Shown here: in pieces, positions 1 through 64,000 of the stretch
Layout: every line of letters starts with the position of its first letter
How positions within the stretch are numbered: the first letter of the stretch is position 1
Origin: an uncultured Gammaproteobacteria bacterium
Lineage (GTDB): Bacteria > Patescibacteriota > Microgenomatia > Levybacterales > UBA12049
DNA: 64,000 nucleotides
Assembly (NCBI GenBank): GCA_964474445.1
Contig: CAYYSJ010000007.1
Location: 3,112 to 67,111 of the forward strand
Reading direction: 5' to 3'
The notes under the pieces: generated by a model
What the model saw: only the letters and a program-made list of their open reading frames with translations
Databases searched by the model: none
Told to the model about the DNA's origin: nothing
Program-made: the position numbers and the translations under genes

Positions 1-354
1 AGCAGGTTGGGTCAGAAAGTAACTTAACAAGTGTTGCTTGCAGATAAAACCTTTTACTATCTGCGAGGTCGTTTTGGAATTTTTCTCTATCATTTTGCTT
101 CAACATAATTTCTTAATTGCGCAACTATTTAATAGTAGAGCAAGACTTTATGTCTGTCAAGAGAACATTTCGTCTACATATTGACCTATACGACTTGAAT
201 GTATTACCTAATTTTGTCTGCAAAATTTGATAGCTCTCCAGTTCACCCACTGCTGTTATCCTCTCCGTCGCAAAGTTTGAATCATGGAGCAGTCTTAAGC
301 GACGATAAACTTATAAAAGCTCTCAAAGAGGGAGAGAAAGACCTAGACAAATAG

Positions 355-1104
355 CTAGATTTTCTTTGCGATAATAGTGAGGAAAAGAGGAAATTCAGAA
401 CGTGCCCTATTTTCCATTTTAGCAGCTTTCCCAAGACTTTCTTTCTCTGATACCCATTCTTCCAAATCTTCAATAACAAAACTGTTGTCTTTCAATGCTT
501 TTGTGTAAAAAGACAGTGGATAATGAAAAGACCATGTTACCTCAGAGCTTTTTTCTCCCGGATGCATAGTTATAGGAATTTTAAGAGGTGAGAGATAAAG
601 GTTTTCATACCGATACTGTAATTTGTTTTCTCCCATTCCCCATCCTGATTGACGAGGAATTCTGAAGGAAGGGTGATTAAGAACAATCACAAATTTTCCA
701 TTCTGCACGAGATGTTCGGAAGCATTTCGTATGGCATTTTGTGGAAATTCCATATTTTGTAAAGACAACATAGCAACAGCGTGGGTAAAATCTTTTTCTG
801 AAATACTCATGCGCTTGGTGGCATCTGCAAAAACAAAAGTGTGTTTTGTATTTCTATCTTTGCTTTTTGCAGAATCAATAAGGCTTTTCGCCAAATCTAT
901 TCCAACATATGGAATATTCTGGTCTATTGAGCGAGCTAATATACCTTGTCCACAGCCTATATCCAAAAGTCTGCTGTGAGAATCTAATCCTAATAAACGC
1001 AGTACTCTAGGCAAGACAACAGACTGATGATAATAATGGCCTTTGTCACCAACAATCTTGTTGTACCACTTCCCTGATTTATTCCAAGAGGTATCCTTCT
1101 TCAT
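355..1104 (-). CDS. Class I SAM-dependent methyltransferase
   Basis: 249-aa ORF with glycine-rich SAM-binding motif 'LLDIGCGQGILA' followed by an acidic 'VGIDL' motif, the typical Rossmann methyltransferase layout. Confidence 0.75.
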   Translation of the reverse strand: MKKDTSWNKSGKWYNKIVGDKGHYYHQSVVLPRVLRLLGLDSHSRLLDIGCGQGILARSIDQNIPYVGIDLAKSLIDSAKSKDRNTKHTFVFADATKRMSISEKDFTHAVAMLSLQNMEFPQNAIRNASEHLVQNGKFVIVLNHPSFRIPRQSGWGMGENKLQYRYENLYLSPLKIPITMHPGEKSSEVTWSFHYPLSFYTKALKDNSFVIEDLEEWVSEKESLGKAAKMENRARSEFPLFLTIIAKKI

Positions 1105-1257
1105 AATACTTGTATTCTCTCAAACAATTTAACACTATAGCAAGAGAACAATTACGTATATAGTATTTTTCTTACAAACTTCTTTCAAGATAATACGGTT
1201 TCTGCTTACAAATTTCACCCTTGAACCATCGTACTCTTCTGTTATACTAGCCTCATT

Positions 1258-3072
1258 ATGTCAGCTTCAAACCCGTTACACCACCTTCCCGACCCATTTG
1301 ATGATATTAAAAAAGTGGATATGGGACATTGTTTTAGCGCTAGTAATAGCAATTTGTATGCAAGTGCAGAATTTGGGAGAGATGCAAGGCAACTTGCTGT
1401 TGATGCCCTTATTTTCGATCCCACTATTACCAAACGTGTTGTTATGTCATTGGTAAAACACCAGGCATGGAAACGCAATGATATCACAGAAGCACAACCG
1501 GGGAAATTTCATCATGAACATCGAGAGCTTTTTATTAATGGCCAAAAGATTCCTGAACATTCAGAAAAAATTCTCAGAGAATTATCTGCAAAATGGGGAG
1601 GAACTGATGAAAAAGTTACTTACTATGGAAGTTCTGATATTACTCCTGATGTAGTTAGCCTTATCGCAGAGCTTGCAAAGCAAGACCTTGCTATTTTAAA
1701 GGAAAAAGTTATCAATCACGACAGGAAGAAAAAAATTAGTATTAAAGATAGTGCTCGCCATGGGATTCAGTGGGTCATGGATAGGATTGTCTTTGGTCCA
1801 ACCGTTACGCCACATAATAATATTGTCCAAAAATTCTTGGAGAAAAACCATCTGACGCAATTTGTTCCGACATATCACAATTACGTTTTGCGAAACATTG
1901 ATTGGATGAATCAAAAAATCACCACTGTTGGACAACAGCTTCGACTGCCTCTCTCTCAAAAAAAGAAACGAGTCAAATTACTTGAATTCCAACGTATCAA
2001 TCAACAAGGTATAACGTATCAAGGATGGATGGACGGAGGAACTTCCCTTATCCACTCCTCAAAAGAGATGCAAGGAATTCTTGCAGACTACAGGCAACCG
2101 ATTGCAACCATTGAAATGCAAGGATCTGCAATTGATGCACTTGAAAAAGCTGCATTTCTTTTCCCTAAAAAGGGCAAACATTTTAGAAAATTGGCTGATG
2201 AAGTTCGTGCAAACGTTATCAAACACTTTTGGATGGAAGACAAACAGTTTTTTGCAATGGGAACTGACAGAGAAAACAAAGGAGCACTGAGAAAAATTGA
2301 CACACTCGGAGCAAATGTCGGCGAACTCCTTAACTCTACATTTTTTGATACGATGCTTTTGCATGAAAAACAAAAGTACATCTCAGCAATTTTAACAATG
2401 CTTTTTAGTGATGAATTTCTTACAGACGCAGGTCTTCGTACACGGGCTAAATCTTCTGCTCACCTCACAGACATGTCTGAGAATAAGAATCAACCAAATT
2501 CTCCTTTGGATTATTGGGATTATCAAGGAGCAGAAACATCCTGGATTGTTCAAACAGGAAGAATTGCTGAAGGTCTTCGCATGCAAGGGTTCTACAATTT
2601 GGCGGAGCAATTAGATAACAGAATAGTAAATACCGTCAATCTCTGCAATTTTAATTTGGAATATGTCTATGTTGGAGCAAGAGGACAGTTGGAAAATGTT
2701 GTTGCGTACAAGACAGTTTCAAAGCAAACAATGTATCCACGATCAAAAAATCTTGATGTTGTTACGATCTCTGCAACAAATGTTCCAGAAGCAACGCAAA
2801 CGTGGACTGCATCACGAGTTGCAACAATATTGCATAGGAAAAGCCATCCAGAACTTACTGGACAGACAGAAAAAGAATCTTGGCAGGATAAACTTGAGCA
2901 AACAATCCTTGCTGATTTGAAACAAAAAGGAGCATTTCTTCCGATTTTTGATGCAGAAAAAGTTTTGACACTTCGGGAAACTGCGCCATTATTCGTTGTT
3001 GATCAAGAGAAAGGCAGAAAATTGGAAGAAGACATAAAGGCACATTCTAAAAACTTTTACCTGAATTACTAA
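1258..3072 (+). CDS. Glycogen debranching enzyme-like glycoside hydrolase (amylo-alpha-1,6-glucosidase / GDE_C-type (alpha/alpha)6 barrel)
   Basis: 604-aa ORF. Shares blocks with the 16914..18599 paralog ('KLLEFQRINQQG', 'YPIATIEMQG..DAL', 'HFWMEDKQFFAMGTDREN', 'NSTFFD', 'FLTDAGLRTR', 'DYWDYQG'), the pattern of archaeal/bacterial-type GDE-like hydrolases. Confidence 0.6.
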   Translation: MSASNPLHHLPDPFDDIKKVDMGHCFSASNSNLYASAEFGRDARQLAVDALIFDPTITKRVVMSLVKHQAWKRNDITEAQPGKFHHEHRELFINGQKIPEHSEKILRELSAKWGGTDEKVTYYGSSDITPDVVSLIAELAKQDLAILKEKVINHDRKKKISIKDSARHGIQWVMDRIVFGPTVTPHNNIVQKFLEKNHLTQFVPTYHNYVLRNIDWMNQKITTVGQQLRLPLSQKKKRVKLLEFQRINQQGITYQGWMDGGTSLIHSSKEMQGILADYRQPIATIEMQGSAIDALEKAAFLFPKKGKHFRKLADEVRANVIKHFWMEDKQFFAMGTDRENKGALRKIDTLGANVGELLNSTFFDTMLLHEKQKYISAILTMLFSDEFLTDAGLRTRAKSSAHLTDMSENKNQPNSPLDYWDYQGAETSWIVQTGRIAEGLRMQGFYNLAEQLDNRIVNTVNLCNFNLEYVYVGARGQLENVVAYKTVSKQTMYPRSKNLDVVTISATNVPEATQTWTASRVATILHRKSHPELTGQTEKESWQDKLEQTILADLKQKGAFLPIFDAEKVLTLRETAPLFVVDQEKGRKLEEDIKAHSKNFYLNY

Positions 3073-3109
3073 GGAACGAAATTTCTGAAGAAGCACCTGT
3101 CTTTTACTG

Positions 3110-5479
3110 TTATGCAGAGATAGGATGGCTCACGACTCGGCCTGCTGGTTCTTTATCTTCTACTTTTTGAGCTTTCAAAGGCTTCACTAGCGCAACCGGT
3201 AACACCTCATCCATATGTCCTACAAAGACAAACTTTAAGTCATTAATAACTTCCTTTGGTAACTCTTCCAAATCCTTCTCATTTTCCTTTGGCAAAATAA
3301 CAGTCTTGATACCTGCTCTATGCGCAGCGATCACTTTTTCCTTTACCCCACCAATTTCTAGTGCTCTTCCTCGAAGTGTTACTTCACCGGTCATTGCAAC
3401 TGTTCGTTTGACTGGAATTTTTGTCAGTGCTGAAATAATTGCTGTTGTAATAGCAAGCCCTGCAGATGGACCATCCTTTGGTACTGCTCCTTCTGGAACA
3501 TGGACATGAATATCTGTTTTCTGGAAGGTTTTATCTGGAATACCAAACAGATTTGCACGAGAGCGAATATATGAAAGCGCAGCTTGAGCTGATTCTTTCA
3601 TGACATCACCCAACTGACCAGTCAGAATAAGTCCACCTTTTCCTGGCATCAAAGCAACTTCGATAAAGAGGATGTCTCCACCTGCTTCTGTCCAGGCCAT
3701 ACCAGTTGACATACCAACTTCATCTTTCTTCTCAATAAGATTCTCACTGAAGACAATTGGACCTAAGTACTTCGTTACTGTTTTATCTGTAACAATTGTT
3801 TTCTCAGGGGTCCCTTCAGCAACTTCTTTTGCTACTTTTCGATAGATTGCTGCAAGCCTTCGTTCTAAGTTACGTACTCCAGCCTCTCTTGTATAATGCT
3901 GAATGACAAATTTCACCGCATCATCAGTAATCTCTATTTGGTTTTCTTTGAGTCCATTTGCCTCAACGAGTTTCTTGAATAAGAAGTTCTTTGCAATTTT
4001 GAATTTTTCATCTTGTGTGTATCCTGCAAAGTTAATGATTTCAAGTCTATCCCTCAAAGCTGGCGGAATAGTATCTAAAACATTTGCCGTGGTAATAAAC
4101 ATCACATCAGATAAGTTAAATGGAACTTCCAAATAATGATCCGAAAATCCATGATTTTGTTCCGGATCTAATGCTTCTAACAATGCTGCAGTTGGATCTC
4201 CGCGGAAATCTGCACCAACTTTATCAATTTCATCAAGCATGAAGACAGGGTTCTTAGTTCTAGCATCTTTAATGCCCTGAATAATTCGACCTGGCATTGC
4301 TCCAACATATGTCCGTCTGTGTCCTCGAATTTCTGCCTCGTCACGGATACCTCCAAGAGATACTTTCACAAACTTTCGACCTAATGCTTTTGCAATTGAT
4401 TTTCCAATAGATGTTTTCCCAACACCAGGAGGCCCTGCAAAACAAAGAATTGGTCCTTTCATCTTGCCAGATAATTTTCTCACTGCTAGGTACTCAACAA
4501 TTCGTTCTTTTGCTTTCTTCAGACCAAAGTGCTCTTCATCTAAAATTTTCTCAGCGAGTTTAATATTAACATTATCTTTACTCTCTTGACTCCATGGCAA
4601 GTCTACTAACCATTCAACATAATTTCTAATATACCCTGCTTCTGGATTGAATTGATTCATTTGCCCAAGCTTTTTCACTTCTTTCTTTGCTTTTTCCTCT
4701 ACTTCCTCAGGCATTCCTGCTTTTTTAATCTTATCCAGTAACTCTTTCACTTCACCTGCATCATCTGTCTCTTGTCCTAATTCTTTTTCAATTGTCTTGA
4801 GTCTCTCTCTGAGTATTGCTTGTCTTGCGCCTTTTTCAAATTGTTCTTGAGTCTTGGATGCAATTCTTCTTTCAAGCTCGAGGATTTTAATCTCTCTTGA
4901 AAGCAGATCAGCAATTTTTTCAAGTCTTTCCTTTACATTGGTCATTTCTAATATATGTTGTCGCTCTTGTGGTTTTAGATCCAGTGCAGAAGCAACTAAA
5001 TCAGCAAGTTCTGAAGGAGAATTATCAGACATAATATTCATAAAGACGAGAAAGTCTGAAGACTTTCCTAAATTCATCGCTCTACGAAATTCGTTTGTAA
5101 TATGATTGCATAATGCTCGTACTTCTGGAGTATCTTCAACAACATCAGGAAGCTCTACAACATGTGCAAGAAGATATGCATCATGTTCTTCATAAGAAAC
5201 AATTTTGATACGAGTAAGTCCTCTCACTTGCGCGTTAATTTCACCATTTGTACGAATCATTCGCTCAATTCGTGAGAGTGTTCCAATTTCAAAAAGATCT
5301 TCTGTTGAGGGATCATTAATTCGTGCGTTTTTTTGTAGTACAAAACAGACAATACGTTCATTTTGGAAAGAGGATTCAAGTGCTGCTAAACTCTTCTGCC
5401 TTCCGAAAGTGAGGACTGCATCGGTATTGGGGAATATAATACCATCTCTAATTGGAATTACGGGTACTAATTTGTCCAT
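3110..5479 (-). CDS. lon: ATP-dependent Lon protease (La)
   Basis: 789 aa. N-terminal LON substrate-binding domain, AAA+ Walker A 'GPPGVGKTS', Walker B 'FMLDEIDK', C-terminal protease motif 'PKDGPSAG' with catalytic Ser. Confidence 0.95.
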   Translation of the reverse strand: MDKLVPVIPIRDGIIFPNTDAVLTFGRQKSLAALESSFQNERIVCFVLQKNARINDPSTEDLFEIGTLSRIERMIRTNGEINAQVRGLTRIKIVSYEEHDAYLLAHVVELPDVVEDTPEVRALCNHITNEFRRAMNLGKSSDFLVFMNIMSDNSPSELADLVASALDLKPQERQHILEMTNVKERLEKIADLLSREIKILELERRIASKTQEQFEKGARQAILRERLKTIEKELGQETDDAGEVKELLDKIKKAGMPEEVEEKAKKEVKKLGQMNQFNPEAGYIRNYVEWLVDLPWSQESKDNVNIKLAEKILDEEHFGLKKAKERIVEYLAVRKLSGKMKGPILCFAGPPGVGKTSIGKSIAKALGRKFVKVSLGGIRDEAEIRGHRRTYVGAMPGRIIQGIKDARTKNPVFMLDEIDKVGADFRGDPTAALLEALDPEQNHGFSDHYLEVPFNLSDVMFITTANVLDTIPPALRDRLEIINFAGYTQDEKFKIAKNFLFKKLVEANGLKENQIEITDDAVKFVIQHYTREAGVRNLERRLAAIYRKVAKEVAEGTPEKTIVTDKTVTKYLGPIVFSENLIEKKDEVGMSTGMAWTEAGGDILFIEVALMPGKGGLILTGQLGDVMKESAQAALSYIRSRANLFGIPDKTFQKTDIHVHVPEGAVPKDGPSAGLAITTAIISALTKIPVKRTVAMTGEVTLRGRALEIGGVKEKVIAAHRAGIKTVILPKENEKDLEELPKEVINDLKFVFVGHMDEVLPVALVKPLKAQKVEDKEPAGRVVSHPISA

Positions 5480-5656
5480 AAATATTTACCTATTTAGCAC
5501 TCTATCAGACATGTTGCTAACTGTCAACCCCCAAAAATACTCTAATCCCTCCTTATCCTCGTAAGAAAATACTATAACTGTATAATACAACTGAACTTAT
5601 GCAAATACGCCAATTTTTTTTCATTGTTCACACTAATAACGAACCTCTTTCTCTGG

Positions 5657-5686
5657 TTGACAGCCTCAATCTGACAGACCTACAAT
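5657..5686 (+). promoter_or_regulatory. Putative sigma70 promoter for the MgtE_N/CBS-Nramp gene pair
   Basis: TTGACA (5657-5662), 18-nt spacer, TACAAT (5681-5686); AGGAAG RBS 5688-5693 ahead of ATG 5696. Confidence 0.4.
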
Positions 5687-5695
5687 TAGGAAGCC

Positions 5696-6877
5696 ATGAT
5701 CTATTTAAGCCAACTTCTTAACAAACCAATTTACCAAAATGGCAAGCCTTTTGGAAAAATTGTTGACCTTGCAATCTTTGAGAATAGGCCAAATCCTCCT
5801 GTTTCAAAAGTAGAAATTAAACACGGTACAGAAAAATTGACCGTCTCCCCCCAAGCACTTACGTTGATGAATAATCATATTTCTTTGCCTGCACAACATA
5901 TTCCTATGCTTCCCTATGATCATAAGGATTTCTATCTCGTTGAAGATTTACTCGATAAACAGGTTATTGATACGGATGGGAGAAGATTGGTTCGAGTTAA
6001 TGATGTAATCCTTGAAAAGAACGGAGAATTTAAGGTGGTCGGCATTGATATTGGTTTTGCAGGTGTACTGAGGCGTTTAGGGTTAGGTATGTTTGCACAT
6101 CAAACGACAGTACTTCCCTGGAATGTTATTGAAGCATTTGATTATCAAACAGGAGATGTCAGAATAAAAATAAAACAAAGCAGTCTGAATACCCTCCACC
6201 CTGCTGATCTTGCAAATATTCTTGAGGATGCAGGAACAAAAGAGCGGATAGGAATTGTTGAAGCACTAGATGCAAAGCAAGCGGCAAGAGCCCTGGAAGA
6301 AGCAGATGAGGAGACACAAGTCTCAATTCTTGAAAACCTGAAGCCAGAGACAATAAAAGATGTTGTCAATAAAATGCATATTGCAGAAATCGCAGATGTC
6401 TTCAAAGACCTGAATCCCTCGAAGGCAAAAGAAGTCCAAAACGCATTAGGTACTGAAAGAACCCAAAAAGTGACTAAATTGCTCTCGTTCTCAGATGATG
6501 TTGCGGGAGGAATGATGCACTTAGGTTTTTTCCAAGCAGAAAGTAGTAAGACAGTAAAAGAAGTTATTAAGGAAATGGAAAATCAAGCAAATGTTCCAGA
6601 AACGATTATTGTTACAAATGAAGGCGGAAAAATAGCAGGAGTTATTAACACGAAAGAACTTCTTATCGCAGACAAATTGTCACTACTGGAGGATAATATT
6701 TCTGATAAAAAATTTGTATTCCCGGATACTCCCTTAGACGATATTATTGAGCTTTTTGCACAATACAACCTCCGAGTTGTTCCTGTTGTTGATCAAGAGA
6801 AAAAACCTGTTGGTATTATCCTTATTGATGATATTCTTAAAATAGTTGAAGAGGAAAATAGAAATGAAGACCTTTAA
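5696..6877 (+). CDS. Cytosolic PRC-barrel + MgtE_N + CBS-pair protein (MgtE-type Mg2+ sensor module with no membrane domain)
   Basis: 393 aa. N-terminal PRC-barrel-like region. The central helical block 'LEDAGTKERIGIVEALDAKQAARALEEADEETQVSILENLKPETIKDVVNKMHIAEIADVFKDL' matches the MgtE N-domain pattern. A C-terminal tandem CBS pair follows. The protein ends with no TM helices. Its 3' end overlaps the start of the Nramp-like gene by 32 nt. Confidence 0.7.
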   Translation: MIYLSQLLNKPIYQNGKPFGKIVDLAIFENRPNPPVSKVEIKHGTEKLTVSPQALTLMNNHISLPAQHIPMLPYDHKDFYLVEDLLDKQVIDTDGRRLVRVNDVILEKNGEFKVVGIDIGFAGVLRRLGLGMFAHQTTVLPWNVIEAFDYQTGDVRIKIKQSSLNTLHPADLANILEDAGTKERIGIVEALDAKQAARALEEADEETQVSILENLKPETIKDVVNKMHIAEIADVFKDLNPSKAKEVQNALGTERTQKVTKLLSFSDDVAGGMMHLGFFQAESSKTVKEVIKEMENQANVPETIIVTNEGGKIAGVINTKELLIADKLSLLEDNISDKKFVFPDTPLDDIIELFAQYNLRVVPVVDQEKKPVGIILIDDILKIVEEENRNEDL

Positions 6878-8102
6878 GAACGTATTTATCCGAATTCTTC
6901 CTCTTCTTGCAATCATTGGGCCTGGAATTATTTCCGGATCTGTCGATAATGATGCAGGAGGGATTACAACCTATTCTCTTGCAGGGGCTTCTTTTGGCTA
7001 CACCCAATTATGGGTATTAACAATTACAACGTTTTGTCTGATTATCACTCAAGAAATTGGCGCACGAATGGGACTTGTCACAGGAAAAGGATTGTCTTCA
7101 TTAATCCGTGAAAAATTTGGTGTGCGGTGGACAACATTTATTATGGGAGTTCTTCTTGCTGCAAATATTGGGACAATTGCTGCAGAATTTGCTGGAATTG
7201 CTGCTGCCTTGGAAATATTCCATATCAGCAAATTAATATCTGTTCCTATTGCAGCTGTTATTATTTATGCTCTTATGTTGAAAGGTAATTTTAAAAGACT
7301 AGAGAGAGTTTTTCTTGTCGCTTCCGCATTTTATCTTGTTTATATTGTTTCTGCTGTTCTTGCCAAACCTGATTGGGGTCTTTCTTTTAAAAGCCTTGTT
7401 GTCCCAACAATACAATTAAATAAAGGATATTTCCTTACCATGATTGCTGTTATTGGAACAACGATCACACCATGGGGGCAATTCTTTATTCAGGACTATG
7501 TGGTAGATAAAAAACTGAGTAAAGATGATTTATCTATTGAGCGAGGAGATGTCATGGTTGGCTCAATACTCACCAACGTTATTTCTTACTTTATTATTAT
7601 TGCGTGTGCTGCAACAATTTTTAGTCACGGTTTGGCTATAAATGATGCAAAAGATGCGGCAATTGCTCTTCAACCACTTGCCGGACATCTGGCTAGTTTT
7701 CTTTTTGCTTTTGGACTTTTGAACGCTTCCATTTTCGGTGCTGCATTAGTGCCAATTTCAACGTCCTATGTTGTCAGTGAAGCTTTTGGATTTGAATCAG
7801 GGCTTAATTTTAGTTTTGAAGAAGCACCTCAATTCTATGGATTATTTGCATTTCTACTGATAATGGGAAGTCTACTCGTTATTCTTCCGTTTGTTCCCCT
7901 CTTAACAATTCTTTTTGTTTCACAGGCAATTAATGCAGTTCTTCTTCTCCCAATTCTTATTTTTGTATACATTCTCTCGAACGATAAAAAATTACTTGGA
8001 GTATATGCAAATAATAGGATTGTTAATATTATTGTTTTGATCACCTTTTTTGGAATTGCAATTGCTTCAATTATTTACTTTGCCACACAGTTTATTCATT
8101 AA
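6846..8102 (+). CDS. Nramp-family transporter, NRMT-like (non-canonical metal site)
   Basis: 418 aa, about 11 TM helices. TM1 reads 'GPGIISGSVDNDAGGITTYSLAGASFGY', aligning to Nramp 'GPGFL..IDPGN..AGA' with DPGN replaced by DNDAGG. TM6 reads 'GTTITPW' in place of canonical 'GAxxMPH'. Confidence 0.75.
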   Translation: MKRKIEMKTFKNVFIRILPLLAIIGPGIISGSVDNDAGGITTYSLAGASFGYTQLWVLTITTFCLIITQEIGARMGLVTGKGLSSLIREKFGVRWTTFIMGVLLAANIGTIAAEFAGIAAALEIFHISKLISVPIAAVIIYALMLKGNFKRLERVFLVASAFYLVYIVSAVLAKPDWGLSFKSLVVPTIQLNKGYFLTMIAVIGTTITPWGQFFIQDYVVDKKLSKDDLSIERGDVMVGSILTNVISYFIIIACAATIFSHGLAINDAKDAAIALQPLAGHLASFLFAFGLLNASIFGAALVPISTSYVVSEAFGFESGLNFSFEEAPQFYGLFAFLLIMGSLLVILPFVPLLTILFVSQAINAVLLLPILIFVYILSNDKKLLGVYANNRIVNIIVLITFFGIAIASIIYFATQFIH

Positions 8103-8293
8103 GAAGTTTATTATCTTTGTTGTAACTTTTTCAATAGATACACTTTCAGTTTTATATAATCCTTACACTCTGTTTCAAGATATATGTAAGAATAAAGAGA
8201 TATTTTTCATCTTCTTCTTACAAAGATTACCTGTAATTTTTATCTTTATCATTTATTCTCCTCATTATATTTGCTCCCCTGACCCCCAAGATT

Positions 8294-10528
8294 ATGCAAA
8301 AACTATCAATTATCATTCCTGTTTTTAATGAAGAGGGAAATATAGAAAAGCTTGTTAAACGAATTGACAAGACATGTAAAGCAGGAAAAATTCTCTATGA
8401 GATTATTTTTGTAGACGATCATTCTACCGATAACACAAGAGAAATAATCAAACTCCTCTCTCCATTCTTCCCTCTTTCACTCCATATGAAACAAAGTAGG
8501 CAAGGTAAATCATATTCGCTTCTTGAAGGATTTTCTTACACAAAGTATGACATCCTCTGCATGATTGATGCCGACTTACAATATGCACCAGAATATATTC
8601 CTGAAATGTTACAAAAAATTTCATTTGCTGATATTGTCATTGCTCATAGGGTAGAACAATCAGTACCTTTGTCTCGAAAACTCCTCAGTAACACACAACA
8701 TCTTCTTTTTAATAAATTGTTACATCATATCGACTATGATGTACAATCAGGACTAAAAATATTTAAAAAGGAAATCATAGAACGTATAACCCTTAATCCG
8801 AAGCCGTGGACATTTGATTTGGAATTCCTATTAAAAGCACAGAATGCAGGATATACAATAATATCCCATGATATTATTTTTCATAAAAGAGTCCATGGTG
8901 TATCAAAAATACATATTCTGAAAGATTCATGGCAGATAGGGCTTGCTGCAATACAATTGCGATTTGCAAAATCTTCTGTTATTCCTTTCGATCCAACAAC
9001 CGCGTTTAAAAACGGAAAAGGATTTCATTACAAGGGACGTACTTTTATTCATCATTCTGAACTTTCTGTTCAGGAGACTGCTTTTTTCCGACTTACTCCT
9101 TCCCAACAGCTCGTCATACTCTTTACTTTCCTTGCCATACTTATGAGTTTTCTTACTGATTGGCATTTCACTATTATTGCATTACTTGCAATACTCACAG
9201 TTTTTTATTTTACTGATCTCTTGTTTAGTTTATTTCTTGTCCTCAGAAATTTTCAAAAACAAACAGAGATTGAGGTGGAGGATACCTATCTTACTTCTCA
9301 CAGAGCATGGCCAATATATACAATATTCTGCCCTTTGTATCAAGAAACCACCGTTATTCCACAATTTGTAGAGGCAATACAAAAACTTGACTATCCAAAA
9401 GACAAATTGCAAGTAATGCTTCTTTTGGAAGAGGATGACCTAGAGACAATCAAAAAAGCTCGTTCTCTTTCTCTCCCATTCTATTTTGAAATTGTTGTTG
9501 TTCCTCACTCGCTCCCTAAAACAAAACCGAAAGCACTTAATTATGGTCTGTCTCTTGCAAAAGGAAATTATGTAGTTATTTTTGATGCTGAAGATATGCC
9601 AGATCCATTACAGCTAAAAAAGGTCGTCGTTGCATTTGAAAAAAGTGACAACGATATCGCCTGTATGCAAGCAAAACTCAATTTTTATAATCCTCATCAA
9701 AATTTATTAACAAGAATATTTACTGCAGAATATTCTTTATGGTTTGATCTAGTACTGACAGGATTACAATCTCTTGAAGCACCTATTCCCTTAGGGGGAA
9801 CATCAAATCATTTCCGAAGACGGGAGTTAAAAAATTTAAAAGGATGGGATTCTTTTAATGTCACTGAAGATTGTGATTTAGGTTTACGGCTTGCTAAACA
9901 AGGATTTAAAACTGCTTTGGTTAACTCAACAACTCTTGAGGAAGCAAACAGTGATATCAAGAATTGGTTTCATCAAAGAGGTCGCTGGATTAAAGGATAT
10001 ATTCAAAGTTATTTTGTTCACATTAGAAATCCAAAAGAGTTTCTCAAACAAGCATCCCTGAAGGACTTTATTTTATTCCAAATTGTTGTTGGGGGCAAAA
10101 TAATGTCATTATTTGTTAACCCTCTTCTCTGGGCAATCACTATTATTTACTTTGCTTTTAGATCACATGTAGGAAATCTTATTGAATCCTTCTTCCCAGC
10201 ACCAGTGTATTATATTGGCACTCTTTCTCTCATTTTTGGAAACTTTCTCTACATGTATTACTACATGATTGCAACAATCAAACGAAGCCATTTTAGCATT
10301 ACAAAATATGCTCTCCTTGTTCCCCTTTATTGGCTCTTCATGAGTATATCCGCCTGGGATGCACTTTATAAGATGATTGTTTCTCCTCATCACTGGGCAA
10401 AAACTGTTCATGGCCTACATCTCAAATCACCTGTTGTTGCACACATGAAAACAGTACAAGAAACGAATACATCATCTCAGAATACTATCCCAAGCTTTCC
10501 TCAAGATATACAACCTGCCTTATCATAA
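8294..10528 (+). CDS. Dual-domain family-2 glycosyltransferase (Dpm1-like polyprenyl-phosphate sugar synthase domain + processive QxxRW synthase domain, membrane-embedded)
   Basis: 744 aa. N-terminal GT2 'IIIPVFNEEGNI...IIFVDDHSTD'. Central TM segments. Second GT2 domain with 'VIFDAEDMPD', 'TEDCDLGLR' and the processive-synthase signature 'QRGRW', followed by C-terminal TM helices. Confidence 0.7.
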   Translation: MQKLSIIIPVFNEEGNIEKLVKRIDKTCKAGKILYEIIFVDDHSTDNTREIIKLLSPFFPLSLHMKQSRQGKSYSLLEGFSYTKYDILCMIDADLQYAPEYIPEMLQKISFADIVIAHRVEQSVPLSRKLLSNTQHLLFNKLLHHIDYDVQSGLKIFKKEIIERITLNPKPWTFDLEFLLKAQNAGYTIISHDIIFHKRVHGVSKIHILKDSWQIGLAAIQLRFAKSSVIPFDPTTAFKNGKGFHYKGRTFIHHSELSVQETAFFRLTPSQQLVILFTFLAILMSFLTDWHFTIIALLAILTVFYFTDLLFSLFLVLRNFQKQTEIEVEDTYLTSHRAWPIYTIFCPLYQETTVIPQFVEAIQKLDYPKDKLQVMLLLEEDDLETIKKARSLSLPFYFEIVVVPHSLPKTKPKALNYGLSLAKGNYVVIFDAEDMPDPLQLKKVVVAFEKSDNDIACMQAKLNFYNPHQNLLTRIFTAEYSLWFDLVLTGLQSLEAPIPLGGTSNHFRRRELKNLKGWDSFNVTEDCDLGLRLAKQGFKTALVNSTTLEEANSDIKNWFHQRGRWIKGYIQSYFVHIRNPKEFLKQASLKDFILFQIVVGGKIMSLFVNPLLWAITIIYFAFRSHVGNLIESFFPAPVYYIGTLSLIFGNFLYMYYYMIATIKRSHFSITKYALLVPLYWLFMSISAWDALYKMIVSPHHWAKTVHGLHLKSPVVAHMKTVQETNTSSQNTIPSFPQDIQPALS

Positions 10529-10534
10529 ATAATC

Positions 10535-12106
10535 ATGAAGAACAAAATATATAAACTATTATTGAAAAGAAAAGAGGAATTCCTTCTTATTTGCATTGCG
10601 TTCATTTTTGCAGTTGCTAGTAGTGTGTTCTTTTTTATCCAAGGCGATATTTTAGCCTATGGAGACGCTGAATCTCATATTAATATTGCTAAGCGTGTCG
10701 TTGACAGCCTCACACCAGGTCTTGCTCAATTGGGTGGTATCTGGCTGCCACTTCCGCATGTTCTGATGTTACCTTTTGTCTATTTTAATATTCTTTGGCG
10801 AACTGGAATTGCAGGATCGATCGTTGGCGGAATATGTTATATAGGCGCAGCTCTCTATTTGTATAAACTTACCTTTTTGTTAACAAAAAATAAAGCTGCT
10901 TCCTTGCTCTCCTTTTTTGTTTTCGTCCTTAATCCAAACGTCTTGTATCTACAATCTACTCCAATGAGTGAATTACCCTTGATTGCATTTTTTGTTCTTT
11001 CAACCTACTACTTTATCCATTTCATTCAGGACGATAAGAGACTTTTTTCACTTATTCTATCTGCATTTTTTGCGTTTTGTGCAAGCTTGTCTCGTTATGA
11101 TGGATGGTTTCTAGTTGGGTTTGAAACCATCGCTCTTTTTCTTTTTTACATCCCTAAAAAACTTTTTCAACAACTAGAAGGGAAAACTGTTTTATTCGTA
11201 ACGCTTGCATTTTTCGGAATAGTCCTTTGGTTACTGTGGGACTTTTTAATTCTTGGTGATCCCTTCTATTTTAGTAATAGTCCATTCTCGGCAAAATCGC
11301 AGCAACAAGCATGGTTTACACGGGGAGAGCTTCCTACCTATAAGCATATGTTTCTCTCATTTGCCTACTATTTTGTAACATCCTTACATAATATTGGTTT
11401 ACTCATTTTCATTCCTACATTAGTGGGATTTATAATTTTTTTATTTCATAAAAAATATTCAAATAAAATCATCATTGTACTACTCCTTACTGTTCCTTTT
11501 ATTTTTTATTGGACGACGCTGTATTTAGGACAATCTGTTATCTTCATTCCAGACTTAACACCAACAACGTTTCATTGGAGGCTATTTAATGTGAGATATG
11601 GTGTTATGATGGTACCGTTTGCTGCGATTTTCTTAGGATATTTATTCACAAAAAAAATACGTCTTTTACAAGGCTTCCTCGTTGTCTGTTTGTTGCTCCA
11701 ATCATTACTTTTCTTTACGGGAAAAGATTCTATCATTTCATTGGAAGACGGAGTTTCTGGTTTATCAGCTGCAAAAAAAGTTGATGCTAGTTTATGGATG
11801 GAGCGTCATTATGATAGAGGTCTTATCCTTTTAGATGATTATGCGAGGACACTCAGTGTTATCAAAAGTGGGCTGCCTATTGAAGACGTTATTTATATCG
11901 GAAATAAACCCTATTGGGAAAATACATTACGAGAACCTGAGAAATATGCAACATGGATTGTTTTGCAAAAAGATGATGCTGTATGGAAAAAACTCTATCA
12001 AGATACAAACCAACGTGGCAGACTATTTAAATACTTCCAAAAAGTGTACACCTCTCCTGAAATTCTTATTTTCAAACGTAATCCTTCCATTGTTGCTTCT
12101 CGCTAA
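10535..12106 (+). CDS. GT-C fold membrane glycosyltransferase (PMT/ArnT-like, GT39/GT83 family)
   Basis: 523 aa polytopic membrane protein with an N-terminal 'YGDAESH' loop motif typical of dolichyl/undecaprenyl-phosphate-sugar dependent GT-C enzymes. The start codon overlaps the upstream GT2 stop region. Confidence 0.6.
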   Translation: MKNKIYKLLLKRKEEFLLICIAFIFAVASSVFFFIQGDILAYGDAESHINIAKRVVDSLTPGLAQLGGIWLPLPHVLMLPFVYFNILWRTGIAGSIVGGICYIGAALYLYKLTFLLTKNKAASLLSFFVFVLNPNVLYLQSTPMSELPLIAFFVLSTYYFIHFIQDDKRLFSLILSAFFAFCASLSRYDGWFLVGFETIALFLFYIPKKLFQQLEGKTVLFVTLAFFGIVLWLLWDFLILGDPFYFSNSPFSAKSQQQAWFTRGELPTYKHMFLSFAYYFVTSLHNIGLLIFIPTLVGFIIFLFHKKYSNKIIIVLLLTVPFIFYWTTLYLGQSVIFIPDLTPTTFHWRLFNVRYGVMMVPFAAIFLGYLFTKKIRLLQGFLVVCLLLQSLLFFTGKDSIISLEDGVSGLSAAKKVDASLWMERHYDRGLILLDDYARTLSVIKSGLPIEDVIYIGNKPYWENTLREPEKYATWIVLQKDDAVWKKLYQDTNQRGRLFKYFQKVYTSPEILIFKRNPSIVASR

Positions 12107-12227
12107 ACTAAACACTATCCAGTTACATGGATAAAACTCGACAACCTATCTTGCTCAACTATTACAGACTCTTACACGAAGTCTTAAACATACAAATTAG
12201 AGTAAAAGAAGAGAGGAGGTGTCTTGT

Positions 12228-12380
12228 ATGCTTAAGTCATCTATTATTATCATGAGTATCCTTGTATTTGCGCTTCTTATTATGCAAGGAGTTCGTGCAC
12301 AATCGCCATCAACAACAAATAATCCAACACCGACAAGAATGGTACCAAGTGGTGCTCCTTCTACAGGATTTGGAGACTAA
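12228..12380 (+). CDS. Small secreted peptide (50 aa) with signal peptide; hypothetical
   Basis: Absent from the ORF track because it is under 60 aa. Strong SD 'GAGGAGGTG' lies 7 nt upstream of the ATG. Sequence MLKSSIIIMSILVFALLIMQGVRA|QSPSTTNNPTPTRMVPSGAPSTGFGD. Sits immediately upstream of the sortase gene. Confidence 0.35.
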   Translation: MLKSSIIIMSILVFALLIMQGVRAQSPSTTNNPTPTRMVPSGAPSTGFGD

Positions 12381-12395
12381 CACAATTTGCTTTAT

Positions 12396-12437
12396 GGGAG
12401 AGAATGATGTAGAGTAATTACTCACTTACTCTCTCCC
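12396..12437 (+). terminator. Long nested hairpin (attenuator/terminator-like) between small peptide gene and sortase
   Basis: GGGAGAGA...TCTCTCCC outer 8-bp stem enclosing the perfect palindrome GAGTAATTACTC, followed by TTTATT. Confidence 0.4.
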
Positions 12438-12443
12438 TTTATT

Positions 12444-13013
12444 ATGAAAAAGTGGATTATTGTCGTAGTATTTTTCATCATTCTATTGATTAGTTCCATT
12501 TTTTATTATAAGTCACAAAAAACTACTTTCTCATTTAACTCACAATTTTCTCCTACACCCATAAAAGAAATCGTTGGCATTCCAATACTCCTCACCATTC
12601 CACGATTTCACATAAGCGTAAAAATAGAATCCGTGGGACTAGATAGTAAAAACAGAATGGATATACCAAAAGATTTTACCAATGTCGCCTGGTATAATTT
12701 GGGGTTTAAACCAGGGGAAAAAGGAAGTGCAGTTATTGATGGACATGTAGATACACCAACAGGAGCACCTGCTGTCTTTGCACAAATTTCTACTCTTCAA
12801 AAAGGTGACATTATTTCAATTCAAGACTCGTCTAGTAAAACACATTCCTTCACTGTAACAAATGTTATTACCTATCCTTATAACCAACTACCTCTTCAAA
12901 CTATTTTTAATAGTATAGATAAACCACGACTTAACTTGATAACATGTGCGGGAATCTGGGATAGCGTGAATAAAAACTATTCAGAAAGAACTGTTGTCTT
13001 TGCAGAAGAGTAA
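12444..13013 (+). CDS. Sortase family transpeptidase
   Basis: 189 aa. N-terminal membrane anchor, catalytic His in 'VIDGHVDT', Cys in 'LNLITCAG' (TLxTC motif), and C-terminal Arg in 'ERTVVFAEE'. Confidence 0.8.
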   Translation: MKKWIIVVVFFIILLISSIFYYKSQKTTFSFNSQFSPTPIKEIVGIPILLTIPRFHISVKIESVGLDSKNRMDIPKDFTNVAWYNLGFKPGEKGSAVIDGHVDTPTGAPAVFAQISTLQKGDIISIQDSSSKTHSFTVTNVITYPYNQLPLQTIFNSIDKPRLNLITCAGIWDSVNKNYSERTVVFAEE

Positions 13014-13020
13014 ACTTATT

Positions 13021-14031
13021 TTATTGTTCTATTGCTACATTGCTTACCACTTTGTTTGTCATATTCTTTTTGAGAACAGTAATCATCATAAGAATTACCA
13101 GGCTTACCAGCACTACGACAAATATTTCTAAAACATAAAACTTCCTTAGTCTTGTTGATTCCAAAAAATCTAATACAATGTAGTGAATAAAAAATAATGA
13201 GTAGGAATTTTTGCTAATGTGCTGTAAAAATTTTTGAATACTTTGAGGAAAAGAGAGCGAAGAAAAGAGTGAACTAAAAAACATCGTACAAACGATTCCA
13301 AATGAAAGATAATATAGCGTTGGTGGATATTTATTATCGTAAAAAAGAAGTGATTTATGAAAAAAGGTATAAAAAATATATATTCCACTAAAAATACCTA
13401 CACAGAAAAGAAAAAGTATTCTTTTATAAACCTCTCTTTGTTTTGAATAATACAAGCCAAGGAGAAAAATTAATGACCAAGGAATCCACATAACATATCG
13501 ATATAAGACATATGGAAAGGTGAAAATTGTAAAGAAACTTGTTATACAAAGAGCAAACAATATGTATAACCAAAGATATTTTACTCTTTGCAAGAAAAAC
13601 AAGAGTGGAGTAAGCACTGTTAATTCAATAAAAATAAGAGGCAGCCAATTCGTATTGGTACCACTAAACAGTGTTAATGACATAAGAAAAAACGTTATGT
13701 TTTTTTGCAGGCCAAAATGGGTGAAAAATCTAGGGAAAACAAAAAAAAGTGAAAAATGAATAACGAAATATACAAGAAATGGTAGGTACAATCGTCCTAA
13801 CCGTTTCTTATACCAAGAATAAATAGCTTGTGTATTCACAAAAGCGCTTTCATAATGAGCGGCTACAAGTCCTGAACAAAAAATAAATGCAACAACAACA
13901 AATTGCAATATATTCCAGAAAAATATAGTGGTTGTACTCGTTAGATGAAATGAAAGTGTATGAATGATCACGACTCCAAGAAGAGAAAAGGCACGAAGAG
14001 TATCAACAAATGCTATTCTATTTTTGTTCAT
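13021..14031 (-). CDS. Acyltransferase family 3 (OafA/YrhL-like membrane O-acyltransferase)
   Basis: 336 aa polytopic membrane protein. N-terminus 'IAFVDTLRAFSLLGVVIIH' is characteristic of the acyltransferase_3 family. Confidence 0.7.
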   Translation of the reverse strand: MNKNRIAFVDTLRAFSLLGVVIIHTLSFHLTSTTTIFFWNILQFVVVAFIFCSGLVAAHYESAFVNTQAIYSWYKKRLGRLYLPFLVYFVIHFSLFFVFPRFFTHFGLQKNITFFLMSLTLFSGTNTNWLPLIFIELTVLTPLLFFLQRVKYLWLYILFALCITSFFTIFTFPYVLYRYVMWIPWSLIFLLGLYYSKQREVYKRILFLFCVGIFSGIYIFYTFFHKSLLFYDNKYPPTLYYLSFGIVCTMFFSSLFSSLSFPQSIQKFLQHISKNSYSLFFIHYIVLDFLESTRLRKFYVLEIFVVVLVSLVILMMITVLKKNMTNKVVSNVAIEQ

Positions 14032-15223
14032 AAAATTTCTTCCCTTTTAGTTTATCAGGAAGAAATGATTTCTGATCAACAGGTCCAACATACTCTTCAC
14101 TCCACGTGTAATTCTTCCCATATCCAATCTCTTTCATAAACTTTGTAGGAGCATTGCGAAGATGAAGTGGGACAGGCTCTATTGGATACGCAAAAACTGC
14201 TTCTTGAGCCTTCCCTAATGCATTTGCAACAGCTCGAGATTTGGGAGCTCGTGCTAAATAAATGGTTATATGAGAAAGAATTAATTTTGCCTCAGGCATG
14301 CCGATTTTGTCAACAGCTTCAAAAGCCGAGTTTGCCTGAATAAGTGCTCCTCTATCTGCCATACCGATATCTTCTGATGCAAAGATAATCATGCGCCGAG
14401 CAATAAATGTCGGATCTTCTCCATTCTCAAGCATTCGGAGTAAATAATATAATGCAGCATCAGTATCAGATCCTCGAAGCGATTTGATGTATGCGCTAAT
14501 CAGGTTGTAATGTTCCTCTCCTTTTTTGTCATATAATGTGTTTGCTCTTTTTTGAAAAATTTCTTCAATAATGTTTTTTGTAATCTCTTTCTCTCTATAC
14601 CCTGTTACAGCAATTTCAAGTCCATTAAGAACAACTCTTCCATCTCCTCCTGCAAAAAGAATAAGGGCACCAATAGCATCTTCTTGGATTGTTTTTTTGT
14701 ATTTGCCTAGACCATACTCACCATTTGTCAGTGCTTTTTGAATCAATTTCTCCAAATCCTTTTTTTCTAGTTGCTGTAAGACAAATACCCGACACCTGGA
14801 CAAAAGAGCACTGTTAATCTCAAAAGAGGGATTTTCAGTTGTTGCCCCAATAAGAGTGATGAGGCCATTTTCAACAAAAGGAAGTAACACATCCTGCTGT
14901 GCTTTATTCCAACGGTGCACTTCATCTATAAATAGTATTGTCTTCTTCCCATCACTTTTGTTCTTTTCTGCCTGCTTTACAATTTGTTTGAGATCTTCTT
15001 TTCCAGCAGTAACACCAGAAAGTTGATAGAATTCTGAATGCGTTGCTTGAGCGATGATGTAGGCAAGCGTTGTTTTTCCAACACCTGGAGGACCCCAGAA
15101 GATCATTGAAAAAAGCTGATCTGATTCAATAAGGCTTCTGATAATTTTCCCTTTACCAACGAGATGCTCTTGGCCAATAAAATCATCAAGCGATTGAGGA
15201 CGCATTCGATATGCTAGATTCAT
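14018..15223 (-). CDS. rarA: Replication-associated recombination protein A (AAA+ ATPase)
   Basis: 401 aa. Walker A 'GPPGVGKTTLA', Walker B 'ILFIDEVHR', MgsA C-terminal helical domain. Confidence 0.9.
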   Translation of the reverse strand: MNLAYRMRPQSLDDFIGQEHLVGKGKIIRSLIESDQLFSMIFWGPPGVGKTTLAYIIAQATHSEFYQLSGVTAGKEDLKQIVKQAEKNKSDGKKTILFIDEVHRWNKAQQDVLLPFVENGLITLIGATTENPSFEINSALLSRCRVFVLQQLEKKDLEKLIQKALTNGEYGLGKYKKTIQEDAIGALILFAGGDGRVVLNGLEIAVTGYREKEITKNIIEEIFQKRANTLYDKKGEEHYNLISAYIKSLRGSDTDAALYYLLRMLENGEDPTFIARRMIIFASEDIGMADRGALIQANSAFEAVDKIGMPEAKLILSHITIYLARAPKSRAVANALGKAQEAVFAYPIEPVPLHLRNAPTKFMKEIGYGKNYTWSEEYVGPVDQKSFLPDKLKGKKFYEQK

Positions 15224-16706
15224 GAAGGTATTGTAACATACCTTGTTGTGATGCAGAATGTTCTAACTCATCTCGTAAGAAATATGCTGCATGGAGGTAT
15301 GATATTTTTTGCTTGTAAGTTGAACATGTCCATCCAAATCCTCCTTGCTTTTTATAGTGGAAAAAATTTTGTCCATTAACACTATTTTCTTCTGTAATAG
15401 TATCTGTTGTTCCAGTTACACCATTGTATTTTTCAGGGAAGTTTTTATCTATTTCAAAAATATTTGTGAGTGTCTCTATAGAATCCTCCATAATTTTGAT
15501 TGCAGTATTCAAGAAAAGCAAACGATCTTCTTTAGGTAAGGTTTCATTAGCGGATGCATCTAATATCCCTTTAATTGCCATAAATTCAATAGGAGGAAAT
15601 ACATATGGAGCATCCCATTGCTTAGGCTTTAGCATTTTTTGAACAGCTTTTAAATTTCTCCTCATAACCCCGATTTCTTCAAATGATTTATTTTCTACAG
15701 GAGGCTGTAGAGATTCTTGCGCATCAACAATAAGCCCGTGCCCTTTATCAAATTTAGGCAAGTGAGCCAACATTCTTTTTAATTGTTCAGGCGTTGCAAG
15801 ACCAGACCATGCAGTAGCAAAAGCTGCAAGTGAATAAAAATCATCACGTTCTTTCTCTACATAATTAAAATCAAAGAAAAATCCTTTCTCGTCATCCCAC
15901 ATTAACTCATTTATTCTTTGTTTTCTCTTTTCTGCTTCCTGATTCCAATATTTTGCTTCCTCTACATTTCCAGTTATTTCAGCAGCCTTAGCAAAATCCA
16001 TTTCGTATTTATAAAGAAAACAGTTGAGATCAATAGGCAGATATTCTTCTGCTCTTCCAGCAAAACGGGATGTAAAATCCCACCCTGATTCTCGCTCAGC
16101 ATTCCAACCATACCCAGTATCTCTATCTCCATAACGAGATAAACCATATTCATCCACATAATGATGATATCTTCCAATGCCTTCTTCACCATCAGATCTA
16201 TTTGTCCAAACTAAAGAATATTCTTTTTTAGCTTCTTCTATTGCAGTCTGTAACCATTCTTTCTCTGCTGGTGTATCTTTATCAGGAATTGCTTGATATG
16301 TTTCCATAATCATTGATGAAAGAAGTGGAGCCTGAGAGCTAATCAGGAACGATTCAAGAGAAGCATTTGGAATAATATGATGATCATCCAATTCTTTACA
16401 GAGTGCTGCAATTGTAGACTTTGCTATATCAATATCATTCGGCGTATTAAGATTACCTTGCATCATAAAGTAACTATCCCAATAGAAAAGCAAAGGGAAT
16501 CTTTCTGTATTAGGAATGCGAAACCGTCTATCACCCAAACCAATTGCGCCTATTTCTGGAATATAGGCAGGCTGAGTACGAACAGTTTTTGCAGTAAATT
16601 CATCTACATAAGCAAGTGCATGTTGAATTCGAGGCGAATGCAAATCAAGCTTAGGGCGCCTTGTTAATTCTCTCCCACTAATTCTTTCTATTACCATAAG
16701 ATACAA
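15186..16706 (-). CDS. Trehalase-like glycoside hydrolase (GH37-type (alpha/alpha)6 barrel)
   Basis: 506 aa. 'LLFYWDSYF' resembles trehalase signature 1 (ExYxWDxY) and 'KQWDAPYVFPP' resembles signature 2 (QWDxPxxWxP). Overlaps the rarA start by 38 nt, so the true start may be internal. Confidence 0.5.
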   Translation of the reverse strand: MYLMVIERISGRELTRRPKLDLHSPRIQHALAYVDEFTAKTVRTQPAYIPEIGAIGLGDRRFRIPNTERFPLLFYWDSYFMMQGNLNTPNDIDIAKSTIAALCKELDDHHIIPNASLESFLISSQAPLLSSMIMETYQAIPDKDTPAEKEWLQTAIEEAKKEYSLVWTNRSDGEEGIGRYHHYVDEYGLSRYGDRDTGYGWNAERESGWDFTSRFAGRAEEYLPIDLNCFLYKYEMDFAKAAEITGNVEEAKYWNQEAEKRKQRINELMWDDEKGFFFDFNYVEKERDDFYSLAAFATAWSGLATPEQLKRMLAHLPKFDKGHGLIVDAQESLQPPVENKSFEEIGVMRRNLKAVQKMLKPKQWDAPYVFPPIEFMAIKGILDASANETLPKEDRLLFLNTAIKIMEDSIETLTNIFEIDKNFPEKYNGVTGTTDTITEENSVNGQNFFHYKKQGGFGWTCSTYKQKISYLHAAYFLRDELEHSASQQGMLQYLHESSISNASSIA

Positions 16707-16913
16707 AAAACAAGCATATTCCTATGCTTATTGTGTTACTTGACACAAAGCTGACAGAAATTGTACCTGCAAGCCTGTAGTTTTACAATGTATATCAGAT
16801 ACGTATTGCCATTGTGTATGAGAAACGGTATTAAATGCTGACCTGTCTAGTTGATGTCAAGTAGGCTGCACTCTGCCGCTGTACCATAACCATTACTAGT
16901 ACAGAACACATAT

Positions 16914-18599
16914 ATGGGTACTGAAATTCGATCACAATTGAAGCAAGTGAGGCAAGATTTACCTCACAATTTTCAGGTGCGTACATTTCCTAATAAGGTA
17001 GGTCTGGTAAATAGATTACGACTTTGGAAAGAGATGTCGCGTGAGATGAGGCATTTTAGAGGTGAGGTGTGGCATAAAGATGAGATATGGGCAAGTAACA
17101 GTGAGAATTATAGTTATGCTTTTTTTGGAAGAGATAGTCTTGAAGCCTCGGAAGATACCCTTCCCTTTGATACCACATTTGCAAGAGACACTATTCGCAA
17201 TTTAAGTAGACTGCAAGGCCGCTCATATAATGCTGTGACAGAAGAAGAACCAGGGAAAATTGTTCATGAATTCAGACAAAAAAGTAATACCCACCCACAA
17301 GCAACGCAGGAAATCTTTCAAAAACTCCATGATATGTGGGGGGAAAAAGGAACAGATTTTGTTAGTTATTACGGTAGTGCAGATGCAACGCCACTCTACA
17401 TACGACTTGTTGCAGATTATTGCCAACAGGTAGGCAATACCAACATTCTTGATGAAATAATAATCCAGAAAGATGGAAAAGAAAAATCAATTAGAGAAGT
17501 CTTATGGAACAGTTTGGAATGGTTACAACGACGCGTTGAAGATGGTCCTCTAGGACCTGATGGATTATCTACTGAGCCTCATCCTGACAAAAGAATAAAA
17601 CTTCTTGAATTTAAGCGAATGAATGAAAAAGGAATCGAAAATCCCATTTGGAAAGATTCTCTTACTTCCGTCATGCACCCAGACGGAACATTAGCAAATC
17701 ATGATTATCCTATTGCAACAATTGAGCTGCAAGGTTTAGCTTATGATGCATTAACAAAGGGAACAGAACTTTTTAAAGAAGACTATACAAAGGCTCAAGC
17801 GAGAGCTGGTATGCTCCTCACTGCCTCTGAGGTTCAACTGAATACGTTGACTCATTTTTGGATGCCTGAGCGGAATTATTTTGCCGTTGGGTTAGATAGA
17901 GACGATAATGGTAATTATAGACAAATACGAACTATAGAATCAAACCCAGCAGAACTTCTGAATACGACATTTTTTGATAAGCTCCCTGAGCATATGAGAC
18001 AACCGTATATCACAGGTATTGTTAATACAATTTATAGTAAGAACTTTTTAACAGACGTTGGAGTTAGATGCAGATCATTAGAATACACAGGTATGATAGA
18101 TTTCTGGGATTATCATGGAGTTCACGCTGTGTGGCCAAAAGAAACATATGATATTGCAAAAGGACTTTTGAAGCAAGGATTTCCTCAATTAGCAGAACAA
18201 CTTTTTTTTCGTATGAGAAACGGTATGAAAGTTGAAAACTCATTTGCCGAATTATTTTACGTTGACGATGATGGTTCTGTAGCTTATAAACCAAAAAAAT
18301 TACTCGACACAAATGCACAACACGGCAAGGTTATTGTCACAACATCTGTTCCTGAAGACAAACAAACATGGTCTTGGAGTGCATACATTGCAAGTGTCCT
18401 TAATAGAAGGATAAAACCAAACATACTATCTTGGCAATATAAACTTGAAGAGCAACTTCTTCTTGCAAATCCGTTAGTAGAACCTCTTTCATTTAGAAAA
18501 GCCAGAGCTCTTATGCGAAGAGCATACGTCATTGATCAGCAAACTGCATTTGATAGAGAAAGAGTGTTCAAAGGAAAACTGAGACGAACTGCAGATTAA
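16914..18599 (+). CDS. Glycogen debranching enzyme-like glycoside hydrolase, paralog of 1258..3072
   Basis: 561 aa sharing collinear motif blocks with the first GDE-like ORF ('KLLEFKRMNEKG', 'YPIATIELQG..DAL', 'HFWMPERNYFAVGLDRDDNG', 'NTTFFD', 'FLTDVGVRCR', 'DFWDYHG'). Confidence 0.6.
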   Translation: MGTEIRSQLKQVRQDLPHNFQVRTFPNKVGLVNRLRLWKEMSREMRHFRGEVWHKDEIWASNSENYSYAFFGRDSLEASEDTLPFDTTFARDTIRNLSRLQGRSYNAVTEEEPGKIVHEFRQKSNTHPQATQEIFQKLHDMWGEKGTDFVSYYGSADATPLYIRLVADYCQQVGNTNILDEIIIQKDGKEKSIREVLWNSLEWLQRRVEDGPLGPDGLSTEPHPDKRIKLLEFKRMNEKGIENPIWKDSLTSVMHPDGTLANHDYPIATIELQGLAYDALTKGTELFKEDYTKAQARAGMLLTASEVQLNTLTHFWMPERNYFAVGLDRDDNGNYRQIRTIESNPAELLNTTFFDKLPEHMRQPYITGIVNTIYSKNFLTDVGVRCRSLEYTGMIDFWDYHGVHAVWPKETYDIAKGLLKQGFPQLAEQLFFRMRNGMKVENSFAELFYVDDDGSVAYKPKKLLDTNAQHGKVIVTTSVPEDKQTWSWSAYIASVLNRRIKPNILSWQYKLEEQLLLANPLVEPLSFRKARALMRRAYVIDQQTAFDRERVFKGKLRRTAD

Positions 18600-19051
18600 A
18601 ACGTGTTATTTCTCTTCATATTTTGCAAAAATTCTTTCTGTTCTTCCACAATATTTTGAGGAAAATCGGAAAAAAACTTTATAGTGCTTGCTTGCTCATC
18701 AAGAATAAATTTTTTAGACGTAGAGTTGCACAAGAAAGCAAGACCAACAGGATGATCAAATCCTCCTCCTGCTTCTTGATTAAGATATTCAATATATCCT
18801 AAAAATTTTCTTACAGTAACATCAACTCCTAACTCTTCTTTTGCAATTCTTTTTACTGCACCTTCAAGTGATTCCTTAAAATAAACAGTCCCTCCTGGTA
18901 AATGCCATATGTTGGCAAAAGGAGGTATGCCACGCAAGGTAAAAAGTATACCCTCCTTATCCTGTATCACTACTTCTACTGTTAAACGTGGCACTTGAGA
19001 ATAAATCTTTTTGTATTCTTCAAATGTGAACTGTTTATTCATTTCGATCAA
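18596..19051 (-). CDS. NUDIX hydrolase
   Basis: 151 aa with Nudix box 'GGTVYFKESLEGAVKRIAKEELGV' (GX5EX7REUXEEXGU). Confidence 0.75.
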   Translation of the reverse strand: MIEMNKQFTFEEYKKIYSQVPRLTVEVVIQDKEGILFTLRGIPPFANIWHLPGGTVYFKESLEGAVKRIAKEELGVDVTVRKFLGYIEYLNQEAGGGFDHPVGLAFLCNSTSKKFILDEQASTIKFFSDFPQNIVEEQKEFLQNMKRNNTF

Positions 19052-19156
19052 TCATATCATATCAGCATAACAATGTTTCTCACTTATTATTGATCCTTTT
19101 CTCTAAGAAGTTTCATATTACTCCTTCAAACTGAGATTGCTTACTCCATTAGAATA

Positions 19157-20203
19157 ATGAGACAGATAAAACCAGTAAACAAAACAGTACGAAAAATTGC
19201 AATTTTTCGGGCTCTTCAATTAGGAGATATGCTTTGCAGTATTCCGTCATTTCGTGCACTCAGAGCATATTATCCGGATACCAAAATTACGCTCATAGGG
19301 CTTCCTTGGGCGAGGGATTTTGCACAAAGATTTCCTCACTATATTAACGAATTTTTTGCATTTCCAGGATATCCCTCTTTGCCGGAAAGAAAATTTAATC
19401 TTGAAGCATTTCCACGATTTTTACAAAAAGTGCAAGACGAACAATTTGATCTCGTTTTTCAAATGCATGGATTAGGTACAATAACGAATCCACTCATCAC
19501 ACTCTTTCATGCAAAACAGTCTGCCGGATTTTATATAAAAAATACCTATTGCCCTAACAAGAAAATGTTTTTTATCTATCCAGAAGAACTCCATGAAACA
19601 CATAAATATTTATTCTTACTTAAACAACTTGGGATTCCCTCTCAAGGGAACTATTTAGAATTTCCTATATCAAAAACCGAAGAGTATCAAACAACAATAC
19701 TCATGCAAACATATGGCATAAAAAAGAAGAAATATATTATGTTGCATCCAGGAGGAAGAGATAAGAAAAGACAAAATGGTGTTACACTCTTCTCTACACT
19801 TGCAAATGTTCTTACTCATCAAGGGTATACTGTTGTTCTGACAGGAACTGCAAACGAACAGACTCTTTGTAAACAAATACTCAAAGAAACCACTTCAAAA
19901 AATATCATTGACCTTTCTGGAAAAACACAGTTAGGCCAACTTGCGTATATCATACAACATGCTTCACTTCTTGTTTCTAACGATACCGGCGCATCTCATC
20001 TTGCTGACGCACTTCATACACCAAGTGTTATTCTTTTTACACCTTACTCAAATCAAAATCGTTGGGCACCCTTAAATACGCAGCTCCATATATCACTCGC
20101 CCCACCCTACTCTCTTGACCAGATACTGAATACTGCAACTGCACTACTTTATCATGATATGGCAAGTCGCGTATCTCCAAGAAAGGAGCACTATGCAAAC
20201 TAA
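19157..20203 (+). CDS. GT9 family glycosyltransferase (ADP-heptose-dependent heptosyltransferase-like), copy 1
   Basis: 348 aa. N-terminal 'KIAIFRALQLGDMLCSIPSFRALRAYYPDTKITLIG' and C-terminal 'SNDTGASHLADAL' are the conserved GT9 (WaaC/WaaF/WaaQ-like) blocks. Confidence 0.75.
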   Translation: MRQIKPVNKTVRKIAIFRALQLGDMLCSIPSFRALRAYYPDTKITLIGLPWARDFAQRFPHYINEFFAFPGYPSLPERKFNLEAFPRFLQKVQDEQFDLVFQMHGLGTITNPLITLFHAKQSAGFYIKNTYCPNKKMFFIYPEELHETHKYLFLLKQLGIPSQGNYLEFPISKTEEYQTTILMQTYGIKKKKYIMLHPGGRDKKRQNGVTLFSTLANVLTHQGYTVVLTGTANEQTLCKQILKETTSKNIIDLSGKTQLGQLAYIIQHASLLVSNDTGASHLADALHTPSVILFTPYSNQNRWAPLNTQLHISLAPPYSLDQILNTATALLYHDMASRVSPRKEHYAN

Positions 20204-21203
20204 CAGACCTCGGATACTTACCTGGCATATTCATGGAAGTTATTTATATTACTTAACACAAACTGCATGCGAATTTTATATTCCGGTAAAAGAGGAACGA
20301 CCAGATCGCTATATTGGCTTGCCTGAAGGTGACTTCCCTTGGGGAGAGAATGCTCACGAAATTGCAGCTGAAAAAATAAAAGAGCTTGATTTTGATTGTA
20401 TCCTTTTTCAGTCTCAAGAAAATTATACCCAGGATCAGTATGAGGTTCTTTCAGCACAACAGCTTAGCCTGCCCAAAGTATATCTTGAGCATGATCCTCC
20501 TCGTGAAACACCGACAGATACCAAACACATTGTTGATGATCCAGATATCTTGCTAGTCCATGTCACGCATTTTAATAATGTATTTTGGGACAATAATCAA
20601 ACTCCGACAACTGTTATTGAACATGGTGTTTCCATTCCAAAAGATATCCAGTATGTGGGAAACTTGCGTAAAGGCATTGTTGTTGTTAATAACCTTCAGA
20701 CAAGAGGAAGAAGACTTGGACTCGATATTTTTGAATCAGTAAAAAAGCACATTCCAGTAGATATTATTGGTATAAACTCACAATATGTTGGAGGACTTGG
20801 GGAAATTTCTCATCAAAGACTTCCCTCATTTCTTGCTCACTATAGATTTTTCTTCCACCCCATCAGATATACCAGTTTAGGACTCGCCGCTTGTGAAGCA
20901 ATGATGATAGGACTTCCCATTGTTGGATTATCAACAACAGAGATGCCAGATGTGATTGAAAATGGTAAAGAAGGGTTTTTACACAACGATATCGCTACTT
21001 TAATACAACACATGCAAGAGTTACTCAATGATAAGGCATATGCGAAAAGATTGAGTCAAAATGCAAAGAATAAAGCATTGAAAAAGTTTCACATAAAGCG
21101 TTTTGTAGAAGATTGGGAAGATCTTTTTCAATCTGAAATACAAAAGCATAAGAGGAAAGCTCTACAACATACAATGAGAAAAAGTATAGGAGGAATTTTA
21201 TGA
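20193..21203 (+). CDS. GT4 family (GT-B, retaining) glycosyltransferase
   Basis: C-terminal 'EAMMIGLPIVGLSTTEMPDVIENGKEGFL' matches the GT4 E-x7-E region. I prefer the start at ATG 20193 (AGGAG RBS) over the track start 20154; it overlaps the upstream gene by 11 nt. Confidence 0.7.
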   Translation: MQTNRPRILTWHIHGSYLYYLTQTACEFYIPVKEERPDRYIGLPEGDFPWGENAHEIAAEKIKELDFDCILFQSQENYTQDQYEVLSAQQLSLPKVYLEHDPPRETPTDTKHIVDDPDILLVHVTHFNNVFWDNNQTPTTVIEHGVSIPKDIQYVGNLRKGIVVVNNLQTRGRRLGLDIFESVKKHIPVDIIGINSQYVGGLGEISHQRLPSFLAHYRFFFHPIRYTSLGLAACEAMMIGLPIVGLSTTEMPDVIENGKEGFLHNDIATLIQHMQELLNDKAYAKRLSQNAKNKALKKFHIKRFVEDWEDLFQSEIQKHKRKALQHTMRKSIGGIL

Positions 21204-23104
21204 AAAAAAGATTAGCTTTTATATCAGAGCATGCATCTCCCCTAGCCGCATTAGGAGGAGTTGATAGCGGAGGACAAAATTTATATGTAGACCAAGTAGC
21301 CAAGCATCTTTCAATGTTAGGGTATGAAATTGATATTTTTACGCGTTGGGATAATCACCAACTTCCTAAAGTGATTAATTATCAAAATGGCATACGTGTT
21401 ATTCATATAAAAGCAGGTCCTGTCCAATACATTAAGAAAGAACTGCTCCTTTCCTATATGCATGAGTTTACTATAGAGATGTTACGGTTTATTGAGGAAG
21501 AGGAACTTACCTATAAGTTAATCCATGCTAACTTTTTTATGTCAGCACTTGTTGCTTCAGAAATAAAAAAGGAACTTCGAATTCCCTTCGTTGTCACATT
21601 CCATGCATTAGGAAAAATACGACGTATGTATCAAGGTGACAAAGATACATTTCCCGATACGCGATTTACTATCGAAAAAGAAGTATGCAACAGTGCGGAT
21701 CAAATTATCGCAGAATGTCCCCAAGATAAAGAAGATCTCATGTATCACTATCATGCAAGCCAAGATAAAATAAGCATTATACCTTGTGGATTTGATCCAA
21801 ATGAGGTATACCCTCTTGATAAACATCTTGCAAAAATCACCATAGGACTTGATCCTCACAAGAAATATATTTTGCAACTAGGTCGTATTGTCCCCCGAAA
21901 AGGTATTGATACTGTTATTGCTTCATTTGCAAAACTTCGTAAAAAAACACAAGGACAAGTAAAACTACTCATTGTTGGAGGAGAATCTGATGAGCCAAAT
22001 TCTTCTATTACTCCCGAAATTGGAAGACTACAAAACATTGCGAAAGCATTACATGTTGCAACAGATGTCATCTTTTTAGGGAGACGATCACGTGAACAGT
22101 TAAAATATGTATATAATGCTGCTGATATCTTTATCAGTGTCCCGTGGTATGAGCCATTTGGTATCACTCCTCTTGAAGCAATGGCATGCGGAACACCAGT
22201 GATTGGTTCTCGTGTTGGAGGAATAAAATTTAGTGTTATCGATGGAAAAACCGGTTTTTTAGTAGAACCACATGATACAGAAATGCTTGCAACAAAAATG
22301 CAGGAATTGTTAACAAATGAAAAGCTTGGAAGATCTTTCTCAGAGAATTCGCTAAAAAGAGTTAATGAATTCTTTACATGGAAAACTGTTGCATCAATGC
22401 TTTCAACAATCTACGAAAAAATTCTTTACTCCCAAAAACTTTCTGTTCAACAATATAATGAACAATCAGATATTGTAGACAGAAACTTTGAAGTACTCAT
22501 AACAACTGTTCAACGGTCTCAACAAAAACTGCGACTGTCCATTGTTCATACAACCCGAATTTTGTATACGTGTTTACAAAATGATGGAAAGATACTGATT
22601 TGTGGAAACGGAGGAAGTGCGACAGATGCTCAACATTTTGCAGGAGAACTCGTTGGCAGATTTAAAATAGAAGATAGACTTGCCCTCCCTGTCCTTTCCT
22701 TAACAGCAGATTCATCAATATTAACAGCAATAGGCAATGACTATTCATTTGAGAATATTTTTGCAAGGCAAGTTGAAGCATATGGGAAACCGGGAGATGT
22801 CCTTATTGCAATTAGTACAAGTGGTAATTCAAAAAATATTATCAATGCTCTCAAGACAGCGAGAGAAAAGGACCTTATCTGTATCGGATTTACAGGCAGA
22901 AGCGGTGGAAAGATGATAGATGATTGTGATATTTCACTTGTTGTCCCTGCAGATCAAACTTCCCTCATCCAAGAAATTCATACGCACCTGATTCATTCGA
23001 TATGTGAACTTATTGAAAAACAACTGTTTTACTCTCATGAACAATCACTATCTAAATCTAAAAAAAATATAAACGATACAATGCCAGTGGCAAAAAATGG
23101 ATAA
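21200..23104 (+). CDS. Fusion protein: GT4 glycosyltransferase + SIS-domain sedoheptulose-7-phosphate isomerase (GmhA-like)
   Basis: 634 aa. Residues ~1-400 are a GT4 fold ('GGQNLYV', 'EPFGITPLEAMACGTPVIGS', 'E..NG..GFLVEP'). Residues ~440-620 are a SIS domain with GmhA hallmark 'ILICGNGGSATDAQHFAGELVGRF' and 'ISTSGNSKNI'. Confidence 0.7.
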   Translation: MKKRLAFISEHASPLAALGGVDSGGQNLYVDQVAKHLSMLGYEIDIFTRWDNHQLPKVINYQNGIRVIHIKAGPVQYIKKELLLSYMHEFTIEMLRFIEEEELTYKLIHANFFMSALVASEIKKELRIPFVVTFHALGKIRRMYQGDKDTFPDTRFTIEKEVCNSADQIIAECPQDKEDLMYHYHASQDKISIIPCGFDPNEVYPLDKHLAKITIGLDPHKKYILQLGRIVPRKGIDTVIASFAKLRKKTQGQVKLLIVGGESDEPNSSITPEIGRLQNIAKALHVATDVIFLGRRSREQLKYVYNAADIFISVPWYEPFGITPLEAMACGTPVIGSRVGGIKFSVIDGKTGFLVEPHDTEMLATKMQELLTNEKLGRSFSENSLKRVNEFFTWKTVASMLSTIYEKILYSQKLSVQQYNEQSDIVDRNFEVLITTVQRSQQKLRLSIVHTTRILYTCLQNDGKILICGNGGSATDAQHFAGELVGRFKIEDRLALPVLSLTADSSILTAIGNDYSFENIFARQVEAYGKPGDVLIAISTSGNSKNIINALKTAREKDLICIGFTGRSGGKMIDDCDISLVVPADQTSLIQEIHTHLIHSICELIEKQLFYSHEQSLSKSKKNINDTMPVAKNG

Positions 23105-23112
23105 ACAAACGA

Positions 23113-23835
23113 ATGGAAACGTTGAAAAATAAAATTATTCTTATTACAGGTGCAGGACAAGGACTTGGTGAAGCAACAAGTCGAGTACTAGCAAAAGAGG
23201 GTGCAATTATCCTGGCTGCTGATATTCAATATGAATTAGTTGTTTCACTCATTGAGGATCTTATTGCACAAGGGTATCAAGGTGAAGCGTTTCATCTTGA
23301 CGTAACAAACGATGACTCTATACAAAAAGTGCTTGACACTATTATGAATAGTTATGGACATATCGATGTTTTAATTAATAATGCGGGGATCGATGTAACC
23401 AAGCCTATTGAAGAAATAGCGATTGAAGAATTTGACCACATTCTTTCGGTCAATTTACGAGCACCATTTATATTATCAAAGTCTGTTCTTCCTTTTATGA
23501 AACACTCTGGAGGGAGTATTGTCAATATTATTTCTACAGCAGCAAAACGTGCATGGGTAAATGCTTCTGCTTATCATGCAAGTAAATGGGGATTATTAGG
23601 ACTCTCCTATGCATTACATGTTGAAGGAAGAAAAAAACATATTAGGGTTTCAGCTGTTGTTGCAGGAGGGATGAAGACACCTTTTATTTTAAACCGTTTT
23701 CCTGATACACCGCTTGAGGTGTTACAGAACCCTGAAAGAGTTGCTGAAATCATTAAGTGTGTGCTTTTGGTACCTGAAGAATCAGTCGTCCCTGAAGTAA
23801 TGGTGCTTCCTATGCAAGAAACATCATGGCCATGA
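23113..23835 (+). CDS. Classical short-chain dehydrogenase/reductase (SDR)
   Basis: 240 aa. 'ITGAGQGLGEA' cofactor motif, 'NNAG' motif, catalytic 'YHASKWG' (YxxxK). Confidence 0.8.
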   Translation: METLKNKIILITGAGQGLGEATSRVLAKEGAIILAADIQYELVVSLIEDLIAQGYQGEAFHLDVTNDDSIQKVLDTIMNSYGHIDVLINNAGIDVTKPIEEIAIEEFDHILSVNLRAPFILSKSVLPFMKHSGGSIVNIISTAAKRAWVNASAYHASKWGLLGLSYALHVEGRKKHIRVSAVVAGGMKTPFILNRFPDTPLEVLQNPERVAEIIKCVLLVPEESVVPEVMVLPMQETSWP

Positions 23836-24398
23836 TTATGAAAAAAGCAATTTTTATTGATAAGGATGGGACACTGATTACCAATGTTCCTTATAATGTA
23901 GACGTTAATAAAATACAACTCGTGAATGATGTTGGACCAAGTCTCCTGCGTCTTTCCCAACATGGATATCTGTTTGTTGTCATAACAAATCAGTCCGGCA
24001 TTGCAAAAGGATTATTTACCGAAGAACAGCTATCTCCTGTTTTTCAAACAATACAAGCACTTTTAGATGCATTTCATGTAACTCTTGCTGGGTTTTATTA
24101 TTGTCCACATCATCCTCAGGGGACTATCAGTTCGTATACAAAGACTTGTTTTTGTCGCAAACCTTTACCTGGTCTTCTTTTCCAAGCAGCATCTGATTTA
24201 CACATAGACATTTCTTCCTCATGGATGATTGGGGATATGCTAACAGACGTTGAAACTGGAAATAAGGCAGGGTGTAAAACGATATTGCTCCACAATAGTA
24301 ATGACATAGAAGAAGATATATCTCCTCATAATATTCCCTATTACATAGCACCAACCTTTCGCGACATCGTTGACGCAATACTTCTATCAGAGAAGTGA
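23826..24398 (+). CDS. gmhB: D-glycero-D-manno-heptose 1,7-bisphosphate phosphatase (HAD family)
   Basis: 190 aa. HAD motif I 'IFIDKDGTLI', 'VITNQSGIAKG', Zn-binding-like 'CPHHP...CFCRKP' loop, motif 'MIGDMLTDVETG'. Confidence 0.75.
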   Translation: MAMIMKKAIFIDKDGTLITNVPYNVDVNKIQLVNDVGPSLLRLSQHGYLFVVITNQSGIAKGLFTEEQLSPVFQTIQALLDAFHVTLAGFYYCPHHPQGTISSYTKTCFCRKPLPGLLFQAASDLHIDISSSWMIGDMLTDVETGNKAGCKTILLHNSNDIEEDISPHNIPYYIAPTFRDIVDAILLSEK

Positions 24399-24428
24399 CT
24401 ACAATCGATACACCCAATTATATACTGT

Positions 24429-25913
24429 ATGATTCGTGATTTTTCGACAATATTAAAAAAAATTGAAAACCTATCCTTTATTGTTATAGGAGATGCCATG
24501 TTAGATGTGTATATACGAGGACTTTCGCAAAGACTCTCTCGAGAAGCGCCAGTCCCCATTATCGCAGTTGAGGATAGGCAAGAGCGTGCAGGAGGAGCAG
24601 CAAATACAGCCATTAATGTGGCACAATTCGGCGCTCATTGCTATTTTATGTCTACAATTGGAGAAGATCCCGAAGGAGACAGTCTTATACAGATACTAGA
24701 TAGCAATGGTGTTCATACAGAAACTCTAATAAGGGAAAACAAAAGAACATTAAGCAAACAAAGAGTATGCGCTCAAGATCAACAACTCGTTCGATTTGAT
24801 TATGGAAATGATAAAAAAATTAACAAAAGCACAGAACACAAGTTGATTACAGCTCTTTCACAACTTCACCAGCAATGTGATGGTATTATTATTTCTGACT
24901 ATGAATATGGAACGATAACAGAAGCTATTAGAGAGGAACTCTACTCTCTCCAAAAAATATTAAAGAAAATTATTGTCGTCGATGCAAAACACCCTCAGAA
25001 ATATTCACTTCTCTCTCCAACACTCGTAAAACCAAATTTTGCTGAGACCATGGATCTTTTACAAATAAAGGACTATCCAACAACAAACAGAATAGCTTTT
25101 ATAGATTCCTATAAAGACCAAATCCTTGAAAAAACAGGAGCATGTATCGTAGCAGTAACACTTGATAAAGAAGGGAGCATTGTCTTTCAGCAAAAAAGTA
25201 ATTCATATCAAATACCAACCACTCCAATGGATAATGCAAAAGCTGCTGGCGCTGGTGATACATATACCGCAATGTTTGCACTTTCACTTGCGGCACAGGG
25301 AGAAATTTTTACTGCAGCGCATGTAGCAGCAGTAGCAGCAGGAATTGTTATCCAGAAAGATCTTACTGCAATTTGTACAAAATCAGATTTGTACTTTTAC
25401 TACTATTCACAACAAAAACAACTTCAGTATTCAGACATGCCACAATTTATACAGTCTATAAGAACACAGAAAAAACGGATTGTGTTCACAAATGGTTGTT
25501 TCGATATTATTCACAGCGGACATATTACCTATTTACAAGAAGCAAAAAATCTTGGCGATATATTAATTGTAGGACTCAACACTGATGAGAGTGTCAAAAG
25601 GCTCAAAGGAAAAGAACGACCAATTAATACATTACTAGATCGCATGCATGTCTTATCTGGGCTAGCAAGTGTTGATTATGTTATTCCATTTGCAGAAGAT
25701 ACTCCTATTGCTCTTATCAAAAAAATTTGTCCAGATATTTATGTAAAAGGGGGAGACTATACAAGAGAAACATTACCTGAAGTACCAATTGTAGAACGTT
25801 TGGGAGGACGACTCGAGATTATTCCTTATGTAAAAGACCATTCCACAACAAACATTATTCGACAGATACAAGAAAAAACATCTGGAAAATCTATGTTACA
25901 TTCTTATGAATAA
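24429..25913 (+). CDS. hldE: Bifunctional D-beta-D-heptose 7-phosphate kinase / D-beta-D-heptose 1-phosphate adenylyltransferase
   Basis: 494 aa. N-terminal pfkB-type sugar kinase ('VIGDAMLDVYI', 'GGAANTA', 'GAGDT'). C-terminal cytidylyltransferase-like domain ('FTNGCFDIIHSGHITYL', 'LIVGLNTDESV'). Confidence 0.85.
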   Translation: MIRDFSTILKKIENLSFIVIGDAMLDVYIRGLSQRLSREAPVPIIAVEDRQERAGGAANTAINVAQFGAHCYFMSTIGEDPEGDSLIQILDSNGVHTETLIRENKRTLSKQRVCAQDQQLVRFDYGNDKKINKSTEHKLITALSQLHQQCDGIIISDYEYGTITEAIREELYSLQKILKKIIVVDAKHPQKYSLLSPTLVKPNFAETMDLLQIKDYPTTNRIAFIDSYKDQILEKTGACIVAVTLDKEGSIVFQQKSNSYQIPTTPMDNAKAAGAGDTYTAMFALSLAAQGEIFTAAHVAAVAAGIVIQKDLTAICTKSDLYFYYYSQQKQLQYSDMPQFIQSIRTQKKRIVFTNGCFDIIHSGHITYLQEAKNLGDILIVGLNTDESVKRLKGKERPINTLLDRMHVLSGLASVDYVIPFAEDTPIALIKKICPDIYVKGGDYTRETLPEVPIVERLGGRLEIIPYVKDHSTTNIIRQIQEKTSGKSMLHSYE

Positions 25914-27000
25914 AGATTGGCGACTGGTTCGCAATATACTCTGTATTCGTCCTGACAATATGGGAGATGTCATTATGACTCAACCCGCACTTCGAGCACT
26001 TAAAGAATCACAACAAGAGGTACATATTACTCTGCTCACATCAGATATTGGAGCAAACATTACTCCATATATTCCAGAAATTGATAAAACAATTGCATAC
26101 AATGTCCCATGGGTAAAAGCTTCTGGTACCGACGTACCCCAATTATCTTCTCTTATCCAAACTCTTAGCAAAGAGCAATTTGATGCAGCTGTTATTTTTA
26201 CGAATTTCAGTCAAAGTGCACATCCTTCTGCTGCTATTTCTTTACTTGCTCATATCCCTAAGAGATTGGCATATTCACGCGAACGTGTGTATGATCTCCT
26301 GACAGATTGGGTAGCTGATACAGAACCCTTTACTCCTCTTATACATGGTGTAGAAAGAAACCTAAAATTAGTAGCGACGATAGGTGCAACAACAATAAAT
26401 ACCAATCTTTCCTTAAAAATTCTGTCAGAAGATTTTCAAAATCTTTTAACACTTCTTTTTCAGACGAGCCTTGACTTAACAAAACCGTGGGTCATTATTC
26501 ACCCGGGAGTAGAAGATAAAAAAAGACAATTCCCTGTTGGACGTCTTGCAGAAGTAGCGCGCCTACTCATCCATAAGGGATATCAAATACTTTTGACAGG
26601 CACTCAAAAAGAAGAACAACAAATACATCACATGCAACAGCTTCTCCAAAAAAGAGCAATTAACCTTGGTGGAAAACTATCATTAGGGGAATTCCTCGGT
26701 CTTTTAAGAATTTCTCCTTTAGTAATAGCGAATAATACTGGAGTCGTTCATATGGCTGCAGCACTCAACACACCAGTTATCGTTTTATATGCAAGAACAA
26801 ATCCAGAACATACTCCATGGAATGTTAAAAGTTATGTTTTTTATTTTGACACATCGTCGAGCCTAAAAAGTAAGGTTCCTCTACTCTCATACATCGCACC
26901 GCATGATCAAATCCCTTTGCCAAAAGCAATGGAAATTCTTGAAGCTGCTTTAGCGATATTAGCATCGTATACTCATTCACCGAACTTCCAATTTTTATGA
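25906..27000 (+). CDS. GT9 family glycosyltransferase (heptosyltransferase-like), copy 2
   Basis: 364 aa. 'ILCIRPDNMGDVIMTQPALRALK' N-terminal GT9 block and 'ANNTGVVHMAAAL' C-terminal block. The stop TGA overlaps the next ATG (ATGA). Confidence 0.75.
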   Translation: MNKDWRLVRNILCIRPDNMGDVIMTQPALRALKESQQEVHITLLTSDIGANITPYIPEIDKTIAYNVPWVKASGTDVPQLSSLIQTLSKEQFDAAVIFTNFSQSAHPSAAISLLAHIPKRLAYSRERVYDLLTDWVADTEPFTPLIHGVERNLKLVATIGATTINTNLSLKILSEDFQNLLTLLFQTSLDLTKPWVIIHPGVEDKKRQFPVGRLAEVARLLIHKGYQILLTGTQKEEQQIHHMQQLLQKRAINLGGKLSLGEFLGLLRISPLVIANNTGVVHMAAALNTPVIVLYARTNPEHTPWNVKSYVFYFDTSSSLKSKVPLLSYIAPHDQIPLPKAMEILEAALAILASYTHSPNFQFL

Positions 27001-27800
27001 AAAACGTAACTGTCCTTATACCTACACTCAATAGAACAACATCACTTGCAGTAATGCTGATGAGTATTGTTTTTCAAACCTACACTAACTTTGATGTAGT
27101 GATTTCAGATCAAAGTGACACGAACAGTCCTTTTGAAGACCCTACTATCCAAACAGTTATTCGTCTTTTCAGGCAAAAAAATCATACAGTACATACTCTT
27201 GTTAACCTCCCGAAATATGGAATAGCACAACAACGGCAATTTCTTCTGGATCATGCTCATACGTCATATAGTCTTTTTCTTGATGATGATCTTATTCTCG
27301 AGCCATATGTCTTAGAAGGCATGGTGAAAGTTATTGAAAAGGAAAACTGCGGTTTTGTAGGACGTGCTCCTATTGGATTAAGTTTCTATAATGATGTTCG
27401 TTGTCAAGAAGAACATATTCGCTTTTGGAAAGGGAAAGTGAAACCTGAAACAGTATCACCAAATACCTCAAAGTGGAACCGGCATCGTATTCATAATGCA
27501 GCAAACATTCTGCACATCGAAGAGAAACTGGGCATTACCTATGAGAAGCAAAAGACATATAAGATTGCATGGATTGGTGCTTGTGTATTATATGATACAG
27601 AAAAATTAAAAAAAACGGGAGGATTTTCTTTTTGGAAAAAACTACCTTCAGCTCATTGCGGAGAAGATGTCTTGGCTCAACTTAGGGTGATGAAAAAGTA
27701 CGGCGGATGTGGCATACTTCCTTCAGGAGTCTATCATCAAGAAGTACCAACAACACTTCCTTCCAGGGATATTAATGCTCCTGAATTTATCAGCGTATGA
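26997..27800 (+). CDS. GT2 family glycosyltransferase
   Basis: 267 aa. 'VLIPTLNR' start of a GT-A fold, 'FLDDD' DxD motif. Confidence 0.7.
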   Translation: MKNVTVLIPTLNRTTSLAVMLMSIVFQTYTNFDVVISDQSDTNSPFEDPTIQTVIRLFRQKNHTVHTLVNLPKYGIAQQRQFLLDHAHTSYSLFLDDDLILEPYVLEGMVKVIEKENCGFVGRAPIGLSFYNDVRCQEEHIRFWKGKVKPETVSPNTSKWNRHRIHNAANILHIEEKLGITYEKQKTYKIAWIGACVLYDTEKLKKTGGFSFWKKLPSAHCGEDVLAQLRVMKKYGGCGILPSGVYHQEVPTTLPSRDINAPEFISV

Positions 27801-28519
27801 AATTTGTACCCTATACAATTATTGATAAACAGCAAGAATTGGAAGATACCTATATTATTCGTTTAGCGCCTTTGTATAAAAATATTTTTGATTTTTTAGC
27901 AGGGCAATATTGTTATCTTCTTAATCCTACCTACAAAGATCCAAAAGATCCTCATCCTTTCTCCATTGCATCATCTCCATTCCAACGAGACTATTTAGAA
28001 TTTTGCGTTAAAACATATGGAGAGTGGACTACGTCATTTGTCAAAAAATCAGTAGGAAAAGAAGTCCTTGTCTCAGACCCTTTAGGAGAATTTACTTGGT
28101 CACGTGATATCTCATATGCTGTATTTCTTTTAGGAGGCATCGGTATCGCGCCTATTATGTCTATACTCAGAACTCTCGCAACATCTCACAGTTCCATTCC
28201 ACTAACGATACTTTATGGAAACCGAAACCCAGGAACAATTGCATATAAGAAAGAACTGGAGGAGCTTACGAAGCACCTTGCCTTAAACATCATCCACATT
28301 TTTTCAGATAGTGATATCCATTCTTTGGGGAATGAATATCAAGGCTTTATTACAAAAGAGATACTTCTCAAAGAAGTTAACTTTACAAACAAATCTACTT
28401 TTTTTATTGTCGGTCCACCGATCTTTGTTGAGAAAATGAATACCATTCTTTCTGACATGCACATTACAAAACAGCAACAAAGACAAGAGCTGCTTGCCGT
28501 TCTTTCTGTACCTGTATGA
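27797..28519 (+). CDS. FNR-like FAD/NAD(P)-binding oxidoreductase (ferredoxin reductase-type, no Fe-S domain)
   Basis: 240 aa. FAD motif 'HPFSIASSP' (RxYS-type), NAD(P) motif 'LLGGIGIAPIMS' (GGxGxxP), C-terminal 'FIVGPP'. Confidence 0.6.
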   Translation: MKFVPYTIIDKQQELEDTYIIRLAPLYKNIFDFLAGQYCYLLNPTYKDPKDPHPFSIASSPFQRDYLEFCVKTYGEWTTSFVKKSVGKEVLVSDPLGEFTWSRDISYAVFLLGGIGIAPIMSILRTLATSHSSIPLTILYGNRNPGTIAYKKELEELTKHLALNIIHIFSDSDIHSLGNEYQGFITKEILLKEVNFTNKSTFFIVGPPIFVEKMNTILSDMHITKQQQRQELLAVLSVPV

Positions 28520-28537
28520 GTAAAAAGCCAATATTGC

Positions 28538-29587
28538 ATGCCAAAACATACTCTTCATGATGTTAAAAAAATCGCTTTGTTGCGAGCAAATGCATTAGGT
28601 GACTTTTTTTTCGCTTACCCTGCACTGTGCGCATTAAGAAATGCCTATACAGATGCAGAAATTGTCTATTTAGGCAAACCTTGGCATAAAGAATTTCTCG
28701 AGTCACGAATATCTCCTATTAATCGTGTTATTGTTGTTCCTCCTAGCATAGGTGTGCGAGAAGAAAAAGACTATCTATGTAGCAAAGAAGAACTAGATAT
28801 CTTTTTTGCTGAGATGAAAAAAGAACATTTTGATCTTGCCATACAAATGCATGGAGGGGGAAAGTACTCAAATCCATTTATTTTGAAACTTGGAGCAAAA
28901 ACCACCGTAGGACTGAAAACACCTGATGCATCACCCCTTGATATATCGATCCCCTATGATTTGTATCAAAATGAATTTCTAAAATATTTAGAAGTTGTTG
29001 GATGCATTGGGGCAGTAACAAAAAATCTTCATCCTCTGCTTTCTGTTACCAAAACAGATCTCTCCCTCGCAAAAGACTATGTCCCTTCGAAACCTTTTAT
29101 TGTTATGCATCCTGGTGCATCCGATCCTCGAAGGAGATGGCCGGAAAAATACTTTATTGAAATAGGAGATATCCTTTCAAGAAAGGGGTTCAGCATCATC
29201 ATAACTGGCACAGAAGCTGAAAAAGAGATTGCTGCACATATTATTTCTCGTATGCAAAAAAACGCAATTAACTTATGTGGAGCTAGTAACCTCAGTACTC
29301 TTACTGGAATTTTGGCTCTTTCACAGCTTGTCATTTCCAATGATAGCGGCCCCCTGCACCTTGCTGATGCTGTGGGAGCAAGAACCGTTGGAATATATTG
29401 GGTTGGAAATGCGATGAACAGTTCTCCTCTTATTCGTGCTGGTAAAAAAGTCTTGTTTTCCTGGACGCTGTTGTGTCCTTTCTGTCATACAAACTGTATT
29501 GAGAAAAATTGTGGACATGAAGTTTCTTTTGTAGAAGATATCAAACCAAAACAAGTCATCGAAGCTGCATACCAATTGTTACAGTAA
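28538..29587 (+). CDS. GT9 family glycosyltransferase (heptosyltransferase-like), copy 3, with C-terminal Cys4 cluster
   Basis: 349 aa. 'KIALLRANALGDFFFAYPAL', 'ISNDSGPLHLADAVG', and a C-terminal 'LLCPFCHTNCIEKNCGHE' four-Cys motif absent from copies 1 and 2. Confidence 0.7.
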   Translation: MPKHTLHDVKKIALLRANALGDFFFAYPALCALRNAYTDAEIVYLGKPWHKEFLESRISPINRVIVVPPSIGVREEKDYLCSKEELDIFFAEMKKEHFDLAIQMHGGGKYSNPFILKLGAKTTVGLKTPDASPLDISIPYDLYQNEFLKYLEVVGCIGAVTKNLHPLLSVTKTDLSLAKDYVPSKPFIVMHPGASDPRRRWPEKYFIEIGDILSRKGFSIIITGTEAEKEIAAHIISRMQKNAINLCGASNLSTLTGILALSQLVISNDSGPLHLADAVGARTVGIYWVGNAMNSSPLIRAGKKVLFSWTLLCPFCHTNCIEKNCGHEVSFVEDIKPKQVIEAAYQLLQ

Positions 29588-29591
29588 GTAC

Positions 29592-31541
29592 TTACTCATA
29601 TCCTCTTTTTTGCAGCTGAAAAAATTGAGCATATAATCCGTACTTGTCTAAAAGTTCTTGGTGAGAACCTTGTTCGATAAGTTCTCCTTTCTCTAACACA
29701 TAAATTTTATGCGCCATTCTTACGTTTGAAAATCTATGTGAAATAAAAAGAAGGTTTTTTGTTTTGTAAAGCTCTTTCAGCTTATCAAAGATTTTCACTT
29801 CTCCATCCGGATCTATTGCGCTCGTTGGCTCATCGACGATCAGTATTGGAGCATCTCGAAAAATTGCTCTTGCAATTGCAACCTTTTGCCACTGTCCACC
29901 AGATAATTCAACACCACTATCAAACCATCTTCCAAGAACTTGTTGATATCCTTTTGGCAAAAATCGTAGAAGATCTTCACTATGAGAATGTTTGAGAGCG
30001 TTTTCTACTTCTTCTCGTTTTTGCTCTCTACTTTCCATTCCCTTTAATTTTTCAAGATTTCCAAACCAAATATTTTCTTCAAGACTCAAATAATACTTTG
30101 CAAAGTCCTGAAATAACACGCCAATATGCTGGTACCAATGTTCTATATCAATATGTTTTAAATCAACCCCATCAACAAGAATTCTTCCATCTGTTGGATC
30201 ATAGAATCGAAAAAGCAATTTAATCAGTGTACTTTTCCCTGCTCCATTATGACCAACAATTGCAGTATCTTGTCCTTTTTCGATAACCAAATTGATATTC
30301 TTTAATGAGTAAGCTTCTGCTCCTGGGTACTTAAAACTAACATTGTCAAAAATAATTTGACGAGGTCCAATCGTATCAAAATATTTTGGGTTATCTGGAA
30401 TAAATGTTGTATTTTTTATATCAAGTAAATTGAAGTAATCTTCTAAATAAAGGCTGTTTTCGCTGACGGCTCCAATATTAATAAGAATACTGGAAATTTG
30501 TCCAGAAAATGTAAAAAGGATATTAAGGAAAAAGGTAAAATCACCGATAGAATACGCTTTTGTATCAACACCGGAGATAAAATGAGTCAAAGCAAAATAA
30601 ATAGCAATAGGAATAAGAATAAAACTTACGGTAGAAAGAAGAGAATAAAGAGCAATTGGTTTTTGATAATCTGCAACCATCTTTTTTTGAAGCTCCTCAG
30701 TTTTTTGAATAAAGTGATCCCCTAATCCATAGATTTTCATTTCTGAAAGTGTTTGAAAATTTGTGAAGAGAGATTTCAAATACCAAACATAGTTTGCTCC
30801 TGACGCATTTTTTGTTTGTGCAGACCAAGCGATATTTCCATATTTCGCGCGAAGATAATAGACAGGTGTACAAATAACTGCAAGCATAACAAAATATATC
30901 GGACTAAATTTTAATGCAATAAGTAAAGAAAATACTAATGCAGCAATGTTATACACAATTGCATTTAATGTATGAAGAATTTCTGGAAGTCTCACTGTGT
31001 AATTATTCTCAACCTTTGCAATAAGATTACGTACTTCTCCTTTTTCAAGATTAGTAAAATCCATATCCCCCAGTTTTTTCATAAAAAGGCGTGTAAGTGC
31101 ATCTTGCAGCTTTGCCTTAACAAAATAATCAAAATAATACTGATTGAAGGTAAAGTTAACAAATCGGGATAAATATTCAAAGAAAAGATACGTCCCTATG
31201 ATAATAAATAATGAATTTCCAGGTATAACACCAGCATTATGCGCAACCTGATCGATCATCAACTTATAGAGAAAATACACACCAAAAAGAAGTGATGCAC
31301 CCAAAGCGGCTGTACTAAAATATGAAATAAAAAGAATCTTGTCTTCTTTAAAAGAAATGAGGAGTAAACGCCAGATATTTGAGATAAATTTTCTTGACGA
31401 GTGTTTCTTCTTTGAGAAATGTTCTTTTTTTTTCCTCAGCGTATTATAAAGGATGGGCAGGACAGACATACGTTTTGTATTTTGGATGGCCATTGTAACA
31501 ACGAATTTTGGTAATTGCAAGCAAGCACCAAACCATTTCAA
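29592..31541 (-). CDS. ABC exporter, fused permease-ATPase (MsbA/type I exporter-like)
   Basis: 649 aa. N-terminal 6-TM domain. C-terminal NBD with Walker A 'GHNGAGKST', signature 'LSGGQWQKVAIARA', Walker B 'ILIVDEPTS'. The true start may be internal (M17 or M26). Confidence 0.85.
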   Translation of the reverse strand: MKWFGACLQLPKFVVTMAIQNTKRMSVLPILYNTLRKKKEHFSKKKHSSRKFISNIWRLLLISFKEDKILFISYFSTAALGASLLFGVYFLYKLMIDQVAHNAGVIPGNSLFIIIGTYLFFEYLSRFVNFTFNQYYFDYFVKAKLQDALTRLFMKKLGDMDFTNLEKGEVRNLIAKVENNYTVRLPEILHTLNAIVYNIAALVFSLLIALKFSPIYFVMLAVICTPVYYLRAKYGNIAWSAQTKNASGANYVWYLKSLFTNFQTLSEMKIYGLGDHFIQKTEELQKKMVADYQKPIALYSLLSTVSFILIPIAIYFALTHFISGVDTKAYSIGDFTFFLNILFTFSGQISSILINIGAVSENSLYLEDYFNLLDIKNTTFIPDNPKYFDTIGPRQIIFDNVSFKYPGAEAYSLKNINLVIEKGQDTAIVGHNGAGKSTLIKLLFRFYDPTDGRILVDGVDLKHIDIEHWYQHIGVLFQDFAKYYLSLEENIWFGNLEKLKGMESREQKREEVENALKHSHSEDLLRFLPKGYQQVLGRWFDSGVELSGGQWQKVAIARAIFRDAPILIVDEPTSAIDPDGEVKIFDKLKELYKTKNLLFISHRFSNVRMAHKIYVLEKGELIEQGSHQELLDKYGLYAQFFQLQKRGYE

Positions 31542-31564
31542 AAAGCAGTCTCTTCAAAAAATGT

Positions 31565-31801
31565 CTACATTTTTAACAGCTCAAATACCCTATACATAAG
31601 GAAAGCAGGCCAAAAAATTGCTTTAAAAATCCCTATAATTCCAAGCAAAAAAGATGTTGCATGTTGTAAGTAGTATACGAGCACTCCAAAAAAAGCAATG
31701 CCATATATCCCTCCTCCTATTGCACTATTCTGTTTCATGCATATCACCTCCTCTCCTTGAGATAATATATCATATATCTCACTCTGTTCTTCTTTACTCA
31801 T
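31565..31801 (-). CDS. Small membrane protein, hypothetical
   Basis: 78 aa with two predicted TM helices; codirectional with and 23 nt upstream of the ABC exporter. Confidence 0.3.
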   Translation of the reverse strand: MSKEEQSEIYDILSQGEEVICMKQNSAIGGGIYGIAFFGVLVYYLQHATSFLLGIIGIFKAIFWPAFLMYRVFELLKM

Positions 31802-32080
31802 GATTTTTCTTTCACCTTCTTTACATCTTTACTAACTCTAGCTGTTACTAAGTAACAGCATAGAAACATGGCAAAGTATTGACCAAAGACGAAACAACTA
31901 GTCGAAGAAGAACTACACGAACACAAAACCAAGGGAAAGTGGAAAAGTAGAAAACAAGCAATTGCTGTCGCACTCAATGTAGCCCGTGAAGAAGGAGATA
32001 AAGTTCTTCCTCCTAAGAAAAGAAAGTCATGAAGACCACGATTAACTGAATTTTATCTCAGCAAATGATACACTATTGAT

Positions 32081-32611
32081 ATGAAATACCTTGCTTTATT
32101 ACGAGGAATAAATGTTGGTGGAAAAAGCACAGTAAGAATGGCGGAGCTTCAAGAATCAATGAGAAAAGCAGGATTTCGTAACGTATCAACATTTATTAAC
32201 AGTGGAAACGTTCTCTTTGAGTCTGATGAAACTGACATACAACAACTCACAAAACAAATCGATGCATTATTATTAAAAACTTTTTTTGCCATTAAAACTG
32301 TTGTTATCTCTGATAAAAACTTAGAAGATATCATCAAACATATACCAGACAGTTGGACAAAGAATGATTTGCAAAAATACATTGCATTTATAAAAAGTCC
32401 GTCTGTTCCAGAAGATATTATCCAAGAAGTGCAGTTGAAGGAAGGAATTGATTTTATTGAAAAAGGACCAGGGGTTGTCTTTATGTCTACAAAAATGGAT
32501 GGACTGACCAAGAGCGGCTTTCCTAAATTAATTACAAAAAAAGTCTATCAAGATATAACGATACGAAATTACAATACTGTTGAGAAACTAGCTTTAATGA
32601 TGAGAAAATAA
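32081..32611 (+). CDS. DUF1697 family protein
   Basis: 176 aa. N-terminal 'MKYLALLRGINVGGK' is the hallmark of the DUF1697 family. Confidence 0.7.
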   Translation: MKYLALLRGINVGGKSTVRMAELQESMRKAGFRNVSTFINSGNVLFESDETDIQQLTKQIDALLLKTFFAIKTVVISDKNLEDIIKHIPDSWTKNDLQKYIAFIKSPSVPEDIIQEVQLKEGIDFIEKGPGVVFMSTKMDGLTKSGFPKLITKKVYQDITIRNYNTVEKLALMMRK

Positions 32612-32636
32612 CATGGATTTCGTGGAGCTTTTTGTA

Positions 32637-33305
32637 TTATTTGGCAGCCTCATCTAACCTTTTTGCAACATCATCCCAATTAACGACATTCCACCATGCT
32701 TCTACGTAATCCGGTCGTTTATTGTAATACTGAAGATAATATGCGTGTTCCCATACATCAAGTCCAAGAAGTGGAATTTTCCCTTGCGTTAATGGTGAAT
32801 CCTGATTGGGAGTACTCATCATCTTTACCTCCCCATTGTCCCATACAAGCCACTCCCATCCACTTCCAAAGATCTTTACCGCAGCTTGGCTAAATTGTTC
32901 TTTGAATGTCTTAAGATCACCAAATGTATGCTGTATTTTATCTAAGAGTGTCCCTGATGGTTCTTGGCCTGTTCCTTTTTTTGGTGCCATCATCTTCCAA
33001 AACATAGAGTGATTATAATGACCTCCTCCATGATTTCGTACAGTCGTTCTTACATCTTCAGGTATCTGATCTAACGATTTGATAATTTCTCCAATACTTT
33101 TTTCTTGCCATTCTGGATATTTTTCTAGCGCTTTATTGAGATTATCTATGTAAGCCCTATGGTGTTTATCATGATGGAGATATTGAATATCTTTACTAAT
33201 AAAAGGAGCAAGGGCATCATAATCGTATGGGAGATCTGGAAGAGTAAACATATCTTCAATGTACTTAATATGACCTGTTTTGTCAACCGTCTGGTAGAAA
33301 GTCAA
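32637..33305 (-). CDS. sodA: Fe/Mn superoxide dismutase
   Basis: 222 aa. 'HHDKHH', 'DVWEHAYY' and metal-ligand His/Asp positions typical of Fe/Mn SOD. Confidence 0.9.
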   Translation of the reverse strand: MTFYQTVDKTGHIKYIEDMFTLPDLPYDYDALAPFISKDIQYLHHDKHHRAYIDNLNKALEKYPEWQEKSIGEIIKSLDQIPEDVRTTVRNHGGGHYNHSMFWKMMAPKKGTGQEPSGTLLDKIQHTFGDLKTFKEQFSQAAVKIFGSGWEWLVWDNGEVKMMSTPNQDSPLTQGKIPLLGLDVWEHAYYLQYYNKRPDYVEAWWNVVNWDDVAKRLDEAAK

Positions 33306-33657
33306 GCGTGAAAATTAAAAAAAACACACGTTGTCACGTCATTATAGCTATACTTACAGGTCTCTATTCTAATATATATTATTTATTAAAATAATGAAAT
33401 AGACTCAACTGATGGGATATATATACATATGACGACTAAAATTATCCTCATCTATCGACATTCACTTAAAAATAGCCTATAATATATACCGCGTGAGAGC
33501 AATCCTTATTTGCTACAAATGTGGAAAGAAATTTGAGATACATTCTCGCGATGTTCTTAAATTCTTAAGGCTCTCTTATAGAGAGGAATAATCAGTTACT
33601 TGAGCATATAGAAATGCAACTGATAACGCAAAGATTCTACTTAAGTTTATTTAATGT

Positions 33658-34563
33658 ATGAAGGTAGAAATTACTAGAACAATTCAATATCAACCTGAAA
33701 GAGCCTGTGTTTATGTTGGAATGTTAGATAATCAACAGGTACTTATAAAAGACAGTGGAAGACCGGCTAGATTTCAACATGAGGCAGAAGTTTATCGTAG
33801 ATTGTCAAGCTCTGTAAGAGGTAAAGCTCGAAATAAACCTCTTGTGTTTCCAAAGTTAGTGGACATCAATGACGCTGAGCATCGTTTGATAATAGAGTAT
33901 GTCAATGGCGTAAGTTTAAAGGAACTACTAAACAATCAGGATAGGTCATTATCATCAATTGAGAAATATACAATTTCAAAAAAACTATTAGAAGCAACTG
34001 GTTTTTTTAATAAAAGCGGAATTGCACATTTAGACGGCCATCCTGATAATGTAATTTATGATTCAAACAGTGAAAGATTGGTATTGTTTGATTATGATCT
34101 CTCTCTATTAGGCAACCCATCCCTGAAAAAAGTCAAAAACGATTATGCTCGAGCAGCAACAACGAAGAGTACATTTTATTTACCGAACGTTCCTGGGGTA
34201 ACGATACATGCTCCTGAATTAATGCAAGTTGGCACAATAGATGGAGAAGCAGCTGATAGATACTCTACAGCATGTACTGTTATACAAGTTTGTTGGGGAT
34301 TTCAGCCACTTCTAGAATCTACAAAAAATGACCAAACTAGACTTAATATTGGAGAGTTAAGACAAGCAGTGCAAATGTCTCCACAGTATAGACCAGAACA
34401 ATCTCCTTTACTAGAACAATTATTAGTTAATCTTTCATTTGATCCTAAAAAAAGGAACAGTTCTTATAAAAGATTGATCTCGACATTGGATACATTAATT
34501 TCATATGATAGTAAAGGTCTAAAATCAAAACCTTTCTCTTCCTCCAGAAGACCGGGTTTATGA
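33658..34563 (+). CDS. Protein kinase-like fold protein (atypical ePK)
   Basis: 301 aa. 'VLIKD' (beta3 Lys), 'HEAEVYRRL' (alphaC Glu), catalytic-loop-like 'HLDGHPDNV', 'LFDYDLS' (DFG-like), 'HAPE' (APE motif). Confidence 0.45.
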   Translation: MKVEITRTIQYQPERACVYVGMLDNQQVLIKDSGRPARFQHEAEVYRRLSSSVRGKARNKPLVFPKLVDINDAEHRLIIEYVNGVSLKELLNNQDRSLSSIEKYTISKKLLEATGFFNKSGIAHLDGHPDNVIYDSNSERLVLFDYDLSLLGNPSLKKVKNDYARAATTKSTFYLPNVPGVTIHAPELMQVGTIDGEAADRYSTACTVIQVCWGFQPLLESTKNDQTRLNIGELRQAVQMSPQYRPEQSPLLEQLLVNLSFDPKKRNSSYKRLISTLDTLISYDSKGLKSKPFSSSRRPGL

Positions 34564-34582
34564 GGGTACTATTGATTTTATT

Positions 34583-35215
34583 ATGTTAGCATCTATTTCT
34601 CAAAACAAATATACAACATTTTACATTGTGCGTCACGGAGAAACCGATTGGAACACTACAAAAAAAATACAAGGTAGTAGCGATATTCACCTTAATGAAA
34701 GGGGCATAAAACAAGCTGAAGCATTATCTCTGAAACTAAACTCTATTATATTTTCCTCAGCTTTCTCTTCAAACTTAAGTCGAGCAAAGGATACTGGAAA
34801 CATACTTCTTGCAAAGAAAAATGTCCAACTTCAAGCAACAAACAGCCTAAAAGAAAGAGAGTTTGGCTCTCTAGAAGGAAAAAGTACAGATTACTTGCAC
34901 AAAATGCATACACTTTTTGCTACTTTCACGGACAAACAGATACTAGAATATAAGTATGATCAGAGTTTTGAAAGTAATCAAGAAGTTATGAAAAGAGTTA
35001 CTCGCTTTCTAAGAAAAGTTGGAAAAGAGTTTTTTGGACAGAATATACTTGTCGTTACACATTCTGGTGTTATAAGACCTCTTCTTGTTGAACTTGGAGC
35101 AGGAAGATATACAGACTTTCCTTCGGGATCAATCGATAATGGAGCATATCTAAAAATTCTTTTTGATGGAAAAAACTTTTTTTTGGCTGAAACAGATGGG
35201 ATTCACAAAAGGTAA
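34583..35215 (+). CDS. Histidine phosphatase superfamily (phosphoglycerate mutase-like)
   Basis: 210 aa. 'FYIVRHGETDWN' RHG catalytic motif and second His in 'VVTHSGVI'. Confidence 0.75.
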   Translation: MLASISQNKYTTFYIVRHGETDWNTTKKIQGSSDIHLNERGIKQAEALSLKLNSIIFSSAFSSNLSRAKDTGNILLAKKNVQLQATNSLKEREFGSLEGKSTDYLHKMHTLFATFTDKQILEYKYDQSFESNQEVMKRVTRFLRKVGKEFFGQNILVVTHSGVIRPLLVELGAGRYTDFPSGSIDNGAYLKILFDGKNFFLAETDGIHKR

Positions 35216-35339
35216 TAGGTTGATCTAGAGGCTTGTTGCAAAAGCACAGCTCGAGAAAAAGCAACAGAGGAGTGACATTTCTATTGTCATCCGACACCAT
35301 CTGGTAGAGAAAAGACTCTGATTTCTTTTGATATATCTA

Positions 35340-36524
35340 TTATTTCGTTATTTTCTGTCGAAATAGGAAGAGAACAACAAATGCAAAAAGTGCCATGATA
35401 CTTCCATAAAAAAACGTAGCTGAAGGATTTATCCTACTCCATAGTATTCCGCCAATAACTGAAGCGAAAAATGTTCCAACAGCAGTAAGGGTATAATAAG
35501 CACCAAAGAACGTACCAGACTCTTTTTGAGTAATAAACTCTGAAATATATGCCTTCGATACCCCATCAGTTGCTGCGATATAGACACCATAAAGAGGAAA
35601 TAGTATCCAAAGCCATACTGGATTGTTCACTAATCCAAAGAGAGCATATACGAGTGCAAAAACAAGAAGTCCTCCAGAAAAAATTTTTCGTGCTCCTAGT
35701 GTATCTGATAAATATCCAGCAGGTGTTGCAAATATCGTTTGGGAGAGGTTGTAGAGCACATACGCTAAAACAACAGAGATTGTACTTAACCCCAAATTTT
35801 TTGCATATAACAGAAGGAAAGTATCTGAGCTGTTCCCTAAAGCAAATATGAAGCTTATAACAAGAAACAGTTTGAGTTTTGGTTGCAATAGTTTCCAGTC
35901 AATTTTGACAAACTCTCTTTTCTCCTCTACCAATACTTGTCTTTTCTCTTTGACAAGAACTACTAAAATGCAAACAGCAATCACTCCTGGAATAAATGCG
36001 AGAAAAAAAGTAAGACGAAGGTTATCTTTTAATAAATACAAGGCAACAAGAGCAAGGAGTGGTCCAATCACTGCCCCAAGACTATCAAACGCTCTATGAA
36101 ATCCAAAAATGAATCCTTTATTCTCTGGTGTGGTGTTCTCCAAAAGTAAACTATCCCGTGGTGCAGTACGCAGTCCTTTTCCAAGTCTGTCAATAAAGCG
36201 AGCAAAGAGAACAAAGGGCCATGCATAAGCTAAACCAATAAGCAGTTTTGAGACAGCCCCAAATGAATACCCAAGAGTCACAAAGATTTTTCTTTTTTTT
36301 AGATAATCTGAGTATGTTCCAAAAAAGTATTTTGTAATGCTTGCAGTTGCCTCAGCAAACCCTTCAATAAAACCAAGGATAGGAATTGATGTGTGAAGAA
36401 CAGTCGTAAGGAAAATCGGAACAATTGGATAAATCATCTCTGAAGCAATATCATTGAAAAAGCTCACGAGTCCAAGCACAAAAACGGGAATAGGTATTTT
36501 TCTTTTCAATGGCAAAAATTTCAT
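35340..36524 (-). CDS. MFS transporter
   Basis: 394 aa, 12 predicted TM helices; loop motif 'DRLGKGLRTAPRD' between TM2 and TM3 is typical of MFS. Confidence 0.75.
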   Translation of the reverse strand: MKFLPLKRKIPIPVFVLGLVSFFNDIASEMIYPIVPIFLTTVLHTSIPILGFIEGFAEATASITKYFFGTYSDYLKKRKIFVTLGYSFGAVSKLLIGLAYAWPFVLFARFIDRLGKGLRTAPRDSLLLENTTPENKGFIFGFHRAFDSLGAVIGPLLALVALYLLKDNLRLTFFLAFIPGVIAVCILVVLVKEKRQVLVEEKREFVKIDWKLLQPKLKLFLVISFIFALGNSSDTFLLLYAKNLGLSTISVVLAYVLYNLSQTIFATPAGYLSDTLGARKIFSGGLLVFALVYALFGLVNNPVWLWILFPLYGVYIAATDGVSKAYISEFITQKESGTFFGAYYTLTAVGTFFASVIGGILWSRINPSATFFYGSIMALFAFVVLFLFRQKITK

Positions 36525-36622
36525 AGGTCTAGCTTATTGTAAAAAAGTTTTGAATTATTGTGAAGTACCTCAAGACTAATGAAGAATTATTTGTCCTGTT
36601 TGAATTTTTCTTCTTACACGCA

Positions 36623-37405
36623 CTATTTCTTCGTATCCGTACTATTTAATACAGATGCAGGCTTTGTCGGTACTGGTGAAAGTGATGGTGCTAGAGCGCT
36701 ATTTAGCCTGTCCTTTCCAAGAATAATAAGGATATCCACCCCATCTTGAGGACTCTCTGTACTTGGGAGATTGGTAACTGTTGCGTTATAGAAAGTTGCT
36801 AACGCTTGTCCGGCACTTTTTGCAAGAGGATTAAATACGACGACTATTGTTTTTGCATAATCAGTATTATTTGCAGTCCCTGTTTTGACAATACTTGCCC
36901 CTGGAAATGTACTTTGAAGACTCGTCTGTTCTTTTCCAGCTAATCCATCAGTTACAGTCCCATTAAGAATTGCAATTTTTGCTTGAGGAGCTTGATTTGG
37001 TTGTGCTCCTACATTAACTGGACCAACATTGATAATTTTGTGAGCACTTGGACTATAGAGAATTGCCATTTGTGATTTTGTAAAGATAAGTACCTTATCC
37101 CCATTTTTTGCAAATTTAAAAAAGATTTGATTATTTAATTTTGAGACATCTGTCACCGTTGCAATCGTTGGAAGCTCATCATTTGGCAAAAGCATGAATT
37201 TTCCTACTTCAGCTGCTAATCTTTTTGCTTCTTCTTGATTTCTTTGCATAACATTTTTTGGTAAGTTTTGTTGATATTGATAATAGAAATATCCACCCGC
37301 TCCGAGACCTATCAACGTAAGAATTACTGCAACAATATAATATATCTTTGCAGAAACCAGAAACTTTACTTTTCTATTACTAAGGTGTGGAATCGTATCG
37401 TTCAT
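36623..37405 (-). CDS. Membrane-anchored LytR_C-domain protein
   Basis: 260 aa. N-terminal TM anchor. C-terminal region 'IAILNGTVTDGLAGK...VKTGTANNTDYAKTIVVVFNP' resembles the LytR/CpsA/Psr C-terminal (LytR_C) domain. Confidence 0.45.
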   Translation of the reverse strand: MNDTIPHLSNRKVKFLVSAKIYYIVAVILTLIGLGAGGYFYYQYQQNLPKNVMQRNQEEAKRLAAEVGKFMLLPNDELPTIATVTDVSKLNNQIFFKFAKNGDKVLIFTKSQMAILYSPSAHKIINVGPVNVGAQPNQAPQAKIAILNGTVTDGLAGKEQTSLQSTFPGASIVKTGTANNTDYAKTIVVVFNPLAKSAGQALATFYNATVTNLPSTESPQDGVDILIILGKDRLNSALAPSLSPVPTKPASVLNSTDTKK

Positions 37406-37542
37406 AACCTTTACTTTATCATAAATTGTATTGCATTACCATTAATACTGCTCTCGAAGTAGCAGTTTATAGTCTATTAAATTCTTCTATTAATAGAGCA
37501 ATAACTAAATAAATTATATTCCAAGTACTGTTAAGCACTAAC

Positions 37543-40500
37543 TTAGTTGCTGGATCCTTTAACAACAGTATAATTTATCACAGGAGCATCCACTGCAGTT
37601 CCTCCGGTTGTGAGAAAAGTAATCTGGAAACTTCCTGCTGCTATATTTGTTACAAATAGCTCATACAGATTAGTTCCTGAATTTTGATTCAAAAGGATCG
37701 TATCTGTTGCTGCAACTGTACTGTTTGTAACAGTAAATGAAGTTGCTGTAGCTGACCCTGCTGCTGAAAAGAGAGTTATTTGACCTGTTGTCTTATTAAG
37801 CGTAACGCCTGTTGATCTACTAGTAAGTTGTGTAACAGTACCTCCTGCTCCTGCTCCATAACCGATTCCAGTTGATCCAGTTGATTTAATAAATCCTGTT
37901 GCAGTCAATGGACCATTAACCGTTGCTCCTGCATTAGATGTTGAATTACCAATGGTAACAAGACCAGAAGTTGCGGAAATAGTATTAATACCTACTGTAC
38001 CTGTTCCTTTTCCATCTAAAGTAAGATTCGTATTGGCACCTGAATCAATTGCAGCAAGGGCTGTCGTGCCTCCTGTCGCGGCTCCTGTTACTGATAAACC
38101 AGTCGCAACAGAAGCTGTACTAGCATTAACTTGAAGTACAGGATTCAATGATCCACCCGCTCCAACTGTTAATGCATTCGCACTAGTTGATGTAACCGTA
38201 ATTGCACCTGATCCAATGGTTCCAGCGCCTGTTATATTACCCGCTGATGTAATTGTAATGTTTGGTGATGTGAGAAAGTTCGTATATCCAGTACCAAAGG
38301 TAAGTGCGTTAAAGTTATTATTTGCAACTGCACTTACATTGGCAAAATTAATACCAGTATTGGTATTGGTTCCACTTGATGGTGCAGTACCAACCATTGC
38401 CACAGAAAGTCCATTCACACTTGTTCCCGCTGCTGCGTTACTGTTTGTCACATTAAATGTTGTTGCTGTACCAGTGGTGTTTGAATAATTTTGAGTAACT
38501 GTTCCCGTTCCAGAAGCCAGTGTTAATGTCTTATTTGCTGATACTGTAGTATTTGCACCTAAGGTAATAGCATTTGCATTGGTAGTACCAATATTAACAC
38601 CCGCCGCTCCTCCGGTATCAAGCGTTACTGCATTTGCACCTGTTGATTGGAATGTAAATGCTCCCGCAACTGCTGGCTGTACAGCAGTCGAGGAGAGAGT
38701 CACGCCGTTATAACTTCCTGCGCCAGTAATAACACCACCTGAGGTAACATTAATGTTTGGTGATGTGACAAAGTTTGTATACCCAGTACCAAAGGTAAGC
38801 GCATTAAATGTATTATTTGCAACTGCACTTACATTGGCAAAATTAATACCAGTATTGGTATTGGTTCCACTTGATGGTGCAGTACCAACCATTGCAACAG
38901 AAAGCCCATTCACACTTGTTCCTGCTGCTGCATTACTGTTTGTCACATTAAATGTTGTTGCCGTACCTGTGGTGTTTGAATAATTTTGGGTAATTGTTCC
39001 CGTTCCAGAAGTAAGTGTTAATGTTCTATTTGCAGCAATTGTTGTATTCCCATTAAGATTGTTCGCTCCAGTTGATGTTGAGAAGGTACCTGTACCGTTA
39101 AAGGTATAATTTGGATTATTTGTACCATTACCGAAATTAAGAGCATTTGCATTGGTATTACCAACGTTGACAGCAGCTGCTCCTCCTGCATCTAATGTCA
39201 AAGCATTAGCACCATTTGATTGGACTGCAAGCACTCCAGCAGATGTTGGCTGAATAGTACTACCAACTGTAATGTTTGCACCAGTAACGGTTAATGTTCT
39301 GGATGTTGTACCTCCTGCAACGGTAAAACCATCTGCTGCAGAGGTTAAGGTTAACCCATTGACGGTACTGGATGTCGCAAGCGGACCACTCACGGTTGTT
39401 GTCACGCCTGATCGTCCGATTGTCACACCATTTGCATTTGTTGTCCCAATATTGATTCCTGCTGCTCCTCCTGCATCAAGGGTGAGGGCTGTTGCTCCTC
39501 CGGAAGTAACTGACAGTGCTCCAGATCCCGTAATATTCCCGCCAGCAGTAAAGGCAGGCAGGGTTAACCCAGTCGTTGTTACTGTTCCATTGATGGCTGG
39601 AGCTGTTAATGTCTTATTTGTTAATGTCTGGGTTGCTCCGATACCAACAACCGTATCGGTTGCCGTTGGGAATGTCATGGTTGTTCCATCGGTACCTGCT
39701 AAGGTTAAGGTATTGCTGACTGTTAATGTTTTAGCTGTTGTTCCACCAGCAATCCCAAACCCTGTTGCATTTGCCGTAAGGGTAAGACCATTAATTGCAC
39801 CGAAACTTGAAATGGTTGGAGAACCTGAACCAGTAATATTGCCACTGGCAGTAAAGGCAGGCAGTGTTAATCCTGTCGTTGCGACTGTTCCATTGATTGT
39901 TGGAGCTGTTAGTGTTTTGTTTGTTAATGTTTGTGTCGCCCCGGTACCAACAACGGTATCGTTCGCAGTTGGGAACGTCATGGTTGTACCATCAGTGCCT
40001 GAAAGGGTAAGTGAGTTATTTGCAGTTAATGTTTTTCCACTCGCTACAGTTAATCCGTTCACTGTTGTTGCATTAATTGTTCCAGAACCAGAAGTCGTAA
40101 GTGATGCCCCTGTTCCAACTATCATAGCTGCGCCTGTATTTGTACCCCCACTGAGTGTTGAGAAAGATGCGCCAGAGCCTGAACTTGCTGCAATGGTAAT
40201 ACCTCCTGCAGCATTTGTAATAGTTACTCCAGATCCAGCAGTAAGAGTTCCTAGACTGTATCCACTACCATTTCCAATTAATACCTGTCCATTTGTTGGT
40301 GTTGTCGTTACTCCGGTTCCACCATTACCAACAGGAAGCGTCCCTGTGACATCTGAAGAAGCAAGATTTGTTGCTGAGGAGGTAATACTACCAGAGCCAT
40401 TACTATGTAATATTCCCGATCCTAATGCACCAATTGTTAATCCACCTGAAAGATTGAGATTACCATTATTATCTATAGTAGCCTTTGTTAAGTTAAGGGC

Positions 40501-41487
40501 TGACCATCTATTACTTGATGTACCAAGTTGACCAACGCCTGATTGAGCAGGATACAAATCACCACCCGTAGAACCCAAAACTGCCCCATCTCCAAGTGCA
40601 CTTGAGTTTGTCCCAGCATTCGCTTGAGCAGAATTATACGTAGTTAACACACTACCTTCTGTTAACATAACATCATCAAGATATACAGCTCCACTTGTTA
40701 GTCCTTGAACCTGGAACATTGGATAATAATTTTTGCTATCAGTAATAAGTCCTCCCGTAGTCACTGTTGTTGAAATCCTATACCAATCTTTTGTTCCAGA
40801 TATTGTTATATTTTTAAATGAACCCTCTTTATTATTTTGTTCATCCCAAAACCCAATACGGAAGGTTGCATTAGAAGCATTGACATTTTTTACCCATGCA
40901 GAAAGTGTATATGTTCTCTGTGGAGTTGTTTTTGTGTTAGGTTGAGAAATACCAAAATTACCTGTTCCTCCACCAACAAACTTAAGTCCATAGCTTCCTG
41001 AATGAATTCCCTCTTGAGAAATAAAGGTATTCCCAGAATTTGAATCAAGCTGAGTATTCCATTGTGAGGGAATACTTCCAGTTCCGCCTGCCTCAAAAGA
41101 AGAATTTCGAAGAAGATTTACTCCGGCTGTATCTACAACTAAGGCATTTTGAGAAGGTGCTTGATTGAGGGAGCTTATTTGTAATGACAGATTCCCTACT
41201 TTTTGTTGAAGTGCTGCAAACGCGTCTGGATCAATACTTATTCCTTCTACCGCTCTTGTTTGAGGTTTTGACGCATTCACTACCAATGTATTTGTACTCT
41301 CATAAGGAGTCTTCCCTTGAAAGACAACGTTCATCACAGAACCCAAAAAATTTCGCATATCTTGTCCGCCAAAAGCTTGTGCACTTGGGACCTGAGAGAG
41401 GACAAGAATCACGATAAACGACGTTGCAATCAGAAACTTTCGTAAGGAAACCTTTGCTCTTTTTCTTTCTTTTTTGTTTTCTTTCAT
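37543..41487 (-). CDS. Giant secreted Thr/Gly/Asn/Ala-rich repeat protein with N-terminal CBM4/9-like carbohydrate-binding module and beta-helix-like repeats (surface adhesin/fibre candidate)
   Basis: 1314 aa. Signal peptide/anchor 'FLIATSFIVILVLSQVPSAQA'. CBM4_9-like block 'NLLRNSSFEAGGTGSIPSQW...GSYGLKF...YTLSAWVKN'. Then ~1000 aa of low-complexity T/G/N/A repeats with recurring 'TQTLTNKTLTAPxINGT' and 'TLTL(S/A)GTDGTTMTFPTA' units. Confidence 0.7.
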   Translation of the reverse strand: MKENKKERKRAKVSLRKFLIATSFIVILVLSQVPSAQAFGGQDMRNFLGSVMNVVFQGKTPYESTNTLVVNASKPQTRAVEGISIDPDAFAALQQKVGNLSLQISSLNQAPSQNALVVDTAGVNLLRNSSFEAGGTGSIPSQWNTQLDSNSGNTFISQEGIHSGSYGLKFVGGGTGNFGISQPNTKTTPQRTYTLSAWVKNVNASNATFRIGFWDEQNNKEGSFKNITISGTKDWYRISTTVTTGGLITDSKNYYPMFQVQGLTSGAVYLDDVMLTEGSVLTTYNSAQANAGTNSSALGDGAVLGSTGGDLYPAQSGVGQLGTSSNRWSALNLTKATIDNNGNLNLSGGLTIGALGSGILHSNGSGSITSSATNLASSDVTGTLPVGNGGTGVTTTPTNGQVLIGNGSGYSLGTLTAGSGVTITNAAGGITIAASSGSGASFSTLSGGTNTGAAMIVGTGASLTTSGSGTINATTVNGLTVASGKTLTANNSLTLSGTDGTTMTFPTANDTVVGTGATQTLTNKTLTAPTINGTVATTGLTLPAFTASGNITGSGSPTISSFGAINGLTLTANATGFGIAGGTTAKTLTVSNTLTLAGTDGTTMTFPTATDTVVGIGATQTLTNKTLTAPAINGTVTTTGLTLPAFTAGGNITGSGALSVTSGGATALTLDAGGAAGINIGTTNANGVTIGRSGVTTTVSGPLATSSTVNGLTLTSAADGFTVAGGTTSRTLTVTGANITVGSTIQPTSAGVLAVQSNGANALTLDAGGAAAVNVGNTNANALNFGNGTNNPNYTFNGTGTFSTSTGANNLNGNTTIAANRTLTLTSGTGTITQNYSNTTGTATTFNVTNSNAAAGTSVNGLSVAMVGTAPSSGTNTNTGINFANVSAVANNTFNALTFGTGYTNFVTSPNINVTSGGVITGAGSYNGVTLSSTAVQPAVAGAFTFQSTGANAVTLDTGGAAGVNIGTTNANAITLGANTTVSANKTLTLASGTGTVTQNYSNTTGTATTFNVTNSNAAAGTSVNGLSVAMVGTAPSSGTNTNTGINFANVSAVANNNFNALTFGTGYTNFLTSPNITITSAGNITGAGTIGSGAITVTSTSANALTVGAGGSLNPVLQVNASTASVATGLSVTGAATGGTTALAAIDSGANTNLTLDGKGTGTVGINTISATSGLVTIGNSTSNAGATVNGPLTATGFIKSTGSTGIGYGAGAGGTVTQLTSRSTGVTLNKTTGQITLFSAAGSATATSFTVTNSTVAATDTILLNQNSGTNLYELFVTNIAAGSFQITFLTTGGTAVDAPVINYTVVKGSSN
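38258..39030. repeat. Near-identical 495-bp (165-codon) tandem duplication inside the giant protein gene
   Basis: Antisense ORFs 38216..38488 and 38753..38983 translate to near-identical peptides, giving a period of exactly 495 bp. On the coding strand this duplicates 'TLTL(T/A)SGTGT(I/V)TQNYSNTTGTATTFNVTNSNAAAGTSVNGLSVAMVGTAPSSGTNTNTGINFANVSAVANN'. Confidence 0.7.
39540..40010. repeat. Diverged ~303-bp (101-codon) tandem repeat inside the giant protein gene
   Basis: Two ~85% identical nucleotide blocks starting near 39547 and 39850, coding 'TLTL(S/A)GTDGTTMTFPTA(N/T)DTVVG(T/I)GATQTLTNKTLTAP(T/A)INGTV..TGLTLPAFTA(S/G)GNITGSG'. Confidence 0.55.
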
Positions 41488-41546
41488 AGAAATAGCATTA
41501 CATATTCATGATGAAGATTATGTGAAGAAAATACTGTATTTCTTGT

Positions 41547-42620
41547 TTAATTTGAAGGTAAAGCTTGTGCAGATGTATGAAGAGGTAGTTTTATAGTTAC
41601 CGTTGTTCCTTTCCCGAGCTCACTTGCTATGTGAATGTTTCCATTATGTTTTTCTAAAATCATTTTTGTTATGGTAAGCCCTAACCCTATACCTTCCGTC
41701 TGCTTACCTTTATTATTTCCACGAAAGAATCTTTGATACAGATAGGGGAGATCTTCTTTTGAAATTCCTACACCTGTATCCGAAATTACAATGCTTACAT
41801 TATTTTTTTCTCTTCTACTACTGACTATTATTTTCCCCCCCTTATTTGTGTATTTAATTGCGTTTTTTAATATATTAACTATAGCCTGTTCCATACGTAT
41901 CGAATCTCCTAATAAAGAGACTTTTGGCAACTTTTTAACAATAAGTTCTATTTCCTTTCTATCTGCTATATAACGCATCCGTATAATTGCCTGATCTATG
42001 ACACTATCCAGAAGGAAAGGAATAGTAATAAATGTTTCTTGGTATGTATCGTTACGAGATAAAAAGAGTAAATTGTCTAAAATAAGCTGAATTCTCTCGA
42101 TTTCATTACGATTAGCTCTTCCAGCAGCTTGTCTTTGCAGTAAAAGATCTTTTTGACTCTTAAAATCTTTGATATTTTGTTGTAAAAATATTTCTAAATC
42201 TGCTTTGATGATAGAAAGAGGAGTACGAAGCTCATGAGAAGCTTCTGCTAAAAAATTTTTTTGATTCTCAACAATTTTTTTGAGAGGCCTGATTCCAAAA
42301 CCAGCAAGGACATAACTAATACCAATTACTACAAAAAACATGAATACATCTTCAGGCTGGATACTATATAATGTTAATGTTGCTAATCTTGTTGCTCTGT
42401 TTATAAACCTTTGCCTTCGAGAATCAGTAGGATTGGATATTTCATTTGAAATTATCACTGCTTCCTCTGTAAACTCTCTGTGAAGAAGGGTGAGATAGAA
42501 TAAGATCCCACTTACAATAACGAGCGTATAAATAATTGTTAGTTGTAATTGCGTCGATGTGAAAGGATTATTTTTTAAGTTGATAACCCACACCACGAAT
42601 CGTTTCCAAAATGTTTTCAT
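41547..42620 (-). CDS. Sensor histidine kinase
   Basis: 357 aa. Two N-terminal TM helices, HisKA H-box 'EASHELRTPLSII', HATPase_c G-boxes 'DTGVGI' and 'GIGLGLTI'. Confidence 0.85.
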   Translation of the reverse strand: MKTFWKRFVVWVINLKNNPFTSTQLQLTIIYTLVIVSGILFYLTLLHREFTEEAVIISNEISNPTDSRRQRFINRATRLATLTLYSIQPEDVFMFFVVIGISYVLAGFGIRPLKKIVENQKNFLAEASHELRTPLSIIKADLEIFLQQNIKDFKSQKDLLLQRQAAGRANRNEIERIQLILDNLLFLSRNDTYQETFITIPFLLDSVIDQAIIRMRYIADRKEIELIVKKLPKVSLLGDSIRMEQAIVNILKNAIKYTNKGGKIIVSSRREKNNVSIVISDTGVGISKEDLPYLYQRFFRGNNKGKQTEGIGLGLTITKMILEKHNGNIHIASELGKGTTVTIKLPLHTSAQALPSN

Positions 42621-43254
42621 ATCCTACCTCCTTTAACTTCTTTCTAATATTTTTAACATGTACATCTACCACATTAGAAAATGAGTCAAAATTAATGTCC
42701 CAAATTTTTTCTAATATCTGTTCTCTTTCTAAAACAGTATTTGGATGTTCCATAAGGTATTGAAGAAGATTAAATTCTTTAAGCGTTAATATAAGTTCTT
42801 TTTCTTGATAGAGAACTTTTCTCATTGCTGTATTAAGGATAAGGTCACCAATACGCAATTCTGAAGTAATATTTTGTGCTTTATGAGATCTACGCACCAA
42901 TGCACGTATACGAGCAAAAAGAATATCAAATGAAAAGGGCTTTGTGAGGTAATCATCAACACCAGCATCAAGACTTGTAATGATATCTTCAGGTGTATCT
43001 TTTGCGGTGAGCATAAGAACAGGTATCGTTAATCCTTGCCTCCGTAACATTTTGCATAGTTCTACTCCGCTCTTACCTGGAAGCATAAAATCAAGCAAAA
43101 GCATATCGATACTATCCTGATTTCGAGAGATAAAAAGCTCTGCATCCTCGGCAGAAGAAAAACTGTACGCTGTATAGCCTTGTTGTTTGAATCCTTTTTT
43201 AAGATTTTTTGCCAGTCTTTCTTCGTCCTCAATAATCAAAATTTTCATATTCAT
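42568..43254 (-). CDS. OmpR-family response regulator
   Basis: Receiver domain ('KILIIEDEE', 'LLLDFMLPGKSG', 'LTAKD') plus C-terminal winged-helix trans_reg_C. I prefer the start at 'MNMKILIIED' over the track start 43284. Overlaps the kinase gene. Confidence 0.85.
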   Translation of the reverse strand: MNMKILIIEDEERLAKNLKKGFKQQGYTAYSFSSAEDAELFISRNQDSIDMLLLDFMLPGKSGVELCKMLRRQGLTIPVLMLTAKDTPEDIITSLDAGVDDYLTKPFSFDILFARIRALVRRSHKAQNITSELRIGDLILNTAMRKVLYQEKELILTLKEFNLLQYLMEHPNTVLEREQILEKIWDINFDSFSNVVDVHVKNIRKKLKEVGYENILETIRGVGYQLKK

Positions 43255-43427
43255 AGTATGCACCGTCCATAATGAAGATTTCATGAAGAGTTAATGCTTT
43301 TGCTTACTATAACATAACTTTAGTTTTTTTAGTAGGGAAATGATCATGTAAGATATACAATTCAACGGTTCTTATCACAAGCAAAGAGGGTGTACTGAAT
43401 GAATGTGGATCTTAATCTAAAGTAATA

Positions 43428-44423
43428 TTATTCTTTTTTAAGAATTGCATACGATGAGTTACCAAGCAATATATTACCTGAGACTACTGTTTGTATATTG
43501 CTGAGTTTATTGTTTTGTATTGTTGCATTCATTAAGTTATATCCACTATTTCCTTGTGCTTGCAAATAATAAATGACGTTTTTCGTGTTAGAAAATGCTG
43601 GATACGCAAGATCGCCTGATAGTAATGTACGGATATTTGAAAGCCCACTTGTACTATCAAAATCAGCAATATATAGTGTCACGCTAGTTGATCCATCATT
43701 CCTTCCTAAAAACAGAAGCTGCTTCCCATCAGGTGAGAATGCTGCTTGATATGCATTTTGATTTTCAAAGGTTAAGGTTGTTATCAGTCCCGTTGTATTA
43801 TCAAACTGTTCGATCGTTGAATATGGCATTAATGTTTGAGGATCATATTGATAATAATCATAAAGGATAATATTGCTATTAACTGGATTAAACAAAGGAT
43901 GAGCAAGTCCTCCCGAGTACGGACTGGGTTTTGCGACATTGGTTGATTTTCCAGTTGCTAGGTTTAATACATACAACGCATTGTCTGGCACATTGGTTTG
44001 TGCTTTATCTTTATCAGATACGTAGGCAATTCTGTTTTGAGCAGGACTCGCAGCAGGATCTGTGATCCAACTCATCGTATCGATAGTATCGTTATTTCCG
44101 CTAAAAAGTGTTTTTATGATATTCCCTTGTTGATCAAACATCAGTAAAGAAGCATAGTTTGTTGTTTTTTCAATGGCTGCAAAGGTATTTCCAATTTTTA
44201 CGGGCTCGATGAGATGTTGCCCATGGGTAATTTGTGCACTACCTTGATGTGATACTTGATAGATATCTCCTTGGTTACTAAGAACAATGACATCTGTTGG
44301 AGGAATATTTTTTGTGCTAAAAGTAGCCATTGTTTGGCCTCCTTGGTGCGTTTGGAAAAACGCAACAAGAAAACCAAGAACACATGACACAATACTTAAG
44401 AAGAGTAATCTTCGTTTTCTCAT
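43428..44423 (-). CDS. Secreted beta-propeller protein (TolB-like repeats)
   Basis: 331 aa. N-terminal signal anchor. Repeated 'SPDGKQLLF..DGSTS.LYI'-type blades typical of TolB/WD40-like beta-propellers. Confidence 0.5.
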   Translation of the reverse strand: MRKRRLLFLSIVSCVLGFLVAFFQTHQGGQTMATFSTKNIPPTDVIVLSNQGDIYQVSHQGSAQITHGQHLIEPVKIGNTFAAIEKTTNYASLLMFDQQGNIIKTLFSGNNDTIDTMSWITDPAASPAQNRIAYVSDKDKAQTNVPDNALYVLNLATGKSTNVAKPSPYSGGLAHPLFNPVNSNIILYDYYQYDPQTLMPYSTIEQFDNTTGLITTLTFENQNAYQAAFSPDGKQLLFLGRNDGSTSVTLYIADFDSTSGLSNIRTLLSGDLAYPAFSNTKNVIYYLQAQGNSGYNLMNATIQNNKLSNIQTVVSGNILLGNSSYAILKKE

Positions 44424-45454
44424 TGCGCTATTCCCTCCTCATTCGATAGACTCTTCAGGGTTACTTCTCCAGCATTTTCCCCAAAAATTTGTGTCACTAA
44501 TGTTGCTGATTGAGAAGCGTCTGCAATAACAATGCTTTGTCCATCAGTAGAATTCCCTACTGTCGAATAGGTTGGAGGAGAAAGCGTCAGTTGTTTTACT
44601 GTTACATTCTTATTGGTCAAAAAGAACAAACCAAGTTGTGCCCCATAAGCTGGAGAAATATCAGTTTTCATCTGTCCATTCAGACTTTGTAAAATGCTTG
44701 GCAGTTTCGCAAAGGATGATTTTGAGTGAAGGAGTGTATCTTTCAACGTTAAGAGCAACTGTCTTTGTCGTTGTGTGCGTCCAAAATCCCCAATAAGATC
44801 TTCATGCCGAGAACGCACGTACTGAAGCGCTTGTTCCCCTGTCATATGTTGCATGCCAGCTTGGATATCAAGGCGTTGATATCCGTACGGATTTGAGCTA
44901 TTGATATCTGTTGGATAGGAGTTATCCAAAACCGGATGAACTACCTGCAAATTTATTCCTCCAATCATATCAATACTTTGAATGAAACCATAGAGGCCTA
45001 CCCAACCATAATGATCAATAGGGACGCCAAAGGTTTGCTCAACCACTTTAATTGCACTTGGAATCCCATCATACTCAGCAGCTTGGTCTATCTTACCATA
45101 CGTTTGCCTATCAGGCATTTTCACCCAAAGATCTCGTGGGATAGAGAACATATCTACTTCTTTTTTAGCGTAATCGATATGGACTACCATCATGGTTTGC
45201 GTTAAGGGATTACCCGTAAATTTCTGATCGTTATCGCTTCCCAGCAAAAGGATATTCGTCTGGTTAGGCAACGATGTGACATTGGCTACATTTTTCACCG
45301 AAACACGTTGGTTCATTGCTGCTGTAATAAATTGCTGGAGTGAATTCAAATAATAGACTCCATATCCCAAGAAAAAACAAACAATGATAACAAGAGCAGC
45401 AAAAATCAAACGGACAATGAATGGCTTTTGTTTCTTTTCGGGAACATCATGCAT
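44420..45454 (-). CDS. LytR-CpsA-Psr (LCP) family cell-envelope polymer transferase
   Basis: 344 aa. N-terminal TM anchor, LCP core 'NILLLGSDND...TQTMMVVHID...MFSIPRDLWV' plus downstream conserved Arg residues. Confidence 0.8.
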   Translation of the reverse strand: MHDVPEKKQKPFIVRLIFAALVIIVCFFLGYGVYYLNSLQQFITAAMNQRVSVKNVANVTSLPNQTNILLLGSDNDQKFTGNPLTQTMMVVHIDYAKKEVDMFSIPRDLWVKMPDRQTYGKIDQAAEYDGIPSAIKVVEQTFGVPIDHYGWVGLYGFIQSIDMIGGINLQVVHPVLDNSYPTDINSSNPYGYQRLDIQAGMQHMTGEQALQYVRSRHEDLIGDFGRTQRQRQLLLTLKDTLLHSKSSFAKLPSILQSLNGQMKTDISPAYGAQLGLFFLTNKNVTVKQLTLSPPTYSTVGNSTDGQSIVIADASQSATLVTQIFGENAGEVTLKSLSNEEGIAQ

Positions 45455-45466
45455 ATAGCTTTTCTA

Positions 45467-46762
45467 TTATACAAGGGAAATCAGCTTCTTTGAGCGATGA
45501 TTATAGGAGAAAAGTTGGGTATAGGAACCGATATCGATTGCTGCTCTAAACTGAAGCATTGCATCTTCTGTAGGGAAATATTGCTCTAAGTGTTCTATAA
45601 CCTCTCTTTCCTCCATAGTATGATGTGGGCTTTCTTGTAAACGTTTTATAATATATTGGATAAGGACGATATTTCCTTCTGCTTGTGTACGAAGAATTTC
45701 TCTTGCTTTCTCTTGCAACGCATTAGCAAATGCAAGACCAACTTCTGTTAAAAGTATTTTATTTCCCTCAATGCCACCAAAGCCTAGAATATCAATAAGG
45801 CTGGTTAAATGAAGCATTTCTGCAACTGAAACAGTGTTTTGAACCGAATGGAGATCTACTTTACCACCAAACGCAGCAATACCCTTTAAGAATCCTTTCA
45901 TTGTATGAATGCTTACCAGCGGTAATACTTGATACGCAGATTTTTCTTCTGCAACCGAAAGTTCTTGCACTCCATGAATAAGCTTTGCAGGACTGACATG
46001 TGGATTTGTCATGATTTGATAAATACTATCAACAAGCTGTAACCTCTCTGGAGTTTTCGTTTTTCGTTTTTCAACTGATAAGCCTGGTACTTCCACCCGA
46101 AACCTTCCCGGATTTGCTGAAAGAACAAACATTCGATCAGCCATACTAACTGCCTCATCAATATTGTGTGTTACCATCACAATTGTTTTGGTTGGAATCT
46201 TTTTCTCAAGCCATAAAGAAAGCAACTCATGGCGTAAATTTTCTGCGGTTAAGACATCAAGAGCAGAAAAAGGCTCATCCATGAATAGTATCTCAGGCTG
46301 AACAACAAGTGCTCGCGCAAAGCCAACTCGCTGTTTCATACCCCCTGAAATCTCTTTTGGAAATGCTTCCTCAAATCCTTTCAAGCCAATAATCTCAATA
46401 ACTTCTTTTATTCTTTTTTCTTTTTCGTCTTTTGAAATATTTTTTGCAATAAGACCAAGAGAAACATTTTCGCGAACAGTAAGCCACGGATAAAGCGCAA
46501 AGTTTTGAAAAACAATTGCAGCATAGTGGTTCGGTCCAGCAAGAGACTTTCCATTCACCATAACATGTCCTGTAGAAGGAGGAATAAGACCGGCAAGGAT
46601 GCGAAGAAATGTTGACTTTCCGCAACCTGATGGACCTAAGAGTGCAACAAATTCACCTTCATGAACAGAAAGGTTTAGATTATCAAGTACTACTTTTTTT
46701 GTTTTTCCATCTCCATACCATTTATGGATATGCTTTGCTTGTAATAAACTGTTTGACTCCAT
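45467..46762 (-). CDS. ABC transporter ATP-binding protein (NitT/TauT-type) with ~200-aa C-terminal extension
   Basis: Walker A 'LGPSGCGKSTFL', signature 'ISGGMKQRVGFARAL', Walker B 'ILFMDEPFSALD', H-loop 'VMVTHNIDEA'. I prefer the start at 'MESNSLLQAKHIHKWYG'. The C-terminal half has no recognised motif. Confidence 0.8.
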   Translation of the reverse strand: MESNSLLQAKHIHKWYGDGKTKKVVLDNLNLSVHEGEFVALLGPSGCGKSTFLRILAGLIPPSTGHVMVNGKSLAGPNHYAAIVFQNFALYPWLTVRENVSLGLIAKNISKDEKEKRIKEVIEIIGLKGFEEAFPKEISGGMKQRVGFARALVVQPEILFMDEPFSALDVLTAENLRHELLSLWLEKKIPTKTIVMVTHNIDEAVSMADRMFVLSANPGRFRVEVPGLSVEKRKTKTPERLQLVDSIYQIMTNPHVSPAKLIHGVQELSVAEEKSAYQVLPLVSIHTMKGFLKGIAAFGGKVDLHSVQNTVSVAEMLHLTSLIDILGFGGIEGNKILLTEVGLAFANALQEKAREILRTQAEGNIVLIQYIIKRLQESPHHTMEEREVIEHLEQYFPTEDAMLQFRAAIDIGSYTQLFSYNHRSKKLISLV

Positions 46763-46769
46763 ATATAGA

Positions 46770-48524
46770 TTATTCAAAATGATACTTGCTTTCCGCAAGA
46801 CGGTAAATTCTCTGCCAGAAAAAACGATTAATGGTAAAAACAAGAATAGCCATGGTTATGGTACTAATAAGTAGTAGATGAAAATTATTCGTATTTGCAG
46901 CTTCAGCAATAGTCGCTCCAAGCCCTACTGTTTGATGTACTTTCCCTGCAAAAGTGACATACTCAGAGACAATACTTGCATTCCACGCTCCACCTGTTGC
47001 AGTAATCATTCCGGTAACAAGATAAGGGAAAATAGAAGGGAGAATTAAGTATCGCCATCTGTTCCATCCTCTAATTTGATAGATTGTCGTTGCTTCCCGA
47101 AGGTCATTAGGAATTGCCATTGCCCCTGCAATCACATTAAATAGTACATACCACTGCGTTCCCAGAAGCATTAAGACGACAGCAGCAATATTTAATCCAC
47201 TTGGAAGAAACAAAAGAAGCAAGAGTAATGCAGGGAAAAGTGCTGTTGCAGGAACTGAGGCTGTCATTTGGATAATTGGCTGCACCCTTTTTGCCCATTT
47301 TGGATTCAGGCCAACCGTAACTCCAACAGGAACAGTCCAGAGGAGAGATATCAGGAGAGCTGACATAGTCCGAAGGAGAGTCACCACAGCTCCTGTTCCA
47401 ATCATTTTCCATTCAAGTGAGCTAATTTGTTTGACAATACCCAATGTCACAATAACCCCTATAACAAATAACACGACACATACGAATAGCAAGAATGCAG
47501 TGGCAATAGATTTTGTTGGAACCGTTTGTTTCCTTATATGCATTGGTTCTACCAATTCCTGTTTGTTGTCTCCACTACTAAACACCAAATCGATAAGTGT
47601 CACAAGAGGTATAAAAAGTACCTTTTCCAAAAAAGTCAAAATCCGTGATTGCAGAAGAAGTGATAAAAACCACGAATGAGGCTTTTCATCGGACTCATTT
47701 TGTTCTAATTTGAATCGATCTCCCCACGCAACAAGTGGACGCCACAGGAGCTGATCCAGAAGCACAATAACACAGATAAGAGTCCCGAGTCCCAACAGCA
47801 ACGCAATGATATTCCCTTGATTTGCAGCAGCTTGTAGATATGATCCAATGCCGGGGAGTTGGAAACTTTTCGTCCCTAAGGTAAATTGTTCTGATGCCAT
47901 CAGAAAAAACCACCCTCCTGCCCAACTCATCATTGAATTCCAAATAATAGAAATTGTTCCTGAAGGAATTTCTAAACGAGTAAATCGTTGCCAAAAGTTT
48001 AAATGGTTTATGAAAGCTACTTCTTTTAACTCCTCTGGAATAGTAAGAAGCGTTTGATAAAAGCCAAACGTAATATTCCACGCTTGGGAAGTAAAGATAA
48101 GAATAACTGCTGCAAGTTCCAAACCAAGGTTCGTGTGAGGAAATAATGCAACCAACCCAAGAACAACTCCTGGCATAAACGAAAGGATCGGAATACTTTG
48201 CAACACATCAAGTATTGGAATCATGATTCCTTCTGTTCTTCGACTCATGACTGCAATACGAGCATAGAGAAAACTAAAAAGAAGAGCTATCACATAGGCA
48301 ATTGCCATTCTTCCTGTTGAGAGCACTGCATAATATGGGAGTTTTGTTGGTGAAAGATCAATACTAAAGTTTTGGTTAACAGGAGCATGCCATTGTACTG
48401 AAAGTATGATAATAAAATAGAGAAGGGAGAAAAGAACTCCGAACACCAATAGATCTGAAACAAAAGAATGTTTCTTCGGAAGGATTATATTATGAAATCC
48501 TTGTCTAGTATATGTGTGTGCCAT
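46770..48524 (-). CDS. ABC transporter permease with duplicated transmembrane domain
   Basis: 584 aa with two consecutive BPD-type permease units (~12 TM); NitT/TauT-like. Immediately upstream of its ATPase. Confidence 0.7.
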   Translation of the reverse strand: MAHTYTRQGFHNIILPKKHSFVSDLLVFGVLFSLLYFIIILSVQWHAPVNQNFSIDLSPTKLPYYAVLSTGRMAIAYVIALLFSFLYARIAVMSRRTEGIMIPILDVLQSIPILSFMPGVVLGLVALFPHTNLGLELAAVILIFTSQAWNITFGFYQTLLTIPEELKEVAFINHLNFWQRFTRLEIPSGTISIIWNSMMSWAGGWFFLMASEQFTLGTKSFQLPGIGSYLQAAANQGNIIALLLGLGTLICVIVLLDQLLWRPLVAWGDRFKLEQNESDEKPHSWFLSLLLQSRILTFLEKVLFIPLVTLIDLVFSSGDNKQELVEPMHIRKQTVPTKSIATAFLLFVCVVLFVIGVIVTLGIVKQISSLEWKMIGTGAVVTLLRTMSALLISLLWTVPVGVTVGLNPKWAKRVQPIIQMTASVPATALFPALLLLLLFLPSGLNIAAVVLMLLGTQWYVLFNVIAGAMAIPNDLREATTIYQIRGWNRWRYLILPSIFPYLVTGMITATGGAWNASIVSEYVTFAGKVHQTVGLGATIAEAANTNNFHLLLISTITMAILVFTINRFFWQRIYRLAESKYHFE

Positions 48525-48590
48525 ATGTGTATATTACCGTCTTCTGCCTTTCAACAGACGGGTAGTCTCTTGTCTAGTAGGCATCTCCTT

Positions 48591-49892
48591 TTAGTGTCCT
48601 AACGTGAAAATCATCGCAACTGCCGCAGCACCCATTGAAATAAAGGTTATCCAAACTACTACTTGGGAAAGCCATCCACTAGCATACTCTCCCATAATTT
48701 TTTTATTTGCTGCTATTTTTGCAATAAGGAAAATTAGCGGTACCGCAACAACCCCATTAATCACTGCCGTTACAACAAGCGCTTTAATTGGATCAAGACC
48801 AATAAAGTTAATCATTAAGCCAATGAGTGTAGCAATAGTGATAACGCCATAAAATCCATGTGCACGTTTGAGCTTTAAATTGAGTCCTTCCTTCCAGCTA
48901 AATGCTTCAGAGAATGCATACGAAGCAGAGCATGATAAGACAGGAATAGCAAGAAGTCCTAATCCGATAATGCCAATAGAGAAAATGAGTTTTGCAAGAT
49001 ATCCAGAGTTAGGAAAGGTATGTACCAATGGTTCTAATGCTTTTGCTGCATCTGCCGAGGTTGCAATATTTGTAACTCCATGGGAATTCAGTACTGTTGC
49101 AGTGACGACAATAATACACCAGGTGACAGCCTCTGAAGCAAACATACCAAACGCATTATCAATACGCATGTTTTTCACTATTCTCCATACATTTTTTGGT
49201 TCTCCATCTGCATTCAGTTCATGATGTGCTTTCTCTTCTTCAACTTCTTGGTTCGCTTCCCAGAAAAATAAGTAAGGAGAAATTGTTGTCCCAAGAACAC
49301 CTGTGATAATAAAAAGAAATGCAAAGCTAAATTCAAAGTGAGGAAGAATCGTTGCTTTTACAATAGTCTGAAATGGAAGATGAATAATAAGAAGAGTTAA
49401 TGGGTATGCAAGAAGAGCTATGGCTAACCATTTGAGGATACGAGAATAAACATAATAGTTAGTAAATATTTCAAGGGTAAGAATAAAGGCCGTAAAAAAG
49501 AGTGTCCAGATCACAAAATGAAATGGAAGAATTAAATTTGCAGCAGCAGCTAATGCCCCAATGTCTGCTCCAATGTTGATTGTGTTTGCAATTAAAACAA
49601 GAACGACGACACCATATAGTACCTTTTTACTATAGTTGTCTCGTACTACAGCAGCAATCCCTTTTCCTGTGACAATACCTATTCTTGCACAAGCTTCTTG
49701 AACTGCAATCATTAAAGGAAGCATCGCAATTGCTGTCCATAGTTGTCCATATCCAAATTGAGCACCTGTTTGAGAATACGTTGCAATACCAGATGGATCA
49801 TCATCTGCCGCTCCAGTAACTAATCCTGGCCCTAATACGCGAAAAAATTTGCGAGAATTCTTCTTTGTGTTATGCAGTAGTTCTTTTATCAT
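48591..49892 (-). CDS. Nramp-family transporter, NRMT-like paralog 2
   Basis: 433 aa. TM1 'GPGLVTGAADDDPSGIATYSQTGAQFGYGQLW' has DDDPSG in place of DPGN. TM6 'GTTISPY' replaces 'GAxxMPH'. Confidence 0.75.
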   Translation of the reverse strand: MIKELLHNTKKNSRKFFRVLGPGLVTGAADDDPSGIATYSQTGAQFGYGQLWTAIAMLPLMIAVQEACARIGIVTGKGIAAVVRDNYSKKVLYGVVVLVLIANTINIGADIGALAAAANLILPFHFVIWTLFFTAFILTLEIFTNYYVYSRILKWLAIALLAYPLTLLIIHLPFQTIVKATILPHFEFSFAFLFIITGVLGTTISPYLFFWEANQEVEEEKAHHELNADGEPKNVWRIVKNMRIDNAFGMFASEAVTWCIIVVTATVLNSHGVTNIATSADAAKALEPLVHTFPNSGYLAKLIFSIGIIGLGLLAIPVLSCSASYAFSEAFSWKEGLNLKLKRAHGFYGVITIATLIGLMINFIGLDPIKALVVTAVINGVVAVPLIFLIAKIAANKKIMGEYASGWLSQVVVWITFISMGAAAVAMIFTLGH

Positions 49893-49976
49893 GCCTTATT
49901 TATCTTCCTTATCTATTTTGCTCCTATTTTTTCATATATTGCAATAGCTAAGAGGATTTATATGTTGAAGTGATGT

Positions 49977-50201
49977 TTATTCGTTATCTCCCATACTTTT
50001 TTGTAATTCTTGGTGTGCTTTTTCTGTTAGTTCCATTGCTTGTTTACCTAATTCATAAGCTTTTTGTGTATGTTCTACCTCTTTTTCTTTATTTCCTAAC
50101 GCTCTATGAATTGCAGCTCGCTGATGATGTTCTTCCACTTTTTCGTGAAGCGTTGCAGCATCTAAATGAAGTGATAATGTATCGTCCATAAAATACTTCA
50201 T
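49977..50201 (-). CDS. Small His/Glu-rich helical protein, hypothetical
   Basis: 74 aa, hydrophilic, His-rich ('HLDAATLHEKVEEHHQRAAIHRALGNKEKEVEH'). Codirectional between the two Nramp-like genes. I prefer it to the antisense ORF 49970..50191. Confidence 0.3.
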   Translation of the reverse strand: MKYFMDDTLSLHLDAATLHEKVEEHHQRAAIHRALGNKEKEVEHTQKAYELGKQAMELTEKAHQELQKSMGDNE

Positions 50202-50247
50202 GCGACTTCTCTTTTTTATTCAAAAAACACAATAAGAGATTCCTAAC

Positions 50248-51930
50248 TTAATGTCCCGTTGCAAGTTGTACAACTTTGATAATCATTAGTAATGCAGCAA
50301 CAACTAAGTATCCTCGAAGCGTATACATACCGATTTTTCTTGTTAATGACCATTCAGGTTTTGGTAATGTCTCTAATGGTTGCATTCTCCAATTCATTTT
50401 TTCCTCAAGAGACATCAATTCTTTTTTCTCTGTCTTTTTCTTACTAAATAGATAGAATCCTCCTGTTATCAGAAGCCCGGCAATAAGAGCACTTCCGGTC
50501 CAAACAGTTACTTGAGTTCCATCAAGATTTGGGAAAAGCGTTGTCGCAGCAAGAATAAAGGAGAGCATAACTAACACTCCAATAATGATACCTGCAATTG
50601 CATTAAGCCATTTTGTATTTACCCAAGGGCCAAGCACATGTTTATCGTTGCACAAAAGGACAAGAAATACAGTGGCCGATGGAAGAAGAATGCCAGCTAA
50701 AGCTTGTACAGCAAGGTTAATAAGCCCAAGAGGAGCATGAGGAATAAGCACTATTGCTGCTGCAAGAACAACAAGGACTGAATAAGAAATGTAGAAGAAT
50801 TTTGCATCTTTAAATGATCTATGGAGTGAATGATGCATTCGAAATACATCTCCAAATGCATATGAAGTTGAAAGGGTAACTGCAGCAGCACCAATCACTG
50901 CAGCATCTATAAGAATTATTGCCCCCATAGCTCCTGCTTGATGTCCAAATGTTGTAGCAAGACCACTAATGACTCCTGTCATATCTGAAAACTGTCCTGT
51001 AAGTTTTGTTCCTGCAAATGCAAAAGCAGTTACGATGATCATGGCAGCAGCACCAAATTCGGTAACAAATGATCCAAAAATGGTATCCATTACTTCATAT
51101 TTAAGCCAGCGAGGAGTAATTCTCTTGTCAATAACGTTTGACTGTTGGAAAAACAATTGCCATGGAGCAACAGTAGTCCCAACAATACTCACAATAAGAA
51201 GGAGTACGGTGGAGTTAAGTCCTCCTGCTATTCCAGGAATAAACGTATCATGGAGAACTGGCATCCAGTGAGGGTGAACCATGAGAGCTAATGGATAAAC
51301 CAGAAATGAGAAGACAATAAAGCCGTACATAAATTGCTCCCAACGTTTGAAGCTTCCAGTAAGTGCAGTTGCAATAAGGATTGTGGCAAATAAGGGAACA
51401 GACAGGTATGGAGGAATTCCAAAGTAAAGTGCACCTTGAGAAATACCAATAAATTCAGTGACAATAGTAAGAAAGTTTAAAATAAATAAATCCCCTGCTG
51501 AGAAAAATCCCCAGAATTTTCCAAACCGTTCAATAATCATGCGAGCATGTCCGACACCTGTCACAGCACCAAGACGAGCAACCATTTCTTGATTCACAAT
51601 AAGAACAGGTATAAGAAGGAAGAGCGTCCACATAAGAGAAGTGCCGTAATTTTGTCCTGCTTGCATGTATGTAGCAACTCCTCCCGCATCGTTATCACCA
51701 ACCATAACAATGAGCCCTGGACCCATGATCACTAAAAACGCAAGAAGTTTTTTTAATAGTCCTTTATGCTGATATGGATGTTCATCTTTTCGGATAGTAC
51801 CCCATGCGCCATAGATATCACCCAAGTGGGCTGGATCTAACACAGCACTCCCCGCATGAGAGTCAACCTCATGTGGATGAGGTAAATATTTATAATAAAC
51901 GTTTTTGAAAAATTCTTTCATCACAAACAC
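50248..51930 (-). CDS. Nramp-family transporter, NRMT-like paralog 3 (extended C-terminus)
   Basis: 560 aa. TM1 'MGPGLIVMVGDNDAGGVATYMQAGQNYGTSLMW'. TM6 'GTTVAPW'. Extra C-terminal TM helices and a ~60-aa tail. Confidence 0.75.
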   Translation of the reverse strand: MFVMKEFFKNVYYKYLPHPHEVDSHAGSAVLDPAHLGDIYGAWGTIRKDEHPYQHKGLLKKLLAFLVIMGPGLIVMVGDNDAGGVATYMQAGQNYGTSLMWTLFLLIPVLIVNQEMVARLGAVTGVGHARMIIERFGKFWGFFSAGDLFILNFLTIVTEFIGISQGALYFGIPPYLSVPLFATILIATALTGSFKRWEQFMYGFIVFSFLVYPLALMVHPHWMPVLHDTFIPGIAGGLNSTVLLLIVSIVGTTVAPWQLFFQQSNVIDKRITPRWLKYEVMDTIFGSFVTEFGAAAMIIVTAFAFAGTKLTGQFSDMTGVISGLATTFGHQAGAMGAIILIDAAVIGAAAVTLSTSYAFGDVFRMHHSLHRSFKDAKFFYISYSVLVVLAAAIVLIPHAPLGLINLAVQALAGILLPSATVFLVLLCNDKHVLGPWVNTKWLNAIAGIIIGVLVMLSFILAATTLFPNLDGTQVTVWTGSALIAGLLITGGFYLFSKKKTEKKELMSLEEKMNWRMQPLETLPKPEWSLTRKIGMYTLRGYLVVAALLMIIKVVQLATGH

Positions 51931-52094
51931 CTCCTATGTAAAAGGTAATATTGGAAAGTTCGCCTGAAAGAAGAGGATTATCTAAGAGGAACCATACAAA
52001 AATAATCTACAATCTCTTATAAACTCTTTTTGTTTAGCGACGTCTTAACACCTCTTCTCGTTGAGCTTCGACTATTGCTGAAAGACGTATGCGT

Positions 52095-52268
52095 ACTACT
52101 CTATTCGTTCTAACCTAATCTAAATCAATGAAATTAAGCTATTGCAAGCTACTTTGGATTAATCCTTACTCCGGAAAAATCTGTCCTGACCTTGACCGTC
52201 TCTCGACGTGGGGGGTCAGCAGCTTGTATTCTTTCAGCAGTCTCACCTAACGAGGTGCAACTAACTAT
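52095..52268 (-). ncRNA. Candidate M-box (ykoK) Mg2+-sensing riboswitch in the leader of the Nramp-like operon
   Basis: Minus-strand leader reads ...CGTTAGGTGAGACTGCTGAAAGAATACAAGCTGCTGACCCCCCACGTCGAGAGACGGTCAAGGTCAGGACAG... This aligns with the Bacillus mgtE M-box core 'CGUUAGGUGAGGCUCCUGUAUGGAGAUACGCUGCUGCCCAAAAAUGUCCAAAGACG' as I recall it, with conserved GUUAGGUGAG, GCUGCUG.CCC, AGACG and CAGGACA boxes. About 330 nt of leader lie upstream of the Nramp ATG. Confidence 0.55.
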
Positions 52269-52276
52269 CTGTGGAA

Positions 52277-52306
52277 ATTATAAAACTTTAAATTTTAGTT
52301 TGTCAA
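52277..52306 (-). promoter_or_regulatory. Strong sigma70-type promoter driving the M-box/Nramp-like operon
   Basis: Minus-strand TTGACA (plus-strand 52301-52306), 18-nt spacer, TATAAT (plus-strand 52277-52282); perfect consensus hexamers. Confidence 0.5.
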
Positions 52307-52366
52307 CCCCTCAAAAAGTATTTACTATTTTTCCAATATTGACAATCTAAACTACATAAGTATAGA

Positions 52367-52780
52367 ATGTCAATATCTGAGCAACTGCTCATATATACAT
52401 ATATCACAATGGATCCAATTAACAAAGAACATATCCATAAAGGAGAAAAAGCAATACCACCAAAACCTCTTCTTGAGGTAGTAGTACAAGTATTTGAAGC
52501 ACTTGGTGATGAAACTCGAGCAAAGATTCTTTACGCAGTGAGGAAACAAGAAATGTCAGTTCGAGATTTAGCAATCATTATCGATATTTCTGAATCTGCA
52601 ATTTCCCACCAATTAAAATATTTAAAAACAAGACATTTAGTAAAATCACGAAGAGATGGAAATGTCATCTACTACAAAGTAAGTTTTAGACATTTATCAG
52701 CACTCCTTAAAGAAGCAGAGTATTATGCGGATCACCTGAAAAGTAAATTACCTGACCACCCCTATAGAGAAGATGAATAA
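52367..52780 (+). CDS. ArsR/SmtB-family metalloregulatory transcriptional repressor
   Basis: 137 aa. 'ALGDETRAKILYAV..EMSVRDLAIIIDISESAISHQLKYLKTRHLVKSRRDGNVIYY' winged-HTH of ArsR type. The start may be the internal 'MDPINK'. Confidence 0.75.
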   Translation: MSISEQLLIYTYITMDPINKEHIHKGEKAIPPKPLLEVVVQVFEALGDETRAKILYAVRKQEMSVRDLAIIIDISESAISHQLKYLKTRHLVKSRRDGNVIYYKVSFRHLSALLKEAEYYADHLKSKLPDHPYREDE

Positions 52781-52782
52781 CT

Positions 52783-53718
52783 ATGCATAAACAGCTGCCA
52801 CACAACCATATGAAAGGCCACTCTGAGGAACACACTCATGGAACGATTGATCCGTCAATCACAACAAGTGACAAAGGATTATGGGCACTGAAATGGTCTA
52901 TGGTAGGCTTTATTATTACCTCTGGTATTCAATTTCTTATTGTTTTATTCTCAGGGAGTGTTGCATTGCTCACTGATGCAATTCATAATTTTGGTGATGC
53001 TGGAACAGCTATTCCTTTATGGTTTGCATTCCAAGTATCCAAGCGTAAACCAAATCAGAAATTTGCCTATGGATTAGGACGAGCAGAAGACTTGGCAGGA
53101 CTTTTTATCCTCGTTGTTATTTTATTCACAACAATTATTGCAGGATATCAAGCAACATACCGGCTTATCCATCCCCAACATTTACAAAACTTGTGGATTG
53201 TATTATTCGCTGCTCTTATTGGTTTTGTTGGAAATGAGACTATTGGACTCCTTCGTATTAAGGTAGGTAAAGAAATCCATAGTGCAGCCTTGGTTGCCGA
53301 TGGACAACATGCTCGTATTGATGGACTGGCAAGCCTTTCAGTTATTATTGGTGTTATCGGCGCTTGGCTGGGATATACAATTGTTGACCCACTCGTTGGT
53401 ATCGGTATTATCCTCATTGTATTACATACCCTTTGGGAAGCTGGAAAAGAAATACTTGTGAGACTCCTGGATGGTGTTGATGAAGAAGTGATTCATCAAA
53501 TACAACATACAGCAGACCATATAGATGGAGTCGGAAAATTTACTGACATAAGAGCAAGGTGGAGTGGCCACTTTTTGTTTGTTGAATTGACAATTTTAGT
53601 ACAACATAACCTGACTGTTGAAAAGGGACACACAATTGCAAGCAATGTTAGACACGAACTTCTTCATCATATGCCTCACATTGCAGACGTTACTGTTCAT
53701 GTAGAGCCCGTGAAATAG
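52783..53718 (+). CDS. Cation diffusion facilitator (CDF) family divalent-metal efflux transporter (CzcD/ZitB-like)
   Basis: 311 aa. His-rich N-terminus 'HNHMKGHSEEHTHG'. TM2 'LLTDAIHNFGDAGTAI' and TM5 'HARIDGLASLSVIIG' metal-site motifs. C-terminal cytoplasmic domain. Confidence 0.85.
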   Translation: MHKQLPHNHMKGHSEEHTHGTIDPSITTSDKGLWALKWSMVGFIITSGIQFLIVLFSGSVALLTDAIHNFGDAGTAIPLWFAFQVSKRKPNQKFAYGLGRAEDLAGLFILVVILFTTIIAGYQATYRLIHPQHLQNLWIVLFAALIGFVGNETIGLLRIKVGKEIHSAALVADGQHARIDGLASLSVIIGVIGAWLGYTIVDPLVGIGIILIVLHTLWEAGKEILVRLLDGVDEEVIHQIQHTADHIDGVGKFTDIRARWSGHFLFVELTILVQHNLTVEKGHTIASNVRHELLHHMPHIADVTVHVEPVK

Positions 53719-53924
53719 CAAGAGAACACGAAGAGAAACCACCATTGTTGAAATTTATTGACAAGCACATGAAATAGGTATAGCATATGCGCATGAACCA
53801 AAACATAAAGCCAAATCTTCCAACAACGCTTATTTTTCTTCCAGATCCAGGAGTATCCTATGCTGATTTTCTAGACAATATGCTCATTTTGAGAAAATAA
53901 ACGAAGTAACTAGAAAATCAGCAC

Positions 53925-53948
53925 GACCAGCCAAAAGGCTGGTTTTTT
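53925..53948 (+). terminator. Rho-independent terminator after the CDF gene
   Basis: ACCAGCC-AAAA-GGCTGGT 7-bp stem followed by TTTTTTT. Confidence 0.55.
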
Positions 53949-54473
53949 TGTGGCAAAAATAAATATATGAAAGAACATAATTTTTTTGATTCAGATATAT
54001 TGTTCACAATATCACTTGTCCTGCTCGCACTTATAATCAGTGTTCCTTTTATCTTAGGGAAAGCATCTCCTTTTTTTGGAGGAATAATTTTTGCAGCAGT
54101 TTCATATTTTGTTATTGCGGCTCTATAAGTATGTAGAACTAAGGAGAAGTCTTTATGTGGGGAAATAGCTGGTATTATCTTCTCAATGAAGAACTTGCAG
54201 AAGAAAATAATATAAATCTTAGTGAGGAAACAAGTAAGATGTATCACTCCTGTTTTCTGTTATTAGGGGTGTCTCTTGTAACAATGATGAAAAAATTATT
54301 TTTACTTAGTAAAAAAACTCTCTCTATTGTTATTATCCTATTATCCATAGTGCTGATTACAGTACTTTATTGGAACCTTGTTAATAATCTCATGAAACGA
54401 AGTCACAACGAGACATTTAGTGGTCGAGGTCCAATTCTGCATAAAGTACCCGTAAACACAAAATAGCTGTTTC

Positions 54474-55247
54474 CTATTCTTGAAAAAATTCTAGAAGCAC
54501 AGGGAGGAGAAGGTTTGGTTTGATCATATGGGACATACCTTCTATGTCCACTTGTTTTGCATTTGGAATTATTTTTGTTACTGCCGCTACAGCTTTTCTT
54601 AAGCTTTCAGCGCTTTTTACTCCAGTAATAACAATTGTTGGCACAGTAATAGATGCTGCAGCTTTAGGAACGCTATTGTCCCCCATAATGGCAATATCGT
54701 AAGGTAAAGTATGTGCTACTGACATATTTTTTGCCCATACTCCTGGTATTAACCGCATGATATAAGTAAAGAAGGCGGGCATTCCCATAATTTTTGTTAG
54801 GAAATAGGTGACTGCATCACTTCGTTTATTATCCACAATCATCTGGTTCAGTTGCTGTATTAGATTTGCAGGTGGTTTCGTACCAACATAGGGAGGCTCA
54901 AAAAGAGCAAGTTTTTTTACCTTTACTCCCTTTGCAACAGCTTGCAGTGCTAACGCAGCACCAGAAGAAAATCCAACCATGTATGTTGGCTCGGCAATAG
55001 CCTTGACAACAGCTTGCAAATCTTCTATTTCTTTCTCAACAAGATATGGTTGTGTATTCCCACTCTCCCCACGACCTCGACGATCGTATGAATACACAGT
55101 AAAATGTTGTAAAAGCAATGGCATCATCATTGGCGTGGTTCCGGAGTCTCGAAAACAAAACGCACCATCAACTAGTATCAGGTTAGGACCCTTTCCTCTT
55201 TTTTCATAAATAATTTCCGTACCGTCTTTTGAAATTACTTTAGGCAT
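54474..55247 (-). CDS. Alpha/beta hydrolase fold protein
   Basis: 257 aa. Nucleophile elbow 'VGFSSGAALAL' (GxSxG), oxyanion region 'LILVDGAF'. Confidence 0.75.
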   Translation of the reverse strand: MPKVISKDGTEIIYEKRGKGPNLILVDGAFCFRDSGTTPMMMPLLLQHFTVYSYDRRGRGESGNTQPYLVEKEIEDLQAVVKAIAEPTYMVGFSSGAALALQAVAKGVKVKKLALFEPPYVGTKPPANLIQQLNQMIVDNKRSDAVTYFLTKIMGMPAFFTYIMRLIPGVWAKNMSVAHTLPYDIAIMGDNSVPKAAASITVPTIVITGVKSAESLRKAVAAVTKIIPNAKQVDIEGMSHMIKPNLLLPVLLEFFQE

Positions 55248-55329
55248 ATCTTTTACCAGAGTATCATACTACAGATGTTTTTTAAAAGGTATATGAAGAG
55301 ATATATATTCTACCACCTACCAGAGTGGT

Positions 55330-56889
55330 TTAATGATTACTCGCTGCAGTTGTCGCTGTTGCTGCCACAGGTGTGGTTGTGGAAGTAGGGGTTGTATTTG
55401 TTCCTTTCAGTGGAAAAGCTACTTTTACTTTGCTAACTCGTGGAACACGAATAGTGATATCCGTTGCTGTTCCAGTTGTGTCAGTTGGATTTCCATAATA
55501 CCATACAGTAACCATCTGATTTACTGCTAAATCTGCTGAAGAATCAGGTTGACCATTCTTTTGAACGATTGTGTTGCCTGTGAGAGTAAATGTATATGAG
55601 CTCTGGTTCTTTGCTACAACAGTAATTGTTGATCCTTGAATTGCAGTTACCATTCCCGTTCTTGATAGTTTTTTAGGTAGTACTACATCAATAGTTTTTG
55701 CAAGGTAAGTATTTGCTGCAGTTTGAGGAACTGCATATACTCTCACCATTGTTCCATTTTGGATTGCATGAGCAGTCGCATCATCTCTATTGCTATGGAA
55801 CACTGTTTGCATATTCACTTGGATAGTGTAAACTCCCCCAGTTGCTGTCTGCAAGGTAAAACTATCTTGAGCAAAGTTAGCAATTGTTCCTGTTAATGGA
55901 ACAATGAGACTTTGTGGAACACCAATCAGTACCTCTTTTGCAAGAGGGGTTGTTGTTGATGGAGTTGGGGTAGATGTTACACTTGGTGTAGGAGTACCAG
56001 AAGTAGTTGCTGTTTGTCTTGGAAAAACAACATGAACAAATGTACCTACAGCAAGGTTTGTAAATGAGGCAGAACCAGAAGAACCATATTGTTTAAATAC
56101 TGTTGTATTATCTGTTGCAAAGGTAAAGATCTTATTATTTGGAGTCTGCACAGTAAAGTTTGGTGTACTTACTACAGTCACTTGTCCTGAAATTGTTTGG
56201 TTTGCACCTGGCTTGTAGCTAGGTGCATTGGTCAATGCGTTAACAAGTCTATTGATATTTGTTTGAGATTGACGAGTAGTAAAGTTAATTGCATTCTGAA
56301 TTTGCTGTCTTTTTGTTGAATCAACTGTCGTCGTAAGTTCTTTATTGAGTACAGCAAGACGGGTCTGTTCTCTGTCTTTCACAGTATCAATAAGACTTGT
56401 TACTTCTTTTCCTTCTGCAGCTAATTTTTGCGTTGCATTACTTACCGCTTGAATATTTTTATTATAATCAGAGAGCATTTGATCTGTTAAATTTGTGTTA
56501 TTTTTTTGGAGTTCTGCTTTTGCCTCTGATAAACGAACCTGTGCAAAATGCAGTTGCAATTGAGCTCTTTGGTAATCATCAATGGTAAAAAATGTTTGGA
56601 CATTTTCTCCCCACCGTTTAAGAAAGTAAAACGGTGAATCAGGAAGGAGTCCAGGGTTTGAAAGATTATCATAGTTTTGTTGGTTAGGAGTGAGAAGTGT
56701 TGTTTGGGTAGGAGCATCCGTTTGTGAACTTGAACTATCCTGAGCAACAGTTGTTGCTTGAGGAGCATCCTGAGAAGGTGTAACAGTTTGTGCGAAAGAA
56801 AAAGCTGGAGAAACTGTTAAGAGTACCAAACTTGCAAATATGCCAAAAAGACTAATAAAAATTTTTCTCATACTTTTATGATAGAGCAC
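55330..56889 (-). CDS. Secreted Thr/Gln-rich protein with N-terminal helical region and repeated beta domains; hypothetical
   Basis: 519 aa. Signal peptide 'IFISLFGIFASLVLLTVSPAFSFA'. Thr/Pro/Ser-rich linkers. Three related ~100-aa segments ('..TVQTPNNKIFTFATDNTTVF..', '..YTIQVNMQTVFHSN..', '..YTFTLTGNTIVQKNG..'). Confidence 0.4.
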   Translation of the reverse strand: MLYHKSMRKIFISLFGIFASLVLLTVSPAFSFAQTVTPSQDAPQATTVAQDSSSSQTDAPTQTTLLTPNQQNYDNLSNPGLLPDSPFYFLKRWGENVQTFFTIDDYQRAQLQLHFAQVRLSEAKAELQKNNTNLTDQMLSDYNKNIQAVSNATQKLAAEGKEVTSLIDTVKDREQTRLAVLNKELTTTVDSTKRQQIQNAINFTTRQSQTNINRLVNALTNAPSYKPGANQTISGQVTVVSTPNFTVQTPNNKIFTFATDNTTVFKQYGSSGSASFTNLAVGTFVHVVFPRQTATTSGTPTPSVTSTPTPSTTTPLAKEVLIGVPQSLIVPLTGTIANFAQDSFTLQTATGGVYTIQVNMQTVFHSNRDDATAHAIQNGTMVRVYAVPQTAANTYLAKTIDVVLPKKLSRTGMVTAIQGSTITVVAKNQSSYTFTLTGNTIVQKNGQPDSSADLAVNQMVTVWYYGNPTDTTGTATDITIRVPRVSKVKVAFPLKGTNTTPTSTTTPVAATATTAASNH

Positions 56890-56996
56890 CTACTATTATT
56901 GTCAAGGATTATGAACAGAAAATGAAAATATCGAGATATCTTTATCTTTAGAATGAGGATAAATGAGACACAAGCAATGGAATATGCAGGATTTCC

Positions 56997-57404
56997 CTAT
57001 CTGTTTTTAGCCGAGGGTTGTAGCATACCTACAACATTATTTTCACTATCGCGAAAAGAGATATACATTCCTACTTCAGGAATATTCATTTTCTCACCTT
57101 CAACTTTTCCACCTGCTTCTTCAACCGCTTTTATGCTTTCGTCTAAATTATCAACGGAGATAACAAGATGGGGAGATCGGTTAAGATCATCATCTTGATA
57201 ATCAAAAAATCCACCATTTATTGCCCCTGGAGTTTTAACCATCCCTTCTTGGTCAGTTTCAGTCGTATGCGCAAGGACGTAATTTGCCATATCAGGACCC
57301 AACTGTATCATATTCCATCCAAATGCCTTTGAGTAAAATTCGGCAACACGCTTTTTATCCTTTGCAGGCATTTCAAAATGAGTTACTGGATTTGGTTTCG
57401 TCAT
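56997..57404 (-). CDS. VOC family protein (glyoxalase/bleomycin-resistance fold)
   Basis: 135 aa. 'VTHFEMPAKDKKRVAEFYSKAFGWNM' N-terminal VOC signature. Confidence 0.75.
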   Translation of the reverse strand: MTKPNPVTHFEMPAKDKKRVAEFYSKAFGWNMIQLGPDMANYVLAHTTETDQEGMVKTPGAINGGFFDYQDDDLNRSPHLVISVDNLDESIKAVEEAGGKVEGEKMNIPEVGMYISFRDSENNVVGMLQPSAKNR

Positions 57405-57571
57405 AAATTTATTTTAGCAGCTGTTTTCCAAAATACAAGAGTCTTTGTCTGTACTTGCTGCAAAAAAGCATTTCTATCCTCCCCCTCATTATCTAGAAAA
57501 GTTCGAAAATAATAACATTACTTAGTTTGAATTTTACATAGAAGTCTTAACTATGTTATACAATATGAAAG

Positions 57572-57967
57572 ATGAAATTCATTAATAAGGATCAACGAAT
57601 TGACGATTACATTGAGACACTTCCAATTTGGCAACAGGATATTTGTCAAAAAATTCGAGAATTAGTGCATCTTGCAGACCCAGAAATTGTTGAAACAATT
57701 AAGCGAACAAACCAACCATATTTCACTTTAAATGGTAATGTTTGTGCACTTCTTGCTACAAAAGATCACATGAATGTCTTTATTTATGATCCTATTGCTC
57801 CTGACCCAGAAAAAATAATTAATCAGGGTCAAGGTAATTTAACTGCACGAGCAATACAAATCTACCAGAGAGATACAATAAAAGAGAAAGCTTTTATAGA
57901 TCTCATTAAAGCAGTAATCGCAAATAATCGTGCAGGAGGCTGGAGAAAATTACAAAAAAATCGATAG
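57572..57967 (+). CDS. DUF1801 (YdhG-like) domain protein
   Basis: 131 aa. 'IDDYIETLPIWQQDICQKIRELV...PEIVETIKRTNQPYFTLNGNVCAL' matches the DUF1801 pattern. Confidence 0.6.
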   Translation: MKFINKDQRIDDYIETLPIWQQDICQKIRELVHLADPEIVETIKRTNQPYFTLNGNVCALLATKDHMNVFIYDPIAPDPEKIINQGQGNLTARAIQIYQRDTIKEKAFIDLIKAVIANNRAGGWRKLQKNR

Positions 57968-58057
57968 CACTTATTGGATAAGAGTTTTGATATAGTCTAG
58001 TAGTACATACTAAACCGTATTCTTGTCTATATACGTCTCCTTTACTATAATGGGCAT

Positions 58058-58426
58058 ATGTCAGATAAAAAGTTTTCCTCGATTGATGACTACATTCGTA
58101 CTTTTCCTCATGATGTAGTCGCTATTCTTGAAAAGATAAGACAAACAATTCGCAAAGCAGTACCAGACGCCGTAGAAACGATTAGCTATAATATGCCAAC
58201 CTTTGATTTGGAAGGTGAACATTTAGTCTTTTTTGCTGGATGGAAAAATTATGTTTCACTTTATCCCTTACCAGCAGGAGATAGTGCTTTCCAACAAAAA
58301 GTAGCACCCTACAAAAAAGAAAAAAGCACACTACGGTTTCCACTTAATGAACCTATCCCTTACGACCTCATAGAAGAAATTGTTACTCTCTTAATCAAAG
58401 AAAGGCAAACAGTTCTACAGATATAA
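58058..58426 (+). CDS. DUF1801 (YdhG-like) domain protein, tandem paralog
   Basis: 122 aa. 'IDDYIRTFPHDVVAILEKIRQTI...VETISYNMPTFDLEGEHLVFFAGWKNYVSLYP'. Confidence 0.6.
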   Translation: MSDKKFSSIDDYIRTFPHDVVAILEKIRQTIRKAVPDAVETISYNMPTFDLEGEHLVFFAGWKNYVSLYPLPAGDSAFQQKVAPYKKEKSTLRFPLNEPIPYDLIEEIVTLLIKERQTVLQI

Positions 58427-58562
58427 ACCCATAAAAATATATTGACACAGGTTAGTAATCCTTCTGATGCCAATGCTCTTCTTGTCAAAGAGCGAGATTG
58501 GCAATATATGCATTTGCTTGAGTTAGGGGAAAAATTATAATGTAACGTGTATACTATACATA

Positions 58563-59417
58563 ATGGGAAAAAACTACACGATACTTTATCTACTTATCGC
58601 TGCCCTTCTTTTAACTATTTTCTTCATAAGACCAGCAACCCATCCACTCCCTAAAATTTCAACGCCAACTCCCATACCAACTGCTACCCCAACCCCATTT
58701 ATCTTTACATCATATACCTTGCCTGTCATTGAAAGAAAAGACGTATATAAAATTGTTATGGTTGGTGATTCAATGACAGCTGCATTAGGCCCGCACGGAG
58801 GAGGTTTGAGTGAATATATGAATTCATTATATAAAAAGAACCCACAAGACCCTCAAAGGATTATCATTGATAATTATGCGAAATCAAGCAATATTTTAGC
58901 TATAAATGATGAGTTAACAAAAAAAATTACTATTAGTGAATACACCTTTGGACCATTACTTTCTGATAATTTTGATCTGATTCTTGTTGAATCATTTGGC
59001 TACAATCCCTTATCACAATTTGGACTAGAGGAGGGTTTAAAACAACAAAACATTGCATTAGATAAACTCATGCAAACGTTGATGACAACGCACCCCCACG
59101 CCGACATTGTATTTGTTGCAACTATTGCACCCAATCAGACAAACTATGCAAAAGGAGTACAACCAAATTATTCGCCAACAGATAGGGCAAATTTAGCACA
59201 GGAACGTATGACATATATTAAAAATCATATTGACTATGCAAAAAAACATTCTATACCACTTATTAATATTTATGAAAAATCATTAACAAAAGAGGGAGAA
59301 GGGAATATGCTCTATATTAATCAAACCGACGATATTCATCCTTCTTTTGTGGGAGTTGATTTTATTGGGCACGAAATTGGAAATTTTATCTCTGATAATA
59401 AAATGCTACAACAATGA
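58563..59417 (+). CDS. Membrane-anchored SGNH/GDSL-type hydrolase (putative)
   Basis: 284 aa. N-terminal TM anchor, Pro/Thr linker, then 'KIVMVGDSMTAAL' GDS(L)-like block. Confidence 0.45.
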   Translation: MGKNYTILYLLIAALLLTIFFIRPATHPLPKISTPTPIPTATPTPFIFTSYTLPVIERKDVYKIVMVGDSMTAALGPHGGGLSEYMNSLYKKNPQDPQRIIIDNYAKSSNILAINDELTKKITISEYTFGPLLSDNFDLILVESFGYNPLSQFGLEEGLKQQNIALDKLMQTLMTTHPHADIVFVATIAPNQTNYAKGVQPNYSPTDRANLAQERMTYIKNHIDYAKKHSIPLINIYEKSLTKEGEGNMLYINQTDDIHPSFVGVDFIGHEIGNFISDNKMLQQ

Positions 59418-59552
59418 AGATATCTTAATGTGCTGGGGAACCAAAACGACTGCTTTGATCTGTAATGTAACAGGTCCAGAAACTCAGTCAGGGCATTAGA
59501 ACGATTCGCAATAAAAGGAATTAGGACCTGCTCTTGAGGTTATAATAAAGTT

Positions 59553-60179
59553 ATGAAGAAATTTCTAATCATTCTTTCGATAATTGCTACATTTGTCCTG
59601 CTTTCATATGCTGCATTGCTAATCTATATTGGCAACAAGGCAAAACAAGATACGAAAGTGAAATCAGATGTTATCCTAGTCTTGGGTGAAGGAGCCTATG
59701 GGGGTACTTCCTGCTACGGTCCCATATGCCAGCATGGCTTTGTCCCACATCCTCAATATAGTCCTTGTCTGGTCGCCCGAATAAATCAAGCAGTTTCTCT
59801 TTACAAAAACCATTATGCTCCAAAAATTCTTATGTCTGGGGGAACCGATAAAGAAGATCATGTAAATGAATCTGAAACCATGAAAAAAATCGCTATCGAA
59901 TCCGGTGTTCCCCAAGGGGATATTTTAATGGAAAAAGAATCAACTTCAACTTATGAAAACTTGCTACTCTCTCAAAAAATACTTAATAAAGTCGGTTTAC
60001 ATTCAGTCATCATAATTACGGACCCTTATACTAACGCCAGAGCTGGACTTGTGGCCTCAAAATTACGTTATAAATACTCTTTGTCTCCTGCTATAAATAC
60101 TCCCTGTTCGCATCCAAATGAATATTTTCACAGAGAACCTTTAGCAATAATTGCCTATATACTCTTAGGTAAAATATAA
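59553..60179 (+). CDS. DUF218 (YdcF/ElyC/SanA-like) domain protein
   Basis: 208 aa. N-terminal TM anchor. 'DVILVLGEG' and 'KILMSGGT' motifs of DUF218. Confidence 0.7.
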   Translation: MKKFLIILSIIATFVLLSYAALLIYIGNKAKQDTKVKSDVILVLGEGAYGGTSCYGPICQHGFVPHPQYSPCLVARINQAVSLYKNHYAPKILMSGGTDKEDHVNESETMKKIAIESGVPQGDILMEKESTSTYENLLLSQKILNKVGLHSVIIITDPYTNARAGLVASKLRYKYSLSPAINTPCSHPNEYFHREPLAIIAYILLGKI

Positions 60180-60395
60180 AAGCATTCATCAACCTAAACT
60201 AGAATTTCAAGCTAAAATTAGTATATCCGCACCCTTTGATCAAAGAGGATTGGTTTGGTGTTTCACACTTTACTGCATGGTTTTAGTAATGTTCAGGAGT
60301 GCATTTTTGCGATCCAAATGTTTTGAAGAAGAATGATGGGTTTATAAAACCTTTACAAACGAAATGGACACCCCGGTCAGTTAGGGGTACCCGTC

Positions 60396-60430
60396 TTGGC
60401 TGGCGGATATCAACGCTATTCGAACTTTTT
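60396..60430. repeat. Intergenic ~35-nt motif, copy 1 (TTGGCTGGCGGATATCAACGCTATTCGAACTTTTT)
   Basis: 30/35 identical to copy 4 and clearly related to copies 2 and 3; lies ~100 nt upstream of the ArsR-like gene 60537. Confidence 0.6.
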
Positions 60431-60536
60431 GGCAAACCTCACGAGAACAACTTTACATTCCTAACTATCTATAATTAACTAAACTTATTGACAGAAGTAA
60501 ATTATTCAAATATACTTAACTTATAAGTTAAGTATT

Positions 60537-60902
60537 ATGCCCAACTCCCATATACCACATGATTTAGATAAAGTTTTTGAATCTCTTGCCAACCAACACA
60601 GGAGAGAAATTGTTTACGTTTTAGGCTTACAACCATATTCAATAAGCCAGTTAGCTTCTATGCGAAACCTTTCCCTTCCTGCAATTCATAAGCATATAAA
60701 AATACTTGAAGACGCGGATATGATAGTCCGTAAGAAAATCGGAAAAAGTAATGTACTTACCCTCAACCGAGAATCATTACGAGAGCTTCAGGATTGGCTT
60801 ATGCAATATCATGCTTACTGGGGTAACAGCAAAGAGACATTAGAGAATTATGCTAAACATTTAGAGCAAGCAAAACGTCGAAAGGAGGTGAAGAAAAAAT
60901 GA
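60537..60902 (+). CDS. ArsR-like winged-helix transcriptional regulator
   Basis: 121 aa. 'HRREIVYVLGLQPYSISQLASMRNLSLPAIHKHIKILEDADMIVRKKIGKSNVLTL' HTH_20/ArsR-type wHTH. Overlaps the next gene by 4 nt. Confidence 0.65.
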   Translation: MPNSHIPHDLDKVFESLANQHRREIVYVLGLQPYSISQLASMRNLSLPAIHKHIKILEDADMIVRKKIGKSNVLTLNRESLRELQDWLMQYHAYWGNSKETLENYAKHLEQAKRRKEVKKK

Positions 60903-61228
60903 AAAAATTTGTACTCATCTTCTATGGCAAAGTTAGACCAGAAGATATAAGTAAAGAAGAAATGAAAAGTACAATGGACAAGTGGATGGCCTGGTTTGAC
61001 ACATTCAAAGATAATATGATCGACGGAGGTAATCCATTTGCTGCTGGCGCAAAGTCTGTGACAGCAAAAGGCGTTGAAACGATTCCAGCAGATATGTGGC
61101 CTGCTCAAGGTTACACTATTATTAATGCAAAAGACATGGATGAAGCGACAGAAATTGCTAAAGGGTGCCCTGCACTTGAAAATGATAATGAAGGAGCCGT
61201 ACGTGTCTATGAAGCACAGGTAATGTAA
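60899..61228 (+). CDS. YCII-related/DGPF-like small protein (putative)
   Basis: 109 aa. 'KKFVLIFYGK...STMDKWMAWFDTF' resembles the YciI-like family often paired with ArsR-type regulators. Assignment is tentative. Confidence 0.4.
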   Translation: MKKFVLIFYGKVRPEDISKEEMKSTMDKWMAWFDTFKDNMIDGGNPFAAGAKSVTAKGVETIPADMWPAQGYTIINAKDMDEATEIAKGCPALENDNEGAVRVYEAQVM

Positions 61229-61241
61229 ACAGTTTATTTAT

Positions 61242-61276
61242 GAAGAGGTATCCTATCTCGGGATACCTCTTCTTTG
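61242..61276 (+). terminator. Hairpin terminator after the YCII-like gene
   Basis: Perfect 12-bp stem GAAGAGGTATCC/GGATACCTCTTC with 7-nt loop, followed by TTTG. Confidence 0.5.
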
Positions 61277-61306
61277 TGAGCGAAAGGTTCGAATCCGAGT
61301 TTGTCT

Positions 61307-61342
61307 ATTTGCTGCGGATACTATAGCACATTAGAACTACTC
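61307..61342. repeat. Intergenic ~35-nt motif, copy 2 (ATTTGCTGCGGATACTATAGCACATTAGAACTACTC), preceded by AGGTTCGAATCC box at 61285-61296
   Basis: Shares TTGCTG(G)CGGATA...GC.(C/T)ATT.GAAC core with the other copies; ~60 nt upstream of the ADH gene. Confidence 0.55.
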
Positions 61343-61400
61343 TAACCTTACAAAACTTCATATCCATATAATTTTAACTTTGATATAATCAAAATATAGT

Positions 61401-62411
61401 ATGAAAATTAACACATATGCTGCATATGCCCCAAAAGAAGAATTAAAAAGTTTTTCCTATGAAAGAACTCCCAGAGAAAATGAAATAGTCGTGTCTATAA
61501 ACTCATGTAGTTTAACCAGAGGGGATATTAGGTTTATTGATAATTACTGGAATGATACTCAGTATCCCATGGTACCAGGTCTTGAGATAGTCGGAAGAGT
61601 TACTGAGATTGGTAAAGATGTGAAAGAAATTAAAATAGGAGACGTAGTTGGGATTGGTTACCAAATAGAATCATGTTTTACATGTGAATATTGTTTGGTT
61701 GGAAAAGAACAGTTTTGTCTCAAGCAAAAACTTATTCCTGTTCATGGGTATGGAGGATTGGCAGACACTATAATAGTTGATTATAGATTTGCTTTTAGGA
61801 TGCCAGAAAATTTACAATCTCCTGAGTCAACGCCACTTCTATGTGCTGGTCTCACACCGTATGCAGCAATTAAAAAATGCAATGTAAAATCTGGCATGAA
61901 TGTAGGTGTTATAGGAATTGGTAGTCTTGGGCACTTTGCAATTCAATTCCTAAGCAAAATGGGATGCAAGGTAACAGCCTTTTCTCACACAATGGATAAA
62001 TCAGAAGACCTTAAAAAATTAGGTGCGAGTAGTATTATTCTTTCAACTGATGAACACGCATTGCAAAAATTGGAAAGACAATATGATTTCATCATTTCAA
62101 CATCAGCTGGTAATTTATCCTGGGAAAAATTTATTAAGATACTCAAGCCAGAAGGTATTTTGTGCTTTGTAGGATTACCTCCAGAACCCATTTCTTTCAA
62201 AGCGGAGTTACTCGCTGACTTTGCACAAAAGAGTATCGTAGGTAATTACATAGGTAGCAGAGAAGACATGAAAGATATGCTTACCTTTGCTTCGAAACAT
62301 AGCATTAAATCCATGGCTGAAATATTCCCAATGGAAAAAGTTAATGATGCTATTGCAAAAATGAGAAAATATGAAATCCCATTTAGCTTAGTTCTCACAA
62401 GAGACTCCTAG
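61401..62411 (+). CDS. Zinc-dependent alcohol dehydrogenase (MDR superfamily, CAD-like)
   Basis: 336 aa. Catalytic-Zn ligand region 'GDIRFID...', structural-Zn motif 'CFTCEYC..GKEQFC', Rossmann 'GVIGIGSLGH'. Confidence 0.85.
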   Translation: MKINTYAAYAPKEELKSFSYERTPRENEIVVSINSCSLTRGDIRFIDNYWNDTQYPMVPGLEIVGRVTEIGKDVKEIKIGDVVGIGYQIESCFTCEYCLVGKEQFCLKQKLIPVHGYGGLADTIIVDYRFAFRMPENLQSPESTPLLCAGLTPYAAIKKCNVKSGMNVGVIGIGSLGHFAIQFLSKMGCKVTAFSHTMDKSEDLKKLGASSIILSTDEHALQKLERQYDFIISTSAGNLSWEKFIKILKPEGILCFVGLPPEPISFKAELLADFAQKSIVGNYIGSREDMKDMLTFASKHSIKSMAEIFPMEKVNDAIAKMRKYEIPFSLVLTRDS

Positions 62412-62438
62412 ATAGGTTCGAATCCACGAGGCTGAAGA

Positions 62439-62474
62439 TTTTGCTGGGGATAATGGAGTACAGTAGAACCACTC
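62439..62474. repeat. Intergenic ~35-nt motif, copy 3 (TTTTGCTGGGGATAATGGAGTACAGTAGAACCACTC), preceded by AGGTTCGAATCC box at 62414-62425
   Basis: Same core as the other copies; box 1 overlaps the ADH stop codon. Confidence 0.55.
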
Positions 62475-62537
62475 TTGCCTCCAATTCTAGTCAAACAAAT
62501 TAGTTCTCTGCGGAATTTTTCATGATATAATACTCTC

Positions 62538-62607
62538 GATGCGGTCGCCGAGTTGTCAGGCATCTGTCCGCAAGACAGAGGACACAGGTTCAGCGCCTGT
62601 CCGCATC
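62538..62607 (+). ncRNA. GC-rich tRNA-like/structured leader element (candidate cis-regulatory RNA)
   Basis: 70-nt GC-rich island in an AT-rich genome, directly after a TATAAT box (62524-62529). Outer 7-bp stem GATGCGG/CCGCATC. Internal hairpins CTGTC-CGCAA-GACAG and ACAGG-TTCAGCG-CCTGT (T-arm-like). Direct repeat CTGTCCGCA occurs twice. Confidence 0.4.
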
Positions 62608-62616
62608 TCAAGTTTT

Positions 62617-63594
62617 ATGACACCACAAGAATATATTCTTTCAACACTAGAAGCACTAAAAGCCCCTGTCCAAATAGAAGATATTGGCAATACTTCCTTT
62701 GAGGATGCAATTTATTCGAAAGTTATGTCGAAAAAATTTCGTAAACTCAAACCAGGCGAAGATGCAGTAAGACTTACCAAACAAGCAATCCAACGTCTCG
62801 TTAAAGACAATAAGCCAATCAGAATTTTTGAGATGTTTGGCGGTAACAAACTTTGGCGATTTGAAGAAGCACCTGAAATTGACTGGGCAGAACTTTTTAG
62901 CTTTACCTACTTTGCACAATGGGCAAGACTTATTGCAAGCGTGTATAAACCAGGAGTCATTTTTGAATATTTTTCTCAGGATATTTCTGTTGAAAGACTT
63001 AATAATATTCCACGAATTGAAACAGATAAATATAGCGAAACATTTCGCTCAATGCTTAAGTTTGTTAAACCATATCTACCAGAAAATGTACAATTTATTT
63101 ATACCCGTCATTATGATTTATTTAAAAACCCTAACGATTACTATAAAGAGATAGAGGAAGCTAAGCAAGAACTTCTTAAACAGAATAATGGCAAACTTCC
63201 AGAAATGACAGACGCTATGAAAGCTGCAACTGAATTAAACGTAAAATTAAAGCCTGGACAAAACAATGATCCACAATGGCGGGAAAAGGTCGAATTGGAA
63301 CATCAAGCAATCTTTATAACACCAACTTTAAAGAAAGTTTCTGATGATCCAGCGAAGATTTGGACATGCCCCACATATTATTCTGATTCTGTAGTAACAG
63401 GAAGCACCAAAAGATCTTATGCCAAATTTTGGGCAGGCATTGGTGCGTTACAAAAAGAAGGAAATAGTTTTGCAGAGTTAGTTTTAACTCCTAGACAGTT
63501 AGAATCTGCAGAATTTGATTGGGAAGAAGTTAGTATACCAGGACTTGAAGGTAAAAATTTTAAAAGAGTACGGATGTTAAAAAAGCCTCTATAA
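62617..63594 (+). CDS. Hypothetical protein (no recognised domain)
   Basis: Track ORF 62539..63594. I prefer the start at 'MTPQEYIL' (62617) because the first 26 codons coincide with the structured GC-rich leader. No motif recognised. Confidence 0.4.
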   Translation: MTPQEYILSTLEALKAPVQIEDIGNTSFEDAIYSKVMSKKFRKLKPGEDAVRLTKQAIQRLVKDNKPIRIFEMFGGNKLWRFEEAPEIDWAELFSFTYFAQWARLIASVYKPGVIFEYFSQDISVERLNNIPRIETDKYSETFRSMLKFVKPYLPENVQFIYTRHYDLFKNPNDYYKEIEEAKQELLKQNNGKLPEMTDAMKAATELNVKLKPGQNNDPQWREKVELEHQAIFITPTLKKVSDDPAKIWTCPTYYSDSVVTGSTKRSYAKFWAGIGALQKEGNSFAELVLTPRQLESAEFDWEEVSIPGLEGKNFKRVRMLKKPL

Positions 63595-63662
63595 ATTTAC
63601 CTCAGGTTCTAACCAGTCTATGAAAGGTACTTGAGATTAGGCTGTCTTATTAGACTAAATTC

Positions 63663-63697
63663 AATTGCTGGCGGACATAGATGCTATTCGAACTTTT
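63663..63697. repeat. Intergenic ~35-nt motif, copy 4 (ATTGCTGGCGGACATAGATGCTATTCGAACTTTTT)
   Basis: 30/35 identical to copy 1; lies in the convergent spacer between 62617..63594(+) and the partial HAD gene(-). Confidence 0.6.
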
Positions 63698-63738
63698 TAT
63701 ATAACTACTCAAGAGCAATTCTATATACCGAATTATGT

Positions 63739-64000
63739 TTAATTAATGTTTTTTAAATCTTCTTGTGTGCTAATAAAACCAGCAATTGGAGTGTCAGTAA
63801 ATTCATCTTTACTATTGAACCCATTTATTAAAACGAAACAACTCATATTTGCGTTGAGTGCCGACTGTACCCCAACCATTGTATCCTCAATAACAACACA
63901 TTCTGATGGTTCTACTTGTAGTTCTTCTGCAGATTTGAGGTATATCTCTGGGTCAGGTTTATGATGAGCTACATCTTCCTTGCAAATTATTGATTTGAAT
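63739..64000 (-). CDS. HAD-superfamily hydrolase (beta-phosphoglucomutase-like), C-terminal part; 5' end beyond window
   Basis: Minus-strand translation '...KEDVAHHKPDPEIYLKSAEELQVEPSECVVIEDTMVGVQSALNANMSCFVLINGF...' ends at TAA 63739-63741. The KPDPE and (I)EDT..G motifs are HAD motifs III/IV. Confidence 0.6.
   Translation of the reverse strand, partial: FKSIICKEDVAHHKPDPEIYLKSAEELQVEPSECVVIEDTMVGVQSALNANMSCFVLINGFNSKDEFTDTPIAGFISTQEDLKNIN

Follow-up and report, generated by a model that had tools for sequence, protein, structure and literature searches.

The inner core of LPS is made with GmhA, HldE, GmhB and HldD on the side of precursor supply, and with WaaC, WaaF, WaaQ and WaaG. Heptose is also derived from sedoheptulose-7-phosphate without LPS, in the S-layer glycans of Aneurinibacillus thermoaerophilus and in septacidin and hygromycin B; these Gram-positive systems use either HddA/HddC (GDP, alpha-anomer: GDP-D-glycero-alpha-D-manno-heptose) or dedicated tailoring enzymes together with scaffold genes. 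For the cwg operon of Streptomyces coelicolor, Hong, Paget and Buttner are said to have predicted, in 2002, a wall glycan as the product. The operon (cwg for "cell wall glycan"; SCO6179-6190) is part of the regulon that sigma-E controls in envelope stress, and vancomycin induces it (Tran et al. 2019, PMC6767563); cwgH encodes a phosphoheptose isomerase and cwgI a bifunctional HldE-type enzyme, accompanied by several transferases (PMC5839063), and salt induces cwgA (PMC13011467). Enzymes of NDP-heptose biosynthesis are found in more than one kingdom and have functions outside LPS (PMC11461863, a commentary on Tang et al. 2024).

A further point of reference lies with sucrose: Arg105 and Arg178 of sucrose-phosphate synthase (SPS) bind the phosphate of sucrose-6-phosphate (PMC7264703), and in Thermosynechococcus the SPS gene tll1590 adjoins tll1591 (glucosylsucrose synthase), the two enzymes generating sucrose-based oligosaccharides (PMC7264703, PMC9909042). 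The operon described below, located in a 64,000-nucleotide stretch of DNA (the window), has features of each of these systems. Tentatively, and with a confidence somewhat short of even, it is read here as the version, in a member of the candidate phyla radiation (CPR), of a "cwg-type" cassette that has spread horizontally and whose product is a heptose-rich glycan with no relation to LPS.

Gene content and host

Ten co-directional plus-strand ORFs occupy positions 19157-29587; all coordinates were verified, and assignments with Pfam and NCBIfam models agree with the kinds of gene named in the initial annotation. Six of the nine junctions are overlaps (of 50 nt, or 11 nt with a Met14 start of the second gene; then 4, 10, 8, 4 and 4 nt) and the remaining three are gaps of 8, 30 and 18 nt. 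No clear TM segment is seen in any of the ten proteins.

GmhA is present as the C-terminal domain (aa ~425-634) of a GT4-GmhA fusion (21200..23104; PRK13936 235 bits, TIGR00441 205.8 bits against a cut-off of 209.45). The GmhB-type HAD-IIIA phosphatase (23826..24398; heptose 1,7-bisphosphate 7-phosphatase family; PRK08942 141.8 bits) scores 142 bits with the beta-type model (cut-off 178), 133 with TIGR00213 and 92 with the alpha-type model. HldE (24429..25913; PRK11316 385 bits), the bifunctional heptose-7-phosphate kinase/heptose-1-phosphate nucleotidyl(adenylyl)transferase, has the HxGH motif; its adenylyltransferase half (rfaE domain II) passes its cut-off (209 against 181.5 bits) and its kinase half fails (237 against 345). 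Compared with the Gram-positive heptose systems, then, the supply is HldE-type (beta-anomer, with the adenylyltransferase domain above cut-off), and there is neither HddA/HddC nor any antibiotic scaffold gene. As the initial annotation had it, HldD is missing from the window: an epimerase-type domain is found in no window ORF able to hold one.

Among the three GT9 proteins, GT9a (19157..20203; PF01075, E 9e-27) has a heptosyltransferase III/WaaQ-type model as its best NCBIfam match, far under cut-off (TIGR02201, 93.7 bits against 170), and keeps the motifs GD (WaaC Asp13) and NDTG (WaaC Asp261); its orthologues, 38-47% identical, are found in most related loci. GT9b (25906..27000) is WaaF-like: it exceeds the heptosyltransferase II cut-off (TIGR02195, 142.4 against 134.6 bits) and is matched by the WaaF structure 1psw (E 3e-21). 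Its clade has xNTG for xDTG in all 46 aligned orthologues, placing Asn where WaaC has the sugar-binding Asp261. GT9c (28538..29587; PF01075, E 8e-29) keeps GD and NDSG; in locus L083 the upstream end of the cassette is occupied by an orthologue with 51% identity, and others are in L018, L063 and L081. None of the three has a WaaC-type best match, the WaaC model scoring below the top model for each and lowest for GT9b.

Cyanobacterial, Chloroflexota and closest-relative loci have orthologues of the soluble GT2 (26997..27800; PF00535, E 2e-12; no TM segment) that are 51-60% identical to it. The SDR (23113..23835; adh_short 174 bits) is of the classical FabG/3-hydroxybutyrate-dehydrogenase type, not an extended NDP-sugar SDR; its best models, 3-hydroxybutyrate dehydrogenase and generic SDR, all stay under cut-off, and the majority of monoderm and cyanobacterial loci have an orthologue (50-58% identity) behind the GT4 gene. 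The FNR-like flavin reductase (27797..28519; NAD_binding_1 and FAD_binding_6/8, without an Fe-S domain) has only generic PDB matches. Downstream of GT2 its gene recurs in the closest relatives alone (L082-L084, 45-51% identity), and L002-L081 all lack it; it is an accessory specific to the lineage of the window. The proposal that SDR and FNR-like enzyme together make a 6-deoxyheptose finds no support in these assignments.

The Lon protease of the window is 91% identical to a protein of a "Patescibacteria group bacterium" and 77-78% identical to proteins of Candidatus Levybacteria, and the host is, to judge from it, a Levybacteria-like member of the Patescibacteria. LPS is absent from this radiation (the CPR) and very probably missing from the host, as initially proposed; a product other than LPS follows. 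A profile search detected lpx, kds or waaA domains in no window ORF able to hold one, and outer-membrane markers were not found among the window genes; the window carries genes for a sortase F and two LCP/LytR-type proteins. With the LPS inner core the operon has the precursor families in common, along with WaaF- and WaaQ-like GT9 enzymes and a GT4 (as WaaG is), but it is without the lipid A/Kdo acceptor, a WaaC-type enzyme or HldD, and its host is a CPR bacterium.

Spread of the cassette

At least 12 phyla, among them Chloroflexota, Cyanobacteria, Bacteroidota, Actinomycetota, Planctomycetota and Proteobacteria, keep the core order (GT9, short GT4, GT4 either fused to GmhA or not, SDR, GmhB, HldE, GT9, GT2), with identities of 40-60%. 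The order is the same in LPS-bearing diderms (Bacteroidota, Burkholderiales, Planctomycetota, Verrucomicrobiota) and in monoderms: carriage of the cassette is not restricted to LPS-less bacteria, and the tie to LPS-less, sortase- and LCP-bearing organisms that was implied at the outset finds no support. GmhA and HldE are each missing from 27 of the 52 complete loci, while the transferases are kept; the conserved core therefore consists of the transferases rather than the heptose supply. GmhB is present in 45 of the 52, and in 21 of these, lacking HldE, it remains beside the GT4 gene.

A cluster of S. rimosus, 27-40% identical to the window, has two GT9, short GT4, GT4, GmhA, GmhB and HldE in common with it, in the shared adjacency GT9-GT4s-GT4-GmhA-HldE, and its GT4-isomerase-HldE trio corresponds, by annotation, to cwgG-cwgH-cwgI of S. 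coelicolor (PMC5839063, PMC6767563). Both settings are monoderm. In Streptomyces, however, GmhA is not fused to the GT4; a carbamoyltransferase, a UXS-like dehydratase, a pyruvyl transferase and more GTs are added; the classical SDR, the GT2-FNR pair and the third GT9 are lacking; and sigma-E control is known for Streptomyces only.

The GT4 pair and a putative sugar-phosphate primer

Residues 1 to ~415 of the fusion form a retaining SPS/MshA-like glycosyltransferase (MshA model 294 bits). Its best PDB matches are all enzymes with small anionic acceptors: Tll1590 SPS (245 bits) and MshA (228 bits), which match the GT4 domain over its full length, acceptor-binding N-domain included, followed by a second SPS, GlgM and BshA. 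WaaG, in contrast, matches the C-domain only (54 bits). Full-length relatives of the fusion, at 50-64% identity, are found in many phyla. K80 and R155 align with Arg105 and Arg178 of SPS and are, respectively, invariant and near-invariant in an alignment of 21 sequences from many phyla; the phosphate that they bind could just as well belong to a lipid-linked acceptor. Counting against the parallel, two of the four residues that we take to be the phosphate ligands of MshA, Tyr110 and Thr134, are Phe and Ala here.

The short GT-B protein, GT4s (20193..21203; alternative start 20154), whose stop codon overlaps the start of the fusion as ATGA, has the best-conserved gene in the cassette, with over 7,500 homologues at 57-67% identity across phyla. 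GT1/GT4 models match its C-terminal part only; its N-terminal half has invariant His-rich motifs. In 46 of 50 orthologues Thr takes the place of the first Glu in the EX7E motif; with the catalytic Glu missing, the protein may be inactive. Its AF2 model (pLDDT 90) is a complete GT-B, with BshA, SPS, MshA and Tll1591, again GT4s with soluble acceptors, nearest; SdgB and TarM are also among its neighbours.

The resemblance to the SPS and MshA systems appears to extend to the GT4 subfamily, the conserved acceptor-phosphate ligands and an adjoining HAD phosphatase, and the window has an adjoining short GT4 just as Thermosynechococcus has a second, shorter GT4 that elongates the dephosphorylated product. 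The phosphatase is GmhB-type instead of SPP-type, GT9 enzymes and an NDP-heptose supply are added, and GmhA as the partner in the fusion suggests that the acceptor is a heptose or heptulose phosphate.

What we infer about donor nucleotide, acceptor, order of steps, export and function runs as follows. The GmhA domain would isomerise sedoheptulose-7-phosphate, in a pathway with no epimerase, and the GT4 domain would start the chain by glycosylating a phosphorylated sugar, the simplest candidate being the heptose phosphate made by its own fused GmhA domain. The GmhB-type phosphatase would then strip the phosphate, as sucrose-phosphate phosphatase does from sucrose-6-phosphate, and the soluble primer would be extended in the cytoplasm by GT4s, the three GT9 enzymes (of the WaaF/WaaQ-like, heptose-onto-heptose types) and GT2. 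Such a cytoplasmic, sugar-phosphate-primed, heptose-rich oligosaccharide is the product we would name if pressed, at rather less than even confidence.

Wall glycan, glycoprotein, signal or soluble oligosaccharide?

Why not assemble the oligosaccharide on a lipid? It could grow on a lipid carrier, either polyprenyl phosphate or a glycolipid, on the inner side of the membrane; an MsbA/PglK-like transporter would flip it, and an LCP or other ligase encoded elsewhere would join it to peptidoglycan or to a surface protein. This account is the main rival, and we rate it somewhat unlikely. All characterised GT9 heptosyltransferases, to our knowledge, use lipid-anchored acceptors, and this fact, like the place of the vancomycin-induced S. 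coelicolor operon in an envelope-stress regulon, counts against a soluble primer. An MsbA/PglK/HepA/NdvA-type ABC exporter with five or six TM segments (29592..31541, minus strand, convergent with the operon; TIGR02204 266 bits, HepA_fam 244 bits, all below cut-off) adjoins the cassette; it does so, however, in two loci only, the window and Roizmanbacteria L011 (homologue 60% identical). It may export the product, although the association is weak. The LCP, LytR_C and sortase F proteins in the window also speak for this account, as does a secreted protein of 1314 aa (18.6% Thr, 10% Ser) 8 kb from the operon. Companion genes in related loci, a membrane-anchored GT2 in 32 and a carbamoyltransferase in 39, also weigh against the primer, as do the genes for a WecG-type transferase and a phosphoglycosyl transferase that lie immediately upstream of the cassette in one Nostocales locus. 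Yet a phosphoglycosyl transferase is near the cassette in just 1 of ~88 loci from more than 12 phyla, and no flippase, polymerase or ligase family (Wzx/Wzy and Wzm/Wzt included) recurs there; the surface-protein, S-layer or wall-polymer target of the initial annotation finds no support in these loci and stays conjecture. The GT4 N-domain is unlike those of lipid-acceptor GT4s, and we know of no report of heptose in the well-studied wall polymers of Streptomyces.

Cytoplasmic O-glycosylation of Ser/Thr-rich surface proteins before their export, in the manner of TibC/AAH, which add heptose to autotransporters, or of GtfA/GtfB and SdgA/B, in which a GT4 and its GT-B-like partner modify adhesins rich in serine, would suit ten apparently soluble enzymes, the pairing of a catalytic GT4 with a Glu-less short GT-B (reminiscent of GtfA/GtfB), the likeness of GT4s to SdgB and TarM, and the nearby Thr-rich protein. 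We consider it improbable: no candidate target protein is conserved beside the cassette in other phyla, the GT4 is like SPS and MshA rather than GtfA and keeps its phosphate-binding residues, and the GT9 proteins score only 18.6 bits with the TibC/AAH model. CPR bacteria are frequently episymbionts, and an activated heptose or small heptoside might be the main output, as a signal or directed at the host, with the transferases in a minor part; the non-LPS roles of NDP-heptose enzymes are in keeping with this, but five or six conserved transferases beside a dispensable heptose supply make it very improbable. Least credible of all is an ordinary diderm LPS inner-core locus, for which the GT9b score and the LPS-type GmhA, GmhB and HldE would speak, against a Patescibacterial host, a window with sortase and LCP genes in place of LPS and outer-membrane genes, the missing WaaC, and the same cassette in Actinomycetota and Chloroflexota.

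The sugar-phosphate primer is itself encumbered: six transferases are many for a compatible solute, and GT4s lacks a catalytic Glu. In favour of the primer we count the apparent solubility of the proteins, the match of the fused GT4 to SPS and MshA, the phosphate-binding residues, GmhB staying beside the GT4 gene in loci without HldE, the structural neighbours of GT4s, the salt induction of cwgA, and the lack of recurrent priming, flippase and polymerase genes. The end product would be a small oligosaccharide like the LPS inner core, minus Kdo and lipid A, which in the host may leave the cell through the neighbouring ABC exporter and which probably serves in protection against envelope or osmotic stress.

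Ten genes and their host

The ten genes of the cassette (19157-29587, + strand) are co-directional open reading frames placed exactly where the initial annotation had put them, and every domain assignment is confirmed by Pfam and NCBIfam, so that the proposed gene content stands (PF01075, SIS and HldE domains included); judged by sequence, these are strong family matches for which chance is excluded. Three of the genes encode GT9 proteins matching PF01075 (GT9a, 19157-20203; GT9b, 25906-27000; GT9c, 28538-29587). A short GT4-like protein (GT4s, 20154-21203, or 20193-21203 from an alternative start), of which the models recognise the C-terminal half only, is translationally coupled through an ATGA overlap to the gene for a 634-aa fusion, whose GT4 part is complete (294 bits with the MshA model) and whose other part is a GmhA isomerase domain (235 bits). 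The other five genes, on the same strand, encode a classical SDR, a GmhB-type HAD-IIIA phosphatase, HldE (bifunctional), a GT2 and an FNR-like flavoprotein. Six of the nine gene junctions overlap by 4-50 nt and the remaining three are gaps of 8-30 nt; a promoter and terminator scan of the window found sites no commoner than in shuffled sequence or by chance expectation, and the operon's boundaries are consequently set by gene spacing only. The GC content of the operon (0.35-0.38) is that of its surroundings, so that composition gives no hint of a recent transfer. None of the ten proteins has a clear transmembrane segment: marginal hydrophobic stretches in two of them are read as buried strands.

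What of the neighbours? The MsbA/HepA/NdvA-type ABC exporter encoded convergently downstream has a 60%-identical copy abutting the cassette in Roizmanbacteria and in no other locus; adjacent in only two loci, it is retained as a weak associate. Two further candidates were rejected as members: a NUDIX gene (18596-19051), which is not conserved with the cassette, and hyp561 (16914-18599, +), a distant relative of archaeal-type glycogen debranching enzymes (PDB 7vma, E 5e-22, no Pfam match) that is found near other cassettes in a single locus (Jettenia). The latter is one of three (alpha/alpha)6-type glycoside hydrolases upstream of the cassette; the other two (at 15186-16706, -, and 1258-3072, +) comprise a GH37 trehalase and a weakly MGH1-like (mannosylglycerate hydrolase-like) protein. 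The three together suggest that small soluble glycosides may be turned over in this CPR organism.

The host is a patescibacterium by its Lon protease (91% identity to a protein of a "Patescibacteria group bacterium", 77-78% to several Candidatus Levybacteria proteins). The window carries a class F sortase, an LCP transferase and a LytR_C protein, and no outer-membrane marker was found in its 64 kb; for these reasons the premise that the host is LPS-less is well supported. Domains of lpx, kds and waaA products are likewise absent from all window ORFs long enough to encode one. Absence from the genome as a whole is expected from what is established for the radiation: LPS is not known in CPR/Patescibacteria. 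The proposal of an LPS-less host with a non-LPS product is accordingly retained.

(A note on other features of the window. A separate, synthase-dependent exopolysaccharide module is probably encoded at 8294-12106 (+): a 744-aa double GT2, one half of it PgaC/cellulose-synthase-like, precedes a 523-aa protein with about 8 transmembrane segments and no family match, downstream of which lie the class F sortase and an acyltransferase_3 gene. Three Nramp paralogues are present (6846-8102, 48591-49892 and 50248-51930), the last of them on the - strand with an M-box (Mg2+) riboswitch in its leader (52045-52261, -, 117 bits), an arrangement resembling the M-box-controlled NRAMP-related Mg transporters known in Clostridia. 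At 5696-8102 (+), 11 kb upstream of the cassette, a gene for a PRC-barrel/MgtE_N/CBS protein precedes the first Nramp gene; CBS, PRC-barrel and Nramp genes, accompanied by stress-type genes for BON, DUF892 and DUF2795 proteins, are found immediately before the GT4 homologue of a Burkholderia multivorans megaplasmid as well (locus L087, 1-3738, upstream of the GT4). The resemblance may be due to chance or to a stress island that the two have in common. Finally, a tRNA-Cys(GCA) gene (62538-62609, +) is overlapped by a mechanically called 351-aa ORF (62539-63594) with only a weak DIT1_PvcA match; either the ORF really starts beyond the tRNA gene, on its downstream side, or its 5' end is spurious.)

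Spread and companions of the cassette

What the window holds is not a unique case but an unremarkable example of a cassette that is very widespread and has spread horizontally. Full-length relatives of the fusion protein, 50-64% identical to it, exist outside this organism, among them proteins of Saccharimonadales, Patescibacteria, Chloroflexota, Balneolaceae, Chryseosolibacter, Nitrosospira/Nitrosovibrio and cyanobacteria. A pattern scan restricted to one genome per species found a relative encoded in 593 of 600 candidate stretches among the matches listed; for the short GT4 there are over 7,500 homologues (E <= 1e-20), the best 120 listed being 55-67% identical. Comparing the ten window proteins with 80 related loci brings out a recurring core, in the same order and at about 40-59% identity: GT9a, short GT4, GT4 with or without the fused GmhA, SDR, GmhB, HldE, GT9b and GT2. 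It is found in Chloroflexota, Cyanobacteria, Actinomycetota, Myxococcota, Acidobacteriota, Gemmatimonadota and Roizmanbacteria, and also in Bacteroidota, Burkholderiales, Planctomycetota (one anammox genome included) and Verrucomicrobiota, diderms that do have LPS, so that the specificity to monoderm or LPS-less organisms suggested by the initial annotation does not hold. By tblastn against plasmids, the GT4 is encoded on megaplasmids of Burkholderia, Paraburkholderia, Caballeronia, Cupriavidus and Ralstonia, and on a large linear plasmid of Streptomyces rimosus. The GT2-FNR pair is kept in the closest relatives, one of which (L083) has all ten genes, with its third GT9 shifted to the upstream end. 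A reduced locus in a Patescibacteria genome (L085, 8059-12633; GCA_021786105.1) has only GT9a, the short GT4, the GT4-GmhA fusion and the SDR; no GmhB, HldE or GT9b is nearby, and the surrounding 8-10 kb hold a small HAD-like gene and two NTP_transferase genes. This minimal form could help to define the essential core. A search of the literature on ADP-heptose and heptosyltransferases in Patescibacteria/CPR, Chloroflexi, monoderms and Gram-positives/Actinobacteria turned up no description of the cassette.

The genes that would supply heptose are distributed unevenly. Among the 52 loci with at least 7 kb of sequence on both sides, GmhA and HldE are each found in 25, and GmhB adjoins the GT4 gene in 45, 21 of which have no HldE: the heptose supply genes are facultative components of the cassette and the phosphatase is not. 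Because it persists in the HldE-less loci, GmhB is bound up with the GT4 gene more closely than heptose synthesis would call for. HldE, mostly along with GmhA, belongs to the cassettes of Chloroflexota (7/7), Cyanobacteria (8/9), the CPR locus and Myxococcota; those of Bacteroidota and Pseudomonadota are mostly without it. Such a distribution agrees with a cassette that requires NDP-heptose and imports the pathway where the host has none of its own. Since the cassettes of phyla lacking LPS heptose carry their own GmhA/HldE and those of Proteobacteria and Bacteroidota often do not, NDP-heptose as the GT9 donor is indirectly supported.

Clustering of all ORFs of the 80 loci identified companion families. 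A carbamoyltransferase of the NodU/CmcH type (39/80 loci) and a GT2 carrying membrane helices at its C-terminus (32/80), neither of them in the window, form an adjacent pair in 32-39 related loci (L003, 15064-18947, is an example) and in Streptomyces (L088, 4359-7204). With this pair so common, many versions of the product are probably carbamoylated. One is reminded of the 7-O-carbamoyl-heptose of the Pseudomonas LPS core. The literature found to join heptosyltransferase with carbamoyltransferase consisted of LPS-core papers only. A PucR-type regulator, missing from the window, is found with cassettes of cyanobacteria. A stand-alone ORF for the N-terminal half of a GT9 only (about 137-170 aa), lying between GT9a and the short GT4 in L089 (9574-9987) and recurring in L002, L004, L005, L016, L024, L031, L034 and L047 (at about 7.7-8.9 kb in locus coordinates), occurs in cyanobacterial and Chloroflexota cassettes and is absent from the window.

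A more distant relative is to be found in Streptomyces. The S. rimosus cluster runs GT9, pyruvyl transferase, UXS-like, carbamoyltransferase, GT, HAD-IIIA, GT9, GT, GT4, SIS, rfaE2, GT, GT; it is homologous to the window gene by gene at 27-40% identity and shares the GT9-GT4s-GT4-GmhA-HldE adjacency (BLASTP: GT4 38%, 281 bits; GmhA 40%; GT4s 33%, 174 bits; HldE 30%, 179 bits; GmhB 34%; GT9 27-28%). In S. coelicolor the cwg ("cell wall glycan") operon comprises 12 genes, of which cwgG-cwgH-cwgI (SCO6185-6187) are annotated as a transferase, a phosphoheptose isomerase and a bifunctional synthase/transferase (PMC5839063). The operon is a vancomycin-induced sigma-E target (PMC6767563), and salt induction of cwgA was reported in 2026 (PMC13011467). 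From annotation we infer that the S. rimosus cluster is orthologous to cwg, which would make cwg the only studied relative of the cassette, and the cassette itself a remote member of a kind already known. At that coarser level, a cwg-type cassette for a non-LPS heptose glycan is very probable.

The enzymes and a putative sugar-phosphate acceptor

The precursor enzymes are recognisable, though several score below model cut-offs. The GmhA domain matches SIS_2 (97 bits), PRK13936 (235 bits) and TIGR00441 (205.8 bits, cut-off 209.45). Its CGNGGS...H...E motif and later Q, E and H residues, the putative catalytic ones by their E. coli counterparts, are invariant in an alignment of 21 sequences from many phyla (alignment A1). 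HldE has PfkB and CTP_transf_like domains and an HxGH motif (PRK11316, 385 bits against a cut-off of 521); its adenylyltransferase domain II is above cut-off (209 > 181.5) and its kinase domain I below (237 < 345). The STT motif, to which the Arg rule for CDP/UDP-heptose promiscuity applies, is divergent in the window protein (YVKDHSTT). The best model for GmhB is the beta type (141.8 bits, under its cut-off of 178), and the protein is a family member and putative heptose 7-phosphatase. An HldD C6''-epimerase, which would give the L-glycero form, is absent from the window: no window ORF long enough to hold an epimerase or extended-SDR domain has one. The initial annotation had also suggested that the SDR and the FNR-like enzyme could make a modified heptose, for example a 6-deoxyheptose; this finds no support, the SDR being of the classical type and the FNR-like protein being specific to this lineage and devoid of an Fe-S domain.

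All three GT9 proteins (E about 1e-27 to 1e-31 against PF01075) keep the N-terminal GD motif with the residue corresponding to WaaC Asp13. GT9a and GT9c also keep, in xD(T/S)G, the Asp that corresponds to WaaC Asp261 (position verified on the 2h1f alignment); GT9b has NNTG, with Asn at this position in 46/46 orthologues aligned, and the GT9a orthologues divide into 30 with Asp and 18, about one third, with Cys. Replacement of the sugar-binding Asp by Asn in the GT9b clade, or by Cys in some GT9a orthologues, may signify a different donor or binding mode. The best models are heptosyltransferase III/WaaQ for GT9a, by modest score differences, and heptosyltransferase II/WaaF for GT9b and GT9c. 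In LPS, these two types add heptose onto heptose, and WaaF/WaaQ-like enzymes would therefore suit the extension of a heptose-containing primer.

What might that primer be? The best PDB matches of the fused GT4 are the Thermosynechococcus sucrose-phosphate synthase (SPS) Tll1590, or TeSPS (6kih, 245 bits, query residues 3-409) and Corynebacterium MshA (3c48, 228 bits, residues 4-413), both spanning the two domains, the acceptor-binding N-domain included; Halothermothrix SPS, GlgM and BshA follow, and WaaG matches in the C-domain only (54 bits). Each of the top matches acts on a small anion as its acceptor (fructose-6-P, inositol-1-P, glucose-1-P or malate). The phosphate of sucrose-6-P is bound in TeSPS by Arg105 and Arg178, and the enzyme cannot do without His158 and Glu331 (PMC7264703). 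Aligned with an offset for TeSPS (chain index = paper number + 3), K80 of the window protein falls in the column of SPS Arg105 and MshA Lys78, R155 in that of SPS Arg178 and MshA Arg154, H135 on SPS His158 and E318 on SPS Glu331; in the 21 sequences of alignment A1 each of the four is either invariant or conserved to at least 90%. MshA Tyr110 and Thr134, presumably further phosphate ligands, are Phe and Ala in the window protein. The most economical reading is that the fused GT4 would glycosylate a phosphorylated sugar; its fusion to GmhA points to a heptose or heptulose phosphate as the putative acceptor, from which the HAD phosphatase encoded nearby would then take off the phosphate. The fusion, and the GmhB gene beside the GT4 gene in 45 of 52 loci, are circumstantial signs of this.

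The short GT4 aligns to GT4 models over about 95 C-terminal residues only. Where the EX7E motif should begin with Glu, 46 of 50 orthologues from the 80 loci have Thr and none has Glu, and the N-terminal half, recognised by no sequence model, carries invariant W-H-x-H-G-S-Y, E-H-D-P-P and V-H-V-T-H motifs; a metal site, or the role of a non-catalytic partner, may be indicated. Its AlphaFold model is a full GT-B fold (pLDDT 90.3), whose PDB neighbours (BshA, TeSPS, MshA, the methylmannose-polysaccharide mannosyltransferase, glucosylsucrose synthase Tll1591, tetrahydrobiopterin glucosyltransferases, TreT and GlgM) are again enzymes of soluble acceptors or cytoplasmic glycans. Tll1591 is also its best PDB sequence match; a profile search against PDB sequences aligned the C-terminal part alone, and an apparent resemblance of W11/Y17 to Trp10/Tyr18 of glucosylsucrose synthase is therefore tentative. 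The tll1591 gene adjoins tll1590, and its product elongates sucrose to stress-induced glucosylsucrose oligosaccharides (PMC9909042).

What the cassette might make

A cassette so conserved across phyla (thousands of homologues at 50-65% identity) must make one defined product. Our best guess, put forward tentatively, is a soluble, cytoplasmic, heptose-rich oligosaccharide primed on a sugar phosphate. GmhA, HldE and GmhB would provide NDP-D,D-heptose; the SPS/MshA-like GT4, fused to GmhA, would prime on heptose or heptulose phosphate; the GmhB-type phosphatase would dephosphorylate the primer, releasing a disaccharide; and the short GT4, the GT9s and the GT2 would elongate it to an oligosaccharide with a stress-protective or secreted role. 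It is conceivable, if a little more speculative, that this constitutes an unrecognised route to free heptose oligosaccharides, in which GT9 "LPS" heptosyltransferases work on a soluble, lipid-free acceptor, and a new class of stress-protective or secreted glycan.

The main rival is a lipid-linked wall glycan, as proposed for cwg. The precedent of GT9 enzymes, membership of cwg in the sigma-E regulon, the ABC exporter beside the cassette and the membrane-anchored GT2s of other loci speak for it, but conserved priming or export machinery is lacking: among the clustered ORFs of the 80 loci there is no recurring phosphoglycosyl transferase, Wzx/Wzy, Wzm/Wzt or ligase family, and a WecG-type transferase and Bac_transf enzyme directly upstream of the cassette in one Nostocales locus have no homologues in any of the other approximately 88 loci (tblastn). 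We consider a wall glycan somewhat the less likely of the two. The same lack leaves the surface-protein, S-layer or wall-polymer target favoured by the initial annotation unsupported, and glycosylation of proteins through O-linkage is improbable: the best GT9 score against the autotransporter heptosyltransferase model (TibC/AAH, TIGR04414) is 18.6 bits, the cut-off being 200. (A candidate surface or S-layer protein, and possible glycosylation target, is encoded at 37543-41487 (-), adjoining LytR_C, two-component and LCP genes: 1314 aa with an N-terminal signal-like segment, no LPXTG and no Pfam or NCBIfam match, composed of 18.6% Thr, 14% Gly, 11% Ala, 10% Asn and 10% Ser, and coinciding with a local rise of GC to 0.44.) That activated heptose itself serves as a signal seems very improbable. 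A true LPS inner-core locus is scarcely credible: the WaaC-type heptosyltransferase I is not the best model for any of the GT9s, RfaC-specific scores (cut-off 437) being 43, 49 and 28 bits.

Heptose is commonly regarded as characteristic of LPS. The cassette places a full NDP-heptose pathway and two to four GT9 enzymes in LPS-less organisms and in many LPS-bearing ones. If the Streptomyces match is true orthology, it bears on the product of the cwg operon, which was named more than 20 years ago. With the product identified, monoderm genes that automatic annotation calls "LPS heptosyltransferase II" would gain a function, and one target of the envelope-stress response of Streptomyces would be explained; it would also show whether non-lipid acceptors can serve GT9 enzymes and indicate whether CPR and other environmental bacteria are sources of immune agonists of the NDP-heptose type. 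The family is an attractive orphan pathway, and the hypothesis of a sugar-phosphate primer is directly testable. The free-oligosaccharide route, if it exists, would be common to CPR bacteria, Streptomyces (as the cwg product), cyanobacteria, Chloroflexota, Bacteroidota and Burkholderia.

Follow-up and report, generated by a model that had tools for sequence, protein, structure and literature searches.

Introduction

Textbooks treat the biosynthesis of heptose as part of LPS biology. In its canonical form, the pathway has three reactions, those of the HldE kinase, GmhB and the HldE adenylyltransferase, between the product of GmhA, a homotetramer with active sites at its subunit interfaces, and the heptosyl donor. 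ADP-heptose is an agonist of ALPK1-TIFA innate immunity that is usually tied to Gram-negative bacteria, so it is of some wider interest to know which lineages outside the proteobacteria produce it. The Pseudomonas inner core contains carbamoylated heptose, and a study of the Pseudomonas syringae LPS core reportedly places the carbamoyltransferase class together with heptosyltransferases. Roles other than isomerisation are known for other SIS proteins, for example DiaA. Among GT4 glycosyltransferases, TeSPS, MshA, HoSPS and GlgM all act on sugar-phosphate acceptors. The structural work on TeSPS documents this acceptor type and identifies R105 and R178 as the ligands of the acceptor phosphate (PMC7264703).

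Here we describe a gene of a Levybacteria-like CPR bacterium that joins a GT4 glycosyltransferase to a GmhA-type SIS domain, analysed within a 64-kb window (the whole stretch of DNA studied, 64,000 nucleotides). We favour, with some reserve, the view that this fusion marks a self-sufficient version of a widespread heptose-glycan cassette.

Results

The GT4::GmhA fusion gene (21200-23104, + strand) is a single ORF of 634 aa with an ATG start. The ATG at 21200 overlaps the TGA stop of the upstream GTx gene (ATGA), and a Shine-Dalgarno AGGAGG, read from the sequence, lies 6 nt 5' of it (21188-21193, + strand). The first-pass annotation had proposed that this ORF holds a complete GT4 and a GmhA-type SIS domain, and the profile searches bear this out: both strings quoted there (GNGGSATDAQHFAGEL and ISTSGNS) are present in the translation, Pfam recognises Glyco_transf_4 (residues 24-201, 1.4e-25), Glycos_transf_1 (216-386, 2.4e-43) and SIS_2 (436-566, 1.7e-27), and NCBIfam an MshA-like model over residues 4-409 (293.6 bits), the GmhA model TIGR00441 over 454-606 (205.8 bits) and the phosphoheptose isomerase model PRK13936 over 424-613 (235 bits). 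The protein can be divided into a retaining GT-B GT4 domain of SPS/MshA-like type (residues 1-412, 21200-22435), a linker that is variable in sequence and of low conservation in the homologue alignment (413-423, 22436-22468), a GmhA-type SIS domain (sedoheptulose-7-phosphate isomerase, 424-613, 22469-23038) and a non-conserved C-terminal tail (614-634 plus stop, 23039-23104), all on the + strand. In the AF2 model of the fusion protein, which is a monomer only, residues 411-420 have a mean pLDDT of 69 and DSSP assigns a helix to residues 394-460, linker included; confidence is low from residue 616 (pLDDT <50 for 616-634), where the homologues vary in length and sequence.

The apparent origin of the sequence in a metagenome assembly would be compatible with an artefact in which two genes are joined by a missed stop or a frameshift near 22.44 kb. 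Several observations speak against this. First, the junction at ~22.4 kb, which the first-pass annotation had singled out for a frameshift check, contains no stop codon in the DNA between 22400 and 22580. Second, the best 120 database matches to the fusion protein are all 621-683 aa long and all carry GT4 and SIS_2 Pfam domains, and besides these there are ~35 more fused clusters. Third, homologue alignments (n=21 and n=86) run unbroken across the GT4/GmhA junction, with conservation in frame on both sides. An identical protein is also encoded in the Logan assembly of run SRR12266074, an assembly that may not be independent of the NCBI record. Since the same single-ORF architecture is found in more than 150 full-length homologues, which stem from numerous phyla and independent projects and align through the junction, the fusion is not a frameshift or assembly accident; the artefact is effectively refuted and we assign it a negligible probability. 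At the level of sequence, it is confirmed that the fusion is a genuine two-enzyme protein in which neither half is truncated.

The same searches contradict the earlier impression that the architecture is unusual. Public protein collections contain it in over 150 clusters (90% identity) across many phyla, where it simply has no name or goes under various ones ('glycosyltransferase', 'phosphoheptose isomerase' or 'D-inositol-3-phosphate glycosyltransferase'). Taken as a domain combination alone, the fusion is no rarity and holds no surprise in itself.

The fusion gene lies within a ten-gene, all-soluble and tightly packed operon (19157-29587) with the order GT9, GTx, GT4::GmhA, SDR, GmhB, HldE, GT9, GT2, FNR-like and GT9, followed by an ABC exporter. 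The first gene encodes GT9a (19157-20203, + strand), a heptosyltransferase-like family-9 glycosyltransferase (Pfam Glyco_transf_9, 9.1e-27) that scores below every NCBIfam WaaC, WaaF and WaaQ cut-off and has orthologues of 38-47% identity in most related loci. GTx (20154-21203, + strand), a 349-aa glycosyltransferase recognisable as GT-B in its C-terminal half only (Pfam Glycos_transf_1, residues 215-306), is the constant upstream partner of GT4, as seen in 57 of the clustered loci and, among loci with full flanks, in 23/24 fused and 27/30 unfused ones. Downstream of the fusion gene lies a classical SDR of 240 aa (23113-23835, + strand; Pfam adh_short, 4.3e-51) that has generic SDR matches only in NCBIfam and is present in 18/24 fused versus 7/30 unfused cassettes. 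It is followed by a HAD phosphatase of the GmhB type (heptose-1,7-bisphosphate 7-phosphatase family; 23826-24398, + strand), which matches E. coli GmhB (3L8E) with 126 bits and remains below the NCBIfam equivalog cut-off (141.8 versus 178). Its zinc cap reads CPH-12 residues-CFC, with the same 12-residue spacing as reported for ecGmhB (PMC9798254). By eye, we estimate from the alignment that about half of 149 aligned residues are identical to E. coli GmhB, which makes the canonical role credible. The next gene encodes HldE (24429-25913, + strand; Pfam PfkB and CTP_transf_like), the bifunctional heptose-7-phosphate kinase/heptose-1-phosphate adenylyltransferase, supported by PRK11316 (385 bits over residues 8-483) and by rfaE_dom_II above its cut-off (209.2 versus 181.5).

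The remainder of the operon encodes GT9b (25906-27000, + strand; Pfam Glyco_transf_9, 2.3e-31), the second conserved family-9 glycosyltransferase of the cassette, whose best solved relative is E. coli heptosyltransferase II (1PSW, 79 bits) and whose orthologues (37-46% identity) lie downstream of GT4 in most loci; an accessory GT2 glycosyltransferase (26997-27800, + strand; Pfam Glycos_transf_2), soluble with no TM segment predicted, that is present in a minority of cassettes and has orthologues of 51-55% identity in cyanobacterial and Chloroflexota loci; an accessory ferredoxin-reductase-like FAD/NAD-binding oxidoreductase (27797-28519, + strand; Pfam NAD_binding_1, FAD_binding_8 and FAD_binding_6); and, as the last gene, GT9c (28538-29587, + strand; Pfam Glyco_transf_9, 8.1e-29), a third family-9 enzyme with orthologues in a few loci only (L018, L063 and L081). 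Convergent with the operon is a TMD-NBD half transporter of the ABC exporter type (29592-31541, - strand; Pfam ABC_tran, residues 413-574), with ~6 hydrophobic segments in its N-terminal 400 aa. An ortholog of 60% identity adjoins the cassette in a Roizmanbacteria locus (L011), weaker ones occur in Burkholderiales loci, and in Gemmataceae genes with ABC_membrane and ABC_tran come after the cassette. GmhA, bifunctional HldE and GmhB of the ADP-heptose pathway are thus encoded together in one operon. The window ORFs scanned (64 kb of genome) include no Epimerase-family protein that could be the extended-SDR 6-epimerase HldD (RfaD), and the operon SDR was ruled out as an HldD-type epimerase because it is a 240-aa classical SDR. 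As HldD was not found, heptose is probably donated in the D,D form.

The SIS domain matches C. jejuni GmhA (1TK9) with 189.6 bits by sequence and, in Foldseek, with a target-normalised TM-score (TMt) of 0.96, an rmsd of 0.8 Å and 51% identity; it is 47% identical to E. coli GmhA (b0222), and its AF2 pLDDT is above 90 throughout. All GmhA active-site residues that we checked, a point that the first-pass annotation had left to an alignment, are present. E65 and H180 of the E. coli enzyme, which we take to be the catalytic acid/base pair, correspond to E483 and H599 and are kept in 25/27 and 27/27 fused homologues, respectively. Identical as well are the metal/substrate ligands (H61 = H479 and Q172 = Q591), the phosphate-binding cluster (S55 = S473, S119 = S539, T120 = T540, S121 = S541 and S124 = S544), and D94 (D514) and R69 (R487). 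The domain nevertheless misses the NCBIfam equivalog cut-offs for GmhA (TIGR00441, 205.8 versus 209.45; PRK13936, 235 versus 276), narrowly in the case of TIGR00441, and these cut-offs may be demanding for a host distant from well-studied bacteria. Together with a DiaA match of 142.8 bits, this near miss could speak for a non-enzymatic SIS domain that serves the GT4 as a tetramerisation scaffold or as a sugar-phosphate-sensing regulatory module, as could two fused homologues (L028 and L006, both at loci without HldE) that have lost GmhA catalytic residues yet retain the domain. We consider such a role improbable: the catalytic and ligand residues are intact in the fusion protein, the GmhA models score 60-90 bits above DiaA, and the operon, which otherwise encodes a complete ADP-heptose route, has no second gmhA. 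By reference to the established ADP-heptose pathway, the SIS domain would convert sedoheptulose-7-P into D-glycero-D-manno-heptose-7-P.

By sequence, the closest solved relatives of the GT4 half are TeSPS (6KIH, 245 bits) and CgMshA (3C48, 227 bits), and the best ones also include HoSPS and GlgM. Foldseek gave a TMt of 0.91 to both 3C4Q and 6KIH, with MshA as the top match (E=7e-33, TM 0.91 to the closed form). Conserved residues are K80, H135, R155, R229, E318 and E326; the EX7E motif E318...E326 corresponds to TeSPS E331 and E339, and H135 to TeSPS H158, all three being invariant in 66/66 family members. TeSPS R105 and R178 align with K80 (kept in 66/66) and R155 (65/66, with Gly in the Nitrosospira locus L054), a conservation of position that does not by itself imply function. 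The GT4, the constant signature enzyme of the cassette, is of the retaining SPS/MshA type, with two predicted basic acceptor-phosphate residues. It does not appear to be a sucrose-phosphate synthase proper, as TIGR02472 reaches 139.7 against a cut-off of 576 and the partner phosphatase is of the GmhB type and not S6PP. Similarly, MshA of mycothiol biosynthesis was rejected, since its TIGR03449 score of 293.6 falls short of the cut-off (462.5) and many non-actinobacterial phyla are among the hosts; no mycothiol genes were found in the window. The JGI label 'D-inositol-3-phosphate glycosyltransferase' on homologues is almost certainly an over-call.

At least 12 phyla share the core GTx-GT4-GmhB-GT9, whose GT9 orthologues are ~40-46% identical, and the cassette was seen in Cyanobacteria, Chloroflexota, Actinomycetota, Bacteroidota, Planctomycetota, Burkholderiales and others; our literature search found no paper describing it. 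One could read the locus as an LPS inner-core cluster of the usual WaaC/WaaF/WaaG type whose gmhA became fused by chance to a WaaG-like GT4, as it has the same enzyme classes (two to three GT9s, a GT4 and ADP-heptose genes) and as a carbamoyltransferase is part of the cassette in its diderm versions. However, the GT4 half matches WaaG with 54 bits, far below SPS and MshA, and Chloroflexota and Actinomycetota have the cassette too. Moreover, the host is a CPR bacterium, in line with its named Lon homologues, which belong to Patescibacteria/Levybacteria; it encodes a sortase and an LCP protein in the window, where the scanned ORFs contain no genes for lipid A or Kdo, and CPR bacteria are, to our knowledge, not thought to make LPS. 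Heptose is therefore unlikely to serve LPS in this host, and we give the inner-core reading very little credence.

Co-occurrence was counted in 24 fused and 30 unfused loci with full flanks. HldE is part of the cassette in 18/24 fused versus 8/30 unfused loci (Fisher p=0.0008), and the GmhA fusion is seldom found in the diderm version with a carbamoyltransferase (6/24 versus 26/30, p=5e-6), both comparisons treating related loci as independent. The most constant feature is the adjacency of GT4 and HAD (46/54 loci), and a GmhB-like HAD lies beside GT4 in 18/30 unfused loci that have neither gmhA nor hldE, counting gene content at the locus only. The fusion itself is labile: a neighbour-joining tree of the GT4 domain, which carries no support values, implies ~27 architecture changes, and unfused proteins are up to 82% identical to fused ones. 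GT4 is also fused to its other neighbours, GmhB (GT4::HAD, ~80 clusters; also in hldE-less cassettes, as at L085) and GTx (P0135), as expected for fusions between adjacent genes; there is one GT4::GmhA::HAD triple fusion, and SPS::SPP occurs among more distant homologues. As the fusion is labile and tracks HldE, a fusion of neighbouring genes within a supply module fits at least as well as selected channelling.

These patterns also bear on a direct coupling of the two halves by the logic of SPS and SPP, in which GmhA would make heptose-7-phosphate, the fused GT4 would glycosylate it from an NDP-sugar and the GmhB-like HAD would strip the 7-phosphate; the resulting disaccharide primer would be extended by GT9, GTx and GT2 and exported by an ABC or MFS transporter, with HldE and GmhB also supplying ADP-heptose for the GT9s. 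The small sugar-phosphate acceptors of the closest GT4 relatives, the two conserved basic positions, the persistence of the HAD beside GT4 even at loci without gmhA or hldE, the GT4::HAD fusions (also without hldE), the triple fusion and SPS::SPP, and the single continuous helix between the two domains of the model are all consistent with it. In addition, the phyla in which the cassette operates have unrelated envelopes, which in this scheme makes it probable that the cassette itself provides the acceptor for its GT9s. Conversely, the GmhA fusion follows HldE and not the GT4/HAD pair, fused proteins can carry a degenerate GmhA domain, the HAD is close enough to a bona fide HBP phosphatase for this to explain its presence, fusions of adjacent genes such as GTx::GT4 need no consecutive chemistry, and MshA Tyr110 and Thr134, presumably phosphate ligands, are replaced by Phe and Ala in the fusion GT4. 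The acceptor chemistry of the GT4 relatives and the persistence of the HAD without gmhA or hldE fit this synthase/phosphatase scheme better than they fit the explanation that we favour; as a whole, we regard the scheme as possible and would not bet on it.

Discussion

On balance, we lean towards the fusion ORF as the hallmark of a self-sufficient version of a widespread, undescribed heptose-glycan cassette, in which an ADP-heptose supply module, as predicted from the sequence, is joined to the signature GT4. The three GT9 proteins would transfer heptose from an ADP-heptose donor; the GT4 would probably act early, on a phosphorylated acceptor, to give a product that GTx, GT2 and the GT9s extend and that the adjacent ABC exporter probably moves out. 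Most likely, the fusion was born when two adjacent, translationally coupled genes lost the stop codon that had separated them, and it may persist because it fixes co-expression and perhaps because it assembles four GT4 units on a GmhA tetramer.

The first-pass annotation had proposed that the fusion couples heptose supply to glycosyl transfer, by channelling or co-regulation. As the gene lies among genes for heptose biosynthesis and heptosyl transfer, a functional link between supply and transfer, at least as co-regulation, is well supported by the operon context, but substrate channelling is unsupported: with three steps between the GmhA product and the donor, and with separate GT9 proteins and not the fused GT4 as the heptosyltransferases of the operon, channelling is sensible only if the GT4 acceptor is heptose-7-phosphate. 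Such an acceptor is a reasonable hypothesis and direct channelling of heptose-7-phosphate into the GT4 would be plausible; on present evidence, the fusion is not a demonstrated channelling device.

A complete ADP-heptose route and three heptosyltransferase-like enzymes in a CPR bacterium, within a recurrent cassette, point to a widespread uncharacterised heptose glycan or oligosaccharide and suggest that the GT9s act on an acceptor that is not lipid A-Kdo. More speculatively, and with our doubts outweighing our confidence a little further than for direct coupling itself, the cassette could be an unrecognised pathway that spans phyla, makes a heptose-based oligosaccharide for export and begins with a 'heptose version' of sucrose/trehalose synthesis, GT4::GmhA making and glycosylating heptose-7-P, the GmhB-type phosphatase freeing a non-LPS glycosyl-heptose disaccharide, and cytoplasmic GT9s extending it, with optional carbamoylation. 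If true, these would be the first GT9 enzymes to act on a soluble, cassette-made acceptor, and CPR bacteria, Chloroflexota, Actinomycetota and Cyanobacteria would be producers of ADP-heptose. The fusion protein offers a handle on both the isomerase activity and the GT4 acceptor in one recombinant protein, and inconsistent database names ('phosphoheptose isomerase', 'D-inositol-3-phosphate glycosyltransferase' and 'histidinol-phosphate phosphatase family protein') could be corrected.

Compared with known systems, the cassette shares its enzyme families with LPS inner-core clusters (WaaC/WaaF GT9, WaaG GT4 and the Pseudomonas carbamoyltransferase), with ADP-heptose as the presumed donor. It differs from them in that some of its hosts belong to phyla generally regarded as lacking LPS, its GT4 is not WaaG-like, linked Kdo or lipid A genes are absent, and it has GTx, GmhB and, in some cases, an SDR as integral parts, with an ABC or MFS exporter adjacent. 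With MshA (the D-inositol-3-phosphate N-acetylglucosaminyltransferase, 3C48/3C4Q), the GT4 half shares the AGP...KE acceptor loop and its best NCBIfam model over residues 4-409. SPS (TeSPS, Tll1590, 6KIH) is its best sequence match and, jointly with MshA, its best structural match; the two have in common the catalytic His and Glu, the EX7E motif, the two basic positions that bind the acceptor phosphate, and a HAD-superfamily phosphatase as constant neighbour or fusion partner. However, identity to SPS is ~32%, the cassette phosphatase is of the GmhB type (HAD-IIIA, zinc cap) and not of the S6PP type, and the context is one of heptose and not sucrose genes. The C-terminal 190 residues resemble GmhA (E. 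coli b0222, C. jejuni 1TK9 and B. pseudomallei 2X3Y) in fold, length and sequence (47-51% identity), but whereas the known enzymes stand alone at ~190 aa, the N-terminal helix of GmhA here continues the last helix of a 412-aa glycosyltransferase. Finally, HldE (RfaE), encoded three genes downstream, is the classical fusion of the ADP-heptose pathway and shows that enzymes of this pathway are fusion-prone; it joins two pathway enzymes, a kinase and an adenylyltransferase, whereas GT4::GmhA joins a pathway enzyme to a glycosyltransferase outside nucleotide-heptose synthesis.

A single reading frame joins a GT4 glycosyltransferase to GmhA

The fusion gene is a single ORF of 634 aa at 21200..23104 (+) in the ORF list, at exactly the coordinates and length proposed in the first-pass annotation, and both motifs quoted there are present in the translation. 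Pfam (Glyco_transf_4, residues 24-201; Glycos_transf_1, 216-386; SIS_2, 436-566) and NCBIfam (residues 4-409 under an MshA-type GT4 model, 424-613 under GmhA models) bear out the two-part architecture. An AGGAGG box lies 6 nt 5' of the ATG, which shares bases with the stop codon of the preceding gene (ATGA), and the junction DNA contains no stop codon.

A frameshift at the junction had been raised beforehand as the point on which the fusion could fail. We rule out a frameshift or assembly artefact on comparative grounds, since homologues from a large protein search share the fusion and the junction is continuous in alignments. Among 5.8 billion clustered proteins we found at least 120 relatives that span the whole fusion (621-683 aa, 52-64% identity), all of those listed having GT4 and SIS_2 Pfam domains, and a second search added about 35 fused clusters among the matches listed. 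Alignments of 21 and of 86 fusion homologues run unbroken across the junction, residues ~410-425 being variable and followed by the conserved first GmhA helix, and the identical protein is encoded by the Logan assembly of run SRR12266074. Given these numbers, the claim that the fusion is unusual does not hold; as such it is common and unremarkable. The functional link drawn earlier between heptose supply and glycosyl transfer stands without that rarity, and channelling by the fusion protein is unproven.

Both domains are complete and retain catalytic residues

The N-terminal half of the protein is a GT-B enzyme of the retaining type. Among solved structures, the sucrose-phosphate synthase (SPS) of Thermosynechococcus is nearest to it in sequence (TeSPS, 6KIH, 245 bits) and MshA of Corynebacterium comes second (3C48, 227 bits), ahead of H. 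orenii SPS and GlgM; structurally the domain matches MshA and TeSPS alike (TM-score 0.91). SPS, MshA and GlgM-type enzymes glycosylate small phosphorylated acceptors. With the chain numbering of TeSPS checked against four residues named in PMC7264703, His158, Glu331 and Glu339 of TeSPS correspond to H135, E318 and E326 of the GT4, and R105 and R178, which hold the phosphate of sucrose-6-phosphate (PMC7264703), correspond to K80 and R155; among family members taken from genomes, K80 is kept in 66/66 and R155 in 65/66. We ruled out that the enzyme is MshA or SPS itself, as both curated models score far under their cut-offs and the context is also against it; WaaG was ruled out by curated cut-offs and context as well.

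The affinity to SPS and MshA, together with conserved K80 and R155, speaks for a direct coupling on the sucrose-phosphate synthase/phosphatase pattern, in which heptose-7-P formed by GmhA would be glycosylated by the GT4, after which a GmhB-like 7-phosphatase would free a glycosyl-heptose primer. We hold this reading, the main rival of the supply fusion described below, to be less likely than not.

At 47% identity to E. coli GmhA, the C-terminal domain keeps all active-site residues checked on the alignment, so that their loss, the second point raised beforehand on which the proposal could fail, does not apply: S55, H61, E65, R69, D94 and S119 of E. coli GmhA correspond to S473, H479, E483, R487, D514 and S539 of the fusion protein, and T120, S121, S124, Q172 and H180 to T540, S541, S544, Q591 and H599. 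GmhA enzymes are its best solved relatives, 1TK9 first (189.6 bits), and a superposition of the AlphaFold model of the fusion protein (mean pLDDT 91.2) on 1TK9 gives an rmsd of 0.8 Å and a target-normalised TM-score of 0.96; the GmhA score falls narrowly below the NCBIfam equivalog cut-off (205.8 vs 209.45). Both domains are thus complete, with their catalytic residues present. A continuous helix (residues 394-460) in the AlphaFold monomer model would allow a fixed domain geometry, though a single chain gives no view of how the two active sites are oriented towards one another.

The fusion gene lies in a heptose operon of a CPR bacterium

The operon spans 19157-29587 and consists of ten genes on one strand, each overlapping or almost touching the next, in the order GT9, GTx (the upstream partner glycosyltransferase, recognisable in its C-terminal half only), GT4::GmhA, a classical SDR of 240 aa, GmhB-type phosphatase (HAD), bifunctional HldE, GT9, GT2, FNR-like oxidoreductase and GT9. 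No membrane segments are predicted in any of the ten proteins. Beyond the last gene, in convergent orientation, lies the gene of an ABC exporter that has about six hydrophobic segments. Against E. coli GmhB the phosphatase reaches 126 bits, and its zinc cap is of the GmhB type, with a 12-residue spacer. Lys137, which we take to be a candidate C1-phosphate-binding residue of GmhB (heptose-1,7-bisphosphate), occupies a position that varies even among solved GmhBs (GDKLED, GDSLRD), so that we draw nothing from it about the specificity of the cassette HAD. The operon encodes all steps from sedoheptulose-7-phosphate to ADP-D,D-heptose plus three GT9s; an HldD-type epimerase did not turn up in the ORFs of the window that were scanned.

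The named relatives of the Lon protease encoded at 3110-5479 belong to Patescibacteria/Levybacteria only (77-91% identity), from which we conclude that the host is a CPR bacterium; a sortase and an LCP-family protein are also encoded. Because CPR bacteria are generally held to have no outer membrane or LPS, it is unlikely that the heptose is destined for LPS. Relatives of the Lon protease reach 93-94% identity versus 64% for the best non-self relative of the fusion protein, a gap that suggests a patchy, horizontally moving cassette; either close relatives are devoid of the cassette or their assemblies have missed it. One CPR ecogenomics study (PMC9166423) notes ADP-heptose synthesis for Paceibacteria only.

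Other features of the window

More envelope-glycan machinery lies upstream of the operon (8294-18599) and may form one larger glycan locus with it: a 744-aa double-GT2 protein with TM segments, the sortase, an Acyl_transf_3 protein, a trehalase-family hydrolase and two proteins that have no Pfam match, one of 523 aa with 8 hydrophobic segments and a soluble one of 561 aa. The LCP (LytR-CpsA-Psr) protein is encoded at 44420-45454 (-) and a LytR_C-domain protein at 36623-37405 (-). Gram-positive LCP proteins attach wall glycopolymers to peptidoglycan, and by analogy these genes suggest a possible destination of the operon product.

Three NRAMP-family metal transporters and one cation-efflux (CDF) protein are encoded at 6846-8102, 48591-49892, 50248-51930 and 52783-53718, a striking concentration in 64 kb of an expectedly small CPR genome. 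A 1314-aa ORF at 37543-41487 (-), with no Pfam match, is locally GC-rich (42-45% vs ~36% in the remaining window) and contains a 419-aa ORF on the opposite strand (39272-40531). ORF 62539-63594, or its start, is probably spurious, since its first 70 nt are overlapped by a tRNA-Cys (GCA, 62538-62609) and it has no Pfam match.

The cassette is conserved across phyla

With one genome scanned per species, at least 593 relatives came to light, and 80 loci were retrieved. Mapping the window proteins onto these loci and clustering all locus ORFs independently of the window gave the same conserved core, namely GTx, GT4, a GmhB-like HAD and a GT9, with a second GT9 nearby. Variable additions comprise the SDR, HldE, soluble GT2, a NodU/TobZ-type carbamoyltransferase, a membrane-anchored GT2, an MFS or ABC exporter and, in cyanobacteria, a PucR-type regulator. 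The loci retrieved come from Cyanobacteria, Chloroflexota, Actinomycetota, Patescibacteria, Bacteroidota, Myxococcota, Planctomycetota, Verrucomicrobiota, Acidobacteriota, Gemmatimonadota and Beta- and Gammaproteobacteria, showing that the cassette is conserved across phyla.

GT9 orthologues are ~40-46% identical between phyla. Since this conservation extends to phyla generally regarded as free of lipid A, the GT9s probably act on an acceptor that is universal or that the cassette itself provides. That an acceptor of the latter kind is needed counts further for direct coupling, whose primer would be such a product.

The architecture of the GT4 proteins is labile

Fusions of this GT4 orthologue to the GmhB-type HAD also occur, making up about 80 clusters among the matches listed from a 50%-identity library and a follow-up search (e.g. 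Gemmataceae); they too are found within the cassette, alongside HldE, carbamoyltransferase, TM-GT2 and ABC exporters. Two Gemmataceae-type loci (L083, 7992-21253; L085, 7871-21657) have GT4::GmhB, carbamoyltransferase, a membrane-anchored GT2 and one or two ABC exporters; the database names for GT4::GmhB, 'histidinol-phosphate phosphatase family protein' and 'D-inositol-3-phosphate glycosyltransferase', are probably both wrong. GTx is fused to GT4 in one case (protein P0135), and one 839-aa homologue on a single 4956-bp metagenome contig (P0471) is an apparent triple fusion of GT4 (10-412), partial GmhA (456-585, model positions 11-134 of 197) and GmhB (653-823). A neighbour-joining tree of GT4 domains required ~27 architecture changes vs ~90 with shuffled labels (Fitch), and this tree, being without bootstrap support values, is used for lability only. 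Unfused proteins are up to 82% identical to fused ones (P0482 vs fused P0493). Fusion and fission are therefore frequent and the architecture is labile.

The GmhA domain varies with HldE, the phosphatase stays with the GT4

The comparison was limited to 54 loci flanked on each side by 6 kb or more, 24 fused to GmhA and 30 unfused. The Fisher tests applied to them ignore the relatedness of the loci and serve as a guide only. Counted in this way, HldE is present in 18/24 fused vs 8/30 unfused loci (p=0.0008), the SDR in 18/24 vs 7/30 (p=0.0003) and the carbamoyltransferase in 6/24 vs 26/30 (p=5e-6), whereas the HAD adjoins GT4 in 20/24 and 26/30, respectively (p=1.0). In 18 unfused loci that contain no gmhA and no hldE, the HAD adjoins GT4. 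Decayed GmhA domains occur in two fused GT4::SIS proteins: at locus L028 (10001-11935) nearly all GmhA catalytic residues are lost, and at L006 (10001-11887) the domain carries H61Q, E65G, D94N and Q172R. In both, the SIS domain may be kept as a structural module.

On the basis of this co-variation, and since both decayed GmhA domains lie in loci without HldE, the counts indicate that the GmhA domain behaves as part of a heptose-supply module (GmhA + HldE), presumably present where the host cannot itself supply ADP-heptose, and that the HAD behaves as a fixed partner of GT4. The constant GT4-HAD pair, often fused even without hldE, is what direct coupling would lead one to expect. On the other hand, HldE co-variation, decayed GmhA domains, labile architecture and the fusing of GT4 with whichever gene adjoins incline us, by a modest degree, towards a supply fusion between adjacent genes, by which the first enzyme of the heptose supply became tied to the signature transferase. 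For the pathway we infer that the GmhA domain feeds HldE and GmhB, that the GT9s use the resulting ADP-heptose, that the GT4 acts on a small phosphorylated acceptor, and that soluble enzymes build a product which the ABC exporter removes from the cytoplasm. The supply fusion would give co-expression and possibly assemble four GT4 units on a GmhA tetramer. The two readings are not exclusive, as the HAD could serve both roles.

Comparison with known systems

Full-text literature searches turned up no account of a GT4-GmhA protein or of the cassette, the closest items being Pseudomonas LPS core papers and the CPR ecogenomics paper (PMC9166423); the cassette marked by the fusion is a real knowledge gap. 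The parts themselves are familiar. Fusion within the heptose pathway is known from HldE, and that of a synthase with its phosphatase from SPS-SPP. Each domain of the fusion protein belongs to a well-known family. The nearest published analogue of the cassette is the Pseudomonas LPS inner-core cluster, which differs in host range and in GT4 type and is without the constant GTx and GmhB partners of the cassette.

What the first reader, a model, noticed from the sequence alone, without database searches (positions are those of the whole stretch)
37543..43284. Giant CBM-headed beta-helix-like surface protein with a recent in-frame 495-bp tandem duplication, placed directly downstream of a two-component system
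Seen in sequence: the 1314-aa protein pairs a CBM4/9-like N-terminal module with ~1000 aa of T/G/N/A-rich repeats. One 165-codon unit is duplicated almost base-for-base (38258..39030), which indicates ongoing repeat expansion/contraction and possible phase or size variation. An older 303-bp repeat is also present. An OmpR-type response regulator and histidine kinase lie immediately 5' on the same strand with only a 59-nt gap, suggesting the fibre is regulated by an environmental signal. Such giant proteins are typical of episymbiotic CPR bacteria and phage-receptor/adhesion systems.
Basis: partly seen in the sequence, partly recalled or inferred. Interest (0 to 1): 0.6.

Follow-up and report, generated by a model that had tools for sequence, protein, structure and literature searches.

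The report
Phage-fibre-like surface adhesin of a CPR bacterium
This gene most likely encodes a long, exported surface fibre of a tiny (candidate phyla radiation) bacterium, built from shuffled modules like a phage tail fibre and ending in a tip shared with hundreds of phages. It is therefore a good candidate for how such bacteria recognise partner cells, though its internal repeat is not a fresh duplication.

Summary
The 1314-aa ORF, its CBM_4_9 module, the T/G/A/N-rich remainder, the OmpR-type regulator and kinase upstream and the 59-nt gap are all real.

The "495-bp duplication" is only partly as described:
- About 105 of the 165 codons are alike, at 86-93% DNA identity.
- The longest exact run is 85 nt, and dS is 0.20-0.28.
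- A 43-61%-identical homologue already has the two-unit layout. Internal gene conversion therefore explains the similarity better than a recent duplication.
- Two independent assemblies break exactly at the exact repeat, so it is not an artefact.

The protein is a mosaic. A Sec signal peptide is followed by a CBM_4_9 + neck head found only in Microgenomates-type CPR genomes (about 58 cluster representatives, absent from viral contigs). Next come shuffled fibre modules, then a confident β-sandwich tip up to 79% identical to C-termini of phage structural proteins (at least 590 viral contigs).

A co-occurring variant has 100%-identical flanks but only 76% aa identity from codon 7 on.

An exact TCTTCA-N5-TCTTCA repeat lies upstream of both the regulator and the fibre gene.

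The closest analogue is the Bdellovibrio MAT fibres, but the defining MAT N-domain is absent. The β-helix fold and trimer state remain untested.

The parts
37543..41487 (-). Fibre gene, 1314 aa. The exact product is present once in the protein collection, on an NCBI contig of 67.6 kb.
41374..41487 (-). Sec-type signal peptide, aa 1-38: K/R-rich n-region, hydrophobic FLIATSFIVILVL, then AQA|FGG.
   Evidence: Read from the translation. No signal-peptide predictor was available.
40657..41118 (-). CBM_4_9 carbohydrate-binding module, aa ~124-277.
   Evidence: PF02018, E 3.7e-11. (weak match to 2zex-type CBM chains, E 0.015). (profile match to the CBM of galactanase 9fli, E 2e-5).
40450..40656 (-). 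Conserved 'neck', aa 278-346 (GDGxxL...GDxYPAxSGVGxLGTSxNxW...). It always follows the CBM in the family.
   Evidence: alignment A1, 41-69% identity
40171..40344 (-). Tail-fibre-type module (LPVGNGGTG...GQVLIGNGSGY...LTAGSGVTITN), aa ~382-439.
   Evidence: phrog_31660 'tail fiber protein', E 3.7e-6
39506..40020 (-). Two copies of the ~101-aa 'TQTLTNKTLTAP' shaft unit (aa 490-560 and 591-661). This is the older 303-nt repeat, with dS about 1.1.
38713..39054 (-). Knob module copy 1, aa 812-925.
38218..38559 (-). Knob module copy 2, aa 977-1090. It is 89-94% aa identical to copy 1 in the core and contains the 85-nt exact run 38316..38400.
37546..37872 (-). C-terminal tip, aa 1206-1314. Seven-strand β-sandwich shared with phage structural proteins.
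   Evidence: phrog_18251, E 6.5e-23. (1178 hits, up to 79% identity). (pLDDT 84). (BFVD, E 3e-16, TM 0.88). (at least 590 viral contigs).
41512..41528 (-). Direct repeat TCTTCACATAATCTTCA, 24 nt upstream of the fibre ATG. Candidate response-regulator box.
43273..43289 (-). Second exact copy of the box, TCTTCATGAAATCTTCA. It lies 24 nt upstream of the likely true regulator start (ATG 43248, MKILIIEDE) and overlaps the longer ORF start at 43284.
41547..42620 (-). Histidine kinase with two membrane segments, a ~45-aa loop and no other sensor domain.
42568..43284 (-). OmpR/PhoB-type response regulator.

Best explanation
The gene encodes an exported, cell-surface fibre adhesin of a Microgenomates-type CPR bacterium. 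It is built on the plan of a phage tail fibre and of the Bdellovibrio MAT fibres.

Shown:
- A Sec-type leader precedes a conserved CBM_4_9 + neck module. That module is the family signature and sits at the same place in all relatives.
- The remaining ~970 residues are a patchwork of modules shared at very different identities with unrelated fibre proteins.
- The last 109 residues fold as a β-sandwich that is widespread at the C-termini of phage structural proteins.
- The locus is a recombination hot spot.

Inferred:
- After export, the CBM/neck end holds the fibre on the bacterium's own envelope glycopolymer.
- The shaft trimerises into a β-structured rod.
- The distal tip binds a surface glycan of another cell. 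That cell may be the episymbiont's host, possibly the same kind of cell that the tip-bearing phages infect.
- Module and allele swapping changes specificity.
- Transcription is controlled, at least in part, by the adjacent OmpR-type regulator through an 11-nt-period direct repeat found upstream of both the regulator operon and the fibre gene.
- The two near-identical knob cores result from an old internal gene conversion, and selection maintains both.
For: Architecture:
- The signal peptide is read. CBM_4_9 is above the Pfam cut-off.
- The head module is 41-72% identical in relatives and always lies at aa ~40-470, directly after the leader.
- 58 cluster representatives match at E<=1e-30 among 1.84 billion proteins.
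- Genome hits at 42-58% identity are in Gottesman-, Davies- and Roizmanbacteria.
- The head is absent from 2.9 million viral contigs apart from two 27-30% CBM-only hits.

Fibre nature:
- Relatives with the same head end in Peptidase_S74, the trimer-specific intramolecular chaperone (P0008, P0017), or in pectate-lyase-type β-helices (P0013).
- The list of database hits includes 'tail fiber domain-containing proteins' of Bdellovibrio.
- phrog_31660 'tail fiber protein' matches aa 382-439.

Tip:
- phrog_18251 matches at E 6.5e-23.
- It is up to 79% identical to C-termini of ~199-aa proteins encoded beside coat, portal, S74-fibre and tailspike genes.
- The model has pLDDT 84. BFVD matches reach E 3e-16 and TM 0.88.
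- At least 590 viral contigs carry it.

Mosaicism: aa 432-741 are 81% identical to P0005, which has a different N-terminus. aa 688-1183 are 61% identical to P0002. aa 705-922 are 56% identical to P0019, which has a Bdellovibrio-type N-terminus.

Hypervariability: contig L048 is 100% nt-identical over PD40, regulator, kinase and the 59-nt gap, but only 76% aa-identical in the fibre from codon 7 on.

Cellular context: the neighbours are LCP, LytR_C, MFS, ABC, SOD and kinase genes, with no phage genes. GC3 of every module is host-like at 0.14-0.31.

Regulation: the exact box occurs twice against 0.03 expected, both on the same strand and at the same distance from start codons. No terminator lies in the gap.
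Against: - There is no direct evidence of surface display, trimerisation or ligand.
- The knob-unit AlphaFold monomer model is uninformative (pLDDT 60, no secondary structure), so the fold of most of the protein is unknown.
- The signal peptide was judged by eye only.
- Which end is cell-proximal is argued only by analogy and from the conservation pattern. In variant L048 it is the head end that differs.
- The tip has no significant match to a solved structure (best Foldseek E 0.03), so glycan binding is an inference.
- The two-component system is absent next to the homologues in ten related loci.
- The box pattern was derived from one of its own two copies.
- The organism is assigned only through relatives of this one protein.
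Confidence: 0.62

Rival explanations
1. Reversed polarity, or a polysaccharide-binding protein. The CBM_4_9 module is the working end and binds a substrate or host polysaccharide, as CBMs do in glycoside hydrolases. The repeat region and tip would then act as spacer or anchor, as in an S-layer-associated or cellulosome-like scaffold.
For: - The CBM_4_9 match is clear.
- The nearest solved sequences are CBMs of an S-layer-associated endoglucanase and of a galactanase.
- Some relatives carry pectate-lyase-type β-helix domains (P0013).
- The head end differs between co-occurring alleles.
Against: - This protein has no catalytic domain.
- Across the family the head is the constant part and the C-terminus the variable part.
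- The C-terminal tip is the domain that phages place at the distal end of their fibres.
- No C-terminal anchor motif is detected.
Confidence: 0.15
2. A phage, prophage or tailocin tail-fibre gene that happens to sit in the chromosome, so a virion part rather than a cell-surface protein.
For: - Two modules match phage protein families.
- The tip is abundant in viral contigs.
- Several hits look like true tail fibres (P0022-P0026).
Against: - No phage gene lies within about 10 kb on either side.
- The protein has an N-terminal secretion leader.
- The head module is absent from viral contigs and from 50,697 phage genomes.
- Codon usage is host-like.
Confidence: 0.05
3. This is a contingency locus in which the 495-nt tandem repeat expands and contracts by slippage or unequal crossing-over, giving size or phase variation of the fibre.
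For: - An 85-nt exact run exists between in-frame copies 495 nt apart. In principle this is long enough for homologous recombination.
- The knob module varies from 1 to at least 6 copies among relatives.
Against: - The copies differ at dS 0.20-0.28 and are under purifying selection.
- The two-unit layout is shared with a distant homologue.
- No heterogeneity was observed. The short-read contigs simply break at the repeat.
Confidence: 0.1
4. A structural envelope or S-layer-type protein with no specific binding role.
For: - The composition is T/G/A/N/S-rich, Cys-free and low in charge.
- The neighbours are envelope genes, LCP and LytR_C.
Against: - The gene is built from tail-fibre modules in a mosaic, with a swappable tip.
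- Relatives carry S74 chaperones.
- Allelic hypervariability in an otherwise identical background is typical of recognition proteins.
Confidence: 0.08

Closest known systems
Mosaic adhesive trimer (MAT) fibres of Bdellovibrio bacteriovorus (Caulton et al. 2024, Nat Microbiol, PMC10769870)
   Same: - A signal peptide is followed by a conserved N-terminal domain, a long phage-tail-fibre-like shaft and a variable C-terminal tip.
- Both families include S74-terminated and non-S74 members, with β-sandwich tips and 'tip swapping'.
- Bdellovibrio 'tail fiber domain-containing proteins' appear among the sequence hits.
- P0019 combines a Bdellovibrio-type N-terminus with this protein's knob module.
- Both occur in bacteria that live on other bacteria.
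   Different: - The defining ~130-aa MAT N-terminal domain is absent (BLASTP E 1.8). A CBM_4_9 + neck module takes its place.
- The host is a CPR bacterium, and no CPR entry is in the paper's list of MATs from other lineages.
- Only one copy is seen in this 64-kb window, against 21 per Bdellovibrio genome.
- Trimer state and surface display are untested here.
Phage tail fibres and tailspikes (modular receptor-binding proteins)
   Same: - Conserved N-terminal attachment end, mosaic shaft and exchangeable C-terminal receptor-binding tip.
- phrog_31660 and phrog_18251 match.
- The tip is up to 79% identical to phage proteins.
   Different: - The gene is encoded among cellular genes.
- The protein has a secretion leader.
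- The N-terminal module is not found in phages.
CBM_4_9 (Pfam PF02018) modules of glycoside hydrolases and S-layer-associated enzymes
   Same: The domain match is above the curated threshold.
   Different: No enzyme domain is attached. Here the module is fused to a fibre and forms a distinct, tightly conserved CPR subfamily together with its neck.
OmpR/PhoB-type two-component regulation through direct-repeat boxes (pho-box-like; from general knowledge of the family)
   Same: - Response_reg + Trans_reg_C regulator with a HisKA kinase.
- Two hexamers 11 nt apart lie upstream of the regulator's own operon and of a neighbouring target gene.
   Different: - Binding is not shown.
- The boxes lie only 24 nt from the start codons, which implies very short or absent leaders.
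- The pairing of two-component system and fibre is not conserved in relatives.

Membership tests
CBM_4_9 (PF02018) | Sequence matches the family HMM above the gathering score. | tested here: met
   44.0 bits against a cut-off of 25.9, E 3.7e-11, profile positions 2-132 of 136. The match is missed when the whole protein is scanned.
CBM_4_9 (PF02018) | Binds a carbohydrate ligand. | not testable with these tools
   Needs binding assays.
MAT superfamily (Caulton 2024) | N-terminal signal peptide. | tested here: met
   By inspection only: MKENKKERKRAKVSLRK-FLIATSFIVILVL-SQVPSAQA|FGG.
MAT superfamily (Caulton 2024) | Conserved ~130-aa β-rich MAT N-terminal domain directly after the signal peptide. 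| tested here: not met
   no similarity to the N-terminus of a Bdellovibrio tail-fibre-domain protein (E 1.8). A CBM_4_9 + neck occupies that position.
MAT superfamily (Caulton 2024) | Trimeric, meandering β-structured fibre. | tested here: inconclusive
   The monomer AlphaFold model of one unit has pLDDT 60 and no secondary structure. Indirect support comes from head-family members that carry the trimer-specific S74 chaperone. No multimer prediction was available.
MAT superfamily (Caulton 2024) | Variable C-terminal adhesive tip, either S74 or non-S74. | tested here: met
   The tip is a non-S74 β-sandwich. Relatives with the same head carry S74, pectate-lyase or other tips.
MAT superfamily (Caulton 2024) | Displayed on the cell surface. 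| not testable with these tools
   Needs microscopy or proteomics.
Phage tail fibre (virion component) | Encoded within a phage structural gene module. | tested here: not met
   The neighbours are a two-component system, LCP, LytR_C, MFS, ABC, SOD, a kinase and Nramp. The whole protein has no match in 50,697 phage genomes.
Phage tail fibre (virion component) | Shares fibre and tip modules with phage proteins. | tested here: met
Right-handed parallel β-helix (Beta_helix / pectate-lyase-like) | Match to β-helix families, or a predicted β-helix fold. | tested here: inconclusive
   No such Pfam match in any segment at E<=5. The structure model is uninformative. Relative P0013 does carry PF13229.
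OmpR/PhoB-type two-component system | Regulator with receiver + winged-helix domains; kinase with HisKA + HATPase_c. | tested here: met
OmpR/PhoB-type two-component system | The regulator controls the fibre gene. | tested here: inconclusive
   For: a shared exact direct-repeat box, no terminator in the gap, and the same arrangement in L048. Against: not syntenic in ten related loci.
Repeat-mediated contingency (phase- or size-variable) locus | Near-identical tandem units with copy-number heterogeneity in a population. | tested here: not met
   The units are 86-93% identical with dS 0.20-0.28. Heterogeneity cannot be measured from the contigs.

The most novel reading that the evidence does not exclude
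CPR episymbionts of the Microgenomates group carry their own class of 'cellular tail fibres'. A CBM_4_9 base holds the fibre on the cell. The exchangeable distal tip, taken from the phage receptor-binding-domain pool, selects the host cell, possibly the same hosts that the tip-bearing phages infect. The locus behaves as a swappable host-range cassette in otherwise clonal populations and is switched by a dedicated two-component system through a TCTTCA-N5-TCTTCA box.
Probability: 0.3. Interest if true: 0.8.

Novelty: new variant of a known kind. Interest (0 to 1): 0.6.

Why it matters
How ultrasmall CPR bacteria find and hold their host cells is largely unknown. So far only type IV pili have been implicated experimentally, in Saccharibacteria (papers listed).

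A fibre with a lineage-specific base and a tip drawn from the phage receptor-binding pool gives a concrete, testable candidate for host recognition. The tip can be expressed and used as a probe to fish for the host. The allele swap within 100%-identical flanks suggests that specificity is under diversifying pressure.

The finding also extends the MAT / tail-fibre-like adhesin concept beyond predators to CPR bacteria, with a different anchoring domain. Finally, it offers a small, well-defined candidate regulon for an otherwise uncharacterised CPR two-component system.

Tried and rejected
- **Tandem Repeats Finder** found no array in the gene.
- **Whole-protein Pfam, PHROG and NCBIfam scans** returned nothing. 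Only scans of separate segments worked.
- **tblastn of the whole protein against phage genomes** gave no match.
- **The Prochlorococcus phage MED4-184 locus** carrying a 43%-identical tip was uninformative, because every gene there is annotated as hypothetical.
- **A database search with the knob unit** returned only two fragments and missed even the query itself. The alignment for structure prediction therefore stayed shallow, and the model failed.
- **Organism name:** neither the exact-sequence look-ups nor any other source gave one.
- **Synteny of the two-component system in relatives** was not found.
- **Foreign-DNA signal:** the raised G+C of the gene (0.44 against 0.36) comes from amino-acid composition. 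GC3 is host-like.
- **Literature searches** linking CPR/Patescibacteria with tail-fibre-like or MAT proteins found nothing.
- **Considered and rejected:** prophage origin, assembly artefact and recent duplication.

Full report
**1. What is in the sequence**

The minus-strand ORF 37543..41487 encodes 1314 aa. The exact protein occurs once in the 15-billion-protein collection, on an NCBI contig of 67.6 kb, and carries no name.

On the same strand, immediately upstream, lie two genes. One is a histidine kinase (41547..42620; HisKA + HATPase_c; two membrane segments with a ~45-aa loop). The other is an OmpR-type response regulator (42568..43284; Response_reg + Trans_reg_C). The kinase stop and the fibre ATG are 59 nt apart, and no terminator-like hairpin lies between them.

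Further neighbours are a PD40/Tricorn-like protein, an LCP (LytR_cpsA_psr) protein, ABC transporter parts and two Nramp transporters upstream. Downstream are a LytR_C protein, an MFS transporter, a histidine phosphatase, a protein kinase and a superoxide dismutase. There are no phage genes.

Whole-protein scans against Pfam, PHROGs and NCBIfam find nothing. When residues 116-292 are scanned alone, CBM_4_9 is clear (44 bits against a cut-off of 25.9). Residues 346-1314 are 68% T, G, A, N and S, with no Cys or Trp.

**2. The repeats**

A self-comparison shows offsets of 495 nt and 303 nt standing well above all others.
The longest exact run is 85 nt.
- Only aa ~821-924 and 986-1089 correspond. 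The remaining ~60 codons of each 165-codon period do not align at this offset.
- Nei-Gojobori estimates for the cores are dS 0.20-0.28 and dN/dS 0.09-0.18. For the older 101-aa repeat dS is about 1.1.

Homologue P0002 is 61% identical over aa 688-1183 and has the same two units, which are only 55% identical to each other. Unit 2's flank in the window is closest to P0002 unit 2 (79% against 65%), whereas its core is closest to unit 1 (75% against 49%). The two-unit layout therefore predates the split of these proteins. The similarity of the cores is best explained by an internal gene conversion that is itself no longer recent.

The same ~110-aa 'knob' module occurs once in P0019, P0039 and P0043. 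It occurs at least four to six times in partial ORFs of more than 1100 to 3400 aa from JGI metagenomes. Copy number thus varies on evolutionary time scales.

Two independent Logan assemblies (SRR12266074 and SRR12266077) are 100% identical to the window from 29770/36490 up to 38345 and stop there. That position is exactly 30 nt into the 85-nt exact run, the break expected of a k=31 graph that contains both copies. The repeat is real. Copy-number heterogeneity cannot be judged from these data.

**3. What the protein is made of**

(a) *Leader, aa 1-38.* A K/R-rich stretch, a hydrophobic core and AQA|F, read by inspection.

(b) *Head, aa ~105-346.* CBM_4_9 plus a conserved neck.
- This block is 41-72% identical in relatives.
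- A profile of it finds 58 cluster representatives at E<=1e-30 among 1.84 billion proteins. The block nearly always lies directly behind the N-terminus of proteins of 350-2300 aa.
- In species-representative genomes, the hits at 42-58% identity lie in Candidatus Gottesmanbacteria, Daviesbacteria and Roizmanbacteria. Others lie in MAGs with doubtful labels.
- In 2.9 million viral contigs only two CBM-only hits at 27-30% identity appear.

(c) *Shaft.* It is a mosaic.
- aa 382-439 match phrog_31660 'tail fiber protein'.
- aa 432-741 are 81% identical to P0005, a 2057-aa protein with a different N-terminus.
- aa 705-922 are 56% identical to P0019, whose N-terminus is of the Bdellovibrio type.
- aa 705-809 are 70% identical to P0054.
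- Relatives with the same head end in Peptidase_S74 chaperones, in pectate-lyase-type β-helices or in other small domains.

(d) *Tip, aa 1206-1314.*
- It matches phrog_18251 at E 6.5e-23.
- 1178 database proteins match, the best 120 at 67-79% identity. Most are ~199-aa proteins.
- Two such genes were inspected in context. One sits between a P22-type coat gene and Phage_stabilise, S74-fibre and pectate-lyase tailspike genes. The other sits directly after the major capsid gene of an SU10-like phage.
- At least 590 IMG/VR contigs encode the tip.
- AlphaFold gives a seven-strand β-sandwich with pLDDT 84. It matches C-termini of 146-1033-aa proteins of uncultured Caudovirales at E 3e-16 and TM 0.88.
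- It has no significant match to solved structures. The weak hits are tailspike and R-pyocin-fibre C-terminal domains, H-type lectins and CUB domains.
- The phage contigs have 47-49% G+C, whereas the tip here has the window's low GC3 (0.19). The tip is therefore not a fresh import.

The AlphaFold monomer model of one knob unit, built from only nine sequences, is uninformative (pLDDT 60). The β-helix idea remains untested.

**4. A hypervariable locus**

Logan contig L048 (SRR12266074) is 100% identical at the nucleotide level to the window over the end of the PD40 gene, the regulator, the kinase and the 59-nt gap. From about codon 7 of the fibre gene it drops to 53-83% nt identity, and to 76% aa identity over 302 residues.

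In the same run, the 3' 800 nt of the gene and 8 kb downstream are identical to the window. Either the variant gene is a chimera, or two strains coexist. In both cases the fibre gene has been exchanged by recombination within an otherwise identical background. That is the signature of a recognition molecule under diversifying pressure.

**5. Regulation**

The gap contains TCTTCACATAATCTTCA, two hexamers 11 nt apart. The exact pattern TCTTCA-N5-TCTTCA occurs only once more in 64 kb, against an expectation of 0.03; none of 100 shuffles gave two or more matches.

That second copy lies on the same strand at 43289..43273, 24 nt upstream of the likely true start of the regulator. The likely start is ATG 43248 (MKILIIEDE), since the Pfam receiver domain begins at residue 15 of the longer ORF. 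The distance to the fibre ATG is the same 24 nt.

From general knowledge of the family, OmpR/PhoB-type regulators bind direct repeats with a 10-11-bp period. This is therefore a plausible box for autoregulation plus control of the fibre gene.

Two caveats apply. The pattern was derived from one of its own two copies. The two-component system is also absent beside the homologues in ten related loci, where only one locus has a divergently oriented kinase. Those loci also lack the box.

**6. Most likely function**

The protein is probably an exported, trimeric, tail-fibre-like adhesin. It would be anchored through its conserved CBM/neck end and would present a phage-type tip to other cells.

The closest described system is the Bdellovibrio MAT superfamily. 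MAT fibres have a signal peptide, a conserved N-terminal domain, a mosaic trimeric fibre, and S74 or non-S74 tips. They are surface displayed, and one tip is shown to bind a prey glycan (PMC10769870).

This protein works like a MAT but is not a member in the strict sense. The defining MAT N-terminal domain is absent, with a CBM_4_9 + neck in its place. The paper's list of MATs from other lineages contains no CPR organism. No paper in the library links CPR with such fibres.

The rivals are less well supported. They are reversed polarity or polysaccharide binding, a prophage fibre, a repeat-driven contingency locus, and an S-layer protein. Each is set out with its refuting test in the rival explanations.

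**7. Verdict**

The duplication is older and shorter than claimed, and it is not evidence of ongoing variation. The interpretation as a regulated CPR adhesion fibre is reasonable, and new evidence strengthens it: the tip shared with phages, the allele swap and the shared box.

Novelty: a new variant of a known kind. Interest: 0.6.

Noticed in passing
window 41512-41528 (-) and 43273-43289 (-): The exact direct repeat TCTTCA-N5-TCTTCA occurs only at these two places in 64 kb (expected 0.03). Each copy lies 24 nt upstream of a start codon: the fibre gene and the likely true start of the response regulator. It is a candidate regulator box.
   Followed up: partly
L048 1-3250 against window 43831-40586: A contig from another sequencing run is 100% nt-identical across PD40, regulator, kinase and the intergenic gap. 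It becomes a different allele (76% aa identity) from about codon 7 of the fibre gene, with a sharp recombination breakpoint at the gene start.
   Followed up: partly
window 52045-52261 (-), with ORFs 50248-51930 (-) and 48591-49892 (-): An M-box (magnesium) riboswitch scoring 117 bits precedes the first of two tandem Nramp-family transporter genes, not a classical MgtE/CorA/MgtA gene. This suggests an Nramp-related Mg2+ transporter.
   Followed up: partly
window 39272-40531 (+): A 419-aa ORF runs antisense inside the fibre gene. It is most likely a by-product of the repetitive, stop-poor composition and not a gene.
   Followed up: no
window 42568-42620: The kinase ORF as listed overlaps the regulator gene by 53 nt. 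The true kinase start is probably further downstream, or the two genes are translationally coupled.
   Followed up: no
window 62538-62609 (+): A tRNA-Cys (GCA) lies at the very start of the listed ORF 62539-63594, so the 5' end of that ORF is probably spurious.
   Followed up: no
L052 (1-10332), L054 (1-8556), L053: JGI metagenome contigs consist entirely of open reading frames of more than 1100 to 3400 aa that carry the same ~110-aa knob module four to six or more times at irregular spacing. These are much larger fibres built from the same part.
   Followed up: partly
L007 6752-7600 and L009 615-7640: In a Roizmanbacteria genome the homologous fibre gene directly follows a gene that looks like a prepilin peptidase (judged from its sequence only, not scanned against any family library). 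In another MAG a 2341-aa fibre-like gene without the CBM head lies directly upstream of the CBM-headed one.
   Followed up: no
window 28538-29587 (+): A Glyco_transf_9 (heptosyltransferase-type) gene is present. This family is best known from LPS core synthesis, which is unexpected for a CPR-type organism.
   Followed up: no
P0201 (168 aa): One tip-family member is a small protein with its own signal peptide, not a phage-type N-terminus. The tip therefore also circulates as a free secreted domain in cells.
   Followed up: no
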